DNA of 64,000 bases from Nitrospirota bacterium (GCA_963740085.1 CAVUCU010000001.1:640001-704000); one strand, 5' to 3'; positions 1 through 64,000 are shown, numbered from the stretch's first letter. Notes: generated from the letters alone by a model not told the origin. Made by a program: numbers and translations.

Positions 1-1506
1 CTGTTCATGAGCATCATCATTGGCCTGTTTCTGATCTCCATGACCTTCCCGCTCATGCAGTGGGTGAAGTTCCGCATGCTGCCGAAGGCGAACAAGAACA
101 CGTTCCTGATCTCGATCGACATGCCTGCGGGCACGGCGCTCGAGAACACGGACCGCGCGGCCAGGGCCATAGGCGACTATCTCCGCCGCATTCCCGAGGT
201 AAAGGACTACGAGACCTTCGTAGGCACGGGCTCGGTGATGGACTTCAACGGTCTGCTCAGAGGCAGCGCGTTCCGCGAGGCGAGCCACTTTGCCGATGTG
301 CGGGTGAACCTGATCGATAAAGAGGAGCGTTCGATGTCGAGCGAGAAGCTGGTGCTCAAGATCCGGCCCGATATCACCGAGATCGCCCGGGAAAATAATG
401 CGAACATCAAACTCGTGGAGGATCCCCCGGGTCCGCCGGTGCGTGCGACCGTCGTGGCCGAGATCTACGGCCCTGACTATGCCATTCAGCGCGAGATCGC
501 TGCAAACATCAAAGCGCTCTTTGCCAGGACGGACCAGGTCGTGGATATCGACGACAGCGTTAAAGAGAAACAGGAGAAGTACCAGCTCATCGTTGATAAA
601 GAAAAGGCGGCGCTCGCGGGCGTTTCGAGCGAGCAGATCGTCAAGACCCTGCGCATGTCCGTGGCGGGCATGGCGGTCTCGACCCTTCACAAGCCCGACG
701 CGAAGAACCCGATCGCCATATTCCTGCGGCTTCCGCGGGGAGAGCGGTCAGGAATGTCGGACATGGACAAGGTGTATGTTACGAGTCAGCAGGGCAGCCA
801 GGTGGCGCTCTCGTCGCTCGTGAAGGTGGTCCCGGCGGAAATGGACAAGGCGATCTATCACAAGAACCTAGAACCCGTGACCTATGTTTACGGAGAAATG
901 GGGGCCCGGAGCCAGGTCTATGCAGTGATCGATATGATGAAGCAGCTCCGCAGGAATCCGCTCCCCGAGGGGTATAAAATAAAATGGGACGGAGAGATGA
1001 AGCTGACCCTTGATGTGTTCCGCGATCTGGGAGCGGCAATGGGCGTCGCGCTCATCGCCATCTATCTCCTGCTCGTGGGCAGGTTCCGGTCCTTCACCAT
1101 ACCGGTGATCATCATGGCGGCGATCCCGCTCTCGATGATCGGCATCATGCCCGGCTTTGCCATGACCGGCGTGTATTTCAGCGCCACCTCCATGATCGGC
1201 GTGATCGCCCTGGCGGGCATCGTGGTCCGGAACTCCATCGTGCTCCTGGAGTTCATTCTCGACAAGAAGCATGAAGGACTGCCGATCGCCCAGGCGCTGA
1301 TCGAGGCCGGCGCCATCCGCACCCGGCCGATCGTGCTTACCGCTGCGGCGGCCATCCTCGGCTCGGCCGTGATCGTGACCGACCCGGTGTGGTCAGGCCT
1401 GGCCCTGGCGCTCATCTTCGGCATGCTGGCATCAACAGCGCTCACGCTGGTGGTGATCCCGGTGTTCTATTATATGATCGAGAAGAAGAATTGGGAAAAC
1501 GCATAA
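1..1506 (+). CDS. AcrB/AcrD/AcrF-family RND efflux permease, C-terminal part (5' end outside window)
   Basis: Frame is open from base 1; RND motifs GVIALAGIVVRNSIVLLEFI and RTRPIVLTA; multiple C-terminal TM helices. Confidence 0.92.
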   Translation: MFMSIIIGLFLISMTFPLMQWVKFRMLPKANKNTFLISIDMPAGTALENTDRAARAIGDYLRRIPEVKDYETFVGTGSVMDFNGLLRGSAFREASHFADVRVNLIDKEERSMSSEKLVLKIRPDITEIARENNANIKLVEDPPGPPVRATVVAEIYGPDYAIQREIAANIKALFARTDQVVDIDDSVKEKQEKYQLIVDKEKAALAGVSSEQIVKTLRMSVAGMAVSTLHKPDAKNPIAIFLRLPRGERSGMSDMDKVYVTSQQGSQVALSSLVKVVPAEMDKAIYHKNLEPVTYVYGEMGARSQVYAVIDMMKQLRRNPLPEGYKIKWDGEMKLTLDVFRDLGAAMGVALIAIYLLLVGRFRSFTIPVIIMAAIPLSMIGIMPGFAMTGVYFSATSMIGVIALAGIVVRNSIVLLEFILDKKHEGLPIAQALIEAGAIRTRPIVLTAAAAILGSAVIVTDPVWSGLALALIFGMLASTALTLVVIPVFYYMIEKKNWENA

Positions 1507-1574
1507 GGAAGCGGCAGATGTTCTCGACTGCCTGCTGTCGTATCTTCTTGCGTCTGTAAAACGGAGGGTTTATT

Positions 1575-2315
1575 ATGTCAGATACATGCGTCACCGTTGA
1601 ATGCAAGGACTGGATCAGCACCGTGACGATCGATAATCCGCCTGACAACTACCTGGACAAGGACGTCCTGTCAGGACTGAATAAGACCGTCAGCGAGATG
1701 ATCGCATCCCGGTCCGAACTCCGTGTGGTACTGCTCACGGCAAAAGGGGAAAACTTCTCAGCCGGGATCGACTACGCCAGGTTCGTGAAAATGACGAAGG
1801 AGGAGGCCGGCCACTTTGCAGAGGTGGGATACAATCTCCTGAAGCACATTGAGAACCTTCCGGTCCCGGTGATCGCCGCGGTCAAGGGCGAGACCACGGG
1901 CGCGGGACTCGGTCTGGCGCTCGCAGCCGATATTCGGATAGCGTCATCGGACGCGGTATTCTCGTTCCCCGAGGCGCAATTCGGCGTGCCGCCGATCTTC
2001 GGTTCGTCCCAGAGATTATACAAGACCGTGGGCGTCGGCAGGGCCAAGGAACTGCTCTTCACCGGCAGGACCGTGGCCGCAGAAGAGGCGCTCGCGATCG
2101 GGCTGGTGAACAAGGTGGTGCCCCGTGATGCGCTCGACGAGGAAGCGACCCGGCTTGCGGTAAGGATCGGCGGAAACAGCCTGAGTTCCTTGCGATCGAT
2201 CAAGATGCTCGTGAACTTCGGGTTGAACGAAGGCTATGATGTCGGCCTGCTGCAGGAGGTCACGGCCTTCAGCGAGGCGTTCAATCGGGACACAAAACAG
2301 TGGGAGCGGTTATAA
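1575..2315 (+). CDS. Enoyl-CoA hydratase/isomerase (crotonase) family protein
   Basis: FSAGID, PVIAAVKG, ADIRIAS, FPEAQFG, AKELLFTG motifs; GGAGG RBS. Confidence 0.9.
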   Translation: MSDTCVTVECKDWISTVTIDNPPDNYLDKDVLSGLNKTVSEMIASRSELRVVLLTAKGENFSAGIDYARFVKMTKEEAGHFAEVGYNLLKHIENLPVPVIAAVKGETTGAGLGLALAADIRIASSDAVFSFPEAQFGVPPIFGSSQRLYKTVGVGRAKELLFTGRTVAAEEALAIGLVNKVVPRDALDEEATRLAVRIGGNSLSSLRSIKMLVNFGLNEGYDVGLLQEVTAFSEAFNRDTKQWERL

Positions 2316-2386
2316 TTAAAAAGGATTCATGGCAGTTCCCTGGCGGATAAACCGCAGCGGGAAAATATGAGTGGGAGGTAATAAAT

Positions 2387-2815
2387 ATGGGAATCAGTGC
2401 GTGGCATATCATGCGCGAGAAGATCAGGGTGGAGCGCGACACCACAGCGCGGGAAGTGGCGATGAAGATCATCTCATCGGGACTTGCAGCGATGCCGGTC
2501 GTCGGCGACGCTCAGGAAGTATTGGGTGTCGTCTCGGAGAACGCAATTCTGGACGCGATACGGGAAGGCCTGGACCTTGAGGGCATCCCGGCGTATAAGC
2601 TCATGGTGCCGGCGCCGATCATCGTCGATTCCGTCACCCCGACCGACGAGCTTATTAATCTCCTTCTCAAGAGCTGCTGCTCCATCATTGTGGTGGTGAA
2701 GGACAAAAAGTACGTCGGTGTGGTGAGCAGGCACATGCTTATGGATATCTTTACCTCGCCGCACTATACGCGTTTTGCCTCGAAGGACCGGAAGACGCCG
2801 TTCGCATGCTCGTAA
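2387..2815 (+). CDS. CBS domain pair protein
   Basis: Two CBS repeats (MPVVG..VLGVVSE; VVVKDKKYVGVVSR); GGAGG RBS. Confidence 0.85.
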   Translation: MGISAWHIMREKIRVERDTTAREVAMKIISSGLAAMPVVGDAQEVLGVVSENAILDAIREGLDLEGIPAYKLMVPAPIIVDSVTPTDELINLLLKSCCSIIVVVKDKKYVGVVSRHMLMDIFTSPHYTRFASKDRKTPFACS

Positions 2816-2873
2816 GACAACGAGGGCCACGGGCCGGACGGGCTTCGTGGGCGCCATGCCCGCTATTTTCGCC

Positions 2874-2902
2874 TTGACAGGTTTCGGCCCTATGAGTATT
2901 AT
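2874..2902 (+). promoter_or_regulatory. Sigma-70 promoter upstream of the FmdB gene
   Basis: TTGACA-17 nt-TATTAT. Confidence 0.65.
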
Positions 2903-2978
2903 GTTGCATTGTGCAGGTGCGCGCGAGCGTTGCACTTGATCGTGATATCTGAACATATTGTTGAAAGGAGTACACACC

Positions 2979-3176
2979 ATGCCGTTTTATGAATACCTAT
3001 GTGAAGGTTGCAAAAAAGAGTTCGTCCTTTTGCAATCCATGACCGTAAAAGCTGAAGATACGGTCTGTCCCTACTGTAGTGCGAAAAAAGCCAGGAAGCT
3101 CGTCTCCACGTTTTCGTCAGCAGGCGGAAATAACGCGGTCTGCAGCACCGGGGGACATTCCTGGGGCGGCGGCTGA
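2979..3176 (+). CDS. FmdB-family zinc-ribbon protein; terminal UGA may be selenocysteine
   Basis: MPFYEYLCEGC...CPYC..KLVSTF signature; AGGAG RBS before ATG 2979. Confidence 0.88.
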   Translation: MPFYEYLCEGCKKEFVLLQSMTVKAEDTVCPYCSAKKARKLVSTFSSAGGNNAVCSTGGHSWGGG

Positions 3177-3220
3177 GGTTCCTGATCGATCCGCCGTGCG
3201 TGGATCAGAACACCTTGCAG

Positions 3221-3252
3221 GCCTGAGAGTCACTTGACTCTCAGGCTTTTTT
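3221..3252 (+). terminator. Rho-independent terminator
   Basis: GCCTGAGAGTC-ACTT-GACTCTCAGGC perfect 11-bp stem followed by TTTTTT. Confidence 0.8.
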
Positions 3253-3265
3253 ATGTAAAACTGGC

Positions 3266-4211
3266 TTGCTACTTATGAATCGCCCCTTTATGGCTACCGT
3301 CTCCCTCAAAACGTTCCTCCACCCGCGGTACTGGTATGCATGGCCGGTCCTGGCGCTCATGCTCGTCATGAGCTGGATGCCTTCGCGCGTGCTCTGGGTC
3401 CTGGGCAACGGCCTCGGATCGATCGCATCCTGGTTCCCCACCCCCAATCGGCGCTTTGCCGGGCGCAATATCGAGCTCTGCTTTCCCGAAAAGAGCCCAA
3501 CTGAACACCGGCAACTCATGAAACGCCATTTCCAGTTGAGCGGCGTTGCTGTTCTCAGCCTCAGTGTTGCCTGGTTTGCGCCGCGATGGAGAGTCGAACG
3601 ATTTATCATACTGCGGGATCAGCATATACTGGACGAGGCCCTGGCAGGCGGGAAAAAAGTCATTCTGTTCGCGCCGCATTTCCTCAGCCTGGACATGGGA
3701 GGTGCCCGTCTGGCTGCGATCAGGGACAGAAAGTTCGTCAGCATGTACCGTAGGATCCAGGGACCCGTTGCTGGAGTATCTCTTTTCGCGGCGCAGCAGG
3801 TTCGGCTCCCTTCTCGTGGAACGCATGGCAAGCCTGAAGTCGATCATCCGCGCTATCCGGGATGGCCGGATTTTTTACTACCTGCCGGACCAGGACATGG
3901 GGCAGCGTGCAAGCGTCTTTGTCCCCTTCTTCGGCATTCCCACGGCAACCGTGACCATCCTGAGCCGGCTTGCGGCAACCACGAATGCTGCCGTCATTCC
4001 CTGTATCACCCGTATCATTCCCGGTGAACACCGGTACGAGACGCGCCTGTACCCGCCCCTCGAGAACTTTCCAACGGACGATCCCGTTGCTGATGCACGG
4101 CGCATGAACCGCGAGATCGAACAGTGGGTCCGCGAGATGCCGGACCAGTACATGTGGTCCTACCGCCGCTTCAAGACCCGTCCGAACAATGAATCCTCTC
4201 TCTATGAATAA
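3266..4211 (+). CDS. lpxL: Lipid A lauroyl/palmitoleoyl acyltransferase (LpxL/HtrB family), split by a +1 frameshift near 3753
   Basis: N-half (NIELCFPE, PHFLSLD) in ORF 3266; C-half (YLPDQD, VPFFG, PDQYMWSYRRFKTRP) in ORF 3546..4211; halves join at MYR/SRDPLLE. Confidence 0.82.
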
Positions 4212-4917
4212 ATGGCATTTGATTGACTCGGGACCAAATCTCGGTGTGTATAACATGGCCGTTGATGAAGAGCTGCTCGCGCGGGCACAGGCAGGAGCAA
4301 AAGTCCCGGTGCTCCGCTTCTACACCTGGGACCCCGCCGCGGTCTCGATCGGCAGGTTTCAAAAGATCGAGGAAGCGGTGAATGCCGGCGCATGTAAACG
4401 GCTCAACATGGACATCGTGCGGCGCGTCACCGGCGGCAGGGCCGTTCTCCATTCTCGGGAACTCACCTACAGCATCATTGCCCGCACTGACGATCCCCTC
4501 TTTCCCACGAATGTTCTCGGTACGTACAAACTCATCGCAGCCGGACTTCTCCAGGGGCTCAAGAACCTCGGCATTCCCGCAGAAATGGTCTCGCGTTCCC
4601 ACCGGAATGCAGCTCTCGTAAAAAAGGGCACAAAAGACCCCGCGTGCTTCTCCTCCCCTTCCTGGTATGAGATCGTCGTGCGCGGCAGGAAGATCATCGG
4701 CAGCGCACAGCGCCGAATGTCCAACGCCTTTCTTCAGCATGGCTCGATCCTCATGGACTACGATGCCGCGCTCGAAGCCGAGGTCATCCCCGGCGGCAGC
4801 GGTGACGTGGTCACTTCTATCAGGCGGGAACTCGGCGGGAATGTCTCTCTTGAAGAGGTGAAGCAGGCTTTCGTGAAAGGCTTTGCAGAAGCGCTGGTGA
4901 TAGATTTCAGAACCTGA
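4204..4917 (+). CDS. Lipoate-protein ligase A / LipM-type octanoyltransferase family
   Basis: NMAVDE, LRFYTW, VRRVTGGRAVLH, KIIGSAQ, LQHGSI motifs; start overlaps the upstream stop. Confidence 0.9.
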   Translation: MNKWHLIDSGPNLGVYNMAVDEELLARAQAGAKVPVLRFYTWDPAAVSIGRFQKIEEAVNAGACKRLNMDIVRRVTGGRAVLHSRELTYSIIARTDDPLFPTNVLGTYKLIAAGLLQGLKNLGIPAEMVSRSHRNAALVKKGTKDPACFSSPSWYEIVVRGRKIIGSAQRRMSNAFLQHGSILMDYDAALEAEVIPGGSGDVVTSIRRELGGNVSLEEVKQAFVKGFAEALVIDFRT

Positions 4918-5080
4918 TACCTGCTACAGAATATGACTGGTAGTGCTCGTTGTCGTTCACTGTTTTGGTCAGCTGTCCTTCCCTATGATCGGCAGGTGTA
5001 ACCTTGTAAGTTTGTTTCGGCTTCCGTCCGAATATGTCGTTTCATTCTGACAGGAAGGGATGTCCTGCCAAAAGACCAAT

Positions 5081-6466
5081 TCATTTGCCCACTCGCTTCA
5101 AAACCTCTCTTGCCGCAACCGCGCCTGATATCGACGCCTGGATCAACCCGCGCGTCACACCCGCACCATCTCCGACAGCGAAGAGGTTCTTCACTTCCGT
5201 CTCAAGACAAGGTGTAAGCTTCAACTTCATGGAATAGAACTTCACCTCAACTCCATAGAGGAGCGTATCGCCGGAGTTCACGCCCGGCGCGATATTGTCA
5301 AGCGCCTCGAGCATCTCCGTGATGTTATGCAGATGGCGATACGGCAGGACAAAGCTCAGGTCTCCGGGCGTAGCGTCGTCGAGCGTCGGCCGTACCGAAC
5401 CTTCCGCGATGCGTTCGGGGGTCGAACGCCTTCCCATTTTGAGATCGCCGAGCCGCTGCACGATCACCCCGCTGCCCAGCAGATTCGCGAGTCCTGCGAT
5501 ATATCTGCCGTACGCGATCGGTTCATCAAAAGGCCTCGTGAAATCAGTGCTGACGAGCAGTGCGAAGTTCGTGTTGTCCGTGGTACGGTTCCGGTAGCTG
5601 TGGCCGTTCACACTGTAGATGCCTTCGCTGTATTCCTTCACCACCTCGCCGTAGGGATTCATGCAGAACGTCCGCACCCGGTCGCGAAATCTTCTTGAAT
5701 AATAGATGAACTTTCCTTCATACGCCACATCGGTTATGTCTTTCATGATGGGGGCGGGAAGTTCGACCCGCACTCCGATGTCCACCGGGTTTTTTTGGAC
5801 CGATAACCCGAGACGTTTCGCCTCTCCTGAGAGCCAGGACGACCCTTCCCTTCCCGCTGCGGCGATCACGTAGCGCGCATGAAACGTATTCCCGTCCCCG
5901 GTCACGACCCCTGATACTTCTCCATTCGCGACCGTGATCTGTTCGACCGCCACGTCAAACAGCATGTCCACCTTGTTGGTGAGATTTTCCCTGATCTTTT
6001 TGAGGACTTCCTTGCAGAGGTCTGTACCGATATGCCTGATGCGCGCGGGGATAAGTTCGAGGTTGTATCCTGCGGCTTTTTTCTTGAGACGGGACAGGGC
6101 GGCATGGTCCTCGCCATGCACCGCCCCTCCGGCGCCGAAGGACAGATAGATAGAGTCTACGTAGTCGATGAATAAAGAAAGGTCTTCAGCAGACAGGTAG
6201 TCCTTCAGCCATCCGCCAAATTCCGGGGTGAGCGTGAGCTTGCCGTCGCTGTATGCGCCTGCGCCGCCCCAGCCGCACAGAATGCTGCAGAGGCCGCACT
6301 GCACGCAGTGACTGTCGGATCCTACCATGGGGCAGGCGCGCCGGTCTATATCGCTGCCCTTCTCGATCATGAGCACTTTGAGGTCGGATTTTTTGACGAG
6401 TTCGAGCGCCGCGAAGATGCCCGCTGGCCCGGTTCCGATTATGATGACATCATAGGAGGTAACCAC
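5081..6466 (-). CDS. NAD(P)/FAD-dependent oxidoreductase (uncharacterised FAD dehydrogenase family)
   Basis: GTGPAG Rossmann motif, GGAGAYSDGKL, GVRVE, GDGAGVTRG; N-terminal Cys cluster. Confidence 0.88.
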   Translation of the reverse strand: MVTSYDVIIIGTGPAGIFAALELVKKSDLKVLMIEKGSDIDRRACPMVGSDSHCVQCGLCSILCGWGGAGAYSDGKLTLTPEFGGWLKDYLSAEDLSLFIDYVDSIYLSFGAGGAVHGEDHAALSRLKKKAAGYNLELIPARIRHIGTDLCKEVLKKIRENLTNKVDMLFDVAVEQITVANGEVSGVVTGDGNTFHARYVIAAAGREGSSWLSGEAKRLGLSVQKNPVDIGVRVELPAPIMKDITDVAYEGKFIYYSRRFRDRVRTFCMNPYGEVVKEYSEGIYSVNGHSYRNRTTDNTNFALLVSTDFTRPFDEPIAYGRYIAGLANLLGSGVIVQRLGDLKMGRRSTPERIAEGSVRPTLDDATPGDLSFVLPYRHLHNITEMLEALDNIAPGVNSGDTLLYGVEVKFYSMKLKLTPCLETEVKNLFAVGDGAGVTRGLIQASISGAVAAREVLKRVGK

Positions 6467-6527
6467 CGCTGATCACCAGGAAGGAAGGCTTCAACCTTCT
6501 CCTGCCTTCCCTCTTCCCGCATCCCTC

Positions 6528-7058
6528 TTACTGTATCGTCGCTGTTAATCCGGCAGTGAGGCCGGAGATGGTCAAGCCGTTCGAATCAAAGGTCTTGAGA
6601 TCCGTGACCGTGAAGTCCGTTGCCGCGGGAAAATGGCCTGCGGCAATGTCGCAATTCACGACCGCGAATTCCCCAACCGAAAAACCGTCTGATTTAGCCA
6701 TATACAGCTCAACTTTAGACGTCGATGCCGTCGTGGACGACGCCAGGTAAGTCGCGATAACAAGATCAGCGCCTGCTGCCTGGCCTGTCGCTGATACGAC
6801 GCCGCTGTCGGTGACCATCACCTGCGGGTTTGCGCTCGATGGAATTGCTTTAACGGTTACGCCTGTTGGCAGGTTCAACGTGGCCTGTGTCGTGTATACC
6901 AGCGCCCCGGAGGGGAGCGAACCCGTCATTGACAGCGCAATTACCGCTTTCGTCGGTTGTACGGGGGCGCTGCCACCTCCGCCTCCGCCGCCGCAGGCAA
7001 CGAGCGAAACAAGAATGAAGCAGGTTATCAGCAAGCCTGATCGTGTGGTCAATTTCAT
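6528..7058 (-). CDS. Lipoprotein with poly-Gly linker and beta-rich, possibly cohesin-like domain
   Basis: Signal peptide with lipobox LVAC followed by GGGGGGGS; GGAGGA RBS. Confidence 0.75.
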   Translation of the reverse strand: MKLTTRSGLLITCFILVSLVACGGGGGGGSAPVQPTKAVIALSMTGSLPSGALVYTTQATLNLPTGVTVKAIPSSANPQVMVTDSGVVSATGQAAGADLVIATYLASSTTASTSKVELYMAKSDGFSVGEFAVVNCDIAAGHFPAATDFTVTDLKTFDSNGLTISGLTAGLTATIQ

Positions 7059-7132
7059 GAACAATCCTCCTCAGCTGTTGTGTGATCAGGGGGCCGGCGA
7101 AGTGCATTGCCGGCGCCCGTCGTTGTTAAATA

Positions 7133-10100
7133 TTACCAGGTCACCAGGCCGACTGCCTTCCTGAGAAGGACAATCACATCTCCCATATCGATCGTCCCAT
7201 CGGGATGAGGTATTCCTCCAATGAGCGGCGCAACGTCTCCGTTCATCATGTCTGTCGCAGTCGGGGAAACGACACCAGCCGCTATTAAAAGCGCCCTGAG
7301 GGCATCGCCCACCGTGCCGTTATACCCGAGATTGCCGCTCGGAAGAGCGATAAGGTTGATCGTGGCAGTGATCGGCGAGTAGAGCGTGCCGCCGGGCGCA
7401 GGCGTCAAAGGCAGCGAGCAATCGCGGAATTTGACATACACGGTCCTTGGCCCGTCAGGACCCGGTGCAAGGTTCCAGATCTTGCTTGTAGCATACGGCT
7501 CTTCGGCGGAGTAGGTTATCCCGTCATTCGAGAACTGCATTGACTGCACCCCCGTTGGAAAGTTCGGGCATACGGCGGGGTCCACGGCAGAGAGCGTCAG
7601 GTTGGCGGTCGTTGTATTGATCGAGATCGCGCCGTTGTTTATCAGCATGCTTGCCACCATGTCCGGTGAATGGATGGTCCAGGTCCCGGAAACGAACGCG
7701 CCCGCAGTGCCGTTCACATCAACCGGATAGTAGTTGATGGTTTTTGTAGCGGTCACTGTTATCCCGCTGCTCAGGTACTGGGAAGACGAGGTTGTGGGCT
7801 GGGACCCGTCAGTGGTGTAATAGATAGTTGCCGGCGTACTCGTCGAGATGTACATGATCACCGTCACGGTCGGCCCGGTATAAATGCCGGGAAGCGTGTA
7901 CGGGTCAACGGCGACGATCGGGGCGGACGGTGAGACGACCGTGTAGGTCATGGAGCTCGATACACCCGGGTCACTGGGACTGGCCTTCGCAGCGACGTCT
8001 ATCACATAGGTACCTATTGGAGTGGCTGCGGACATTGCCCATGACGAGAAGGTGCTATACGCTTGCTGCACAACGCCGTCTTTCGAGAACTGATACTTAT
8101 AGACCATAGAAGACGTACCGCCGCTGGCCACGGCAGTAAACAATACGTTCGTACCTATAGGATGCGGTGACGGCTTGTTCGCGGTCAAAGTCACCGCAGA
8201 AGCATCACCGAACGTGTTCGTGGTTATGTTAAGGGCCTGGATAAATGCAGAATCACCTCGCGACTGGACATTGGTACCGGCGTTGGAAGTGTTCGGGACA
8301 ATATAATTGAACGCCCTTACTTGATAATCGTAAGGGATCCCGCTGTCAACCAGGGAATCAACGTAGGTTGGGGTAAACGTGGGCAAGGACTGCATATATG
8401 CCAGTGTTGTCCATGTTCCCGCGCCTTGCGGTGAACGCTGGACCTCGAATGTGGCCAGATTGTTCGCATTGTCTGCCCAGGAGAGTACGTTTTCATTCGT
8501 GCCGTAACCTGTGCCCGGTCCGCCGTTTTGAACAGCCAGGCCGCCTGGTGCCGCAGGGGGGGCCGTCGGCACCCTGAAGATCATGGGACGCATGAAATCG
8601 TTCTCTTCATGCCCCAGGATGTGGCAATGCCACACATACTCGAAACCGAAATCCGTGGGGTCGTTGGGAACGGTGATCGCCATCGGCGGCGTCGTCGTGA
8701 GATCCGTTGTCGGGACCTGATAAGTGGCCGCCTGGGATGGTTCAAGCGCACGCGTGCTGGTCGGCAGGGCGAATGGGAGGCCATACTGGTCAAGCGGCTT
8801 TATCGCCACGATAACGTCCTCCAGGGGGTTCATCCTGATCGTTTCCTTCCAACCATACTCATTGTCGTCCGGCGGCCTGATTGCGCCGTCCCATCCCACC
8901 CGGTTCAAAAGCTGTACGTTGAAGAGATGGAAGTGGACGGGATGGGTATCCACGCCGTTATGCGTTATCTTCCAGATCTGGGGCTGGTTTTCCGCGAAGA
9001 TCTCCGTGGCCGGCTCCGCATATCCCATGGGGATCGTGGTCTGGTTCAGGTTTGTGGTGAACGGCAGTTCGACACCGAGCGTGGCGTTCATACGGCCGTA
9101 TGGGTCCCAGAGTTCCTGAATGGCCTTTGACCGGAACGGCATGATCACGGGTATGGTGGTATTGATGGGTGTAAAGGTCATTCTGTAGTCGGAAATTTTG
9201 CCGAAATGGTCTTCGAATGTTTGCGCATATGCCGCGTTGAACTGCGATTCCGGCACAACGGGCGTTGGCTGGGAAGCGGCGAATATCGCCGGCAAAGCGG
9301 CGTTCAATTGGGTGGCATCGAAGGCCGCGGTCGGTGTTCCCTGGACCTGAAACTGCATGATGGTCCGCGTGTTCGGACCGTATCCCACCAGGGTCGAGGG
9401 TGCACCACCCTGAAACGTATTGTCCGGATCGCCCGTATAGTAGTCATAGCGCACATCGTAGGCCGGGTTTGGCGCAGGCGCGTCATTGTACAGGATCAGC
9501 TTGGACCCGGAAGGCACGGACGAAAAGTCAATGATAACATCCGCCCTCTCTGCCGGCCCCAGCATCAGCGCCCGGTATAAAGTATTTAATACGACGATGT
9601 TTCTGCGGTTGTAGTCGTAACCGATCGGGCGGTTCGGGATCACCGCCGGGTTCGGCAAGAGTCCGCCCTCCGAACCGATCTGTATCATGTTCGGACCTAC
9701 GGTGGCCGGATCAGGCACGCCGCCGTCCCTGCCGTCTATCGGCCAGTCGGCGGGATAACTCGGGTTAGCTGCTGCCGGCACCATTTTTACTTCCTTGCCC
9801 GTTGGGTCGCCGGGGTTAGCATAATACAGTTGCAGATTGATCACCCGGTCGTTGCAGGCGTTCAGTATCTGGAACCGGTATTTCGTGGGCTGCACTACCA
9901 TATACGGATATGCCGTGCCGTTCACAACAGGCGTGTCCATGAACGCCTCCGGGGTTGTCGAAGGCTCCGGCAATACAGCGTAAGCAGGGTCCACAATGAC
10001 CGGGGGCCAGAACCAGGGACCGTAGTCCCATCTGCCAAAGGGGTTTGCGCCGTCCGGCGAATTTGGGTCCTGGTTGGCTTCGTACACATGCGGGAACCAA

Positions 10101-11146
10101 AGGTCTCCATACGTCCCCCATTTCGACGTGTCCCATTTGGAGTCCTGTGTGGCTATGTTCTTCGGCACAAAGGTCTTGTCCTGTATGACCAGGGGGACCA
10201 GGTGGGCGAGGTCCCAGGGTTGCGCATCGCCTAAGGTGCCCGGAACGCCCGCATTGTACAGTGCATTTTCGTCAGCAGGATTTCGCAGCAAGTACCCCGC
10301 GGCCATGCCCGCGTACACGTTCAGGCGCGTGATGCCTACTGCGTGGTCGTGAAAGAACATAAACCTGCCGCTCTGCTGGTTGGACCAGTAAAGCGTCTCC
10401 GCACCGGCGCCGGGGTCCGGCATATCCGGGACATTCACCTGGCTCGGACCTGTTTTCAAGGTTGTGGTATCTCCCGCAGGCGTGATCCATTGATGCGGTG
10501 TACCGTCGCTGATCCAGGGCGTATTGCCCCCGTGCAGATGAACGCTGGCCCTGTTCTCTGTATAGCAGGTCGCAGGTTTGGGTGAAAGATTGCAGTCTGT
10601 TCCCGGGGGCGAGGTAGCGCTCGTGCCCGCACCCATGAGGCTAGTGTCAACGGGGATGAAAAGATTTCCCGCTGTGCCGGTCGGCAGACTGTTCACGAAC
10701 TTCAGGCGCACCGGGCGGTTCGTGGTGGCGACGATCAACGGCCCAAGATAATGATTTACACTTGCAGTGCCTGATGTATTGATCTGATAATAGCCCCTGA
10801 GTGTCGTTTTCTTGGGGAGGTCGGAATGCATCTTTTCGGAATACTGCCTTAATCCAATCTCATAATAATCGGATCCGGTATAGGTAGTGGTGTCCGCTTG
10901 AGCAAGCGGGATGCACTGCCCAAGCTCGTTTACGCCGTTGTTCGTCGGCCCCCAGGTCGAAACATTGCAGATACCGGGAAGCGAGTCAACGAACTTTCTG
11001 AGGGCCGTTCCGGTAACGCCGCTCGCAGGGCTGTTGGCATAATAGGTCCCGCCCCCCGGCCCTGCGTATGCCATATTTTTTCCACCTACTAGTAAAGCGA
11101 TCGCGATAATCATTGTGATCGATATGACTATACGTCGACTCCTCAT
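7133..11146 (-). CDS. Large secreted multicopper oxidase (OmpB/MofA-like) with FN3, chitobiase/Ig-like and dockerin-like C-terminal domains
   Basis: All four Cu-binding motifs HLHGG, FFHDH, HPVHFH, WHCHILGHEENDFM; signal peptide; FN3 (LSWADN..YDYQVRAFN); IYYTTDGSQP; duplicated D-rich C-terminal motif. Confidence 0.9.
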   Translation of the reverse strand: MRSRRIVISITMIIAIALLVGGKNMAYAGPGGGTYYANSPASGVTGTALRKFVDSLPGICNVSTWGPTNNGVNELGQCIPLAQADTTTYTGSDYYEIGLRQYSEKMHSDLPKKTTLRGYYQINTSGTASVNHYLGPLIVATTNRPVRLKFVNSLPTGTAGNLFIPVDTSLMGAGTSATSPPGTDCNLSPKPATCYTENRASVHLHGGNTPWISDGTPHQWITPAGDTTTLKTGPSQVNVPDMPDPGAGAETLYWSNQQSGRFMFFHDHAVGITRLNVYAGMAAGYLLRNPADENALYNAGVPGTLGDAQPWDLAHLVPLVIQDKTFVPKNIATQDSKWDTSKWGTYGDLWFPHVYEANQDPNSPDGANPFGRWDYGPWFWPPVIVDPAYAVLPEPSTTPEAFMDTPVVNGTAYPYMVVQPTKYRFQILNACNDRVINLQLYYANPGDPTGKEVKMVPAAANPSYPADWPIDGRDGGVPDPATVGPNMIQIGSEGGLLPNPAVIPNRPIGYDYNRRNIVVLNTLYRALMLGPAERADVIIDFSSVPSGSKLILYNDAPAPNPAYDVRYDYYTGDPDNTFQGGAPSTLVGYGPNTRTIMQFQVQGTPTAAFDATQLNAALPAIFAASQPTPVVPESQFNAAYAQTFEDHFGKISDYRMTFTPINTTIPVIMPFRSKAIQELWDPYGRMNATLGVELPFTTNLNQTTIPMGYAEPATEIFAENQPQIWKITHNGVDTHPVHFHLFNVQLLNRVGWDGAIRPPDDNEYGWKETIRMNPLEDVIVAIKPLDQYGLPFALPTSTRALEPSQAATYQVPTTDLTTTPPMAITVPNDPTDFGFEYVWHCHILGHEENDFMRPMIFRVPTAPPAAPGGLAVQNGGPGTGYGTNENVLSWADNANNLATFEVQRSPQGAGTWTTLAYMQSLPTFTPTYVDSLVDSGIPYDYQVRAFNYIVPNTSNAGTNVQSRGDSAFIQALNITTNTFGDASAVTLTANKPSPHPIGTNVLFTAVASGGTSSMVYKYQFSKDGVVQQAYSTFSSWAMSAATPIGTYVIDVAAKASPSDPGVSSSMTYTVVSPSAPIVAVDPYTLPGIYTGPTVTVIMYISTSTPATIYYTTDGSQPTTSSSQYLSSGITVTATKTINYYPVDVNGTAGAFVSGTWTIHSPDMVASMLINNGAISINTTTANLTLSAVDPAVCPNFPTGVQSMQFSNDGITYSAEEPYATSKIWNLAPGPDGPRTVYVKFRDCSLPLTPAPGGTLYSPITATINLIALPSGNLGYNGTVGDALRALLIAAGVVSPTATDMMNGDVAPLIGGIPHPDGTIDMGDVIVLLRKAVGLVTW

Positions 11147-11250
11147 AACACCCTCCGCAGAAACCTTTTTGTCGTTATCTGATTAATTGTTAGATACTCT
11201 GGCCGCACGGGAAAGACGGCCGGATCGGGACAATCTGATATAGCGAGACA

Positions 11251-11532
11251 TTACTGTGGGCCCGCCTCGGCGGCTTTTTCTTTATTGATCTGCTCCTGCC
11301 TCAGTATTCTCTGTTGTTTCAGCTCAAGCTTGGCCTTGTTGCGCCTGGAGATTGAGGCATTGCCCGATGTGGACCGGGCTTTTTCGTTGGACTGGATTGA
11401 GGGTTGTTCCCGAAGCTGTCCTTCAGCCTGAGGAGTGGCTATAGTAAGACCCGATTTCGCGAGGACAAGTGCACTGACGAACGTCAGCAGCATGATTCCG
11501 ATTGCGATTGTTGATGTTTTTTTCATGGACAT
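11251..11532 (-). CDS. Small exported hypothetical protein
   Basis: N-terminal hydrophobic signal, GGGAG RBS, co-oriented with neighbours. Confidence 0.6.
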   Translation of the reverse strand: MSMKKTSTIAIGIMLLTFVSALVLAKSGLTIATPQAEGQLREQPSIQSNEKARSTSGNASISRRNKAKLELKQQRILRQEQINKEKAAEAGPQ

Positions 11533-11574
11533 AAACTCCCTTCTTTATCAAACAGTATAACCGATGATATTTCT

Positions 11575-11937
11575 TTATGGCTTCGAAGCCGGCCTTGCAG
11601 ACGGGGTAGCACTCGGCATTGTCGCCAGAACCCGGGCCGTTCTCTTCTTTTGCATTATCTCCGTCTGAATCGCGTTAAGGACCGCACGCAATTCTTTTTC
11701 GCTTATCAGCAGTTTCCCCCCTGAAAGCTCATCTTTCATGCCTTGTATCACTTTGTCCAGCTCTATATCACTGCCGCCCCTATATTGTCTGAAGTTTCTG
11801 ATCGTACTGACGCCGATACTGTAGTTCACCTTGTCCATCTGGGTCTTGAGCACGGGCTTCTCGCCGGGAAATGCTGGTGAAGTCAAAAGCACAACCCCCA
11901 GGACCACCATCCAATTCATCATTATCCGAAGTTTCAT
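11575..11937 (-). CDS. FKBP-type PPIase N-terminal (dimerisation) domain-only protein
   Basis: LKTQMDKVNYSIGV...DKVIQGMKDEL...LLISEKE is FKBP_N-like; no catalytic FKBP_C domain before the stop. Confidence 0.75.
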   Translation of the reverse strand: MKLRIMMNWMVVLGVVLLTSPAFPGEKPVLKTQMDKVNYSIGVSTIRNFRQYRGGSDIELDKVIQGMKDELSGGKLLISEKELRAVLNAIQTEIMQKKRTARVLATMPSATPSARPASKP

Positions 11938-12334
11938 TATTCCCCTGTTGCCGACGCAAAACCAAGCGCGTTCGGTTAGTTCTTTTTTGAAATTAATAAG
12001 GGCAGCGCTCAGTACAGACTCTTGCAAAACGAGCGCCTTAGTTTACCACTTTTGTACTATTATAATCAAGCGCAATGCTGCATCGGATATAGGAGAGAGT
12101 GAAGATTTAACGAAGGGTTATTGACAGGTTATTAAAACGTACCTCTGAATCTGATTTGTAACAGTGCCTCAATGACACTCCCTGCCGCACCTCCTGCCAA
12201 CGAGAACAAAAAAAGGAAAGACGATAAACGTCTTCCCTCGATCATTTGCAGCTGCGATTTTTACAAAAGTCCAATTTGCGCCTGCCGTGCCCGGGATCTA
12301 CCTGCAGGCTGCCTGACAATTCCTTCTTTCTCAT

Positions 12335-12844
12335 CTACGCTAGTTTTCCGATTCCAGAGCTAGCATTCTTCTCGAAGAAGGTAAGATCTCCGGCCCTGCC
12401 TGGCATTGATACGCTCCTGTTATAAGGATTCGTATGAAAGGATATATGTACAGCCTCGACCTGCTGTTTTGTCAAATAAGTGTGAAGCCTCTCATAAATC
12501 TTTTCACGCAAAGTTTTCGCATCGTGAGTATCTGTTTCCGTAAAAATAACTCCCAACACCGATGCGCGTCTGTACCAGCCCTTGATATCAGTATCGCGAC
12601 TAGACGCCAATATTGTCTCCACGACCCCTCTGAGAGCGTCACGCCTGCTCTGGAGGTCGCTGATCCCGGAAACTGTCAGCGTCATCAGCAGAAAGGGAAT
12701 CCCCGAGCGTTCGCTTCGTTTTCGCTCGAACTCGAGCATCTCAAGAAAATTTTCTTCACGGTAGACGCCGTAATCATCATCCAGCAACGACTGGGAGTGC
12801 CATTGGGAAAACGAATGATTATTTTCCTGCAAAAATGTTTTCAC
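12335..12844 (-). CDS. Hypothetical protein resembling the N-terminal degenerate GGDEF-like domain of exopolysaccharide sugar transferases
   Basis: FLEMLEFERKRSERSGIPFLLM...RDTDIKGWY...LGVIFTE pattern. Confidence 0.55.
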   Translation of the reverse strand: MKTFLQENNHSFSQWHSQSLLDDDYGVYREENFLEMLEFERKRSERSGIPFLLMTLTVSGISDLQSRRDALRGVVETILASSRDTDIKGWYRRASVLGVIFTETDTHDAKTLREKIYERLHTYLTKQQVEAVHISFHTNPYNRSVSMPGRAGDLTFFEKNASSGIGKLA

Positions 12845-12861
12845 CGGATATCCCTCCCGAC

Positions 12862-13824
12862 TTACAGCACGTCCGACAATTCCATATTGTTTATCTTTGT
12901 TTGTTTTCTGATCCTGTCGATCGCCTTTTTCTCTATCTGCCTGACGCGTTCCCGCGTGATGCCGAACCGTTTGCCGATAGTGTTCAGGGTCCAGGGGGAC
13001 TCATCCTTCAGTCCATAACGCAATTCGACGACCCTGCGCTCCGCCTCGGTCAGTTCGGAGATCCATTCGTCGATCTGCTTGCGCCTCCTCATTGCATCAG
13101 AATCGGCATCCGGGGACGGGGTATGGGTGTCCGCCAGATAGTCCTTCAGCGTCTCATCCCCGTCCTCCATGACGATGACGTCAAGCGAATGAGTTTCCCG
13201 CGAGACCTGTGAGAACATCCGGACCTTCTCAATACTGAGGTGCATTGCTTCAGCGATCTCTTCAGGATAGGGATTCCGTCTCAGCTGCTGCTTCAATTTT
13301 TTCTCCGTGCGGGTATACCGATAGACCTCCTCGGAAACATGTACGGGAAGGCGGATGGTCCTGACCTGATTCGTGATGGCCCGCTCGATCGCCTGTTTGA
13401 TCCACCAGCTGGCATACGTGCTGAACTTGAATCCCCGCTTATAATCGAATTTCTCAACGGCCCTGATCAGGCCCAGGTTGCCCTCCTCTATGATATCCGA
13501 GAACGGCAGCCCCCTTGAAACATATCGTTTCCCGATCGCAACGACAAGCCGCAGATTGGCTTCGATCATCCTGCTGCGCGCTTCCAGGTCGCCCTCCGCG
13601 ACCTTCTTTGCGAGTTCCTGCTCCTGCTCGAACGTGAGAAGCGGCATCTTTCTCATTTCCTTGAAATAGAACGAAATGACATCGGAGGTCTTGGACGGCG
13701 ATTCTTTCTCTGCACCGTCAAGGCGAACATCTGCAGCTTCATCTCTCCCGGCCCTGCCATCGGGCATATCATCGGAAAAATCAATTTCTGCCCTGTCTTC
13801 AGCAACCTGATGTAATGCGTTCAT
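12862..13824 (-). CDS. Sigma-70 family sigma factor, RpoS-like (group 2)
   Basis: Region 1.2 ([13 protein letters not shown]), region 2 ([32 protein letters not shown]), region 4 (TRERVRQIE); no region 1.1. Confidence 0.9.
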
Positions 13825-13899
13825 ATGTTTTCTCCTCGCGTAATCATGATCAGTACAGGTACTGCGCTGCTCACGCGGCCAGTGAAAGAAATCCGCTTT

Positions 13900-14319
13900 T
13901 TACATTACGGCATGATGCTGGACGAGGCGGCGGCTGTTCTTCACCTCGATCGGCTCAACGTTCCAGGCGAGCGCCATTACGTCATTGATCTGCTTAAGGG
14001 AAAAGGGTTTCTCGATACACCCGGACACGCGCATTTCACCCAGCTTCTCCCTTACCTCCGGGGAGAGGGAGCCGCTCATGACGAACAAGGGGACCCGGGG
14101 ACATCTCTTGTTCCTGTGTTCGATCACCCCGTAACCGTCCATGACCGGCATATCAAGGTCCGTCAGGATCAACGCGACCGGCATGGAATCGATCAGCGCG
14201 ATGCCTTCCGCCCCGTTTCTCGCGGTGAGAATGTTACAGTCGTGCAACGGCGTCTCGATGGACGCGGCAAGCACCTCCAGAAGTTGAATGTTGTCATCAA
14301 TGAGAAGAATGTTGTACAT
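13900..14319 (-). CDS. Single-domain response regulator
   Basis: ILLIDD, TDLDMPVMDG, KPF. Confidence 0.88.
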   Translation of the reverse strand: MYNILLIDDNIQLLEVLAASIETPLHDCNILTARNGAEGIALIDSMPVALILTDLDMPVMDGYGVIEHRNKRCPRVPLFVMSGSLSPEVREKLGEMRVSGCIEKPFSLKQINDVMALAWNVEPIEVKNSRRLVQHHAVM

Positions 14320-14740
14320 GGCCGTCCCCTCCCGGCGGGTTTTTCCGGTTTCTCCCGCTGAGCGCTTGCTTCACGATCAGTTCGAACTCCTTTTTCTTGA
14401 TCGGTTTGTTGACAAACTCGAATGCACCGAGGCTGACCGAACGCAGGTAGGTTTCGATGCTACCATATGCGGTGATCATGACCACCGGAAGAAGCGGACG
14501 CAATTTCCTCAACGCTAAGATGAAATCGAGCCCGTTCTCGCCGGGCATTCGATAATCGGTTATGACTAGATCGACCTCAGTATCACCCCGGAGCAGTTCC
14601 AGGGCGGCATTGACATCCCCCCGGGCGATGACCCGGTAATCCAGGTCCGTCAGGATCTCACTGTAGCTTCTGACATTCTCCGGATCATCATCCACGACAA
14701 GAATGGTCTTGGTTTTTTTAATGCGCGTGCTGACCGCCAT
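14297..14740 (-). CDS. Single-domain response regulator (start codon uncertain)
   Basis: ILVVDDD, TDYRMPGENG, ITAYG, KPI. Confidence 0.85.
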   Translation of the reverse strand: MAVSTRIKKTKTILVVDDDPENVRSYSEILTDLDYRVIARGDVNAALELLRGDTEVDLVITDYRMPGENGLDFILALRKLRPLLPVVMITAYGSIETYLRSVSLGAFEFVNKPIKKKEFELIVKQALSGRNRKNPPGGDGHVQHSSH

Positions 14741-14796
14741 AAGTAGTATCGTGAGCACCTATGAATAGAATAATATGAAGAATGTATTGGATGAGA

Positions 14797-14812
14797 AGCA
14801 AGGCTGATGCCA
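14797..14812 (-). promoter_or_regulatory. Sigma-54 (-24/-12) promoter
   Basis: Minus strand TGGCATCAGCCTTGCT (GG-N10-GC) in an AT-rich spacer directly downstream of an NtrC-type activator gene. Confidence 0.75.
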
Positions 14813-15013
14813 GAATTGAATAGCTATGAGAATCAACGTGATAGAGAATATGTTAGGGGATGAAAAGCTGAAGGTGTTTCATTTTGAACGGTTTGTTTTG
14901 GACTTGTCGGATTAAATTGATCAAGCGCACGCTTTCGACGCGGGACAAACATACGTTTGCGCAGGTGAAGCGAACAGCACCATTTTTTTATGAAACTGGC
15001 ATCGAATACTGTC

Positions 15014-16349
<1,336 letters not shown>

Positions 16350-16363
<14 letters not shown>

Positions 16364-18737
16364 TGGTACCCTCCGGAAGCGAAATGGTCGCGACGGTCCC
16401 GATGTCCTTCCTGCTTTCTATTGCAATAGTGCCCTTCATCCTGGTGATCATTTTTTTGACGATCACGAGCCCGAGGCCCGTCCCGCTCGCCTTGGTCGTG
16501 AAAAAGGGTTTGAACAGGTCCTTTACCTTGTCCTCCGGGATCCCGCATCCATTGTCTTCCACTTCGATACTGATGATGCCGTCCGACCTGGAGATACGGA
16601 CGGCGATATTCGGATGGTCCCGCTCTCGAACAGCATCGGTGGCATTGGTGACGAGGTTCAGCAGCACCTGTTGCAGCGCCCGTGGATCAGCATGCAGCCG
16701 GTCTGCCTGCGGGTCCATCTTGACATCGAGCGCAATTCCTTTTTTCTCGAGGTCATCTTTTACGAGCGGCAGGAACTGTTCCATGAATGATGCTACCCTG
16801 ATCTGCTGTGGTTCCTGGGTCTCGAACATGTTGAAGCTTTTAAGAGAGCGCAGAAGAAATTCCACCCGGCCGATCTGGGCCACGATCCGGTCGAGATAGT
16901 CCCTGATCGCCTCCTGGGACAGGTTCGGAAGTTTGGAGCTCAGGATGCCCAGTATCATGTTGACGGAATTGATGGGGTTCCCGATCTCGTGCCGCACGCC
17001 GGAAAAAATATAGCCGATGCTGTCAATGGTATTGACCGACTCGGCAATGGACTCGAGCCGGAGCCTCTCGGTAATGTCCCTCTTCAGGGAAACGTAATTC
17101 AGGATCTCTCCCAAAGGGCCCTTTACCGGAGATACCGTACTGTCTTCATAGTACAGGGTCCCGTCTTTCTTTTTACTGACCATCTGCCCCCGCCAGACGC
17201 CGTCACGCCGGATCGCGTCCCTGAGTTCCTGGTAGAACTGAGTTCCCTGCCTGCCGCTGTCCAGCAGGTGAATTTTCTGACCAAGCAGCTCATCCCTCGT
17301 ATATCCCGTTATCTGCTCGAATGCCTGGTTCACATACTGGATCAGGCCCGACGAGGGCTCGGTGATGATAACCCCGTCGGCCGTGGCTTCCAGCGCGGAG
17401 ACCAGACGCGCCCGCTCTTCCTCAACATCGAATCGGTAGATCGCCTCGCCGATGATATACCCCAGCTGCTCAAGAAACTCGACGTTCTTAAGCGGCACCA
17501 GGCCTTCCTGCTGATCGGCAAGATGGATCACCCCCAGCGGTTGGCCCCGGTATCGAATGGGAACAACGGCAAGGGATTTGAAGCCAAACTGCGTGCAGGC
17601 GCCGCGATACTGCCGCTTCTCATCCTTTGCCAGACCGTCGATGAAATTGACGGTGTTGTTGCAATAGAACGAGCCGTTCGCCGTCATAAAGGGAAGGTCC
17701 GAAGACACTGGCTTTCCCGCTATGATCCGGGTACAGATACAACGGTCCTCGACAAGCGATAGACTGTTCTCCTGCTTCAGAAATACATCGCTATATCCAT
17801 CACAGGCCTCGAACGGCACTTTATGGTCCGGATGTTCGATCCGTACCCCGACATTGCGGCAGGCGCTCCAGTCACGGAGCAGACCGCAGACGGCGTAAAG
17901 ATATTCCCTGCGCGTGATCGCATCGGTAAACAGTTTGAGGAGTGCGTTCATTGCTTCGGTTTTCTTCTGCGTATCCTTGCGCTCGGTGATGTCGCGAGCG
18001 ATGATGCTGAGCATGGGGTTGCCTTCCCGGTCCCGGAACAGGACCGAGGAAATTTCACAGGGGACCCTCGTTCCGTCCTTCCTGATGACATCAACCTCGC
18101 CGCGGGTCCTTCCGGTCCGCTCTCGCTCGGAGATGAGGGACGCGACGTGAGGATCCGCCTGGTTGACGATATGGGATCTGCCCGACCGGCGGATCTCGTC
18201 CTCGGTCATATCGAGGAGCTTACAGGCGGCGGGGTTTGCCGACACAATGGCCCCGTCCGGTTTCATGAGTACAACGGCGTCAAGACTTGATTCGAACAGC
18301 CGGTGGTATTGCTCCTCGCTCGCCCGCAGATCTTCCTCGGCCTTCCCGCGCTCACGGCGTATGCCGGCTTCGCGCAGTTCCCGTTCCACGGCGGGGGCGA
18401 GCCTGGAAAAATTCCCTTTGATGATATAATCGTGGGCGCCTGCTTTCATCGCCTCCACGGCGATGTCCTCACCGATATTGCCCGACACAATGATGAACGG
18501 AAGGTCGAGGCCGCTGTCCTTGAGAACGGCCAGGGCCTCGGGTCCGCTGAACTTGGGAAGGATGTAATCGGAGATGACGATGTCCCATTTCCGGTTCGTG
18601 AGCGCTGAGCGCATGGCTTCAGGCGTGTCGACGCGCTCATGGTCCGGATCATAGCCGGCGCGCCGCAGTTCTCGCAGCAGGAGCAGACAGTCGTCCTCGG
18701 AATCCTCTACGACCAGTATTTTTAAAGGCGTGGTCAT
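16350..18737 (-). CDS. Hybrid sensor histidine kinase (REC-PAS-GAF-PAS-HisKA-HATPase)
   Basis: N-terminal REC, two PAS/PAC domains (RDITERK), HEIGNP H-box, N/G1/F/G2 boxes. Confidence 0.92.
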
Positions 18738-18747
18738 GGTAAATAAT

Positions 18748-18826
18748 AGTTCAGAGTTAAAAGTTCAGTGTTCAGTGTTCAGGGTTCAGCTTTTACAACG
18801 AACTATGAACTGTGAACGCTGAACTG
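18748..18826. repeat. Inverted heptamer tandem-repeat hairpin
   Basis: About six NGTTCAG units followed by about four complementary (T/C)GAACTG-like units. Confidence 0.75.
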
Positions 18827-18834
18827 TAATTACG

Positions 18835-19266
18835 TTACGGCGCCTCATTCAACACGAGCCAATAGAGCCCCAACTGCTGGACTGCATTGACGAACTGCTC
18901 GAAATCCACGGGCTTGCGAATATAGCTGTTCGCGCCGAGCTTGTAGCTTTCGACGCGGTCCTTGTCCTCGCTGGAGGTCGTCAGGACCACGATCGGGAGG
19001 AGCCTCGTCCGCTCGTCGCTGCGCACGCGCTGCAGCACTTCGAGCCCGTCCATGCGGGGCATCTTGAGGTCGAGCAGGACCACCTGAGGCAGGACACGGG
19101 TGTCCCGGCCCGCATATTTGCCCGTGCCGAACAGGTAGTCAAGGGCCTCGACCCCGTCCTGGGCGATCACCACCTCGTTCATGATCTTGCTTTTTTTGAG
19201 CGCCCGAAGCGTGAGCTGAACGTCATCGGGATTGTCCTCTGCCAAGAGAATGATCTTGGAGTTCAT
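18835..19266 (-). CDS. Single-domain response regulator (Rcp1-like)
   Basis: LAEDNPDD, LLDLKMPRMDG, LTTS, GANSYIRKPVDF. Confidence 0.92.
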   Translation of the reverse strand: MNSKIILLAEDNPDDVQLTLRALKKSKIMNEVVIAQDGVEALDYLFGTGKYAGRDTRVLPQVVLLDLKMPRMDGLEVLQRVRSDERTRLLPIVVLTTSSEDKDRVESYKLGANSYIRKPVDFEQFVNAVQQLGLYWLVLNEAP

Positions 19267-19291
19267 GGGGTTCTCCTTTTATTTGTTTTCG

Positions 19292-21199
19292 TCACAAGGT
19301 AAAATAAACCGTTGTACCTTTCCCGACCTCGCTCTCTATCCATACGCGGCCGCCGTGACGGTTGACGATGCGTTTGACCGTGGCCAGGCCGATGCCGGTG
19401 CCGGCGAACTCCGAGGTCTTGTGAAGCCGCTGGAAGGGATTGAACAGCTTGTCCGCGTACGTCATGTCAAAGCCCGCACCGTTGTCCCTCACGAAATACG
19501 CGCGCTCGCCGCCGATCTCCACGGTTCCGAATTCTACCACAGGCGCGGTTGCCTTTTCACTAAATTTCCACGCGTTGCTGAACAGATTTTCGATCACCAC
19601 GGTCAGCAGCCGTTCGTCGCCGGTTGCGGAAAGCCCTTCGCTGATGACGAATTCAGTGCCCCCCGGGTTGCTTTCACGGAGATGCGCGGCGATTTTCACG
19701 GCTGTCGCGCTCAGGTCCACACGCTCACGCTTCAATTCCATCCGGGCCACACGGGAAAGCTTCAGCAGATCGTCGATGAGTTGGGACATGCGCTGTGTCG
19801 CGCCGCGCACGCGCGCCAGGTAGTCCTTGCCTTCGGCATCCAGTTTGTCGGCGTAGTCTTCGAGCAGCGCGAGGCTGAAACCGTCGATGCTCCGGAGCGG
19901 AGAGCGAAGGTCATGCGACACCGAGTAGCTGAATGCCTCCAACTCCCGGTTCGACTCTTCCAGCTGTCGAACATGATGATTGAGCTCCTCGTTCAGCTTT
20001 GCGACCGACTCTTCCGCCCGCTTGCGTTCGGCGATCTCTTCGTTCAACTCATCACGCGAAGCGGTGATCATCTTCAGGTCCCGGGTCATTTTGTCAAATG
20101 TCCTTGAAAGCTGGCCTATTTCGTCTTTTAGATGGGTTCCAACTTTATAGTCCAGGTTGCCGCTCCCTACTATTTCCGCGCCCCTGGAGAGCGCTTTAAT
20201 AGGGCCCGAAATGGACCGGGCGATCGAAGATGCTATGATGCCGCAAAGAACAAGAACAATTGCTAAAACTATCGTTACCAGCTTCCGCAGCTTCATTTCA
20301 TCGGCAAAGGCCTCCTCGACATCAATTTTGGCTACCATTCCCCAGTCCAGGGAAGGGAGGTATCGCCAGGCTGCGATAACTTTTTTGCCCCGGTAATCGA
20401 TCAACTGGCCGACCCCGTTTCTGCCTTGCACTGCCTCTTGAATGGGTCCGCCAAGCGCGCCTCCCATGCTTACACTTTTATTCAGGACCGTGGTCGTGTC
20501 ATGCCGCAAGGGATTTAAAAAGATGACGTTGTTTCCTGCTTTCTTCCCCACCAGGACTTCTCCGGTATTGCCCAGACCGCTCACATCATGGATGATCCTA
20601 TAAACGGAATTCAGGTCCACCTCAAAAGCGATCACCCCGATGAAAGCGTCGTCAGAACCGAAGACCGGAGCGGTGATCAGCATTCCCGGTGCATCCTCAT
20701 GCGCCCTGTTCATAAAGATATCGGAAAAATAGATTTCTTTTTCCCCTTTTTCAAAGGCCTTTTGCTGCGGGTCGGGAAGGAGATGCAAAAAATCTTTTCT
20801 CATGTGCTTGAGATTGCTTGAGTAAATGATCGCTCCCCGGGGATTAACCAGCATAATATCGGAAAGGTGCAAGAGCGATTGCATGTGCTGCAATTGTTTG
20901 TCGAGCGTTTTTTTGGCAGTGCGATACTCCGCATCATCCGGATCGCGGGCAAGACGGTTCAATAGGGGAAGATTTTTTTTTACGTCGTAATTGCCCTGGG
21001 CCACCTCTATATTCGCCTTCAGCCCCGCAAAATATGTTTCGATCCTCTCCGCCTTAAAAGCGGCAATATTCTGCAATTCGGAAAGGCGATTGGTCTCCAG
21101 GGAATTTTTATAATTCGTGAAGGTCAACACACTGATGAATAATGAAGGGACCGAGACAAAAACCAGGAACATAATGGTAAGTTTTATTCTGATTGACAT
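19292..21199 (-). CDS. Membrane sensor histidine kinase (Cache-HAMP-HisKA-HATPase)
   Basis: Two TM segments flanking a periplasmic domain, HAMP (DEIGQL), FSYSVSHDLRSPL, GTGIGLA. Confidence 0.92.
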   Translation of the reverse strand: MSIRIKLTIMFLVFVSVPSLFISVLTFTNYKNSLETNRLSELQNIAAFKAERIETYFAGLKANIEVAQGNYDVKKNLPLLNRLARDPDDAEYRTAKKTLDKQLQHMQSLLHLSDIMLVNPRGAIIYSSNLKHMRKDFLHLLPDPQQKAFEKGEKEIYFSDIFMNRAHEDAPGMLITAPVFGSDDAFIGVIAFEVDLNSVYRIIHDVSGLGNTGEVLVGKKAGNNVIFLNPLRHDTTTVLNKSVSMGGALGGPIQEAVQGRNGVGQLIDYRGKKVIAAWRYLPSLDWGMVAKIDVEEAFADEMKLRKLVTIVLAIVLVLCGIIASSIARSISGPIKALSRGAEIVGSGNLDYKVGTHLKDEIGQLSRTFDKMTRDLKMITASRDELNEEIAERKRAEESVAKLNEELNHHVRQLEESNRELEAFSYSVSHDLRSPLRSIDGFSLALLEDYADKLDAEGKDYLARVRGATQRMSQLIDDLLKLSRVARMELKRERVDLSATAVKIAAHLRESNPGGTEFVISEGLSATGDERLLTVVIENLFSNAWKFSEKATAPVVEFGTVEIGGERAYFVRDNGAGFDMTYADKLFNPFQRLHKTSEFAGTGIGLATVKRIVNRHGGRVWIESEVGKGTTVYFTL

Positions 21200-21414
21200 G
21201 TCAACCCTACCCTAAAGATACACATAGTATTGCCGTTGCAGGCCATGGCTGTGACAATTTGCTGAATAAATCGTGGCAGGTGTTGAACCGGCAACCGTCC
21301 GTAACCTTGCGGCCATTATAAGGTCTCGGGAAGGCTAAAGCAATGCAAAATCGGGAAACCTCTCAGCAAACACAATTTTATATCCCTGAAAGATACGTGC
21401 GACCTTCCGGAGCA

Positions 21415-22738
21415 TCATTTCAAGCTCAGCATATAATCCGTGAGCTCCTTCAACTCATTGTCCGGCAGCATAACTTTCGGCATAATGGACCCCGGCGAGA
21501 CGGCCTGCGGGTCCTTGAAGTGGCGCATGAGCCAGTCGGCGTCGCGTTTGCTCGCCGACGTGTGTAAGTTCGGGACCCAGTTTGCCGCCCTCGCCATGGA
21601 TGCTGTGGCAGGCAGTGCAGCCGTTCGTGTTAAATAAGATGCGGCCGGCGAGAACGGACGGAGATGTCACTGCCGGGGCATTGACAATCGGCGCCTGCGC
21701 ACCCATGATCGTGAGGGCGCTGACCGTCACCACGGCCAGGCCGGCTATGGTCATCATTATCTTTCTCTTCTGCGGCGCCCGCTCGGGATCCCTGTCAAGG
21801 AAGGGTAAAAGAATGAGCGCGATGAGCGCGATCGTCGGGAGTATCACCGTGCCGACAATTTCGAACTTCCCCTCGAAGATCCGGAGCAGCTGGAACACAA
21901 AATAGAAATACCACTCAGGCCGCGGGTTATACGTGCTGTCCGTGGGGTCTGCCTGGGGTTCGAGCGGCGCGGGAAACATGACCGCTAAGCTCGCGAGCAA
22001 AAGAAAAACGATGATGATGAAGCTCGAGTCTTTGAACAGCTGGTTCGGGAAAAGCGGTTCGGATCGGTCCGGGGTTCTTTTCGCGGCATTCCATGTGCCA
22101 CCCGCCCCGGCGCGCTCAAGCAGGAAGATGTGCAGACCGGCAAGAAGCGCAAGGCCCCACGGCAGGATATACGTGTGGACTGCAAAGAAACGGCTGAGCG
22201 CAAGATTGCCGAGTTCCGTGCCGCCGCGCACGATCCGGAGAAGCAGGCCGCCGACAACAGGCGCCGTGCCGGCCACGTTCGTACCGACCACCGTGGCCCA
22301 GTAGGCCTTCTGGTCCCAGGGCAGAAGATAGCCGGTGAACGCGAACCCGCCCACGAGCGCGATCAACCCGACCCCGAGGAGCCAGATGATTTCTCTCGGT
22401 TTTTTGTACGCGCCGAAAACGAAGACGCGCAGCATGTGGAGCGCCACGAGCACCATCATGAAACTGGCGCCCCAGTGGTGCAGGCCGCGGACAAAGCTTC
22501 CGAAAGGCGCTTCGTTCTGGATGAATTTTACACTCGCGTAGGCGTGATCAGGCGTCGGTGCATAGTAGAAGGCAAGGAGGATTCCGCTCACCATCTGGAG
22601 GGTGAAGATGAACGCGAGCGATGCTCCGAGCACATAGAACCAGCTCGACCCGCCCGGGATGGGACGGTCAGCGAAAGAATTCCAGAGGCCTCTCAGTTTT
22701 ATGCGTTCATCGAACCAGTCGAGCAGTTGCGAGATCAT
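21415..22738 (-). CDS. Cytochrome b fused to subunit IV and a C-terminal c-type cytochrome (bc complex); +1 frameshift near 21553
   Basis: RGLHHWGAS, HMLRVF, TGYLLPWDQ, PEWY, CTACH; C-terminus (RDADWL..PGSIMP..YMLSLK) continues in ORF 21415..21597. Confidence 0.88.
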
Positions 22739-22887
22739 GGGTCCTCCTGAAAATATAGCCACCGAGATGATCCCGGGGGATGATACATGAGGGATTAAAA
22801 ATGCGCTCACCCGGCGTCCCTCGTTCCTCATCCATCATCCATGGCTCCCAATTCTGGTGATTCCTCTTGATCGATCGCGTTACGCAT

Positions 22888-23397
22888 TTATGCCGCGACC
22901 TTTTCCCCGATGCCCAGCTGGAACACCTCGAACTTCACCATCACCCTGCCGTTCTCCAGCCTGACCTCAAGGGTATCGAGCGACCGGGGAGCCGGGCCTC
23001 CCAGCACCTTGCCGTTGATATCGAAGACACTGCCGTGGCAGGGGCACTTGAAACGCCTGTCGGCATCGGACCACCGGTATCCGCAGCCCAGGTGCGGGCA
23101 GTTCGGCGAGTACGCGGTCACCGTATTGTCCTGTCTCCTGACGATCCAGATGGATCTCTCCTGCTTTTCCTCCTGCCAACCGCTCCTGACAAGCTGAAAG
23201 AACCTCCGCTCCTGCGGTTCGTTTACCTTCAGGTCATTCAGAGTTCCTGCGTCGCTCCAGCTCGTTTCTTTCTTCCTGAGCGCAGGCAGGATGCCGAAGC
23301 CGCCGAACGGTACCGTCAGCGCCGCAGCTATGAAAACGCCGATGCCCACGATGGTGCGAACCATGAAGTTCCTTCGCGTTACGTCCTGATCGTTCAT
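22888..23397 (-). CDS. Rieske 2Fe-2S subunit of the bc complex
   Basis: Tat motif TRRNF, CPHLGC and CPCHGS boxes, GPAPRSL. Confidence 0.93.
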   Translation of the reverse strand: MNDQDVTRRNFMVRTIVGIGVFIAAALTVPFGGFGILPALRKKETSWSDAGTLNDLKVNEPQERRFFQLVRSGWQEEKQERSIWIVRRQDNTVTAYSPNCPHLGCGYRWSDADRRFKCPCHGSVFDINGKVLGGPAPRSLDTLEVRLENGRVMVKFEVFQLGIGEKVAA

Positions 23398-23478
23398 CAA
23401 ACCTCCTGGAAAGAATAAAGCTCCGCGCAACTGACTCAGACCATTACGATTCCATCGCAATTGCAACATTAGTCAAGG

Positions 23479-24117
23479 TCAGATCAAAAGGAGTTCGCGC
23501 TCGCCGTTCAGATACCGTTGCGCAAGGAGCAGAAGCTTCAGATAATAGTTGTCAATACAGGGGACAAAATCGTTTACGGACACCAACACCCGCCCGCAGG
23601 GCGAACCGGTCCTGTACAGGGAACCCTCCACGATCGATCGTTTACCGGAGAAAAGCTGGATCCCCTTTTCAAGGTTCATCTCAAGCACGCCGTCCACCTC
23701 TTCCTTCTGAAGTGCAAGGGCAGCGGGCCGTACATCATGAACAAGCATAAACACGTCCTGGAATTCGTATTCGATGGCTCCGGGGGTAAAGCAGTACACA
23801 AACACCCTGCGTCCGACGGGAAGAAGATCCTCAAAACGCACCTCAAGCCCCAGTTCCTCTTTGATCTCCCGTGGCCCGGCGACCGTCGCATCCTCGCCGG
23901 CGGCGTAGTGTCCCCCAACGCTTACATCGAACTTGTCGGGCGCTATTTTTTTTTGCGTTGACCGCTTCTGGAACAGGACATAACCGATGCCCTTCCCCTT
24001 ATACACGATGAGGCAATGGAATGCCCCATGCCATACACCCGTCTCGTGAGCCATATCACGCGTGATGACCTCTCCGGTTTTGCGGCCCGCACAATCCAAC
24101 ACGTCAAAACGCTCCAC
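23479..24117 (-). CDS. NUDIX hydrolase (IPP-isomerase-like)
   Basis: ERFDVLD..G, HETGVWH, FQKRS, GGHY..GE....REIKEELGL; probable GTG start after AAAGGA. Confidence 0.82.
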   Translation of the reverse strand: MERFDVLDCAGRKTGEVITRDMAHETGVWHGAFHCLIVYKGKGIGYVLFQKRSTQKKIAPDKFDVSVGGHYAAGEDATVAGPREIKEELGLEVRFEDLLPVGRRVFVYCFTPGAIEYEFQDVFMLVHDVRPAALALQKEEVDGVLEMNLEKGIQLFSGKRSIVEGSLYRTGSPCGRVLVSVNDFVPCIDNYYLKLLLLAQRYLNGERELLLI

Positions 24118-24231
24118 CTGAACGGTTCCTTTCTCCGCATCATAAAACCCGCCAATTATACGCTTATTTGTTTTTTCTGGCAACATTCGCGTGATTTCAG
24201 TATAATGGATTGAAACTTCCTGTACAGCCTT

Positions 24232-25224
24232 ATGAATATGGTAACCTTCTACAACTCCTATCCGGGTATGTACATCACCCAATCGTTCTTTCACTCGTTC
24301 ATAACCGTGCTGCTTGTCGATGCGGCTCTCCAGGCGTGGAAGATCGAGAACCCCATCACGCGACAATACTTCCGCCTCATCGTCATCATCCTGCCGATCC
24401 TATCGTTTCCCCTCTACCAGGCCTTGAGTCCGGAACGGGGTTCGCTCTCCTTCAGACTGGACGCCCTGTTTGATTCGACCCGTTGGCTGAATCTCGATAT
24501 CTGGCACGGCATAACGTCCGGGATGCTGTTCTTCCTCTTGCTGTCCTTTACGACGATTGTCTTTCTCCTCCAGGAGATGATCCCCATCATCAAACACGCG
24601 CTTGCATCGAGAGTGACCGAATCCTCTGGTGAAAAGCCCGCGGAGGATTCCGCCGTTAGCCGTGCATTGGCCGGCATATCCGGCCCCAAACCCGACGTCT
24701 TCATAGTCCAGGACGACGACCTTATCCTGTTCGTTACTACGGGAAAACATCCTGCGATCTTTCTTTCAACGGGAACCGTCGAGGCCTTTACGATAGAGCA
24801 GCTGCAAACGGCGCTTGCCCATGAGATCGCCCATATCGAGCGAAATAAGCGGCCGCTGCTCATCGCCGCGTTCGTGCTCAGGATCGTTCAGTTTTTCAGC
24901 CCCGTCGCCCTCATTGAGTTCCGGAGGATCGTGCAGGAAGAGGAAAAAATATGTGACGATTTCGCGGTGACCCTGACGGGAAAATCCCAGGCCCTTGCAG
25001 ATACGCTGCGCAAGTTTCACGGCCCGGCCGACAACCGTCAAGCGGGGGGCGCCGGCGCCGCAATGCCCCTCAAAGAACGCTTGAACGAATCTGGCCACAC
25101 GCGGATCATCATGAACAGAATTTTGCGCCTCGAGGCAAACCCCATACTAAGGCCTTCACGGGATCGTTTTGCGTTCCTCATCACCTGCACAGCGATCCTC
25201 ATCATCAACTACGCCATCGTATGA
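24232..25224 (+). CDS. Membrane zinc metallopeptidase, M56/M48 (BlaR1-like) family
   Basis: N-terminal TM helices, ALAHEIAH (HExxH), EEKICDDFA. Confidence 0.85.
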   Translation: MNMVTFYNSYPGMYITQSFFHSFITVLLVDAALQAWKIENPITRQYFRLIVIILPILSFPLYQALSPERGSLSFRLDALFDSTRWLNLDIWHGITSGMLFFLLLSFTTIVFLLQEMIPIIKHALASRVTESSGEKPAEDSAVSRALAGISGPKPDVFIVQDDDLILFVTTGKHPAIFLSTGTVEAFTIEQLQTALAHEIAHIERNKRPLLIAAFVLRIVQFFSPVALIEFRRIVQEEEKICDDFAVTLTGKSQALADTLRKFHGPADNRQAGGAGAAMPLKERLNESGHTRIIMNRILRLEANPILRPSRDRFAFLITCTAILIINYAIV

Positions 25225-25772
25225 CCGATCAGGGAGATACCATGTGGGAAAGAATGCGCGGCTTTATCATGTTCATCGTAGCGGTTGGCATCTTGATTGT
25301 TTTCCTCAAAGCGCTGAACTGGGTTCCGGGTATCCTCCAGGAAGGCCTTTCGAACACCTATGGCAGTATTGAAGAAGTCGAATCGAAACTTCATTTTCGG
25401 GAAATATTGATCCCCTCGTACTACCCGCAAGGACTGCAATGGCCACCGGCGCTGATAACAGCGCAGACGAAGCCCTATGCCATGGTCCAGATGGAATGTA
25501 CCCGGCAACAAGATAACAAGGTATCGCTCATTATTTCACAGACTGCACTACCCTACCCCGATCCCAAGGTGTCCATAGAAATGATCAAAAAAAATGAACC
25601 GGTCCAATATACTTTTAAGGGACGAAATGCCGCGCTCGTCGCGGGCCTGTGCGGAAATAATGAGCCTTGCAGCCGCATCTCATGGAATGAGCCCCGCTAT
25701 CATATAGACGTGATCATGCTGTCCCTCCCCTCAGAAATCGTAAAAATCGCTGAAAGCATGGTCTCGAAATAA
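25221..25772 (+). CDS. Membrane-anchored hypothetical protein
   Basis: Overlaps the peptidase stop (ATGA); single N-terminal TM and a soluble domain (PSYYPQGLQWPP). Confidence 0.72.
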   Translation: MTDQGDTMWERMRGFIMFIVAVGILIVFLKALNWVPGILQEGLSNTYGSIEEVESKLHFREILIPSYYPQGLQWPPALITAQTKPYAMVQMECTRQQDNKVSLIISQTALPYPDPKVSIEMIKKNEPVQYTFKGRNAALVAGLCGNNEPCSRISWNEPRYHIDVIMLSLPSEIVKIAESMVSK

Positions 25773-25911
25773 TTCTCCATGAACTCCCGATGCCCGTATG
25801 CGCGGTATCCACCTGACGGGAACGCATTTCTTATCGACCCACCTGACATTGCAGCAAACAATAAATACAGCTTTAGCACTAAGAGCATATTCCCGCTTGA
25901 CTACGAGTTTT

Positions 25912-26835
25912 TACCGATTATCAAAATGTGATTCATATGATAAGGTTCAATCAACGATACGACAAGTCACAAAAAAAGGAGGTAACACACCATGCTTACA
26001 CATGCGGGAGGACAAGTGGTCGGGAACGGAACGTACTGGGATATCATGACCGGACTAAGGGTCGACATAGAACGGGAAGGAACGCTCCCGGGGGGAAACC
26101 GGACAAAATACCTGAAGGCTTCTTCAAGTGCAGTGCTGTTGTCGGGGCCCATTCTTGGGTTGGCCTACGTCATTTTTCTGCCGATCGTGGGCATCGTGAC
26201 GGCGCTCTCCCTCCTGGTTCGGAAGGTTTTGGGAGGGGTGTTCAGCCTGGGCAGGAACATCATCTCTTTCGGATGGAGACCCACCGAGGCGTATTTGGGC
26301 GGAAAGAACAGAAGGAAAGGTGACGGCGACAAGCCGGGAAGATCGCCGAATAAAAAGTGAGCGGGGGAATGCCGACGCTCTCACGATGGCGCACTCACGA
26401 CAAACAATAATCTAAAACTAAAGGAGGGCATAGTTATGAACAGCATGTTTGATTTTGTCACCCATGTCAAGGTGGTCGAGTATCTTCTTTCCCTGGCCTT
26501 AATTGCAGGATATCTTCTGGTCTGGGAGGCGCTGAAACCAAGACCGTTCCGCAAGGTAAAGGAGGTCGGCCAGGAGGATCTGGCGCATATCAGGCAGAAC
26601 GGCATGAAGGGCACGCTGAAGCTGGTGGGAAAGATCGCCGCCGCTCCATTCGTCGGGCTGCTCTATATAATCCTTCTCCCCGTCGGCCTGGTCAGCGCAC
26701 TGTTCTATGCCCTGATCTCGGGGGTGATGGGAAAAAGCCCGTCATTTTCCTGGAGACCGGCCGAGGCATACCTCTCCGGCAAAAAGAAGACCAAGAAACA
26801 GGAAGTTGATACCGACAAGCAGCCTGAGAAAAAAT
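25912..26835 (+). repeat. Copy 1 of the ~1 kb two-gene cassette
   Basis: Near-identical to the copies at 28743 and 29769 by direct comparison. Confidence 0.95.
25992..26360 (+). CDS. Small membrane protein A, copy 1
   Basis: 122 aa; AGGAGG RBS; TM segment plus WRPTEAYLGG. Confidence 0.8.
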   Translation: MLTHAGGQVVGNGTYWDIMTGLRVDIEREGTLPGGNRTKYLKASSSAVLLSGPILGLAYVIFLPIVGIVTALSLLVRKVLGGVFSLGRNIISFGWRPTEAYLGGKNRRKGDGDKPGRSPNKK

Positions 26836-26837
26836 AA
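26436..26837 (+). CDS. Small membrane protein B (HmcD-like N-terminus), copy 1
   Basis: 133 aa; AGGAGG RBS; two hydrophobic segments plus WRPAEAYLSG. Confidence 0.8.
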   Translation: MNSMFDFVTHVKVVEYLLSLALIAGYLLVWEALKPRPFRKVKEVGQEDLAHIRQNGMKGTLKLVGKIAAAPFVGLLYIILLPVGLVSALFYALISGVMGKSPSFSWRPAEAYLSGKKKTKKQEVDTDKQPEKK

Positions 26838-26844
26838 CGTTTCC

Positions 26845-26886
26845 GTCACAGGAGGGACGCTCGAAGTAAGAGCACCCTCCTGCGAC
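26845..26886. terminator. Stem-loop after B1, between convergent genes
   Basis: GTCACAGGAGGG..GCTC / GAGC..CCCTCCTGCGAC inverted repeat. Confidence 0.5.
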
Positions 26887-27102
26887 ATCTCAGTTTCTCG
26901 ACGCCATGATCCTTTTCAGGTTTTCACTTCGTTTTTCTTACGTCAACCGCGGCGCCTGCAAAAGAAAGCCTCTTTTTCTGCGATATTGCCGCTCATCGAC
27001 CATGACCCCGTGTTCAAGTATCTTTTCGCTCATTACAAAAGTCGAATGAAGGGCCAAGACACATCGGGACGGTCCTGACCCAAAACGCTCGATCCCCTGC
27101 CG

Positions 27103-27351
27103 TCATTCCTGTCCGCAGGACGGCGTCTCACACGGGGTTCTGCTTCCACAGCATGTCTGGGCCTTCCCGCATTGGGTGCGTATCCCTGTTCCGGAATCGG
27201 CGCCCTTTATCAGAAAACCGCTTCCTCCCGAATAAATCCTTCTCACGCTTCCCTTGCAATCGGGACAGGCAGTGACCGGTGCATCATGCATTGACTGGCT
27301 GATCTCGAACCGTGTGCCGCAGGCATCGCAACCATATTCATATACCGGCAT
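27103..27351 (-). CDS. FmdB-family zinc-ribbon protein with Cys-rich tail
   Basis: MPVYEYGCDAC...CPDC..VRRIYS; tail CGKAQTCCG..PCETPSC. Confidence 0.88.
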   Translation of the reverse strand: MPVYEYGCDACGTRFEISQSMHDAPVTACPDCKGSVRRIYSGGSGFLIKGADSGTGIRTQCGKAQTCCGSRTPCETPSCGQE

Positions 27352-27477
27352 TACGTTCTCCTTAGATGGTTCATTTTTTTATCGCATTCGGGCCAAGATG
27401 ACAGCATGATCGTATTCGTGACGGGGGAACAATCGCCCCGGACAGCAGGTACGCTTCCGGGGCAGAGTAACAAGTCG

Positions 27478-27807
27478 TTAGATTTTCTGCAGAATGGCGA
27501 GCGATGTCTTTGTAAAACAGACTCCCTCGGGAAGTTTGCAGTTCCCTGCCTTCTTCTGACCTACGGGATTCTCCGGTTTATTCATGGCTGCTATCCCGCC
27601 CCTGGCAGCGGCAAAAACACGGGTGAACTCTCCCGAAAGGCCCTTTATTTCCCCTGCGTACTGGGTCTCGAATTTGGCCAGATTCTCTTTGACCGCCGTG
27701 AGCGTAGTAATGAAGGAATTACAGGAACGGCAAAACGGGTCCGCCTGCTGGTTCTTCAGCACGCCGAACAGATATGCATAACTACGCGCCTGATTCATGA
27801 TCTCCAT
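27478..27807 (-). CDS. Hypothetical Cys-motif protein
   Basis: GGAGG RBS; CRSC and Cx6C motifs; operon context. Confidence 0.7.
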   Translation of the reverse strand: MEIMNQARSYAYLFGVLKNQQADPFCRSCNSFITTLTAVKENLAKFETQYAGEIKGLSGEFTRVFAAARGGIAAMNKPENPVGQKKAGNCKLPEGVCFTKTSLAILQKI

Positions 27808-27843
27808 TGATAAGGCCCTCCTCTGTGTATATACGGGAAATAT

Positions 27844-28224
27844 TTAATGAGCGCATCCCCCGTCGTCGCTGTGGCCGCCGCAGCACCCCTGGAGCGTCAA
27901 CGTGGGGAGTTTCTGCGAATCGAACATCGTCATGTTTTCCCGTATCGTTGCCGCCGATGAACGATGCACGATGATCCCCATCTGGTTCAGCCTCGTAAGC
28001 GCGCCCGCGCCGATGCCGCCCACGACGATCGCGTCGACCTTCTGATTGTCGAGCGCCTTCATGGGGTTGCACGCTCCATGGGTGTGGTGCTGGTCCCGGT
28101 TGTTGATCGTTGAGATATCATTCGTGTCGGTATCCACCACGACAAAAAACGGCGCCGAGCCGAAATGATTGAACACCGCGCTTTCGATCCCATCGTCTTT
28201 CTGTACTGGAAAACAGATCTTCAT
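27844..28224 (-). CDS. NifB/NifX-family (FeMo-cofactor-binding domain) protein
   Basis: MKICFP, HFGSAPFF, VDAIVVGGIGAGA; Cys/His-rich tail. Confidence 0.9.
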   Translation of the reverse strand: MKICFPVQKDDGIESAVFNHFGSAPFFVVVDTDTNDISTINNRDQHHTHGACNPMKALDNQKVDAIVVGGIGAGALTRLNQMGIIVHRSSAATIRENMTMFDSQKLPTLTLQGCCGGHSDDGGCAH

Positions 28225-28247
28225 GTTCGTTCCTCCCTATAAAGTGG

Positions 28248-28523
28248 TTATTCAAACACTATGGCCTTGCCTGTTGCAAGCGCCATCGCAACTTTTTTTC
28301 TCGCCAGAGAAAGAATCCTCTGAATGGTCCCCCTCGACACGCCCATCCTGTCGCCTGCTTCTTCCTGCGTCAGGTCGTCAAGGTCGCAGAGTTTCAAGGC
28401 CTCAAGCTCATCCAGGGAAACAGAAATGCGTTCCACCTCGGACATCGGGACCCCCGTGGGCTTGTATGCCTTTCCCTTGAAGCTGCACTGGCAATGACGC
28501 GGTTTTTTACAACGTGGAGACAT
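28248..28523 (-). CDS. DUF134 family HTH DNA-binding protein
   Basis: PRCKKPRHC, YKPTGVP, DELEALKLCD, TQEEAG.RMGVSRGT, ARKKVA. Confidence 0.88.
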   Translation of the reverse strand: MSPRCKKPRHCQCSFKGKAYKPTGVPMSEVERISVSLDELEALKLCDLDDLTQEEAGDRMGVSRGTIQRILSLARKKVAMALATGKAIVFE

Positions 28524-28541
28524 GAAGACCTTTCTTTATTT

Positions 28542-28585
28542 GTGCATATGCACGTAATGATACCCGGTGCACTTTCTGTTGTCAA
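28542..28585 (-). promoter_or_regulatory. Sigma-70 promoter with a 12-bp palindromic operator at the expected start site
   Basis: Minus strand TTGACA-17 nt-TATCAT; perfect palindrome GTGCATATGCAC at 28542-28553. Confidence 0.7.
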
Positions 28586-28742
28586 GGGTTTTCTTTTCTT
28601 TAGCAGCAATATTCCTGGTCACAAGGCATGGCAGCAGGCATAGCAGGACTTTGCGGATACGGCAAGAACGAACAAGAAAGCACGTCCTCCGAGACTATCG
28701 CTCGCCTGCATCACGTTTTCATAAGATAAACTCCACGGTATA

Positions 28743-29700
28743 ACTACGAACATTTTCCTATGTACGTAGGAACTTATACCGATTATCAAAATGTGATTCA
28801 TATGATAAGGTTCAATCAACGATACGACAAGTCACAAAAAAAGGAGGTACACACCATGCTTACACATGCGGGAGGACAAGTGGTCGGGAACGGAACGTAC
28901 TGGGATATCATGACCGGACTAAGGGTCGACATAGAACGGGAAGGAACGCTCCCGGGGGGAAACCGGACAAAATACCTGAAGGCTTCTTCAAGTGCAGTGC
29001 TGTTGTCGGGGCCCATTCTTGGGTTGGCCTACGTCATTTTTCTGCCGATCATGGGCATCGTGACGGCGCTCTCCCTCCTGGTTCGGAAGGTTTTGGGAGG
29101 GGTGTTCAGCCTGGGCAGGAACATCATCTCTTTCGGATGGAGACCCACCGAGGCGTATTTGGGCGGAAAGAACAGAAGGAAAGGTGACGGCGACAAGCCG
29201 GGAAGATCGCCGAATAAAAAGTGAGCGGGGGAATGCCGACGCTCTCATGATGGCGCACTCACGACAAACAATAATCTAAAACTAAAGGAGGGCATAGTTA
29301 TGAACAGCATGTTTGATTTTGTCACCCATGTCAAGGTGGTCGAGTATCTTCTTTCCCTGGCCTTAATTGCAGGATATCTTCTGGTCTGGGAGGCGCTGAA
29401 ACCAAGACCGTTCCGCAAGGTAAAGGAGGTCGGCCAAGAGGATCTGGCGCATATCAGGCAGAACGGCATGAAGGGCACGCTGAAGCTGGTGGGAAAGATC
29501 GCCGCCGCTCCATTCGTCGGGCTGCTCTATATAATCCTTCTCCCTGTCGGCCTGGTCAGCGCACTGTCCTATGCCCTGATCTCGGGGGTGATGGGAAAAA
29601 GCCCGTCGTTTTCCTGGAGACCGGCCGAGGCATACCTCTCCGGCCACAAGAAGACCAAAAAGCAGGAAGCTGTTGACGACAAGCAATCTGAGCAGAAGGA
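28743..29700 (+). repeat. Copy 2 of the ~1 kb two-gene cassette
   Basis: Offset by 1026 bp from copy 3; 3' end of gene B diverges. Confidence 0.95.
28856..29224 (+). CDS. Small membrane protein A, copy 2
   Basis: Same as A1 except one V-to-M change; AGGAGG RBS before ATG 28856. Confidence 0.8.
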   Translation: MLTHAGGQVVGNGTYWDIMTGLRVDIEREGTLPGGNRTKYLKASSSAVLLSGPILGLAYVIFLPIMGIVTALSLLVRKVLGGVFSLGRNIISFGWRPTEAYLGGKNRRKGDGDKPGRSPNKK

Positions 29701-29713
29701 GAACTCACGATAA
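29300..29713 (+). CDS. Small membrane protein B, copy 2
   Basis: 137 aa; distinct C-terminal tail. Confidence 0.8.
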   Translation: MNSMFDFVTHVKVVEYLLSLALIAGYLLVWEALKPRPFRKVKEVGQEDLAHIRQNGMKGTLKLVGKIAAAPFVGLLYIILLPVGLVSALSYALISGVMGKSPSFSWRPAEAYLSGHKKTKKQEAVDDKQSEQKENSR

Positions 29714-29768
29714 CGCAGGAAGGCTTGCTCTCAGCAGACGTTATCACCATTAAACGTTACTATTTGTT

Positions 29769-30725
29769 ACTACGAACATTTTCCTATGTACGTAGGAACT
29801 TATACCGATTATCAAAATGTGATTCATATGATAAGGTTCAATCAACGATACGACAAGTCACAAAAAAAGGAGGTACACACCATGCTTACACATGCGGGAG
29901 GACAAGTGGTCGGGAACGGAACGTACTGGGATATCATGACCGGACTAAGGGTCGACATAGAACGGGAAGGAACGCTCCCGGGGGGAAACCGGACAAAATA
30001 CCTGAAGGCTTCTTCAAGTGCAGTGCTGTTGTCGGGGCCCATTCTTGGGTTGGCCTACGTCATTTTTCTGCCGATCGTGGGCATCGTGACGGCGCTCTCC
30101 CTCCTGGTTCGGAAGGTTTTGGGAGGGGTGTTCAGCCTGGGCAGGAACATCATCTCTTTCGGATGGAGACCCACCGAGGCGTATTTGGGCGGAAAGAACA
30201 GAAGGAAAGGTGACGGCGACAAGCCGGGAAGATCGCCGAATAAAAAGTGAGCGGGGGAATGCCGACGCTCTCACGATGGCGCACTCACGACAAACAATAA
30301 TCTAAAACTAAAGGAGGGCATAGTTATGAACAGCATGTTTGATTTTGTCACCCATGTCAAGGTGGTCGAGTATCTTCTTTCCCTGGCCTTAATTGCAGGA
30401 TATCTTCTGGTCTGGGAGGCGCTGAAACCAAGACCGTTCCGCAAGGTAAAGGAGGTCGGCCAAGAGGATCTGGCGCATATCAGGCAGAACGGCATGAAGG
30501 GCACGCTGAAGCTGGTGGGAAAGATCGCCGCCGCCCCGTTCGTCGGGCTGCTCTATATAATTCTTCTCCCGGTCGGCCTGGTCAGCGCACTGTCCTATGC
30601 CCTGATCTCGGGTGTGATGGGAAAAAGCGCGTCATTTTCCTGGAGACCTGCCGAGGCATACCTCTCCGGCAAAAAGAAGACCAAGAAGCAGGAAGTTGAT
30701 ACCGACAAGCAGCCTGAGAAAAAAT
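29769..30725 (+). repeat. Copy 3 of the ~1 kb two-gene cassette
   Basis: Tandem to copy 2; directly precedes the cytochrome c3 gene. Confidence 0.95.
29882..30250 (+). CDS. Small membrane protein A, copy 3
   Basis: Protein identical to A1. Confidence 0.8.
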   Translation: MLTHAGGQVVGNGTYWDIMTGLRVDIEREGTLPGGNRTKYLKASSSAVLLSGPILGLAYVIFLPIVGIVTALSLLVRKVLGGVFSLGRNIISFGWRPTEAYLGGKNRRKGDGDKPGRSPNKK

Positions 30726-30727
30726 GA
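30326..30727 (+). CDS. Small membrane protein B, copy 3
   Basis: 133 aa; two substitutions relative to B1. Confidence 0.8.
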   Translation: MNSMFDFVTHVKVVEYLLSLALIAGYLLVWEALKPRPFRKVKEVGQEDLAHIRQNGMKGTLKLVGKIAAAPFVGLLYIILLPVGLVSALSYALISGVMGKSASFSWRPAEAYLSGKKKTKKQEVDTDKQPEKK

Positions 30728-30802
30728 TTTTTTTACCGCAAAAGGGTCGCTCAAGAGAGCAGCATCCCTTTTGTAATTGTAATCTAAGGAGGAACGGAAA
30801 GA

Positions 30803-31291
30803 ATGAAAATCGTTACCCTGATCATTGCATCGCTGTGCTTCATCTTTCTTTCTCTAACAGTCGTTCATGCCGAGGAAGGAACGTCAAGTGCGGCCACCCC
30901 TCGTAGGATCATCAAGTTGGACAGCATCGTAAATATCTATAAGCCCGTACAATTCAATCATGAAAAACACATCGCTATTGCCGGTGATTGCGGGAAGTGT
31001 CACCATCAGCACGGGAATAACGCAAGCCTGCCCTGCCATGAGTGCCATAACATTAAGGCACAGTTGTTTAAAAGCTCTCTGACGGGAAGTTTCATGGCAT
31101 GCAAAAATTGCCATGGGGACTTAGACCCCTCAACGCCCCGGATGCCGGGGCTCAAGGTCGCCTATCATCGCCAGTGTTTTCAGTGTCACTGGGGCATGAA
31201 CGAGGTGGGCCTCAGTCCAAAGGGCTGCACCATCATGTGTCATGACAAACGTGACCAGAAGGTGAGCGCGAAAGCACACAAATCACTCTAA
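30803..31291 (+). CDS. Periplasmic class III (c3-type) multiheme cytochrome
   Basis: Signal peptide; PVQFNHEKH; four CxxCH motifs plus one CxxxCH; LKVAYH. Confidence 0.9.
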   Translation: MKIVTLIIASLCFIFLSLTVVHAEEGTSSAATPRRIIKLDSIVNIYKPVQFNHEKHIAIAGDCGKCHHQHGNNASLPCHECHNIKAQLFKSSLTGSFMACKNCHGDLDPSTPRMPGLKVAYHRQCFQCHWGMNEVGLSPKGCTIMCHDKRDQKVSAKAHKSL

Positions 31292-31347
31292 TGAGCACGC
31301 GTACCACGCTATTCACGCTATTAAGGAAAGAGGAGGAATGAGAAATT

Positions 31348-32379
31348 ATGGATAAGAATGCAAAGAAACCCTCTGAACCCGCCAATCCACTGTCAGAACA
31401 GCGCGGCACCGGGGGGGATAAATCTGATGCCGGCACCATGGGTGACAGTCTGAATTTCACCAGAAGAAGGTTCATGGGCACGGTCGCCGCAATAGGCGGA
31501 GCGCTGGGGGCGGCTAGCCTGGCATCCAGGGCGAAGATAGCAGGCGCGAAAGAGTTCGAAGGGTCAGCCGACCGCTACGGTGTGCTGTACGATCTGACCC
31601 TTTGCGTCGGATGCCGCAGCTGCGAAAAGGCCTGCAATGAATATAACAAGCTGCCTGCCCCGGCGGTGCCGTTCGATGATCCCTCGGTATTCGAGGAGAC
31701 GCGGAGACCGACGGTGGAGGCCTATACCGTGGTCAACCGGTACCCGAACCCCAAGGACCCGAGCAAGCCGCTCTACCGCAAGATTCAATGCAATCATTGC
31801 AACGAACCGGGATGCGCAACGTCTTGCCCTGTTCATGCGTACACGAAGCACCCGGAAGGTCCTGTTACCTATAACGTGGACCTCTGTTTCGGCTGCCGGT
31901 ATTGCATGGTGGCCTGTCCCTACTATGTCCCCGCGTATGACTACAACAGCGCGCTCGAGCCCCGGATCTCGAAATGCACCATGTGCGTTGATCGCGTCAA
32001 ACACGGACTTCCTACGGCGTGTTCAGAGATCTGTCCTACCGGCGCTCTCACGTTCGGCAAACGCGCCGACCTGATCAACGTTGCACGGGAGAAGATCATT
32101 AAAAATCCTGACAAGTATATCGACCACATTTTCGGTGAGAACGAGGCGGGAGGATCAAGCTGGCTGTATATCTCCGGAGTCCCTTTCGAGCACTACGGGT
32201 TCCCGGCGCATGTCCAAAAGGCCCCCTTGCTGGAAAATACGAAGGGGTTCCTTGCGAGCGTTCCCCTCGTTTTCGTCGTCTGGCCGGCCCTCTTCGGAAT
32301 GCTTTACTCCGCAACACAACACCGCAACCGTTCAGAGAACGATGGCGATCATGAGAAAACGGAGGACAAAAAGAAATGA
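31348..32379 (+). CDS. Tat-exported 4Fe-4S protein (HybA/HmcB-like) with C-terminal TM anchor
   Basis: TRRRFM; CVGCRSCEKAC, CNHCNEPGCATSCP, CFGCRYCMVACP, KCTMC..CSEICP; true start may be 31438. Confidence 0.9.
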   Translation: MDKNAKKPSEPANPLSEQRGTGGDKSDAGTMGDSLNFTRRRFMGTVAAIGGALGAASLASRAKIAGAKEFEGSADRYGVLYDLTLCVGCRSCEKACNEYNKLPAPAVPFDDPSVFEETRRPTVEAYTVVNRYPNPKDPSKPLYRKIQCNHCNEPGCATSCPVHAYTKHPEGPVTYNVDLCFGCRYCMVACPYYVPAYDYNSALEPRISKCTMCVDRVKHGLPTACSEICPTGALTFGKRADLINVAREKIIKNPDKYIDHIFGENEAGGSSWLYISGVPFEHYGFPAHVQKAPLLENTKGFLASVPLVFVVWPALFGMLYSATQHRNRSENDGDHEKTEDKKK

Positions 32380-33614
32380 GCAACGCTAACCTCGAACAGA
32401 TGGATCATCTCCAGACTACTTTCATGCAGAAACTTCGGATGGGCATGTCGTGGCAGGAGTACACGCGAAGCCTTATCACTCCGTTTAACATCGTCGCTGC
32501 GCTCATCCTCAGTGTCGGCCTGCCGGTGATCGTGATGCGTTTTGCCAAGGGGCTCGTTTTCGCTACCCATGCATCCAACGAATATCCCTGGGGGCTCTTT
32601 CTCGGATGGGGGCTCTTCGGCGGGGTCCCCCTCTCGGCCACCGGTTTTGTCATGGCGACGGCCTATTATATCTTCGGGTTCAAGGACTATCACCCGCTCG
32701 TACGGCTTGGCGTGCTGACGGGTCTACTCGGTTATTTCTTCGCCGCTGTATATCTGATGATTGACCTCGGCAGACCCTGGCGCATCTATTTTCCGATGAT
32801 AATGGGCTTTGGAACGGCCTCGATCCTCTTCCTCGTGGCCTGGCACGTATCAACGTACTTGACGGTACAGATCCTCGAGTTCAGTCCGGCCATTCTCGAG
32901 TGGATCAAATCGAGGCGTGTCCGGCGGTGGGCGCTTATGACCACGGTCGGTTTGACGATCGCGGGCATCATCCTCTCGACACTTCACCAGTCAGCGCTCG
33001 GCGGCATGTTCCTCCTCGCTCCCGGGAAGCTTCACCCGCTCTGGTTTTCGACCTTCTTGCCGGTCTTGTTCCTGAGTTCGAGCATCTATGCGGCCCTGGC
33101 CATGGTGATCGTCGTCAGCACCCTCTCGGTAAAGTTTCTCCGCCACCGTGCGGATGATATTTTCATCAACAGCCTGGACCGTCTGACCCTCGGGCTGGGG
33201 AAAGGGGCTATTGTCGGGATCTACGTCTACTTTGCCTTGAAGTTGATCAGTGTGGCCCACGACGATAACTGGGCGCTCCTGAACACACCGTACGGACACT
33301 GGTTCTTGGTGGAGCTGCTCGGTTTCATCCTCCTTCCCGCGGTAATCTTGACGTATGGTGTCAAGACGAGACAAGCCGGCATCGTGCGGTTTGGGGCCTT
33401 TTTTGCCGTACTCGGCGTTCTGATGAACAGAATCAATGTCTCCATTATCGCCTTCAACTGGAACCTGCCGCACCACCTGCATCACATCGTGCCTCCGTGG
33501 CAGGAAGTCGTCATTGTAGCGGCAATTGTTACTATTCACATACTCGTCTTTCGGTGGATCGTGAACAGGATGCCGGTAATTCGTGAAGATACGAGCTACC
33601 ACGAACTTCATTAA
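32376..33614 (+). CDS. NrfD/HybB/HmcC-family membrane subunit
   Basis: YPWGL, DLGRPWR, LSTLHQSALG, KLHPLW; about 10 TM helices. Confidence 0.9.
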   Translation: MSNANLEQMDHLQTTFMQKLRMGMSWQEYTRSLITPFNIVAALILSVGLPVIVMRFAKGLVFATHASNEYPWGLFLGWGLFGGVPLSATGFVMATAYYIFGFKDYHPLVRLGVLTGLLGYFFAAVYLMIDLGRPWRIYFPMIMGFGTASILFLVAWHVSTYLTVQILEFSPAILEWIKSRRVRRWALMTTVGLTIAGIILSTLHQSALGGMFLLAPGKLHPLWFSTFLPVLFLSSSIYAALAMVIVVSTLSVKFLRHRADDIFINSLDRLTLGLGKGAIVGIYVYFALKLISVAHDDNWALLNTPYGHWFLVELLGFILLPAVILTYGVKTRQAGIVRFGAFFAVLGVLMNRINVSIIAFNWNLPHHLHHIVPPWQEVVIVAAIVTIHILVFRWIVNRMPVIREDTSYHELH

Positions 33615-33624
33615 AAACTGCGTA

Positions 33625-33658
33625 AGAGGATGCATTTTCACCCGAGAATGCATCCTCT
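33625..33658. terminator. Strong stem-loop after the NrfD-family gene
   Basis: AGAGGATGCATTTTC-ACCC-GAGAATGCATCCTCT; no clear U-tract. Confidence 0.5.
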
Positions 33659-33838
33659 CGACTTACAGGGAAAGAGAAAGAGGCAACGGGAGCCGAATCT
33701 GTTCCCCGGATGGATCCCGACAGGCGCCTTGACAGATGTCCACGACCCGGCCTTCAGACGTGTCACAAAACGGGGTGTTCGATTGTCAGCTCGTTGGGAA
33801 TGAGCCGACGGCAGGATACCGATAGTGGGAGATGCATA

Positions 33839-35287
33839 ATGAGGACCCGGAATATACTCCTGTTTTTCGCGCTGTTGTTATCGCTGCAGGTCACGTCGGG
33901 GATAGACCGCTTGGAAGCAGCTGACCCGAACCTCTCCTATCAAAACAAGCCCTGCCTCGGTTGTCACGGCAAACAGAACATCACCCTTTCGTTCCGAAAC
34001 AGGGAGTCGGTATCCGGTTACATTGATGAAGAAAAAATGAAAACATCGGTCCACGCCTCGTTTGCCTGCACTAACTGCCATGCTGAATTCGCGGGAGACC
34101 GGCATCCAAAAAGGAATTTTCAATCCCGGGCGCAGTACCGGGTCCGTTCCTCTTTCGCCTGCAGGCGGTGCCACTCGGACGAACAAATCAGGACCAGGCC
34201 CGTTCACATCGATGTGTTGAGCGGGGAAAGATCGGGGAATCCGCTGGTCTGCGCCGATTGCCACGGGTCCCACTCCGTTATTCGATTGACAAAAAAAAAA
34301 TCACTCAGCGATGAGGCAAAGCTTTGTTTGCGCTGCCACCAGAAGAGTGTCCATGTGTCTTACCAGAATGGCGAACAACGTTCTCTGCGGGTCGACCCCT
34401 TGCTTCTTGAAGCATCTGTTCACAATAAGCTCAGCTGTTCCGACTGCCACTATGGTTTTTCTTCAGAAGCACATCCGAAGCGTAACTTTCGGACGCGAAG
34501 AGACATGACCATCGCTACAGCAGAGGTGTGCCGGCGATGCCATTTCGATAAATACACAAAATTCCAGGACAGCATCCACTACGCCAGATTGAGCCAGGGG
34601 AACCTCAACGCCCCCGTCTGTACCGACTGCCATGACTCGCACTCCATCGCCTCAGCCGGCAGGGAGCGCATCGTCAGCGCCAACCGCTGTAAAAAATGCC
34701 ATCTTGACATTTATACCATCTACGCAAATAGCGTCCACGGCGGCGCACTGCTGAACGAGCACAACAAGGATGTCCCGGTATGCGTAGACTGCCATAAGAC
34801 GCACGACATCCAGAGTCCGCATACCGCTGAATACCGGGAGCGGATCCCTGAAATGTGCAGCAAGTGCCATGCAAACAAAGAGATCATGGGAAAGTACGGC
34901 CTGTCCACGGACGTTATAAAGACCTATCTCTCCGATTTTCACGGCGTCACGCTGGGGTTTTATATAAAACAGAAGGACCTTCTCCCCAAACAAACGAAGA
35001 CAATCGCCGTATGCATCGACTGTCACGGCATCCACAACATCACCAGCACTGTCAGCCCTGATGCGACGATCGTTAAAGCGAATCTGGTGCAACGATGTCG
35101 AAAATGCCATGCCGATGCGACCGAAAACTTTCCCGATGCGTGGATATCCCACTATAAACCGAGTCTGCAGCGGGCGCCGCTCATTTTTATCATCGGCATC
35201 CTGTACCGGATATTCACCCCTATCATGGTCATCGGATTGGTCTTGCAGATCCTGCTGCATATCTGGCGCTATGCGGTAAACCGGTGA
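33839..35287 (+). CDS. Membrane-anchored 13-heme cytochrome c
   Basis: 13 CxxCH motifs counted, recurring SVH/SIH motifs, signal peptide, C-terminal TM helix. Confidence 0.9.
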   Translation: MRTRNILLFFALLLSLQVTSGIDRLEAADPNLSYQNKPCLGCHGKQNITLSFRNRESVSGYIDEEKMKTSVHASFACTNCHAEFAGDRHPKRNFQSRAQYRVRSSFACRRCHSDEQIRTRPVHIDVLSGERSGNPLVCADCHGSHSVIRLTKKKSLSDEAKLCLRCHQKSVHVSYQNGEQRSLRVDPLLLEASVHNKLSCSDCHYGFSSEAHPKRNFRTRRDMTIATAEVCRRCHFDKYTKFQDSIHYARLSQGNLNAPVCTDCHDSHSIASAGRERIVSANRCKKCHLDIYTIYANSVHGGALLNEHNKDVPVCVDCHKTHDIQSPHTAEYRERIPEMCSKCHANKEIMGKYGLSTDVIKTYLSDFHGVTLGFYIKQKDLLPKQTKTIAVCIDCHGIHNITSTVSPDATIVKANLVQRCRKCHADATENFPDAWISHYKPSLQRAPLIFIIGILYRIFTPIMVIGLVLQILLHIWRYAVNR

Positions 35288-35298
35288 TACGGAGGGAG

Positions 35299-36030
35299 AT
35301 GAACATGGGCATGGTAAATAGCGAACAGAAGGACAACCGCATCAGGCGGTTCGGTCCCTACCGGATCATCGAGCACTGGCTGCACGCCGCAGTTTTCTGC
35401 ATGCTCGTCATCACGGGGCTTTCTCAAAAGTTCCATACCTACGACCTCTCGCAGTGGCTCGTCTTCCACCTTGGCGGAATCGATGCCGTCAGGCTCATGC
35501 ATCGCGCTGCCGGCATCATTCTCATCATCCTGCTCATGGAGCACCTTGTCGTGGCTTCAGTGGGCATCATCCGGCTGAGATGGCAGGCATCGATGATAAT
35601 TCAAATGAAAGACTTCCAGGATGCTGTCGACAATCTCAAGTATTACTTCGGGATAAAAAATCACCGTGCCTTGTGCGATCGATACGATTATAAACAAAAA
35701 TTCGATTACTGGGGCGTCCTGATGAGCAATTTGATCATGATCGTCTCCGGGCTCATTCTTTGGTTTCCCATAACAACGTCCAGGTATCTCTACGGTGAAT
35801 TTATCCCTGCCGCTAACGTCATTCACACGAACCAATCATTACTCCTCATCCTTATCATCGCCATCTGGCACATCTATAACTCCATATTCAGCCCGGAAAT
35901 ATTCCCCTTTGACACCAGCATCCTCACCGGGTATCTTCCCAAAGAGAGAATGGTACGCGAACACCCTCTCGAACTAGCCCGGATGGAACGTGTTGCTGGA
36001 AAAAAACAGCACGTGTCTCCCCATACCTGA
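35299..36030 (+). CDS. Di-heme cytochrome b (FdnI/CbcL-b-domain-like)
   Basis: RIIEHWLH, LMHR, RYDYKQKFDYW, IHT, IWHIYN, EHPLE. Confidence 0.85.
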   Translation: MNMGMVNSEQKDNRIRRFGPYRIIEHWLHAAVFCMLVITGLSQKFHTYDLSQWLVFHLGGIDAVRLMHRAAGIILIILLMEHLVVASVGIIRLRWQASMIIQMKDFQDAVDNLKYYFGIKNHRALCDRYDYKQKFDYWGVLMSNLIMIVSGLILWFPITTSRYLYGEFIPAANVIHTNQSLLLILIIAIWHIYNSIFSPEIFPFDTSILTGYLPKERMVREHPLELARMERVAGKKQHVSPHT

Positions 36031-36163
36031 CCGATACATACCCCCCCATCCTGATCGACATCTTGTATGGCACATTGTATGTATTTGCCTATTACGAGAC
36101 AATGGAGTATACTGTGAACGTTTCTTTGTCAGCATGCCGCAGAGAGGCGAGGAATGATCTTCC

Positions 36164-37969
36164 ATGCAGAAGAAGCTGATTATCTCACTTATCCTCTATG
36201 TGATTGTTATGTCGGCAGGTCTCGGCATTCTCAGCACGATAGCCGTCGACGACGCCATAGAGCGGTCATTACAGAAGAGCCTCACCTCGGCACAGACCAT
36301 TGCAAATCAGCTGGATTTTCTCTTGCAGGCCAATATCAGCAGGTTATACGACATCTCGCTTTCGGGTAAAGTGAACCTCAAAACAAGGGACTGGGCCCCG
36401 GTGAAGCGCCTGCTCGAATCAATTTACCAATACTCTGTCTTCACGGAAGGCGTATTCCTCGTCGACAAGCTGGGCAATACCCTCCTTTCCTATCCGGCCC
36501 GTGATTACGGCAAGGAAAATCTGCTGTTCATCCCCTGGGTGAGCCGGGTCCTCACTGAGGGCAAACCGATCATCTCGAATTTGTACACCATCGAACCGAT
36601 CAAGAAGCCGCTTATATTCGTCCTTGTACCCCTGAGAAATACAGCAGGAAAAGTCGTAGGCGCAGCGGGAGGCGCCATCAATCCCACGAATTCCGTCCTG
36701 AGCAGGCTTCTTCAGGCAACAGTCACGTCCGAAACGGAAAATCATTACCTGGAGATCATCGACTCCAACGAGGTCGTCATCGCGTCCGATAAGACCTCTC
36801 ATATCCTGGAACATCACAATTATGACGGTATCCTGGGGAAAATGATTACTGATCATCAATCCGGAGTAAAAAACTTCGGCCGTGGTTTCTCCCAGGCGGA
36901 TGGAAAATGGCAGGATGTATTGGCTGTTGTGCCGCTTCAATCGGTATCATGGGCCATCGTCTTCGGTCAGACCAAGGATGAGGTCTATCAGCCGGCCCAT
37001 CAACTCAGGAATAAGTTTTTTCTGCTGGCATTGATCTTAATCGCAACAGCGATCATCTTTTCCATCGGCATCAGCAGGAACATCGTAAGCCCCATTCGAT
37101 CCCTCATCAATGCCACAGACCGGATCGGACAGGGCGATCTCTCTGTTCCGGTAGGGAATATCGGCAGCGACGAAATTGCCCTACTCGGGAATAGTTTTGA
37201 CGACATGCGGGAAAAGCTGGCCAAGTCCCTCGAAAGCATACATCATCAGAACATTGAGCTTGAAGAACGGGTAAAGAGGCGGACTCAGCAGCTGGAGGAA
37301 AAACAGCTCGCGAACACCACGCTCCTGAAGCAGTTGATCACCTCCCAGGAGGATGAGCGGAAGAGGATCGCACGAGAACTCCACGATGAATCGCTCCAGA
37401 CCCTCTCGGCTATCCTCATGAATATCGAGATGTGCCGGCTTCATCCTGATTTCATAGATCTTGATAGAGTTACCGTGATGAGAGACACCGTCACCCGTGT
37501 CATCAATGAAATGAACAAGGTAATCCAGAACCTGCGGCCGACAGTGCTCGATGACCTGGGGTTTGAAGCCGCGATCGTCTGGCTCGTGGACCAGAACCTC
37601 AAGGACAAGGGCATCTGCTGCTATCTGAATATGCAGGAATTGGCCGAAGAACGGCTCGCGCCAGAAATCCAGATCACGCTCTTCCGGATCATTCAGGAAA
37701 CAATCACGAATATCGCCAGGCATTCCGAGGCAACGCATGTGTCCTTGCACCTCGGGACAGACAGAAGGAATTTCACCATGTCCGTAGAGGACGACGGGGT
37801 CGGGTTCGATTTGAATTCGGTGAACGATAATGTACAGACCGGGCGCGGGTTGGGAATCCTCGGCATGAAGGAACGGGCCGCGCAGGTGAACGGGATATGG
37901 CAAATCTGGTCCTCACCCGGCGAGGGGACGATTGTGCAGTGCAGCATTCCGCTTACAATGGAGGGATAA
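36164..37969 (+). CDS. Sensor histidine kinase (Cache-HAMP-HisKA_3)
   Basis: QEDERKRIARELHDE, LRPTVLDDLG, FRIIQE..TNIARH, GLGILGMKER. Confidence 0.92.
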   Translation: MQKKLIISLILYVIVMSAGLGILSTIAVDDAIERSLQKSLTSAQTIANQLDFLLQANISRLYDISLSGKVNLKTRDWAPVKRLLESIYQYSVFTEGVFLVDKLGNTLLSYPARDYGKENLLFIPWVSRVLTEGKPIISNLYTIEPIKKPLIFVLVPLRNTAGKVVGAAGGAINPTNSVLSRLLQATVTSETENHYLEIIDSNEVVIASDKTSHILEHHNYDGILGKMITDHQSGVKNFGRGFSQADGKWQDVLAVVPLQSVSWAIVFGQTKDEVYQPAHQLRNKFFLLALILIATAIIFSIGISRNIVSPIRSLINATDRIGQGDLSVPVGNIGSDEIALLGNSFDDMREKLAKSLESIHHQNIELEERVKRRTQQLEEKQLANTTLLKQLITSQEDERKRIARELHDESLQTLSAILMNIEMCRLHPDFIDLDRVTVMRDTVTRVINEMNKVIQNLRPTVLDDLGFEAAIVWLVDQNLKDKGICCYLNMQELAEERLAPEIQITLFRIIQETITNIARHSEATHVSLHLGTDRRNFTMSVEDDGVGFDLNSVNDNVQTGRGLGILGMKERAAQVNGIWQIWSSPGEGTIVQCSIPLTMEG

Positions 37970-37970
37970 T

Positions 37971-38639
37971 ATGGGGTTCAAGCCGAAAATTCTGATCGCC
38001 GACGATCACGCCCTGGTACGCCAGGGGATCGCCGCATTTCTCAACATATCCGATGCGTACGAGATTGTGGGAGAGGCAGCGGACGGCGTGGAGGCCATTG
38101 AGGCCGTGAGAAAATACAAGCCCGACATCGTGCTCATGGACATTTCCATGCCGAAGCTCGGCGGGCTCGAGGCGACCGTGGAGATCAAAAAGATCGCCCC
38201 TGATGTGAAGATCCTCGTGCTGACCCAGTATGAGGACACGGTATATATCAGGCGCTTTTTCAAGGCAGGGGTGTCCGGCTACCTGCTCAAGAAAGCGGTC
38301 GGTGTGGAACTGATTACCGCGATCGAGGCAATCCGGGCGGGAAAGGTGTACATCCATCCATCTATCGCTGCGGGTCTCGTGGACGGCTACATGGGCATTC
38401 AGAGGGGGGAGTGTGTCGATGATACGTATGATTCACTGACGGACCGCGAGAAACAGGTCCTGAAACTGATCGCGGAGGGATATACACAAAAGGAGGCTGC
38501 CGACATCCTCAATATCAGCGCAAAAACAGTCGTCACCCACCAAACCAACATCAGCGAAAAGCTCGACATCCATACCCGTGCCGGACTTATCAAGTTTGCA
38601 ATTCAGAAGGGAATTATTAAAATTGACGGGGTCACGTAA
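37971..38639 (+). CDS. NarL/LuxR-family response regulator
   Basis: ILIADDH, MDISMP, LTDREKQVLKLIAEG HTH. Confidence 0.93.
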   Translation: MGFKPKILIADDHALVRQGIAAFLNISDAYEIVGEAADGVEAIEAVRKYKPDIVLMDISMPKLGGLEATVEIKKIAPDVKILVLTQYEDTVYIRRFFKAGVSGYLLKKAVGVELITAIEAIRAGKVYIHPSIAAGLVDGYMGIQRGECVDDTYDSLTDREKQVLKLIAEGYTQKEAADILNISAKTVVTHQTNISEKLDIHTRAGLIKFAIQKGIIKIDGVT

Positions 38640-38645
38640 AGCGGG

Positions 38646-38930
38646 CTAAATTTTCCCGTCGACCATTTCGCGCATCTCCTTGCCTGCCTTGAAGAAAGGG
38701 ACCTTCTTCGGCGGCACCGAGACGGTCTCACCGGTCTTCGGGTTCCTGCCTTCCTTAGCGCGACGGTGTCGGATCCGGAAACTGCCGAACCCGCGTATCT
38801 CGACCTTATCTTCGCGGGACAACGCGTCCTTGATGCCGTCGAGCACCGTGTTGACGATCACTTCCACCTGTTTTCTCGTCAAACCCGGTTTCTTCTCTGC
38901 AATTTTATCTACCAGCTCCGCCTTTGTCAT
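38646..38930 (-). CDS. ihfB: Integration host factor beta subunit
   Basis: MTKAELV, VEIRGFGSF, GRNPKTGE; position downstream of rpsA/sppA. Confidence 0.88.
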   Translation of the reverse strand: MTKAELVDKIAEKKPGLTRKQVEVIVNTVLDGIKDALSREDKVEIRGFGSFRIRHRRAKEGRNPKTGETVSVPPKKVPFFKAGKEMREMVDGKI

Positions 38931-38968
38931 GCAAGTCCTCCTCACCCCTTGGTTCTCACCGGTCCGGA

Positions 38969-39868
38969 TTACAGATACTGTAATGTTACGGAACTCTTGT
39001 TGATGCCGCGCGCAACAACGTCCGCGATCCAGGCAACGGACTCTTCTTTCAAATAATCCAGGAAAGGGATCGTCTTTCTTTTTTCGATCACTCTCGGTTT
39101 CCCTTTGATCCCCACCAGTTCCCCCGCAACCTTGATACTGTCCGCAAGGTCTCCCAGCTGGTCCACCAGCTTGAGATCGAGGGCTTGCCGTCCGGTGAAT
39201 ATGCGGCCATCCGCGATGGTCCGTACGTCAGCCTCCTGCATATTCCGCCCTTCGGCAACGGCCGTGATGAACTGACTGTGGACGTCGTCGATCACGCCCT
39301 GAAGAATCTTCTTTTCGGGCTCTGACATGTCGCGGAACGGGGATCCCACGTCCTTGTACTCTCCCGCCTTCACCACCACGCCCCTTACCCCGATCTTCTC
39401 GAGGAGCTTCTCGATGTTGGCGAACTCCATCTTCACACCGATGCTTCCCGTAAGCGTGCCGGGGTTGGCCACGATCCTGTCTGCCGCCGCAGCCACGTAA
39501 TATCCGCCGGACGCGGCGACCGTCCCCATGGAGGCAACGACCTTTTTTCCGGCTTTCCTTGCGTTCTTGACCGCATTATAGATTTCCTGGGACACGACCA
39601 CACCCCCGCCGGGGCTGTCGATCCGCAAAACGATCGCCTTGATGGAGGAATCCTCGGAATACGAATTCAATTCTTCAACCGCACGCTCCGAGGTAACCAG
39701 TAATCCCTCCAGCTTAACGAGTGCGATTTTGTCCGACCCTCCCACCTGCAGCGTCGCCGATGTCCGTTTGTTCCCCGACAGGAGCGAGGCCAGAAACACC
39801 GTACCGAAAAAAAGCACTCCCAGCGCTATTGCGGTCACCAAAACGATCAGGATGGGATTTTTTTTCAT
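38969..39868 (-). CDS. sppA: Signal peptide peptidase SppA (36K type)
   Basis: RIDSPGG, AASGGYY, TGSIGV, KAGEYKD. Confidence 0.93.
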   Translation of the reverse strand: MKKNPILIVLVTAIALGVLFFGTVFLASLLSGNKRTSATLQVGGSDKIALVKLEGLLVTSERAVEELNSYSEDSSIKAIVLRIDSPGGGVVVSQEIYNAVKNARKAGKKVVASMGTVAASGGYYVAAAADRIVANPGTLTGSIGVKMEFANIEKLLEKIGVRGVVVKAGEYKDVGSPFRDMSEPEKKILQGVIDDVHSQFITAVAEGRNMQEADVRTIADGRIFTGRQALDLKLVDQLGDLADSIKVAGELVGIKGKPRVIEKRKTIPFLDYLKEESVAWIADVVARGINKSSVTLQYL

Positions 39869-39873
39869 GCGGA

Positions 39874-41592
39874 TCAGCTCCGTTCCTTCAGCAGAGCGCC
39901 AATCGTGGTATCGGGTTTCTCCTGCTGGTTCATGTAATCCTTGAGGGTCGTCCGATCATTGTCACCATTCTGCGCTTTGTCCTTGTGCAGTGCCTTGACC
40001 GAAAGGGCGATCTTTCGCTCTCCCTTGTCAACTTTGATGACTCGGGCGGTCATCTCATCGCCTTCTTTGATCGCTGGAGCGTCCTTCATCGTCTCCGAAC
40101 TCGGGATCAGTCCTTCGATCCCGTGCTCAAGTTCAACAAATGCACCGAAGTCTGCTATTTTCGTCACCTTGACGGTTTCATCCTGACCGACCTTGTATCG
40201 CTCCGGGATCGCCTTGTCCCAGGGGTCAGGCGTCAGCTGCTTGAGCCCCAGCGAGATGCGTTCCTTTTGCTCGTCGATAGAAAGCACCACCGCCTTGGTC
40301 TTCTGTCCCTTTTTCAGCACCTCGGAAGGATGCTTGATGTGCCTGGTCCAGGACAGGTCGGATATGTGGATGAGCCCGTCGATTCCCTCCTCCAGGCCGA
40401 TGAAGGCCCCGAAATCAGTGATGGTCTTGACCTTTCCCTCGACCTCGGTTCCCACGGGATAGCGGTCATTGATACTATGCCAGGGGTTGGGTTCGATCTG
40501 CTTCATGCCGAGCGAAATCCTTTTGCCGGCGGGGTCCACAGCCAATACCTGTGTTTCAACGACATCACCGACGGCGACCACCTTCGAGGGGTGCTTCACC
40601 CGTTGTGTCCAGGACATCTCGGAAACATGGATCAGGCCTTCAACGCCGTGTTCCAGTTCGATGAATGCCCCGTAGTCGGTGAGGCTGACCACCTTTCCGC
40701 TCACCCTGCTGCCAACCGAATACTTCTGAGAGGCCGCAAGCCACGGGTCCTCTGTCTTCTGCTTGATGCCGAGCGAAACCTTCTGCTTTTCCCTGTCATA
40801 CTTCAGGACGACCACTTCTATCTTGTCGCCTACCTTCAAGATCTCGGACGGATGGCTGATCCTGCCCCAGGACATATCGGTTATGTGCAGCAGGCCGTCT
40901 ATGCCGCCGAGGTCCACAAAGGCGCCGTACTCCGTCACATTCTTGATCGTGCCGTTCACCACCTGACCCTCAACGAGAGTGGACAGCATTTCCGCCTTCT
41001 TCGCATTCAGCTGCTGCTCAAGGATGGCCCTGCGGGAGAGCACGATATTGCCCCGTCCTGAATTCATTTTAAGGATCTTCAGGTCAAGGACCTGCCCGAT
41101 CATCCTGTTCAGCTGGTGCACTGGCTTGGTGTCGATCTGTGAGCCTGGAAGGAATGCCTCCACCCCCCCGATATCGACGGTCAAACCGCCCTTGATCACC
41201 GAGATGACCGTCCCCTTCACCGGGGTGCCGGTCTGATGCGCCCGGTTCAGATCGTCCCAGACCTGCAGTTTTTTCGCCTTCTCCCGTGAGAGCATCAGGT
41301 TGCCGTTCGCGTCTTCCGCAGCCTCGAGCAGCACTTCAAGCTCGTCACCGGGTTTGAGGGCCTTCAATTCCTCCGGAGTGAACTGCTCCACGGGAATGAT
41401 GCCGTCGGATTTGTATCCGAGGTCCAGCATTACGAACCCGGACCGGACCTGCAATACCCGGCCCCGCACCACGGTCCCCGACTTGAAGCTTTTCAGCGAC
41501 TGGTTGTAGAGCTGCTCGAAATCGTTCTGCTGGTTCTCTTCATCCGCAGTATCGTTCTCTTCCTGCTCGATGTCTCCCTGACTCTCGTTCAT
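39874..41592 (-). CDS. rpsA: 30S ribosomal protein S1
   Basis: Six S1 repeats (YGAFVDL, DGLLHITDMSW). Confidence 0.96.
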   Translation of the reverse strand: MNESQGDIEQEENDTADEENQQNDFEQLYNQSLKSFKSGTVVRGRVLQVRSGFVMLDLGYKSDGIIPVEQFTPEELKALKPGDELEVLLEAAEDANGNLMLSREKAKKLQVWDDLNRAHQTGTPVKGTVISVIKGGLTVDIGGVEAFLPGSQIDTKPVHQLNRMIGQVLDLKILKMNSGRGNIVLSRRAILEQQLNAKKAEMLSTLVEGQVVNGTIKNVTEYGAFVDLGGIDGLLHITDMSWGRISHPSEILKVGDKIEVVVLKYDREKQKVSLGIKQKTEDPWLAASQKYSVGSRVSGKVVSLTDYGAFIELEHGVEGLIHVSEMSWTQRVKHPSKVVAVGDVVETQVLAVDPAGKRISLGMKQIEPNPWHSINDRYPVGTEVEGKVKTITDFGAFIGLEEGIDGLIHISDLSWTRHIKHPSEVLKKGQKTKAVVLSIDEQKERISLGLKQLTPDPWDKAIPERYKVGQDETVKVTKIADFGAFVELEHGIEGLIPSSETMKDAPAIKEGDEMTARVIKVDKGERKIALSVKALHKDKAQNGDNDRTTLKDYMNQQEKPDTTIGALLKERS

Positions 41593-41638
41593 TACAATAC
41601 CTTACCTCCCGAAAATGTATGGTCGGCGTACAATTCTA

Positions 41639-42478
41639 TCAACCGACCTTCCCGCTCTTTAATCTTTCCAGCACACTTTCCAGCACCCAGTCAGGCGTGG
41701 ACGCCCCGGCAGTGACTCCTACCCTGGTTGCGCCTGTCAGCCAGTCGGGCCGGATCTCGTCAGCCACCTCGATATGGTAGGTCGGTTTTCCTTCCTGTTT
41801 GCATACGGAAACCAGCCTGCTCGTGTTGGCGCTGTTTCGTCCGCCCACCACCAGCATGACATCAACCTGCCCGGCAAGAACACGCGCGGCATCCTGGCGT
41901 TCCTTTGTCGAATGGCAAATCGTGTTAAAGACCTTTAATTCTTTGGAAAGACGCAATAACTTTAACACAATTTCCGAAAAATTGCTATACGATTGCGTTG
42001 TCTGTGCGACAACACCCAGTCTGTTCTGAAATTTCTGGTTTTCCACATCCTCCGCCGTCTCCACCACTACCGCGTTGTCACCGGCATGGCCGAGAATACT
42101 CTGTACCTCGGGATGCTTCTTCTCTCCGATGACGATCACCTGATAGCCATCCTTCTGAAGCGACTCGGCATCGCGCTGTGCCTTACCCACGAAGGGGCAG
42201 GTGAGATCAATGATCTGAAGCCCTTTGTCCTTGGCCTCAGCAAGCACCGCAGGCGGCACCCCGTGCGAGCGGATGATGAGAAAATCCCCGGGGTCGAGCG
42301 ATGAAAGATCCTCGACCGTCTTCACCCCCGCCTCATGCAACCGTTCGATCTCCTGGGGATTATGGATCAGCGGCCCGAGACAATACACCTTGCCGTTTCC
42401 TGCGGCCTTGAACGCGGTATTGATCGCCCGTTTCACGCCGAAGCAGAACCCTGCTTTGTCAGCCAGAAATATTTCCAT
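41639..42478 (-). CDS. ispH: 4-hydroxy-3-methylbut-2-enyl diphosphate reductase
   Basis: AGFCFGVKRA, IHN, SHG, TCPFV, QTT, TICHST..RQ, SANT, TAGASTP. Confidence 0.95.
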   Translation of the reverse strand: MEIFLADKAGFCFGVKRAINTAFKAAGNGKVYCLGPLIHNPQEIERLHEAGVKTVEDLSSLDPGDFLIIRSHGVPPAVLAEAKDKGLQIIDLTCPFVGKAQRDAESLQKDGYQVIVIGEKKHPEVQSILGHAGDNAVVVETAEDVENQKFQNRLGVVAQTTQSYSNFSEIVLKLLRLSKELKVFNTICHSTKERQDAARVLAGQVDVMLVVGGRNSANTSRLVSVCKQEGKPTYHIEVADEIRPDWLTGATRVGVTAGASTPDWVLESVLERLKSGKVG

Positions 42479-42598
42479 AATCTCCAACGCAATAACCAAT
42501 AATCAAATATTGATGTACTCGTATAAATCAAGATTTGCCAAGGCATTTCTCTGAGCCTTTTGTGACTTTTGTGGCTAATAAAGACTTTTACGAGCTCA

Positions 42599-43276
42599 TC
42601 AATTCTTCACTTTCCCGATTTCAGCCAGCATCCTGTCGACAACCTGGTCGATGCTCAGAAGACTGGAATCGATCAGAAGCGCATCATCGGACTTTCTGAG
42701 CGGCGCGATCGAACGTCCGCTGTCCTGATGATCACGGTCTTTGATCTCCTGGGTGATCTTCGCGAGATCCACGTCCATGCCCTTTCCCTTCAGTTCACGG
42801 TAACGGCGCTTCCCCCGTTCCTCCGCGCCCGCCTCCAGAAAAAACTTCCGATCGGCGTCGGGGAACACGACGGTGCCGATGTCCCTGCCGTCCATCACCA
42901 CGCCGCCGTTTTTGCCGAGTTCCCGCTGCAGCGTAAGGAGCCGTGCGCGGACCGCGGGTGATTTCGAAACAGCGGACGCCATCATCCCCATCTCGGGTGT
43001 GCGGATCTCGTCGGTCACGTCAATGCCGTCCACATAGAACCGCGGATCGCTGTTGTCTTTCTTGATCGTCACCTCGGTGCGCCCGCACAGGTCCGCCATC
43101 ACATTCGCATCAGCCGGATCGAGCCGCTCTTTCTGCGCCTTCCATCCAATGGAGCGGTACATTGCACCGGTGTCGATATAGATGTAGCCAAGTCGCCTGG
43201 CCAATATCCGGGCAACCGTGCTCTTACCCGCCCCCGACGGTCCATCGATCGCTATCACCAGACCTTTTTCTTTCAT
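42599..43276 (-). CDS. cmk: Cytidylate kinase
   Basis: IAIDGPSGAGKST, DTGAMYR, DGRDIGTVVFPDA. Confidence 0.96.
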   Translation of the reverse strand: MKEKGLVIAIDGPSGAGKSTVARILARRLGYIYIDTGAMYRSIGWKAQKERLDPADANVMADLCGRTEVTIKKDNSDPRFYVDGIDVTDEIRTPEMGMMASAVSKSPAVRARLLTLQRELGKNGGVVMDGRDIGTVVFPDADRKFFLEAGAEERGKRRYRELKGKGMDVDLAKITQEIKDRDHQDSGRSIAPLRKSDDALLIDSSLLSIDQVVDRMLAEIGKVKN

Positions 43277-43307
43277 AACTTGATTATAACCGTACAGAAG
43301 AGAATGT

Positions 43308-44640
<1,333 letters not shown>

Positions 44641-44643
44641 GAA

Positions 44644-45504
44644 CTATCCCAACTCTCTTCTGCGTCCGCTCGCTGCATGGAACAAGGCATCAAGCTTGTC
44701 CGCATCCTGGCTTTCGATCGCCTTCTTTATGCTGCTGAGCGCGGACTGATACCGTTCGATCATTTCAATGATATTTTCCCCGTTCAGCAGGCAGACATCC
44801 CTCCACATTTCCGGGGAGCTCGCCGCGATCCTGGTGAAATCACGGAATCCGGCGCCTGAAAAACTCATGTAGTTCTCGGGACCTGCATTGAATTCAGCGA
44901 CCGTATTCACCATGGCAAATGCCGCCGCATGCGGGAGATGGCTCACCGCGGCAAAAATATGGTCGTGAGCGTCCGCATCCATCAACACCACGTTCGCGCC
45001 GGCAGCCGACCAGAGCGCTTTCACCGCTTCCAGCGCCTGCGGGTCTGTCTTTGCCGTCGGAGTAAGGATGCATTTCGCGCCTCGAAACAGTGTCTCGGTC
45101 GCCTCGGCCACGCCGTGCTTTTCCTTGCCCGCAATAGGATGGCCGGGAACATAGTGAACGCCGGCAGGAAGCATTGCCTCGATCCGTTTGACCAGCGCTC
45201 CCTTGACACTGCCCACATCAGTGAGGATCGCGCCCTGTTTCAATCCGGATCCGATCACGGCGAGGATATGCTCGAATGCGCCGACCGGAGAAGCGAGGAC
45301 CACCAGATCCGCGTCCTCAACGGACCGTAACAGGACCTGATCCATGCGGTCGATCACGCCGAGTTTAAGCGCCAGATCGAGCGTCTCCCTGCTTCTGCCC
45401 GCGCCTACGATTTGGCCCGCAAGCCCCTTGGTTTTCAGAACCTTCCCAAGCGAACCGCCGACCAGGCCGACGCCGATGATGGTGGCTTTATTGAAGTGAA
45501 TCAT
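44644..45504 (-). CDS. tyrA: Prephenate/arogenate dehydrogenase
   Basis: GVGLVGGS, DVGSVK, GHPIAG, SHLPH, FRDFTRIA. Confidence 0.93.
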   Translation of the reverse strand: MIHFNKATIIGVGLVGGSLGKVLKTKGLAGQIVGAGRSRETLDLALKLGVIDRMDQVLLRSVEDADLVVLASPVGAFEHILAVIGSGLKQGAILTDVGSVKGALVKRIEAMLPAGVHYVPGHPIAGKEKHGVAEATETLFRGAKCILTPTAKTDPQALEAVKALWSAAGANVVLMDADAHDHIFAAVSHLPHAAAFAMVNTVAEFNAGPENYMSFSGAGFRDFTRIAASSPEMWRDVCLLNGENIIEMIERYQSALSSIKKAIESQDADKLDALFHAASGRRRELG

Positions 45505-45539
45505 ACTCTTTAGAAAATCCGATGCACAAAAACCCTACA

Positions 45540-45632
45540 CCCTAATAATATCTAATTACCAAAATTCAAAAATCGTTTAATCGATTGAACTTCGGATGTA
45601 TTTAGTATTTAGATATTAGAATTTCGGATTTG
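45540..45632. repeat. AT-rich degenerate short-period inverted repeat in the aroF-tyrA spacer
   Basis: CTAATAATATCTAA... versus ...TTAGTATTTAGATATTAGAATTTCGGATTTG. Confidence 0.55.
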
Positions 45633-45639
45633 TCTCTCT

Positions 45640-46653
45640 TTATATTTCCCTTCCCACAGCCTTCGCGATCAGCCTCAACTCGTCCATCAGCACCTTGAAA
45701 CTTTTCGGTTTGAGGGATTGTTCTCCGTCGCAGAGAGCCTCCTCGGGATTGGAATGCACTTCGATGATGAGGCCGTCCGCTCCCGCGGCGACAGCCGCCT
45801 TTGCCATGGGTGCTACCAGGTCCCATTTTCCGACCGCGTGGCTCGGGTCGACAATGACCGGCAGATGCGTCATCTGCTTCAGCACGGGCACGGCGGAAAG
45901 ATCGAGTGTGTTCCGCGTCGCCGTCTCGTAGGTGCGGATGCCGCGCTCGCACAGGATCACCTGATGATTGCCGCCGGCCATGATATATTCGGCGGACATA
46001 AGCCATTCCTTGATCGTGGCGGAGATGCCGCGCTTCAGGAGCACCGGTTTCTTGCACATCCCCACTTCCTTGAGCAGCCTGAAGTTCTGCATGTTCCGGG
46101 CGCCGATCTGGAGCACGTCGGCGTACCTGGCGATCATCTCGATGTCCCGGGGATCCATCACCTCGGTCACAATGGGAAGTCCGGTCCGCTCGCGCGCCTC
46201 GGCAAGATATCTGAGCCCTTCTTCTTCCAGTCCCTGAAATGCGTACGGCGAGGTCCGCGGCTTGAACGCACCGCCGCGAATGAACGTGGCACCGGAGTTC
46301 TTCACCTCTTGTGAGATCTCGATGAGCAGCGTTTTATTCTCAACGGCACAGGGACCTGCCATGACGACGACACGCTTGCCGCCGATCTCCTGCCCGCCGA
46401 CGCTGATGACGGTCTTCTCTCTCCGGAACTCCCAGCTCGCCAGCTTAAACGGTTTCAGGATCGGGAGCACCTTCTCAACACCCGGGATGGCCTCGAGCGG
46501 CATGCTCTGAAGGATCGCCTCGTCGCCGATGGCACCGATGATCGTCCTTTCCGTGCCCTTTGAAACATGGGCCTGAAGGCCGTGGTCCTTGATCTTTTTT
46601 ATAATGTGATCTATCTGTTCAAGAGTCGCATCTGGTTTTACGACGATGATCAT
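45640..46653 (-). CDS. aroF: DAHP synthase (type I-beta with N-terminal regulatory domain)
   Basis: [39 protein letters not shown]. Confidence 0.94.
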
Positions 46654-46671
46654 GGTGATCCTTTCCTGAAA

Positions 46672-46780
46672 CAAATCCTAAGCACGAATATCTAAACTCT
46701 AAACAACGCTGAATTCCAAAGGACAAATCCTTTATTTTGATATTCGAAATTGTCTAGGATTTCGCGTTCGAGTTTGGAAT
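46672..46780. repeat. Degenerate heptamer inverted repeat in the hisC-aroF spacer
   Basis: AAATCCTAAGCACGAATATCTAAACTC... versus ...GATATTCG..TAGGATTT..GAGTTTGGAATTT. Confidence 0.55.
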
Positions 46781-47857
46781 TTACCCTTTAACGACCTTCT
46801 CCAACTCGCCCACGAAGCGCTTGTTTTCTTCCGGCAGCCCGATCGTGACGCGGAGCCAGTTGCCGCCCATGGGCCGGATGATCACACCTTGCTTAAGGAG
46901 CGCGGCATAGAGCTCCCTGCCGTCGAGGCGGGTCTCGAACATGATAAAATTGGCTTCCGTGTGGATGTACGATATGCCGAGCCGTTGGAAGGCCTGATAC
47001 AGGATCTGCTTGCCTTCGTTGTTGACCGCGATCGACTTCTCGACATGTTTCCGGTCAGCAAGCGCCGCCAGGGCTCCGATCTGGGCCAGCGAGTTCGTGT
47101 TGAACGGCTGCCGCACCTTGTTCATCAGCTCCGCGATCTCCGGTGTCGTGATGCCGTAACCGATGCGAAGTCCGGCAAGACCATAGATCTTCGAAAACGT
47201 CCGCAGCGACAGGACGTTCTTTCCCGCCTTAAGGTGAACCAGAGAATCAGGATAATCAGCATGAGTAACATATTCGAAGTACGCTTCATCCAGCGCAACG
47301 ATCACCTGGTCCGGAATCCGGTCCATGAACCGGTCCATCTCCGCCTTCGTGTTCATGGTGCCGGTAGGGTTGTTCGGGTTGGCAATAAAAATGATCCTGG
47401 TCTTCGGTGTGATCCGCCCTGCCATGGCATCGAGGTCATGCCGCATATCCCTGCAGGGGACGATGATGTTCGTTCCGCCCCCCGCCTGGGTGATCATCTT
47501 GTACACAACAAAGGACGGATCAGCCGAAATGATCTCGTCCCCCGGCTGAACGAACGTGCGCACCACGAGCTCAATGAGTTCATTCGAGCCGTTGCCCAGG
47601 ATGATCTGGTTGAGGTCCACCCCGTACTTCCGCGCAAGCGCCTGGGAAAGGTAAAATCCACTGCCGTCGGGATACCGGTTCAAACCTTCAACGGCTTTTT
47701 TGATCGCCGCAATCGCTTTTGGCGAGGGTCCGAGGGGGTTCTCGTTCGAAGCCAGTTTGATGCTGCCGCTGATCCCCAACTCGCGCTCCAGTTCCTCGAT
47801 CGGCTTTCCCGGAACGTAGGGGGAGATGCTGCTGATGTTTTCTGAGACTGCGATCAT
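46781..47857 (-). CDS. hisC: Histidinol-phosphate aminotransferase
   Basis: KLASNENP, GNGSNE, NPNNPTG, DEAY, RTFSKIYGLAGLRIG. Confidence 0.94.
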   Translation of the reverse strand: MIAVSENISSISPYVPGKPIEELERELGISGSIKLASNENPLGPSPKAIAAIKKAVEGLNRYPDGSGFYLSQALARKYGVDLNQIILGNGSNELIELVVRTFVQPGDEIISADPSFVVYKMITQAGGGTNIIVPCRDMRHDLDAMAGRITPKTRIIFIANPNNPTGTMNTKAEMDRFMDRIPDQVIVALDEAYFEYVTHADYPDSLVHLKAGKNVLSLRTFSKIYGLAGLRIGYGITTPEIAELMNKVRQPFNTNSLAQIGALAALADRKHVEKSIAVNNEGKQILYQAFQRLGISYIHTEANFIMFETRLDGRELYAALLKQGVIIRPMGGNWLRVTIGLPEENKRFVGELEKVVKG

Positions 47858-47914
47858 CGCTTTACTCCGTTTAACGAAAGAATTAAATTCTACCCAGAAT
47901 GGAAACAAGATTCA

Positions 47915-48085
47915 GCCACGAAGGCTCCAAGAAACAAAGAAAACATGAAGCATTAAGGACTGAATAAATCGCGAATCTCTTTATGAATTTCTTCGTGCCT
48001 TCGTGTCTTTGTGGCATATTTGGATCCGGTTTTTCCGGGTTAGGTTTTATTCTGCAATCCGAATTCTGCAATCCGCATTTGCAAT
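47915..48085. repeat. Octamer inverted repeat plus heptamer tandem repeat in the pheA-hisC spacer
   Basis: GCCACGAAGGCTCCAAGAAACAAAG versus CTTCGTGCCTTCGTGTCTTTGTGGC; then ATTCTGC-AATCCGA-ATTCTGC-AATCCGC. Confidence 0.7.
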
Positions 48086-49158
48086 CATCCGCTTTTCGGA
48101 TACGAACCCAGCACCTTCAGGAACATGCAGTCTTGCCGCAAGCGTTCGATGGCCGCCGCGACCTTTGCGTCCTCGATATGGCCTTCCATGTCAAGAAAGA
48201 ACACGTAATCCCAGACCTTCCGTCCTGATGGCCGGGCATCCAGCCTGTTCAGGTTGATGCCGCTTTCTGCAAAGGGCGCAAGCATGGTGTAGAGCGCTCC
48301 CACCTTGTCCTTGATGGAGAACATGATCGAGGTCTTGTCACGGCCTGTTTTCCCCGGAGATTTCGGGGCTATGACCAGGAAACGTGTGATATTACTGGTG
48401 CTGTCCTCGATCTTTTTCCCCGCGATCTGAAGCCCATACAGAACCGCCGCCATCTCGCTCGCGATCGCCCCGACTGTCGGATCGTCCGAAGCCATTTCCG
48501 CGGCCCTCGCTGTGCTCGGCGCGTCCAGGATCGGCACGCCGGACAGGTTTTTTTCGAGCCACTGCCTGCATTGTGCCGCCGCGGGCGCGATCGTATAGAT
48601 CTTTTGTATGTCCTCGAGCTTGCCCGTCTTGTTCAAAAGATGCTGTGACACTTCGAGCATGATCTCGGCAGATATCTTGAGGTCCGAGTCGATGAACATG
48701 TCGAGGGTATAGATCACCGCGCCTGACGCGGAATTTTCAATGGGCACCACGCCGTAGTCCGCCCGGCCGCGCTCCACCTCATTGAACACGTCCTTGATGC
48801 TTTCCACGGGTACGTACTGCGCGGCGAGACCGAACTGCTGCATTCCGGCCATGTGCGTAAACGTGGCGCGGGGGCCAAGATATGCTACTTTGAGCGGACG
48901 CTCGAGCGACAGGGATGAAGAAAGGATCTCGCGATACACCGCCCGCAAGGTGTCCTGAGGGAACGGCCCCTTGTTGCGCGCAGTGAGGCGTTCGAGGATC
49001 TCCTGCTCCCGTGACGGAGAATGGAAATCGAGCTTCTCGGCTTTTTTTATGTCACCAACCTCGATGACATATCGGGCGCGTTTATTGAGCATATCGACCA
49101 GTTTTTCGTCGATCTCGTCTATCTTCTTACGAAGGTCTTGTATTTTCTGTTTAGACAT
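48085..49158 (-). CDS. pheA: Chorismate mutase / prephenate dehydratase (P-protein)
   Basis: AroQ N-terminus (LRKKIDEID), VAYLGP, VPIENS, NITRFLVI, ACT domain, LGSYP. Confidence 0.93.
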   Translation of the reverse strand: MSKQKIQDLRKKIDEIDEKLVDMLNKRARYVIEVGDIKKAEKLDFHSPSREQEILERLTARNKGPFPQDTLRAVYREILSSSLSLERPLKVAYLGPRATFTHMAGMQQFGLAAQYVPVESIKDVFNEVERGRADYGVVPIENSASGAVIYTLDMFIDSDLKISAEIMLEVSQHLLNKTGKLEDIQKIYTIAPAAAQCRQWLEKNLSGVPILDAPSTARAAEMASDDPTVGAIASEMAAVLYGLQIAGKKIEDSTSNITRFLVIAPKSPGKTGRDKTSIMFSIKDKVGALYTMLAPFAESGINLNRLDARPSGRKVWDYVFFLDMEGHIEDAKVAAAIERLRQDCMFLKVLGSYPKSG

Positions 49159-49193
49159 AAGCGGTTAAAAACCTGCCTGACGGGGATTTGCGA

Positions 49194-49222
49194 ATTATAG
49201 TTTATTTTTTAAGCAGTTGCAA
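49194..49222 (-). promoter_or_regulatory. Sigma-70 promoter of the pheA operon
   Basis: Minus strand TTGCAA-17 nt-TATAAT. Confidence 0.65.
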
Positions 49223-49287
49223 GGACTTTTTGGGCCGGGGGCTCATGCAATGTTTCGTCATTTACTTTTATCCCATTTTGAGGAATA

Positions 49288-50355
49288 ATGAAATCCTGGA
49301 AATTCATCATGGACATCACACTCTTAAACGACATCAAATTCAACTGCGACGTCTCCGATGCTCAGTTTTGGGGATATTTCTCGGTCTGCGGACTCTTGAT
49401 GCGGTATCGCGACCTCTTTCGGTCCGAGAAAGGCCTGAAACCGTGGGCCGAGATCAACCGTGAAGAGATCATGTCCTGGATCTCCAGCAAGGAATCGCGC
49501 TGGCCGGAACTGGAGGAGCAGGGTTTCCGAAACCTGACGATCGGGGAGAATACCTATGGGCCATTCGATGTCGTCGAAATCAATCATGCCCTGAAAGATC
49601 AAGCTCTTATTTACGGCGCAGGCTACGGCATGTATATGAAACCCACCTTCTTTCTTGCGGAACTCCGTTCCCTTTGCAAGATCTCCGATTTGACCGTGTA
49701 TACCTCGGGTGCCGAATTCATCCGGGACCTCTTTACCGCGCCCGGCATGCTCCAGGAAAGAAGCATCTATCTTCGGCTTGAGCCGCTCACGATGCTGCTC
49801 CTGTACAAGGCATCTGAACTGAACGCGAGGAACGCTTCGCCGCTTGATGATGCCTTTGCACAGTACGGCTTGCAACACCGGCAGATCCTCGATGAGACAT
49901 TCGAAAAGAAGCTTGGGGAGATGGCGGAACGGTATTCTGAAATACTGCTCTGTCATGAGATCGCGGAGGCGCGGGAAGAAGTACCCGATTGGAAAGAACT
50001 TCTTTCCCGGGCCGGAGACCGGAAAGTGGAGCTTTATTTGCGAGCAATCAAAGATCTGATCGCCGACACCTCGGACCACGGCCCTTACAAGAGGCTCGTC
50101 GACACAGAAGACCGAGGTGCGCTCAGTCTCACGATAGCGCTCATGGAGGGATATCGGAGGGTCATCTACCCGGAGATGCAAAAAGCCTACAATGAATTTT
50201 CCCGGAACAGGGATTGGTCGGTAATCGAACGATCACGTCGGGGCGGATACGAACGCTTCCGATCGCAAAGAGACGCCGTGGTGGATCTCTATCATATCAG
50301 CGGCGGAAAAGATGATTTTACCCGGAAGATCAGGGAACTTATCGAGACCACCTGA
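49288..50355 (+). CDS. Conserved hypothetical protein (Sfum_1244-like family)
   Basis: NCDVSDA..G.FSVCGLLMR.RD, YGAGYG...KPTFFLAEL, HEIAE. Confidence 0.7.
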   Translation: MKSWKFIMDITLLNDIKFNCDVSDAQFWGYFSVCGLLMRYRDLFRSEKGLKPWAEINREEIMSWISSKESRWPELEEQGFRNLTIGENTYGPFDVVEINHALKDQALIYGAGYGMYMKPTFFLAELRSLCKISDLTVYTSGAEFIRDLFTAPGMLQERSIYLRLEPLTMLLLYKASELNARNASPLDDAFAQYGLQHRQILDETFEKKLGEMAERYSEILLCHEIAEAREEVPDWKELLSRAGDRKVELYLRAIKDLIADTSDHGPYKRLVDTEDRGALSLTIALMEGYRRVIYPEMQKAYNEFSRNRDWSVIERSRRGGYERFRSQRDAVVDLYHISGGKDDFTRKIRELIETT

Positions 50356-50430
50356 CGCGGACAAACGGAACTAAGCAGGAATTTTAGAGACGAGCTTAAA
50401 GTTTTTATCTGGCTGCACACAACCCACCGC

Positions 50431-52740
50431 TCACGTCTTCAGCTTTTCAGCCTCTACCCAGGCGTCGATCGCACCCGGTTCCATGGGCACTGAGATCAGG
50501 AACCCCTGCCCGAACTGGCATTGCATATTCTGCATATTCACCAACTGGTGGTTCATTTCCACGCCTTCGGCGATCACGTCAAAATGCATGCCGGCGGCCA
50601 GAGAGAGGATCGACTGAATGATCTCCTTGTTCTTGCCGTCTGCGGAGAGCTTTTTGATGAACGATCGGTCGATTTTGATTGCGTCGATCGGAAAGCGGTG
50701 CAGATAGCTCAGCGAGGAATAGCCTGTGCCAAAATCATCGATGTGGATCTGGACGCCCATGCGCCTCAACTGTTGCATCGTTTCTATCGCAGTATCGACG
50801 TTTTCCATGATCATGCTCTCCGTCAACTCGAGCGCCAGCGTGTGCGCGTCGATCCCAGTCTCCGTGATGATGGCGGACACCTTGCCTGCGAGATCGCCCT
50901 GCATGAACTGTTTGCCCGAAATATTGACGCTCATCTTGAGCGGGGGCTGCTCGGGATACCGGTCCTGGAGCACCCGCAGTTCATGGCAGGACTCCCGGAG
51001 GATCCACTCGCCGATGGTGTTGATCAGACCATTCTCCTCGGCCATGGGGATGAATTCCAGGGGATAGATGAGGCCCCTCGTGGGATGGTTCCACCGAACA
51101 AGGGCCTCGAAAGCGATCAACTGGCGTGTCTTCAGGTCGATTATGGGCTGATAGAAGAGGACGAACTCCTTGTGGTCCAGCGCCCCGCGCATATCGGCCT
51201 CGAGCTGCAGCCGGTCCAGGATGTTCGCATGCATCTTGGGGTCGAAGATCTCGTGGCACGCACTGCCCCTTGCCTTTGCCTGGTACATGGCGATGTCCGC
51301 ATCGCGCAGCGCCTGTTCGGGCCTCTCATAGTGCTCGGAGCTCATGGCGATCCCGATGCTCACGGACGAGAATACTTCATTTTCCTTGACCAGGAGCGGC
51401 GCCGACAGTTTATGATGGATCCGTTCGGCCACCTCAACAGCATCCTTCACTTCATTTATGTTATGAAGGAGCACGGCGAACTCGTCTCCGCCGAGGCGCG
51501 CGACCGTATCTCCCGGACGGAGGCACTCTGACAACTTCTGCCCCATGACGACAAGGATCTGGTCGCCCACCGTATGCCCCAGGCTGTCATTGATTATCTT
51601 AAACCGGTCCATATCGAGGAATAGTACCGCGTAGACCTCGTTGGGGCGTCGCTTCGACACGGTTATGATGTGCTGGAGCCGGTCCATGAAGAGGGCGCGG
51701 TTCGGAAGCCCCGTCAGGGCGTCGTGAAAAGCATTGTATACCAGCTGGTCGTCCACTGTTTTTTTCGACGTGATGTCGGTCTGGGAGCCGGCCATTCGAT
51801 ACGCATGGCCTTCCTGGTCCCTTATCGCCAGCCCCCGGTTGAGAACCCAGCGGTACATCCCGTCCTTGTGGATGATCCGGTACTCGCTTTCAAAATGCTC
51901 GCTCCGTCCGCTGAGGTGGGCGGCGATCTTGGCTTCGACTTCACCGCGATCGTCGGGATGGACCCTGCGAAACCATTCTTCCGGGTAACCGCTGATATTC
52001 TTCTCATCGTACCCAAGCATCGTTTTCCACCGGATGGAGTAATAGACCAGGTTGGTCCGCAGGTCCCAGTCCCACAGTCCGTCGTTCGCACCGCGGGCAG
52101 CCAGGGCATACCGTTCTTCGCTTTCGCGGAGCGCCTCCTCGGCCCGCTTACGTTCCGTGATATCCTGCGTGTACTCAATAACGTGCGATACCTGGCCCTC
52201 ACTGTCAAGGATAGGATAGGTATGTATCGCGACCCAGGTTTTTGTTCCGTCCAATGAATGCACTTCTTTTTCCCTGGCGCAGGGATTTATGGATAAAGAC
52301 GTTTCTTGTACAATACAGTCATCACAGGCACTGCTCCTCTTCAGAAGGGTATCAAAACATGTTTTCCCGATCAGATCATCAAGCCTCGTGTACTTCAAAT
52401 GCGCATAGGCCTCGTTCGCCCGGATGATCTTGTAGTCGCGGTCGATGATGCAAAAAGGGTCTTGAATGCTGTCGAAGATGGTATTGAGAAAGGACTCGGA
52501 CTTCTTCAGCGCCTCCGCGGTTTGTTGGTGCTCCTTCATCTCCTCCTCAAGCTTATTGATTGGTTTGGTTAACTCCCGGGTCAGGATCACGACGGCTGTG
52601 ACGACAAGGACAAAGGTCATGACCCAGACAAGACCAACGATCGTCTCATTGGTGTTCCCTTTGTACGTGGTGGTAAACACCCCCCCAAGAATGGAAAACA
52701 AAAACACGGTGAGCAGGGATAAAATGATATTCCGCTTCAT
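50431..52740 (-). CDS. Membrane PAS-PAS-GGDEF-EAL diguanylate cyclase/phosphodiesterase
   Basis: Two TM segments, two PAS domains, HDALTGLPNR, RLGGDEF, EALVRW, DDFGTGYSSL. Confidence 0.94.
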   Translation of the reverse strand: MKRNIILSLLTVFLFSILGGVFTTTYKGNTNETIVGLVWVMTFVLVVTAVVILTRELTKPINKLEEEMKEHQQTAEALKKSESFLNTIFDSIQDPFCIIDRDYKIIRANEAYAHLKYTRLDDLIGKTCFDTLLKRSSACDDCIVQETSLSINPCAREKEVHSLDGTKTWVAIHTYPILDSEGQVSHVIEYTQDITERKRAEEALRESEERYALAARGANDGLWDWDLRTNLVYYSIRWKTMLGYDEKNISGYPEEWFRRVHPDDRGEVEAKIAAHLSGRSEHFESEYRIIHKDGMYRWVLNRGLAIRDQEGHAYRMAGSQTDITSKKTVDDQLVYNAFHDALTGLPNRALFMDRLQHIITVSKRRPNEVYAVLFLDMDRFKIINDSLGHTVGDQILVVMGQKLSECLRPGDTVARLGGDEFAVLLHNINEVKDAVEVAERIHHKLSAPLLVKENEVFSSVSIGIAMSSEHYERPEQALRDADIAMYQAKARGSACHEIFDPKMHANILDRLQLEADMRGALDHKEFVLFYQPIIDLKTRQLIAFEALVRWNHPTRGLIYPLEFIPMAEENGLINTIGEWILRESCHELRVLQDRYPEQPPLKMSVNISGKQFMQGDLAGKVSAIITETGIDAHTLALELTESMIMENVDTAIETMQQLRRMGVQIHIDDFGTGYSSLSYLHRFPIDAIKIDRSFIKKLSADGKNKEIIQSILSLAAGMHFDVIAEGVEMNHQLVNMQNMQCQFGQGFLISVPMEPGAIDAWVEAEKLKT

Positions 52741-52795
52741 AGATTGACCTCCTTCCCCTGCATTCATGCCACGACCTATACCAATACTTGTAATG

Positions 52796-52824
52796 ATTAT
52801 AATCCATTATGAGCAAGTTGTCAA
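52796..52824 (-). promoter_or_regulatory. Consensus sigma-70 promoter of the GGDEF/EAL gene
   Basis: Minus strand TTGACA-17 nt-TATAAT, a perfect match. Confidence 0.8.
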
Positions 52825-53012
52825 CATTTATTGTTATTGGCCGTTTTTTTTTGTAATTAGATCCCACGGCTCGGATGCGGGTAATAGGAGGTATTGCTCT
52901 TGTCGCACTGCCCGTTTCCCCGGCCCTAAGGCTGACAACTGTCCGTAAAATATTTAATGAGCATCTTGTTCGAATAAAGAAGGCCGTTAAAAAGGGATAT
53001 GAGGGGTTTTGG

Positions 53013-53660
53013 TTAGTCGGTCGAGCGGGAGCCGGTTTGTTCAAGCATGGCAACCAGCTTGCCCCAGTTGAAGGTCTGGATGTTCAGGATCTGTGCGCGA
53101 ATGAGTTTGATCGCCTGAACAAGGTCCCCTTCCCTCTTCATGTTATAGAACGGCAGCAACGCGGCGAACGCCCGGTCCGTATAGTCAGCGATGGGAACGA
53201 GCACGTCATCCCGCCTCGTATAGTAAGGGTCTTCTCCCGGTGCACAGGGGGTAGTGAAGACGTTGAACTGCCGGCAGCCGATAGGCCGGAAAGGATGGAT
53301 GGAGCACGAAGCGTCGATTAAAAAAGGACAGGGAGAATCCGCCGTATGGGCGGCGAGACGGATTTTCAGCGCATCCCGGGTGGTCGCGGGCAATTTTTCA
53401 ACGACATACCAGTAGATGCCGACCAGTTCGTGGGGATAGAGAGGCAGATCTTTTTGATGCTCACAGCAATTGCCGCATCCTTTGCCGCAGGCGAGTTTCT
53501 TCTTCTGTTTTTTTTCAGAGTCCCGCAGTGCAACTGATATTCCCGTGTCCGCAAGAGCGTACGCGTCTAACAGCATCGGCAGCCACGGGAGACGCTTTTC
53601 TTCCTCCGGAAAATGCAACCGCCGTGAAAGGCCACCCCTGGTCTTATTTGTTTTTTTCAT
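53013..53660 (-). CDS. YkgJ / CxxCxxCC family Cys-cluster protein
   Basis: ACGKGCGNCC...CPFL...CSIHPFRPIGCR. Confidence 0.88.
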   Translation of the reverse strand: MKKTNKTRGGLSRRLHFPEEEKRLPWLPMLLDAYALADTGISVALRDSEKKQKKKLACGKGCGNCCEHQKDLPLYPHELVGIYWYVVEKLPATTRDALKIRLAAHTADSPCPFLIDASCSIHPFRPIGCRQFNVFTTPCAPGEDPYYTRRDDVLVPIADYTDRAFAALLPFYNMKREGDLVQAIKLIRAQILNIQTFNWGKLVAMLEQTGSRSTD

Positions 53661-53691
53661 TCCGACCTCCGCATTTCCGCCTCCAAACCTC

Positions 53692-55164
53692 TTACCCGAC
53701 CTTCAGCATCTCCGGGTTCGTATGAGGAATGAATACCGCGCCCAGGTACTCCTTCATGAACTCCGGGTCGTCCTGCATGGGTTTGTAGGTGATCTTTTCC
53801 ACGATGGCATCTATTGCATACACCAGTTCGGCGTCAAGAAGCATCATACGCGCACCGGCAAGGGACGAGTTTCCCTGGGCCTTCACAATTTCCGCAGGCC
53901 ACTGCGGAAGCATGCCGATGCCCGCAGCCTTCTTCGCATTGATGCCGGTCCCGAGAGCGCCGGACACATAGACGTTTTTAATGTCTCCGAACGAAATGCC
54001 CACGGAGCGGGTGAGCACAAGAAGCAGCGTGAACATGGCCGCCTTGGATTTCATAAGACTCTGGATCTCGTTCTGGGTGATGGTGAGAGCATCCTGCTTG
54101 TCACAGACGATTGAGAACGTCTTTTCGCCATTAATGATAGTAACGCGCTCCCCGTCGACAAGGGACCCGCTCTGGTCGACCATCCCCGACCGGTAAAGCT
54201 CATAGAGAAGGCTTACCATGCCCGATCCGCAGATCCCCCCGGGCGGGGCCTGGTCAAAGGTCTTGCAGGAGATATTCCCGTCACTGATCTCGACATCATA
54301 GACGATCCCCGTGTCAGCCCGTTTCCCGATCTTCGATATCCCCTCTTCGAGCGCCGGGCCGGCGGCACCGGCCCCCACGATCATCCAGTCCCGGTTCCCG
54401 ATCACGATCTCGGCATTCGTCCCGACGTCGATCAGGATCGAGGTCTTATCCGATAGGGCCATGCCCGAAGCCAGAATGCCGGCGGTAATGTCGCCGCCTA
54501 CATAGCTCCCTGCGTTCGGGAACACGTACACGATGGCCTCCGGGTTGATCGCTATGTTCAGCTCCGTTGCGCGGAAGGATCCCGGGGTGCGTACCACGGG
54601 AGCGAACGGTTCAACCGGTATAGTGGAGATATCAAGACCTAAAAAAAAATGGGTCATTACCGTGTTGCCGGCCACGGTCATGGCATGGATATCCTGGGTA
54701 GCGACCCCCGCTTCCCGGCAAAGATCGAGGATCAGTCCCTTGATCCCGTTCATAAGCACCCGATAGACCTCTTCGCCGTTGCCCGTCATGGTGTGGTGCA
54801 TGCGGGTCATGATGTCGCTGCCAAATATGGTCTGCGGGTTCTCCCTGCTTTTCGTCAGAACATCCTTTTGCGAGACATTGTCGAACAGCAGGGCAACCAG
54901 GTTCGTGGTCCCGAGGTCAAGGGCGACGGAATAAGAACACTCCTTTCCAATATCGATCAGGAGGTAGCCATTCCCGGTCCGCCCGATGATACAGGAGAAC
55001 GCGGACTGTTCCTTGATGACGGGAGGGACCTTTCTTAAAATCGACAACGGAATAGTAAGAGGCCTGAGCCCCAGGGCATCGGTGATCCGCTGATCGTGGG
55101 CGCGGCGGTCGTCATCGGAGGGCTGTAGCGGATGGATGGTCTTCTTGAAAATCAGTGCCGTCAT
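53692..55164 (-). CDS. ASKHA-fold RACo (DUF4445) reductive activator of corrinoid proteins, lacking the N-terminal 2Fe-2S domain
   Basis: ALDLGTT, NPQ..FGSDI, AGNTVM, YVGGDI, DVGTNAE, AAGPALEEG, GICGSG, KAA, GNSSLAGA. Confidence 0.88.
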   Translation of the reverse strand: MTALIFKKTIHPLQPSDDDRRAHDQRITDALGLRPLTIPLSILRKVPPVIKEQSAFSCIIGRTGNGYLLIDIGKECSYSVALDLGTTNLVALLFDNVSQKDVLTKSRENPQTIFGSDIMTRMHHTMTGNGEEVYRVLMNGIKGLILDLCREAGVATQDIHAMTVAGNTVMTHFFLGLDISTIPVEPFAPVVRTPGSFRATELNIAINPEAIVYVFPNAGSYVGGDITAGILASGMALSDKTSILIDVGTNAEIVIGNRDWMIVGAGAAGPALEEGISKIGKRADTGIVYDVEISDGNISCKTFDQAPPGGICGSGMVSLLYELYRSGMVDQSGSLVDGERVTIINGEKTFSIVCDKQDALTITQNEIQSLMKSKAAMFTLLLVLTRSVGISFGDIKNVYVSGALGTGINAKKAAGIGMLPQWPAEIVKAQGNSSLAGARMMLLDAELVYAIDAIVEKITYKPMQDDPEFMKEYLGAVFIPHTNPEMLKVG

Positions 55165-55357
55165 TGCTCCCCTTCGCTCGTCGGGATAATATGGCAACGG
55201 TTTATGAATAACACACTCGGGAGAACGCTGTCAATTGAATGTTTTCGCGGTGCGATGAACATTTCAATTGTTTGCGAATTCATTGGAAATGCAGTATACT
55301 GAAACGCATATACCGTACCGGTAAAATCATTAAAAAAACGCGGGAGGGACCGAAAAC

Positions 55358-56591
55358 ATGTATGCAAGCGGGAACATCACGCGGAACACAGTCGCCATCG
55401 TCCTTGCCGGCGGCAAGGGCGAGCGTCTCAGTCCCATCACGATCGGCAGGCCGAAGCCCGCAGTCCCCTTTGGCGGGAAATACAAGATCATCGACTTTGT
55501 CCTGAGCAACATGTTCAATTCCGGCATCAGGCAGACCTATGTCCTGACCCAGTATCATGCCTACTCGCTCAGCAAGCATATCAAGGACTCCTGGGGCAAA
55601 TGGGTCGGGCTCGGTGAGTTTTATGACAGCATTTCTCCTGAGACAACGAGTATGGGCGAACAGTGGTACAAGGGCACTGCCGACGCCATCTACCAGAACC
55701 TGCAGCTCATCGAAGCATCGGGCGCCGAGTATGTGGTCATCTTCGGCGGCGATCATATCTACAAGATGGACATCTCACAGATGATAATGTATCACCGCAT
55801 GAACAAAGCGGACCTTACCCTTGCGGCCCTTGATGTATCCGTGGAGGATGCGACGCGCTTTGGCATCGTGCGGGTGGACGAAGACCTGCGCGTAAAGTCG
55901 TTCCTGGAAAAACCGGACGATCCTCCCCTTGTCCCGGGAAGAAATACCTGTTTCGCGTCTATGGGCAACTACATCTTCTCCATAAGGAAACTGATCGACG
56001 TCCTGAAAAAGGGAAAGCGCAAGTACGAAGACCTCGATTTTGGACAGCACGTGATCCCGATGATGCTCGAACAGGGAGACAAGGTCTTCGCCTACAGTTT
56101 TTTCGACAATAATATCCCCGGCATGGAGCCGAACGAGCGGGGCTACTGGAAGGACGTGGGCACTCTCGATTCGTACTATGATGCGAACATGGACCTGATC
56201 CACGTCAGCCCCCAGTTAAACCTCTACAACTACAGCTGGCCCATCCTGACCAACCAGGGCAACCTTCCGCCGGCCAAGACCGTGTTCGATGACGACGGCC
56301 GACGCGGGCAGAACCTCGATTCACTCGTCTGCGGAGGCTGCATCACGAGCGGGGCGACGGTGCGGCGGTCCATCCTTGGACCCTCCTGCAAGGTGCACAG
56401 CTATGCCCTGGTCGAGGACTCGATCCTCTTCGAGAACGTGCAGGTCGGAAGGAACGCAAAGATCAGAAAGGCCATTATCGACGATAGCATCATCATACCG
56501 GAAGGGATGGAGATCGGCTTCGACCATGAAGAGGACCGGATGCAGGGGGTGCATCGTCACCGAGTCGGGCATCGTGGTCGTTACAAAGTAA
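55358..56591 (+). CDS. glgC: Glucose-1-phosphate adenylyltransferase; +1 frameshift near 56545 alters the final codons
   Basis: LAGGKGERL, KPAVPFGG, WYKGTADA, GDHIYKMD, ASMGNY, YWKDVG; native end VTESGIVVVTK lies in the other frame. Confidence 0.93.
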
Positions 56592-56599
56592 AGACAGGA

Positions 56600-56893
56600 G
56601 GCCGGAATGCTCTTATTTCTTTGCGCTGAGCGCTTCACTGCGGGAAATCCCGCCAAGGCGAAGAACTGGTCATCAAGTTTGCGAATGGGACCGGTGCGAA
56701 ATTGAAATCTCTCTTGAAAGGATCACGGTTTGCCGGCAGGCTGTCCCAGCGGGTCCTGATCGCCCTCGGGGACCATGCTGCCCGCTGGATGATCGAAAGC
56801 CGGCAGACATCCCGGACCTCAATGCCAAACTATTTGACCTTCGTCCATCGGGAGTTTCTTCAATCTCTCAAACCTGATGCCGCCACCAGGTAA
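56600..56893 (+). pseudogene. Remnant of an SsuA/NrtA-type periplasmic binding protein gene (C-terminus only)
   Basis: Fragments AERFTAGNPAKAK and LSQRVLIALGDHAARWMIE...MPNYLTFV..EFLQSLKPDA resemble the C-terminus of binding proteins that precede sensor kinases. Confidence 0.5.
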
Positions 56894-56911
56894 AGTGAGC
56901 TCGGGACACCT

Positions 56912-58420
56912 ATGAAAATTAGGGATAAACTAGTCATTATTGCAGTACTTCCCATCGTATTGGTTCTGAACCTCGGCGCGATCCAGTACCGGAATACCGT
57001 CGTCATCGCGCGTCTGAACGAGAAAGCACGGATCGCCGATGATATCTTCAAGAAGCTGTCATTGCTCAACCGGCTGACCCTTGAACGCAACATATATAAC
57101 GAGGAACGCATCAGCATTCAGTGGGTGGAGTACCATACCGATATCGGGAAACAGCTTGAGACCGCGACACCATTGTTCGGTGACAAAAAAGAGCGGAACA
57201 TCATGGACCTGGTTAAGAGCGGCCACAGAACGCTCGGGACTCTCTTCGGCCAGCTCGACCCTCGCAGTGTCAGCGATGGAGAAAAGAGTACGAGATCCAA
57301 GTCTGCCAATCGCGTAACAAGCCGCCTCCTCCAGGAGATGGAGCTTATCATGGCCGAGGTGGAGCGCTTACACACGATCAACCACGACTCCGCTGTTGAA
57401 TATGCACAGCGGCAAAGCCGGCTCTTCACGGTGTTCCTTGTCGCTCTTGCACTGGCGGTTCCCTCGACGGCATTTTTTGTCATAAGAGCTTTTTCGCGGT
57501 CGCTTGCAGCCTTGCAAGCAGGCATGCAGGCCGTTGCCGCCGGCAACCTCGAATACCGGATCAATTCGACCGCCCGCGACGAGGTCGGCGACGTGTCCCG
57601 CGCCTTCGACATAATGGCGGAACAGCGGCTCAAGGCGAAACAGGCGCAGCAGGACTCCGAACGAATACTCGTCCACCAGTCCAGGCTGGCAGCCATGGGC
57701 GAGATGATCGGCGCCATCGCTCACCAGTGGCGGCAGCCGTTGAACGCTGTCAATGCCATTATCCAGGACCTGAAGGACGCCTTTGCATACGGCGTCCTCG
57801 ACCGCAATTACCTTGACCGTTCGGTAAAGGACGCCATGCAGCAGGTCCAGTTCATGTCGAAAACGATCGACGACTTCCGGAACTTCTTCCATCCCGATAA
57901 AACAAAGAAGCCTTTTGACGTGAAGGAGGCCGCGGGAGATGTGTTGACCATGGTTTCTTCTCAGCTTGCCTCTCACGGGATATCGTATCGCATCACCTGC
58001 CACGTCCATAATCGTACCTTCGAGGACTTCAACTCCCCCGTCATTCCCTGCGGAGAGATGAAGCTACTCGGATATGAGAACGAGATGAAGCAGGTATTCC
58101 TGAATCTTGTCAACAACGCGAAGGATGCGATTTTGGGGTGCCGGGAGCATGGTCTGATGGGCCCGGGGGTGAAGGGGCTGATCACCGTTGATTTCGAACA
58201 TCCCGGAGAGCGGGTCGTGATCAGGGTGACGGACAACGGCGGGGGTATTTCTGCCGATATCCTTGATAGGATCTTTGAACCCTATTTCTCGACAAAGGAA
58301 CCGGGCCGTGGTACAGGGATAGGGCTGTACATGTCGAAGATGATTATTGAAAATAATATGGGCGGCCGGCTGACTGCCCGTAACGTGGACGGCGGGGCCG
58401 AGTTCAGGATCGAGGTGTGA
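56912..58420 (+). CDS. Membrane sensor histidine kinase (HAMP-HisKA-HATPase)
   Basis: IAHQWRQPL, QVFLNLVNNAKDA, DNGGG, GTGIGLY. Confidence 0.92.
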   Translation: MKIRDKLVIIAVLPIVLVLNLGAIQYRNTVVIARLNEKARIADDIFKKLSLLNRLTLERNIYNEERISIQWVEYHTDIGKQLETATPLFGDKKERNIMDLVKSGHRTLGTLFGQLDPRSVSDGEKSTRSKSANRVTSRLLQEMELIMAEVERLHTINHDSAVEYAQRQSRLFTVFLVALALAVPSTAFFVIRAFSRSLAALQAGMQAVAAGNLEYRINSTARDEVGDVSRAFDIMAEQRLKAKQAQQDSERILVHQSRLAAMGEMIGAIAHQWRQPLNAVNAIIQDLKDAFAYGVLDRNYLDRSVKDAMQQVQFMSKTIDDFRNFFHPDKTKKPFDVKEAAGDVLTMVSSQLASHGISYRITCHVHNRTFEDFNSPVIPCGEMKLLGYENEMKQVFLNLVNNAKDAILGCREHGLMGPGVKGLITVDFEHPGERVVIRVTDNGGGISADILDRIFEPYFSTKEPGRGTGIGLYMSKMIIENNMGGRLTARNVDGGAEFRIEV

Positions 58421-58421
58421 G

Positions 58422-59078
58422 ATGGAGTTCGCGAATAAGCTGAGCGTAGCGGTGCTCTACGTAGAGGATGAAGAGTTGACCAGGTCCGCGGTAAGCGCAG
58501 CGCTCGGCAGAAGAGTGCAGACCCTTCTGCAGGCGGAACAGGGAAGACAAGGACTGGAGCTCTTTCGTCTGCACCGGCCAGGCATCGTCATCACCGACAT
58601 CCGGATGCCGGTCATGGACGGGCTCACGATGGTCCGGGAGATAAAAGCGCTGGACGATAAAACGCAGATCCTCATAACCACCGCCCATAACGATACTCAA
58701 TATTTTCTGGATGCCCTTGACCTCGGTATCGACCACTATGTGCTCAAGCCCATAGACCACGAGAAGCTCTTCTCAGGCCTGGAGAAGTGCATGGCAACGA
58801 TCAACAGTGAAAAAGAGAAGCAGCGGCACCAGCAGGAGCGCGATAACCTTATTGCCAAGCTGCAAGAGGCCCTTGCTACGATCAAGACCCTGCATGGCAT
58901 ACTGCCTATCTGTTCCTCCTGCAAAAAGATCCGCGACGATAAAGGCTTCTGGACACGGATAGAAGCATATATCAGCGAACACACGGATGCCGAGTTCAGC
59001 CACGGAATCTGTTCGGAATGCGCCGAGAAATTATATCCCGATTATTTTAGGAGGAAAAGGGATAGAGCCGGAAAATAA
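58422..59078 (+). CDS. Response regulator with C-terminal CxxC...HxxCxxC domain
   Basis: YVEDE, TDIRMP, KPI; LPICSSCKKIRDD...SHGICSEC. Confidence 0.9.
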   Translation: MEFANKLSVAVLYVEDEELTRSAVSAALGRRVQTLLQAEQGRQGLELFRLHRPGIVITDIRMPVMDGLTMVREIKALDDKTQILITTAHNDTQYFLDALDLGIDHYVLKPIDHEKLFSGLEKCMATINSEKEKQRHQQERDNLIAKLQEALATIKTLHGILPICSSCKKIRDDKGFWTRIEAYISEHTDAEFSHGICSECAEKLYPDYFRRKRDRAGK

Positions 59079-59198
59079 CCGGACGACGGCCCCTCCTACC
59101 GATGACAGCCTAATTCTGATTTCAGGCGATATGCATCTTTGCTTTCAGAATGAGTATCTTTTGATGCCTTTTTCTGTTCATAGGGGATTAAAGGCATA

Positions 59199-59418
59199 AT
59201 GAGCGACGAGGAAAAAACAAAACAGCACCTGCTCAATGAATTGGCGGAAATGCGTCGGCGAATAGACTGAATATGAAGCATCAGGAACAGATTGTCGGCA
59301 CACAGAACAGGAACTGCTATTACACCGCCAACAGCTCCAGAAACTGGTTGATGATCGAACGTCAAAACTCATGTTGTTCTCCCGGGCCTTCGAGGAGGCC
59401 ATGGACTCCTTGTGCTGA
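59199..59418 (+). pseudogene. Truncated N-terminal coiled coil of a PAS sensor protein
   Basis: MSDEEKTKQHLLNELAEMRRRI, then after a +1 shift TEYEAS...EQELLLHRQQLQKLVDDRTSKL..SRAFEEAMD and a stop. Confidence 0.55.
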
Positions 59419-59496
59419 GCTTTATCATCCTTTCCGGCAACATGCGCCTGAGACAGGAAAGTCTGCGTTCAGCGGGGCTTGTCCTGATCGGCTGCT

Positions 59497-61431
59497 TTAC
59501 TTCTTGAACACCACCATACCCAGCGGCGGGATGGTGACCAACAGCGAATGCCCCCGGTGGTGGCACGGTTCCGCCGCGGCCTCAAGTCCGCCGAAATTCC
59601 CGAAACCGTTCCCGCCGTACTCCCCGGCATCGCTGTTCAACACCTCTTTCCAGAACCCGCCTTCGGGAACGCCGACCCGATAGCCAACGCGCGGCACCGG
59701 CGTGAAGTTGAACACCACGAGGAGCAGGTCGCTGCCCGACCTTGATTTTCTCAGATAACTTATGACGCACGCGTCCTGATCGCTGAAATCGACCCATTCG
59801 AACCCCGAGTTCTCGAAATCGAGCTCATACAGCGCGGGTTCATTCCGATACAGGTGATTCAGATCCCTGACCCATTTCCAGACGCCGTAATGGGACTGAT
59901 ACTGCAGGAGATGCCATTCGATGCTCTGCTCATGGTTCCACTCGGCCCATTGGCCTATCTCGTTGCCCATGAAGAGAAGCTTCTTGCCCGGATGCGTATA
60001 GAGGTAGCCGAAGAGAAGCCGCAAGTTCGCCATTTTCTGCAGACCGCTTCCCGGCATCTTGCCCGCGAGGGCGCCTTTTCCGTGTACCACCTCGTCATGC
60101 GACAGGGGAAGCATGAAGTTCTCAAAAAAAGCGTACCATATGCTGAAGGTGATGTCGTTGTAGTGGTACTTGCGGAAGACCGGGTCCACGGAAAAATAAT
60201 CGAGTGCGTCATGCATCCATCCCATGTTCCACTTCATACCGAAGCCCAGCCCGCCGACGTGAATAGGCCGCGAGACCATGGGCCAGGAAGTCGATTCCTC
60301 GGCGATCGTCTGAACATCGGGGAAGGCGCGGTATACCTCTCGGTTCAGGCTCTTGAGAAAATCGATGGCATCAAGGTTCTCCCTGCCGCCGAACTGGTTC
60401 GGGATCCACTCACCGTCCTTGCGGGCATAATCGAGGTAGAGCATTGACGCCACCGCATCGATCCGGAGACCGTCGGCGTGGTATTTATCAAGCCAGAAAA
60501 GCGCGCTGCTGATCAGAAAGTTCCGCACCTCGTACCGGCCGAGGTTAAAGATGTAGCTCTTCCATTCGGGGTGAAAGCCCTTCCTCGGGTCCTCGTGCTC
60601 ATAGAGGTGCGTGCCGTCAAAATACACAAGACCGTGTGCATCATCGGGGAAGTGCGACGGTACCCAGTCAAGGACCACGCCAATCCCCTCCTGGTGCAGC
60701 CGGTCGATCAAGTACATAAAGTCCTGAGGCGTGCCGTAGCGGCTCGTGGGCGCAAAGTAGCCCGTGACCTGGTATCCCCAGGAGCCGTAAAAAGGGTGCT
60801 CCATCACGGGCATGAACTCCACGTGCGTGAATCCCATGTCCTTGAGATACTCAGGGAGATAGTCGGCCAGTTCCCGGTAGGTGAGCGAACGGTTGTGCTC
60901 CTCCGGCACCCTGCGCCATGAACCGATATGGAGTTCATAGACTGACCACGGGGCATTGAGCGAGTTCTTCGCATGCCGGTCCTTCATCCATGGCGTATCT
61001 CCCCAGGTATACGCGAGGTCCCAGACCATCGAGGATGTTCGGGGCGGCGTCTCCCACGATATTGCAAAGGGATCGCCCTTGTCGGCCTGGTGCTGGTCAT
61101 GCAGGGAAATAATATGATACTTGTACAGCGAACCATTCAAGACGCCGGGTATGAACCCTTCCCAGATTCCCGACCCATCGTCGCGGACCGCAAGAGGATG
61201 GCTGTCGTTGTTCCATGCATTGAAATCTCCGATCACCGAGACCTTGGCCGCGTTCGGAGCCCACACCGCAAAGAGCGTGCCTTTTGCGCCGTCAATGGTC
61301 ATGAGGTGGGAACCGAGCTTTTCGTAGAGGCCGAAATGGTTCCCTTCCTTAAAAAGATAGATGTCGTGGCCCGTAAGCAGGCTCACCCCGAGGATCACAC
61401 TGCTCTTCTTTTTAACCCTGTTAGCGCTCAT
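59497..61431 (-). CDS. glgB: 1,4-alpha-glucan branching enzyme
   Basis: FAVWAPNA, YELHIGSW, SWGYQ, DWVPSHF, RIDAVASM, AEEST, LSHDEVVHGK. Confidence 0.96.
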   Translation of the reverse strand: MSANRVKKKSSVILGVSLLTGHDIYLFKEGNHFGLYEKLGSHLMTIDGAKGTLFAVWAPNAAKVSVIGDFNAWNNDSHPLAVRDDGSGIWEGFIPGVLNGSLYKYHIISLHDQHQADKGDPFAISWETPPRTSSMVWDLAYTWGDTPWMKDRHAKNSLNAPWSVYELHIGSWRRVPEEHNRSLTYRELADYLPEYLKDMGFTHVEFMPVMEHPFYGSWGYQVTGYFAPTSRYGTPQDFMYLIDRLHQEGIGVVLDWVPSHFPDDAHGLVYFDGTHLYEHEDPRKGFHPEWKSYIFNLGRYEVRNFLISSALFWLDKYHADGLRIDAVASMLYLDYARKDGEWIPNQFGGRENLDAIDFLKSLNREVYRAFPDVQTIAEESTSWPMVSRPIHVGGLGFGMKWNMGWMHDALDYFSVDPVFRKYHYNDITFSIWYAFFENFMLPLSHDEVVHGKGALAGKMPGSGLQKMANLRLLFGYLYTHPGKKLLFMGNEIGQWAEWNHEQSIEWHLLQYQSHYGVWKWVRDLNHLYRNEPALYELDFENSGFEWVDFSDQDACVISYLRKSRSGSDLLLVVFNFTPVPRVGYRVGVPEGGFWKEVLNSDAGEYGGNGFGNFGGLEAAAEPCHHRGHSLLVTIPPLGMVVFKK

Positions 61432-61612
61432 GCCGCATCCTCCGATTGTTCCAATGAAAAGTATAGCATAGAAGGCAGTTTGGTAGCTATCAATATCCGC
61501 CTGGTTACGACCCGAGACTCAATATCGTTACGGAATTTGACACTCGATATACTTTATGCTACGTTTAAATCAGAGACACACAAATGCAGAATACACCGCG
61601 GTGGAGGACATT

Positions 61613-62146
61613 ATGAAAATTCCTTTACAGATCACCTTTCGAAACATGCCGCATTCCGATGCTATTGAGGCAAAAATCACTGAGAAGGTCGCCAAATTGG
61701 ACAGATATTACGACAGGATCATGAGTTGCCGGGTCGTGGTCGAAGAATCACAGCGCCGGCAGCATCAGGGCAAAATTTTCAGCGTTCATGTCGACATTAC
61801 TGCACCCGGCAAGGAGCTGGCCGTGACCCGCGAAGAGAATGAAGATCCCTATGTCGCCGTCCGTGACGCCTTCAACACCGCCGCCAGATGGCTTGAGGAG
61901 CATGCCCGTCGGATGCGGGGTGAGGTGAAGACCCATGAGGAGCCGCCGGCGGGCCTCATCATCAGGATCATCCCCGACCAGTCTCACGGCTTCATCATCA
62001 CGCCGGATCATCGCGAGATCTATTTTCACCGCAATAGTGTTCTCAATGATGACTTCAATCAGTTGAAATTAGGGGTTGCAGTGACGTTCATCGAGGAGCA
62101 GGGGAAGGAAGGTCCCCAGGCAGCGCGCGTAGCGATCATCAGATGA
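61613..62146 (+). CDS. HPF/RaiA ribosome-associated domain fused to a cold-shock domain
   Basis: PLQITFRNM..S.AIE, YVAVRDAF, GFI..EIYFHRNSV, GPQA. Confidence 0.88.
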   Translation: MKIPLQITFRNMPHSDAIEAKITEKVAKLDRYYDRIMSCRVVVEESQRRQHQGKIFSVHVDITAPGKELAVTREENEDPYVAVRDAFNTAARWLEEHARRMRGEVKTHEEPPAGLIIRIIPDQSHGFIITPDHREIYFHRNSVLNDDFNQLKLGVAVTFIEEQGKEGPQAARVAIIR

Positions 62147-62256
62147 AATGAATATCTTCCGAGCCGGACACCCCTGAAGGCGGTAAGCTCAATTTATTGG
62201 CCGCGACGACACGCGCAATTTCTGCTGATGCAAGACGTGGAAGCAAATGCGCGCTG

Positions 62257-63168
62257 TCACTTCTGACGTGATTTCCCTATCAAGACAGAGCCTTTAGAAT
62301 GGGTAAGGATATTCCTTGATACGCTTCCCAGCATTCCTTTTATTCCCCTGAAACCCCTGTTGCCTACGGCGATAAGGTCGGCCTTCACCGTATCCGCGAT
62401 TTTCATTATTTCCGTCGATGGATCTCCAACCTTTGAAAGGACCTGGATCTTTTTGAATCGTTTCCGCAAATCGTCTCTGGCTTGTTCGATTATTTTCTCT
62501 GATTGCGATAATTCGATCGCTCGTGCGCCGGCCACGACCTCCTTGATCCGTTCATTTATTTCAAGCACGAACCGTTCCGGGATGTCGGAGAAACCCGACT
62601 CAACGATATTCACAATGGTGACTTCTGCCTCATCGGAGAAAGGAATGGAAGACAAGAACTCCCCCGTGGCCCGGGAAACGTCGGAGCCGTCAGTGGCAAA
62701 AAGGATCTTCACCGGACGAGAGGGCGCCCCTGACGCCGGTTTGACGGCCATCACCGGTTTCAATGCATTGATCGCAACCAGCCTCGTTACGCTTCCGATC
62801 AAAACCGACGCGATTCCCTTTATTCCCCGGGCCCCCATAACGATAAGGTCCGAGCCGGATGATTCGGCCGCATTGATGATGCATTGTTCCGGAGTACATC
62901 GGATAGGCGAACTTTCCTCGATCTCAACACTGATGCTTGCTTGAACCGGCTTGAGAACGGCCACCGCTGAATCAAGGATCCGGGGTGCGATCTCCGTTTT
63001 TATTGCTCTGAGCGTACTAAGATGAAACGCATGATCATCTTGAAACGGGATCTCGTAAATAGCATGAAAAACGGTTATTGCGTCGTCCCGTGACCACTGC
63101 ACGCGGGTCAGGAATTCAGCCGCATGTTCCGAATATTCGGAGCCATCTGTTGCAAATAATATTTTCAT
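62257..63168 (-). CDS. Tandem universal stress protein
   Basis: Two KILFATDGS domains; DLIVMGARG..GSV and DLIAVGNRG..LGSVS. Confidence 0.92.
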   Translation of the reverse strand: MKILFATDGSEYSEHAAEFLTRVQWSRDDAITVFHAIYEIPFQDDHAFHLSTLRAIKTEIAPRILDSAVAVLKPVQASISVEIEESSPIRCTPEQCIINAAESSGSDLIVMGARGIKGIASVLIGSVTRLVAINALKPVMAVKPASGAPSRPVKILFATDGSDVSRATGEFLSSIPFSDEAEVTIVNIVESGFSDIPERFVLEINERIKEVVAGARAIELSQSEKIIEQARDDLRKRFKKIQVLSKVGDPSTEIMKIADTVKADLIAVGNRGFRGIKGMLGSVSRNILTHSKGSVLIGKSRQK

Positions 63169-63549
63169 GTCGCCTCCCCGCGATCATCGAATATTACTGT
63201 ACTGCAGACTTTTCTTACTTCCGGAGCATGGAATGAAAGCTTCACTTCAGGCAGAACTCTCTGTTCTATTTGTCGATACTAGTATGATAGCATATTTCAT
63301 CCAAGAGAGTGCCCCAATCTCGGCCTTTTACAGAAGGGAAAACGGCAGATATCCACTTGCTGTACGGATAGCCTGAAAGACGATCTCTCACCGAGATAAC
63401 AGGTATGTCGCGGTCCTTTCAGAACGCGGGTCGTTCTTCAGGACCCCCGGGCGTCGGCCGGTGAATATGCGTCTTTCTCCAAATCGGCTTCTCGTCCCCT
63501 TTCTCCCGTCATGTTTTTATGTCCTGAGCAGTCACCTTCAGACGGATAA

Positions 63550-63575
63550 TTGATCAGGATCATGATATAGGTCAT
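63550..63575 (+). promoter_or_regulatory. Tandem FNR/Dnr/HcpR-like boxes
   Basis: TTGATcaggATCAT overlapping ATGATatagGTCAT upstream of the DUF2249 gene. Confidence 0.5.
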
Positions 63576-63645
63576 AGCAAACCCCGGACTTTTATCGTAG
63601 ATTACTATCGTAGAAATGTGGTTGAAATAAAAAAGGAGGTGTATT

Positions 63646-63873
63646 ATGGTGTTAAAAGAGTTGGACGTAACAACGATCATACCCCGGGACCGGCATCCCC
63701 TGATCTTTCGGACCTTCGATGAACTCGAGAAGGGTGCGGCATTCCTTCTCGCGAATGACCATGACCCCAAGCCGCTCTACTATTCATTCCTGCATGAGCG
63801 GGAAGGGCTCTTCGGCTGGGAGTACCTGGAAGAGGGACCCGTAACCTGGAAGGTCAGGATCTCTAAAAAGTGA
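63646..63873 (+). CDS. DUF2249 domain protein
   Basis: LDV..I.PRDRHPLIF..F..L..G...NDHDPKPL....F.WEYLEEGP..WKVRI. Confidence 0.88.
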   Translation: MVLKELDVTTIIPRDRHPLIFRTFDELEKGAAFLLANDHDPKPLYYSFLHEREGLFGWEYLEEGPVTWKVRISKK

Positions 63874-63935
63874 GCGCGAACAGCCGGGGGTTCTTCCCTC
63901 CGGCATCAATGCACCGATGAAAGGGCAATCACCAA

Positions 63936-64000
63936 GTGACCTTGAACATTGATTACGGCTTATGCGTTGGTTGCGGGGCTTGCGCCGAAATGTATCCGAT
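63936..64000 (+). CDS. Ferredoxin, N-terminal part (runs off the window; absent from the ORF track)
   Basis: GTG ACC TTG... translates VTLNIDYGLCVGCGACAEMYP (CxxCxxC). Confidence 0.65.
   Translation, partial: MTLNIDYGLCVGCGACAEMYP

Follow-up and report, generated by a model that had tools for sequence, protein, structure and literature searches.

Why should a soil Nitrospirota bacterium carry the same pair of small membrane-protein genes three times ahead of a cytochrome/iron-sulfur/quinone respiratory complex? We analysed a 64,000-nucleotide stretch of its genome (the window; features in Table 1) and, with modest confidence, favour the reading that the two genes, A and B, encode a paralogous inner-membrane accessory pair of an Nhc/Hmc-like complex, multi-copy and gene-converted and probably made in excess.

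Repeat search of the window and genome self-BLAST confirmed the three-copy cassette described by the initial annotation, with copies 2 and 3 in tandem at a period of 1026 bp. The unit of ~0.93-0.95 kb comprises an upstream element, gene A (122 aa) and gene B (133, 137 and 133 aa), and the copies are spaced by 2864 and 1026 bp. Identity is 98-98.7%: 98.0% over 950 bp between copies 2 and 3 (28743-29692 vs 29769-30718), 98.7% over 927 bp between copies 1 and 3 (25909-26835 vs 29800-30725) and 98.0% over 920 bp between copies 1 and 2 (25909-26828 vs 28774-29692). The genome is repeat-poor, and the cassette accounts for three of its 35 repeat pairs of at least 400 bp and at least 90% identity. All six ORFs are intact and have ribosome-binding sites, as had been annotated, AAAGGAGGT ahead of A and AAAGGAGGG ahead of B. 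Owing to a 1-base upstream difference, a longer A of 154 aa can be read in copies 2 and 3; it was rejected, since the gene in orthologues begins with the 122 aa ATG that follows AGGAGG.

Table 1. Coordinates of the cassette copies, the inserted block and the flanking genes in the window
Feature	Position	Strand	Basis or remark
M56/M48-type membrane metallopeptidase	24232..25224	+	Pfam Peptidase_M56 1.9e-8, M48 5.4e-6
183 aa protein, hydrophobic N-terminal stretch	25221..25772	+	syntenic in relatives, 35-66% identity
Copy 1 upstream non-coding element	25909..25991	+	shorter than in copies 2/3; homology to them begins at 25909
Gene A copy 1, 122 aa	25992..26360	+	ORF and RBS
Gene B copy 1, 133 aa	26436..26837	+	HmcD-like N-terminal helix, basic loop, C-terminal module as in A
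Stem-loop directly 3' of B1	26845..26886	+	MFE -27 kcal/mol, z -3.49 vs 200 shuffles
Inserted block between copies 1 and 2	27103..28523	-	Pfam
Zn-ribbon gene of block	27103-27351	-	Pfam
109 aa ORF of block	27478-27807	-	no Pfam match
NifX-like FeMo-cofactor-domain protein of block	27844-28224	-	Pfam
DUF134 gene of block	28248-28523	-	Pfam
Copy 2 upstream non-coding element	28743..28855	+	identical to 29769-29881
Gene A copy 2, 122 aa, V66M	28856..29224	+	copy alignment
Gene B copy 2, 137 aa, separate C-terminal tail starting at codon 116	29300..29713	+	copy alignment
Copy 3 upstream non-coding element	29769..29881	+	identical to copy 2 element
Gene A copy 3, 122 aa, protein identical to copy 1	29882..30250	+	copy alignment
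Gene B copy 3, 133 aa	30326..30727	+	copy alignment
Stem-loop then UUUUG, between B3 and cytochrome gene	30738..30774	+	MFE -17.2 kcal/mol, z -1.07
c3/c7-type cytochrome, 162 aa	30803..31291	+	Pfam Cytochrome_C7 5.8e-5
HmcB-like iron-sulfur subunit, RRRF twin-arginine motif	31348..32379	+	NF045715 7.2e-117, 389.9 bits (cut-off 420)
HmcC-like NrfD-family membrane subunit	32376..33614	+	NF045714 3.3e-122, 408.4 bits (cut-off 550)
Multihaem cytochrome c, 13 CxxCH	33710..35287	+	profile searches, motif count
Cytochrome b, FdnI/Ni_hydr_CYTB type	35284..36030	+	Pfam/NCBIfam
Histidine kinase (dCache-HAMP-HisKA_3) and REC-GerE response regulator	36164..38639	+	Pfam; synteny

The window derives from a metagenome-assembled genome, and the triplication might accordingly be an artefact of a strain mixture collapsed or expanded during assembly. 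Short-read contigs from four soil-metagenome runs of one study, one of which may be the window's source sample, make this barely credible. Each of the three copies has a unique junction that these contigs span: B2 to A3 is crossed by X1 record 6 (29615-29832, 0 differences) and by X3 record 21, while X2 record 12 (28557-29508) runs into copy 2 and X3 record 17 (26665-27119) runs out of copy 1. The three copies also have distinct flanks, B2 has a distinct tail, and the same multi-copy layout recurs in separately assembled sister genomes. In the cassette interval, the family profile scan of ORFs gave no transposase or integrase match, in line with the initial annotation; the ORFs scanned were the Zn-ribbon, NifX-like and DUF134 genes and the matchless 109 aa ORF.

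Comparison of the copies upheld the reported near-identity of A and the spacers, with a single variable codon in A (66; V/M/V) and a single variable base in the A-B spacer. B codons 1-45 are identical in all three copies. The mosaic, largely synonymous differences claimed for B are real: variable codons in the stretch 46-115 comprise 9 synonymous and 2 non-synonymous ones, and include CCC/CCT/CCG (82), GCT CCA/GCC CCG (70-71) and GGG/GGT (96). Copy 3 differs from copies 1 and 2 across codons 70-108, and copy 2 from copies 1 and 3 across codons 116-134; the latter is the separate B2 tail noted earlier, HKKTKKQEAVDDKQSEQ..., which is similar to the tail of the distal B copies of the same-genus genome G001. 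The pair is under purifying selection, with dN/dS at 0.16-0.30 between genomes and 0.07-0.34 among the B copies in the window.

G001 has a matching layout, in which AB is followed by inserted minus-strand genes, a second AB and, further on, AB directly before c3; its 109 aa (75% identity) and NifX-like (88%) genes lie in the same place. Copies inside one genome are 95-100% identical, whereas orthologues share 77-80%. In the B tree, the c3-proximal copies of G001 and G003 form a clade separate from their distal copies (98/99), and the three window copies group together (100/98). The common layout, combined with mosaic and mostly synonymous differences, supports the gene conversion that had been proposed. 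The copies evolve in concert: the duplications giving three copies would predate the split from the sister species, and gene conversion would uphold their near-identity.

A consists of a small beta domain, a long hydrophobic helix, an FGWRPxEAYLGGK motif and a basic tail. In its AlphaFold2 model (mean pLDDT 73.6), residues 3-42 hold four short strands and residues 45-90 form a helix, and Pfam and NCBIfam searches returned no family match. BLASTP aligned A with B at 42% identity over 72 residues (E 8e-14), and sequence comparison identifies the two as paralogues. They have in common a C-terminal module made of a long hydrophobic segment (~30 residues with conserved P...GL.Y....LP..G) and then F-x-W-R-P-x-E-A-Y-L-x-G-K-K-K, within which W-R-P-x-E-A-Y-L is invariant; this motif lies ~20 residues from the C-terminus and precedes a variable Lys-rich tail. 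A fusion protein, P0231, matches the A profile at residues 1-67 (hhalign 95.2%) and the B profile at residues 138-260 (E 4.8e-30). The module stands alone in 64 of 150 listed representatives and occurs as 2-3 tandem repeats in 16, some of the tandem-module proteins sitting behind a receiver (REC) domain (P0227, P0330).

The pair had been put forward as an undescribed system, which it is not wholly, as the N-terminal helix of B belongs with HmcD, the small membrane subunit of the sulfate-respiration complex Hmc. In the window, the resemblance of the first ~31 residues of B to HmcD is weak (model NF045712, residues 2-31, E 0.12, 12.4-14.9 bits, cut-off 34). Among B-family relatives, 17 of 20 match the model at E<=0.01 (lowest E 7e-7, over positions 2-31 of the 38 in the model) and none attains its curated cut-off, while Pfam PF28260, whose Atlas name is sulf_resp_HmcD, is precomputed on 45 of 120 listed homologues. 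Because the window match is weak and NF045712 at E<=10 also matches in 10 of 14 unrelated control genomes, the HmcD link rests on these relatives and labels. The B profile found no match below E 0.4 among PDB sequences. Net charges are +3.9 for the B loop and +4.4 for the B tail, which flank the module, and +5.7 for the A tail; under the established positive-inside rule, positive charge on either side agrees more with a hairpin than with one membrane crossing. AlphaFold2 drew the module as one continuous helix, with no hairpin, in a poor model of B (pLDDT 61.3).

The initial annotation placed a c3/Fe-S/NrfD complex downstream. Plus-strand genes of this kind are indeed there, and the description can be refined to HmcB-like and HmcC-like (NF045715 and NF045714), the latter also matching Pfam NrfD (1.6e-19). 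The c3/c7-type cytochrome has four CxxCH and one CxxxCH motifs, an N-terminus that by eye is hydrophobic and signal-peptide-like, and partial NCBIfam matches to HmcA, nine-haem and TmcA models, all far under cut-off. Upstream, the 183 aa protein had no match in Pfam, NCBIfam, PADLOC or PHROGs. Across Nitrospirota/Thermodesulfovibrionales genomes the gene order is conserved: M56 peptidase (in most main loci) - 183 aa - A - B - c3-type cytochrome - HmcB-like - HmcC-like (NrfD) - 13-haem cytochrome - cytochrome b - kinase - regulator.

This synteny and the A-B pairing were counted over 87 distinct B genes in 79 loci. An A-type gene lies just 5' of B in 84 of them (56 long, 27 short ones consisting of the module alone, and 1 in which just the N-domain was detected). 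The proposed functional tie to the downstream complex is supported by the 64 of 87 B genes that lie in the cluster (in 54 the c3 gene comes next, in 10 another AB) and by the 41 genomes searched, 13 of which hold both full-length B and an HmcC orthologue and 26 neither; B occurs without HmcC in one (68% complete) and HmcC without B in one (86% complete, with the gene at a contig start). Twenty B genes belong to orphan AB pairs whose neighbours are unrelated and which lack any Hmc gene for ~7 kb around; of 11 orphan loci inspected, 4 have transposase genes close by, and the orphan pairs have no peptidase gene next to them. Many relatives are multi-copy, with AB in tandem or scattered as orphans. 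Separately, a lone A-type gene lies just upstream, on the same strand, of CusCBA-like efflux system genes, and three A-type genes without B precede a paralogous multihaem-cytochrome/cytochrome-b pair.

On this evidence, we best understand A and B as accessory subunits of the Nhc/Hmc-like complex, or as partners in its assembly, that are probably required in excess. They would be functionally part of a periplasm-facing cytochrome c3 - HmcB - HmcC (NrfD) quinone-interacting complex of Thermodesulfovibrionales-type Nitrospirota. The HmcD/NhcD-type transmembrane helix of B may dock on the NrfD-type subunit, A may pair with B through the common module, and the module may insert into the membrane from the cytoplasmic face as a helical hairpin. 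Since A and B contain no cysteine and no invariant histidine, they are unlikely to be redox carriers, and their role would be structural, assembly or organising. G000, G001, G003 and L052 all conserve the upstream element, which may act as promoter or 5'UTR; no sigma-70 consensus was found on its plus strand. With a z of -1.07 the stem-loop after B3 is not significant on its own, and among relatives, 23 of the 58 distinct intergenic stretches between B and c3 give folds of z < -2. An upstream element on each cassette, together with the stem-loops after B1 and B3, suggests that the pair is probably a separate unit made in excess of the large subunits. We infer physical association, topology, excess expression and any dosage benefit; the amplification selected for dosage and the A/B ring or scaffold proposed in the initial annotation are candidate readings.

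A and B might instead form an autonomous membrane module, a hairpin that organises, bends or tethers, co-located and co-regulated with the cluster without being subunits. The orphan pairs in unrelated contexts, the upstream element on each cassette, the frequency of the module alone or in tandem repeats, the REC-linked proteins and the A-type genes beside other systems all speak for this, and the charges could fit a monotopic hairpin that has an amphipathic WRP-EAYL segment behind it. We nevertheless consider it rather unlikely, given the conserved place before the c3 gene, the almost perfect co-occurrence of full-length B with HmcC and the HmcD-like helix of B. Still less probable, in our view, is a role for the pair as substrates of the M56/M48-type protease and its 183 aa partner, or as their signalling partners, regulating rather than building the cluster, with W-R-P-x-E-A-Y-L before the basic tail as processing site. 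The kept order of peptidase, 183 aa, A and B, the motif position ahead of a Lys-rich tail and the REC fusions to B-like proteins (P0227) would suit such a role, but orphan pairs lack a neighbouring peptidase gene, the cluster has no BlaI-type repressor, and a dedicated kinase/regulator pair already stands at its end; we regard this role as very improbable.

The extra copies themselves could be neutral by-products of segmental duplication and recombination, homogenised by conversion without dosage selection, one copy being enough. Conversion alone can explain the near-identity, outside the window's genus most genomes place just one AB ahead of the c3 gene, transposases lie near some orphan loci, and secondary B copies are frameshifted in G004 and G005. 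The orphans and these two frameshifts indicate that extra copies are not always complex-tied, nor always kept. Against neutrality, the six window ORFs are intact with mostly synonymous differences, several lineages independently hold 2-4 intact pairs (4 each in G001 and G010; tandem AB-AB before c3 in 10 loci), and the genome is repeat-poor, with three of its few repeat pairs being this cassette; we consider neutrality unlikely.

Among known systems, the Hmc/Nhc/Tmc cytochrome c3:quinone oxidoreductases are similar in having a ferredoxin of HmcB type that carries four clusters and a Tat motif, an NrfD subunit of HmcC type, and a c3-type cytochrome in the periplasm. They differ in that the window cytochrome has 5 haem sites rather than 16 or 9, that the HmcB- and HmcC-like scores fall under the equivalog cut-offs (389.9/420 and 408.4/550), and that a 13-haem cytochrome and an FdnI-type cytochrome b stand in place of HmcE/F. 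NhcABCD is not known to include HmcE/F-type subunits, and the window cluster likewise has no such cytoplasmic subunits. HmcD itself is not known to have an assigned function, and our literature search found no paper treating it beyond its name. In sulfate reducers (HmcABCDEF, NhcABCD) hmcD canonically follows hmcC. B resembles HmcD/NhcD (NF045712, PF28260) in its first ~31 residues and in adjoining HmcB-like and HmcC-like genes, but is ~3x longer, adding a basic loop and a further hydrophobic module, has a paralogous partner, precedes the cytochrome gene, is multi-copy with orphans, and scores under 34 bits. PMC8076601 lists the Nhc complex with NhcC, NhcA, NhcB and a fourth subunit, NhcD.

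A further parallel is offered by small cofactor-free membrane proteins on a complex built of NrfD-type subunits, such as ActD, ActE and ActH, single-helix accessory subunits of alternative complex III. ActH is named in PMC8076601. The PDB search with the B profile gave no sequence similarity to these proteins. Near-identical respiratory genes kept alike by conversion have examples in ammonia oxidisers (hao, and amoCAB with its orphan amoC copies) and in cyanobacteria (psbA). In the window cluster, by contrast, only the two smallest genes are amplified; the systems are alike in near-identical membrane-protein gene copies of an energy-conserving system, orphans away from the operon and concerted evolution. 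The A/B pair is a conserved, uncharacterised companion of the Hmc-like complex.

The cassette occurs three times, at spacings of 2864 and 1026 bp in a repeat search of the window, and a BLAST of the 3.46 Mb genome against itself recovered the cassette pairs over 950, 927 and 920 bp at 98.0-98.7% identity, bearing out the three repeat units of the initial annotation. Each copy carries a non-coding upstream element, gene A, a 75-nt spacer and gene B; AAAGGAGGT precedes A and AAAGGAGGG precedes B. The genome is repeat-poor: with minimum thresholds of 400 bp and 90% identity it holds 35 pairs, three of which are the cassette. A genome search found no additional full-length copy of A or B elsewhere. 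Another duplicate pair of 1.87 kb (95.6% identity) lies at C1:1157014-1158876 and C1:1161745-1163610, and most of the sequence of two small contigs, C2 (6.4 kb) and C6 (15.7 kb), is found again in C1 and C5 at 91-99% identity; strain variants or mobile DNA may account for this.

Misassembly of a single copy is opposed by the short-read contigs of a soil-metagenome study (four runs): every copy has its unique junctions spanned by such contigs, one of which crosses the tandem junction from B2 to A3 with 0 differences. These records are contigs, and one of the four runs may be the window's source sample; they therefore support the arrangement of the copies rather than a count of them.

Features of the cassette region and its neighbours (window coordinates)
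Feature	Coordinates	Strand	Remarks
Cytochrome b/b6-c-type cytochrome fusion and Rieske protein	21455-23469	-	bc-type complex a few kb upstream; 458 and 193 aa
M56/M48-type membrane peptidase and 183 aa protein of unknown function	24232-25772		upstream of the cassette; 183 aa protein with hydrophobic N-terminal stretch
A, copy 1	25992-26360		122 aa
B, copy 1	26436-26837		133 aa
Block between copies 1 and 2	27103-28523	-	Zn-ribbon (Zn_ribbon_8), unknown 109 aa protein, NifX-like FeMo-cofactor domain, DUF134/HTH
A, copy 2	28856-29224		122 aa; extended 154 aa ORF, 28760-29224
B, copy 2	29300-29713		137 aa
A, copy 3	29882-30250		122 aa; extended 154 aa ORF, 29786-30250
B, copy 3	30326-30727		133 aa
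c3/c7-type cytochrome	30803-31291	+	162 aa; signal-peptide-like N-terminus; four CxxCH and one CxxxCH
HmcB-like Fe-S protein	31348-32379		twin-arginine motif; E 7.2e-117; 389.9 bits, equivalog cut-off 420
HmcC-like NrfD protein	32376-33614		E 3.3e-122; 408.4 bits, equivalog cut-off 550
Multihaem cytochrome			13 haems; downstream of the HmcC-like gene
FdnI-type cytochrome b			downstream of the 13-haem cytochrome
dCache/HisKA_3 kinase and REC-GerE regulator			cluster end

A codon-by-codon comparison agreed with the near-identity of A and the spacers, the mosaic, largely third-position changes in B and the separate tail of B2 that had been noticed at the outset. A single codon differs among the A copies and a single base among the spacers. 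B codons 1-45 are identical in all three copies, codons 46-115 hold nine synonymous and two non-synonymous variable codons, and the B2 tail is copy-specific from codon 116 on. The differences form a mosaic, with copy 3 standing apart at codons 70-108 and copy 2 at 116-134. The A frame of copies 2 and 3 is open for 32 codons further upstream, from an ATG within the conserved upstream element; in copy 1 one extra base (GGTAACAC vs GGTACAC) closes this extension, and the same extra A is seen at copy 3 in another sample (record 21 of short-read contig set X3).

The history of the copies was read against relatives. A same-genus genome (G001) shows the order AB, 109 aa gene and NifX-like gene (both on the minus strand), AB, an inserted set of paralogous A, multihaem cytochrome, cytochrome b, kinase and regulator genes, then AB-AB-c3. 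Because this layout is common to both genomes, two events predate their split: the duplication on either side of the inserted block and the formation of the tandem pair ahead of c3. The 109 aa and NifX-like genes stand at the same place in G001, and the minus-strand block has the look of an insertion with the duplicated cassette on both sides. Nucleotide identity between orthologues is 77-80%, against 95-100% between copies of one genome. The three window B copies cluster together in the protein tree (100/98), and the c3-proximal B proteins of G001 and a further relative (G003) fall into a separate clade (98/99) that excludes their distal copies; the B2 tail resembles the distal-type tail of G001. 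Within-genome identity, tree, B2 tail and tract-like mosaic together form the signature of repeated gene conversion, as the initial annotation had proposed. On these patterns, this is concerted evolution by gene conversion, and conversion has gone furthest in the upstream element, gene A, the spacer and the 5' third of B. The dN/dS values (0.16-0.30 between genomes and 0.07-0.34 between window B copies) indicate purifying selection.

A and B match each other by BLASTP (42% identity across 72 residues, E 8e-14) and are therefore paralogues. Family alignments define their shared C-terminal module: a hydrophobic segment of about 30 residues with a conserved (A/G)P..GL.Y....LP..G, then, 15-25 residues on, a near-invariant F-x-W-R-P-x-E-A-Y-L-x-G, and finally a Lys-rich tail. 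A is distinguished by an N-terminal domain of about 44 residues with four short strands (block pLDDT 83-91 in an AlphaFold2 model of 73.6 overall), and B by an N-terminal transmembrane helix and basic loop, for which the AlphaFold2 model is poor (pLDDT 61.3). A had no match in local Pfam, in NCBIfam at E<=0.01, in PADLOC or in PHROGs. The window's B had none in local Pfam (without PF28260) or in NCBIfam at E<=0.01, and PADLOC and PHROGs gave nothing useful. An anti-phage or phage identity was rejected for both proteins, with no PADLOC match and one PHROGs match of unknown function at E 0.013. The B profile against PDB sequences reached at best E 0.4, to unrelated proteins; the A model had nothing at E<=0.001 in a Foldseek search of the PDB; and a wide VIA-align search (Z<=5.7) aligned its long helix alone, to coiled coils, barely probing the N-terminal beta domain. 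In the ESM Atlas, A falls into unnamed clusters only, and B into Nitrospirota clusters with PF28260 on 12-23% of members.

A profile search of 1.84 billion cluster representatives returned 248 proteins at E<=0.001, 55 at <=1e-10 and 15 at <=1e-30. Three sub-profiles (A N-domain, B N-helix and shared module, E<=1e-3) were used to call architectures among the 150 listed representatives: module alone in 64, B-type (N-helix and module) in 27, A-type (N-domain and module) in 27, B N-helix detected alone in 13, two modules in 11, three modules in five, module followed by B N-helix in one, and no sub-profile match in two. One representative (P0231) is an A-B fusion. The AAPF-GLAY-LP-G module stands in two or three tandem repeats in a set of proteins (P0227, P0330, P0324, P0350, P0260 and P0332); some such repeats follow a response-regulator receiver domain, one follows an N-terminal fragment of HypA, and P0227 joins a receiver domain to a B-like protein.

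The charge of the flanks bears on topology. Across the alignments, net charge is +3.9 in the B loop before the module, +4.4 in the B tail after it and +5.7 in the A tail, and A has no signal peptide. Under the positive-inside rule, positively charged flanks are cytoplasmic; both sides of the module would thus be cytoplasmic, which fits a helical hairpin entering the membrane from the cytoplasmic side. Receiver-domain fusions with two or three modules and basic linkers between them also fit a hairpin. The AlphaFold2 models of A and B draw the module as a straight helix, and a local Pfam match to Promethin was at chance level (E 0.075).

The flanks of the cassette show possible signs of a separate expression unit. 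The upstream element of about 110 nt is conserved among the window's genome, G001, G003 and a further relative's locus (L052). It holds no convincing plus-strand sigma-70 consensus site, and promoter and terminator scans did not exceed shuffle expectation; Rfam had no match at E<=1 in window 25000-31500. Folding predicts a strong stem-loop after B1 (-27 kcal/mol, z -3.49); that after B3, which has a U-run, is weaker (z -1.07), and B2 has none. Among relatives, 23 of 58 distinct intergenic stretches from B to c3 fold with z < -2 against mononucleotide shuffles, mostly in gaps of at least 65 nt. The upstream element and stem-loops are consistent with production of A and B in excess over the large subunits.

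The relatives with A-B are metagenome-assembled genomes labelled Nitrospirota or Thermodesulfovibrionales, including a Candidatus Sulfobium, and a few under other labels. Full A-B clusters also lie in genomes that submitters labelled Betaproteobacteria, Deferribacterales and Deltaproteobacteria (L066, L107 and L124), which could be mis-binning, mislabelling or transfer. The recurrent order is peptidase, 183 aa gene, A, B, c3, HmcB, HmcC, multihaem cytochrome, cytochrome b and kinase(-regulator). The peptidase and 183 aa genes directly precede A-B in most relatives, with no BlaI-type repressor near the peptidase gene; a link of the peptidase to the WRP-EAYL motif, in processing or signalling, is possible. 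We took a census of 87 distinct B genes in 79 loci, seeking A within 520 nt upstream. A long A-type gene precedes 56 of them and a short form with the module only, without the beta domain, 27; the A N-domain alone was detected once, nothing twice, and one contig left no room. At one of the two B genes without A (L058), an A N-domain lies 536 nt upstream, slightly past the limit. Downstream of B lies c3 in 54 cases, another AB in 10, something else in 20 and no contig room in three. The linkage of A/B homologues to the redox cluster thus holds for most B genes, and fails for the 20, mostly orphan AB pairs. Of the 41 genomes in the search for relatives, 13 have full-length B together with an HmcC orthologue (E<=1e-100) and 26 have neither; one genome (68% complete) has B alone and one (86% complete, gene at contig start) has HmcC alone. 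All 16 genomes belonging to other families in the phylum lacked both.

A strict reading of A and B as subunits of this operon is countered by the orphan AB pairs, by A without B and by frameshifted secondary B genes. Eleven orphan loci were annotated; they are flanked by unrelated genes for metabolism, efflux or regulation, with transposase genes near four of them. Two secondary B genes away from the hmc-like cluster are frameshifted while their paired A is intact (L034:9037-9448 in G004 and L039:9036-9441 in G005). Three A-type genes without B precede a paralogous multihaem, cytochrome b, kinase and regulator set. This second module (L027:10187-15858 in G001, L030 and L058), without B or HmcBC genes, comprises a divergent A-type gene (40% identity), multihaem cytochrome (49%), cytochrome b (50%), kinase and regulator. 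It hints that A-type proteins go with the multihaem/cytochrome b pair, and B with the HmcBC part. At L046:3372-10230 (G014), an A-type gene lacking B is closely followed on the same strand by the genes of a CusCBA-like efflux system: YtkA-like, outer-membrane efflux, HlyD/CusB-like and AcrB/CusA-like genes in a row.

B was compared with HmcD through NCBIfam NF045712 (sulf_resp_HmcD, an equivalog of 38 positions with a 34-bit cut-off) and Pfam PF28260, named sulf_resp_HmcD in the ESM Atlas. Window B reached 12.4 bits in hmmscan (E 0.12) and 14.9 bits when the genome was searched, and three relatives' B proteins scanned singly scored 23.6-26.5 bits, all below the cut-off, which no B-family member scored reached. 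At E<=0.01, NF045712 matches 17 of 20 members of the B-family alignment (best 7e-7), at residues 2-31 and model positions 2-31/32; at E<=10 it also matches 10 of 14 unrelated control genomes, and the match of window B alone is not significant. Precomputed PF28260 labels are on 45 of 120 listed B homologues. A search for shorter, HmcD-sized relatives of B gave three matches only, resembling B fragments. B has 133-137 aa and carries another hydrophobic module and a basic tail, exceeding the HmcD size of about one transmembrane helix. The labels, the Atlas name and the matches in relatives, none at 34 bits or more, therefore argue at family level that the B N-terminal helix is HmcD-like and that B is not an HmcD equivalog by score. 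This qualifies the initial annotation's view of an undescribed system: the B helix and the downstream HmcB/HmcC-like genes have known counterparts, and A, the extended B and the shared module were described in no paper found in the main text of open journals. Literature on HmcD, NhcD and PF28260 offered passing mentions only. Complex prediction from the HmcC and B alignments scored 0.00 in two runs and weighs neither for nor against binding.

Taken together, the best-supported reading is that A and B are a conserved accessory membrane protein pair of an Nhc/Hmc-like c3:quinone module, an association that we infer from gene content and order. In this reading B carries an HmcD/NhcD-type helix, and the pair was duplicated in this genus and is homogenised by gene conversion. 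It is probably needed in excess, a stoichiometry and dosage benefit that we likewise infer. A more ambitious picture, which we consider improbable, has the module as a monotopic hairpin with an amphipathic helix: abundant A/B scaffold would cluster periplasm-facing respiratory complexes or shape the membrane around them, the B helix would recruit the Hmc-like complex, and the extra cassettes would supply bulk protein.

HmcD/NhcD-type small subunits are named in annotation, and we found no studies of their role in the literature. Throughout one bacterial group, an enlarged protein of this type and its paralogous partner are encoded directly before an Hmc/Nhc-like complex. Conservation at this place, amplification in several genomes and uniformity kept by conversion suggest that these small proteins matter, and in quantity. 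They offer a handle on how NrfD-type quinone modules without cytoplasmic partners are assembled or organised, and their motifs suit mutagenesis. The hosts are uncultured soil and subsurface Thermodesulfovibrionales-type Nitrospirota of sulfur cycling, whose energy-metabolism annotation would gain even from proteomics.

Among known systems, the locus departs from the Hmc complex proper (HmcABCDEF): the cytochrome has five haem sites in 162 aa whereas HmcA is a 16-haem protein, the HmcB- and HmcC-like proteins fall below their equivalog cut-offs, and the place of HmcE (cytochrome b) and HmcF (cytoplasmic Fe-S) is taken at this locus by a cytochrome with 13 haems and a cytochrome b of FdnI type. 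The Nhc complex has no cytoplasmic subunit, and its NhcA carries nine haems. The four parts here, c3-type cytochrome, Fe-S subunit, NrfD subunit and HmcD-like B, resemble NhcABCD, whereas the cytochrome matches only the last ~65 positions of the nine-haem model (44 bits against a cut-off of 640). NhcABCD is listed in a portion of PMC8076601 and HmcC is discussed in a portion of PMC6303296; the multihaem selenoenzyme of PMC13510729, as presented in part of that paper, is unrelated. Like HmcD, B is encoded with HmcB- and HmcC-type genes, but it is far longer than the 38-position model and has a second hydrophobic module and a paralogous partner. In membrane shaping, the proposed A/B scaffold would resemble eukaryotic reticulon/caveolin-like proteins. 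HmcD/NhcD are the closest known counterparts of the proteins, and the multi-copy respiratory genes of chemolithotrophs those of the genome dynamics.
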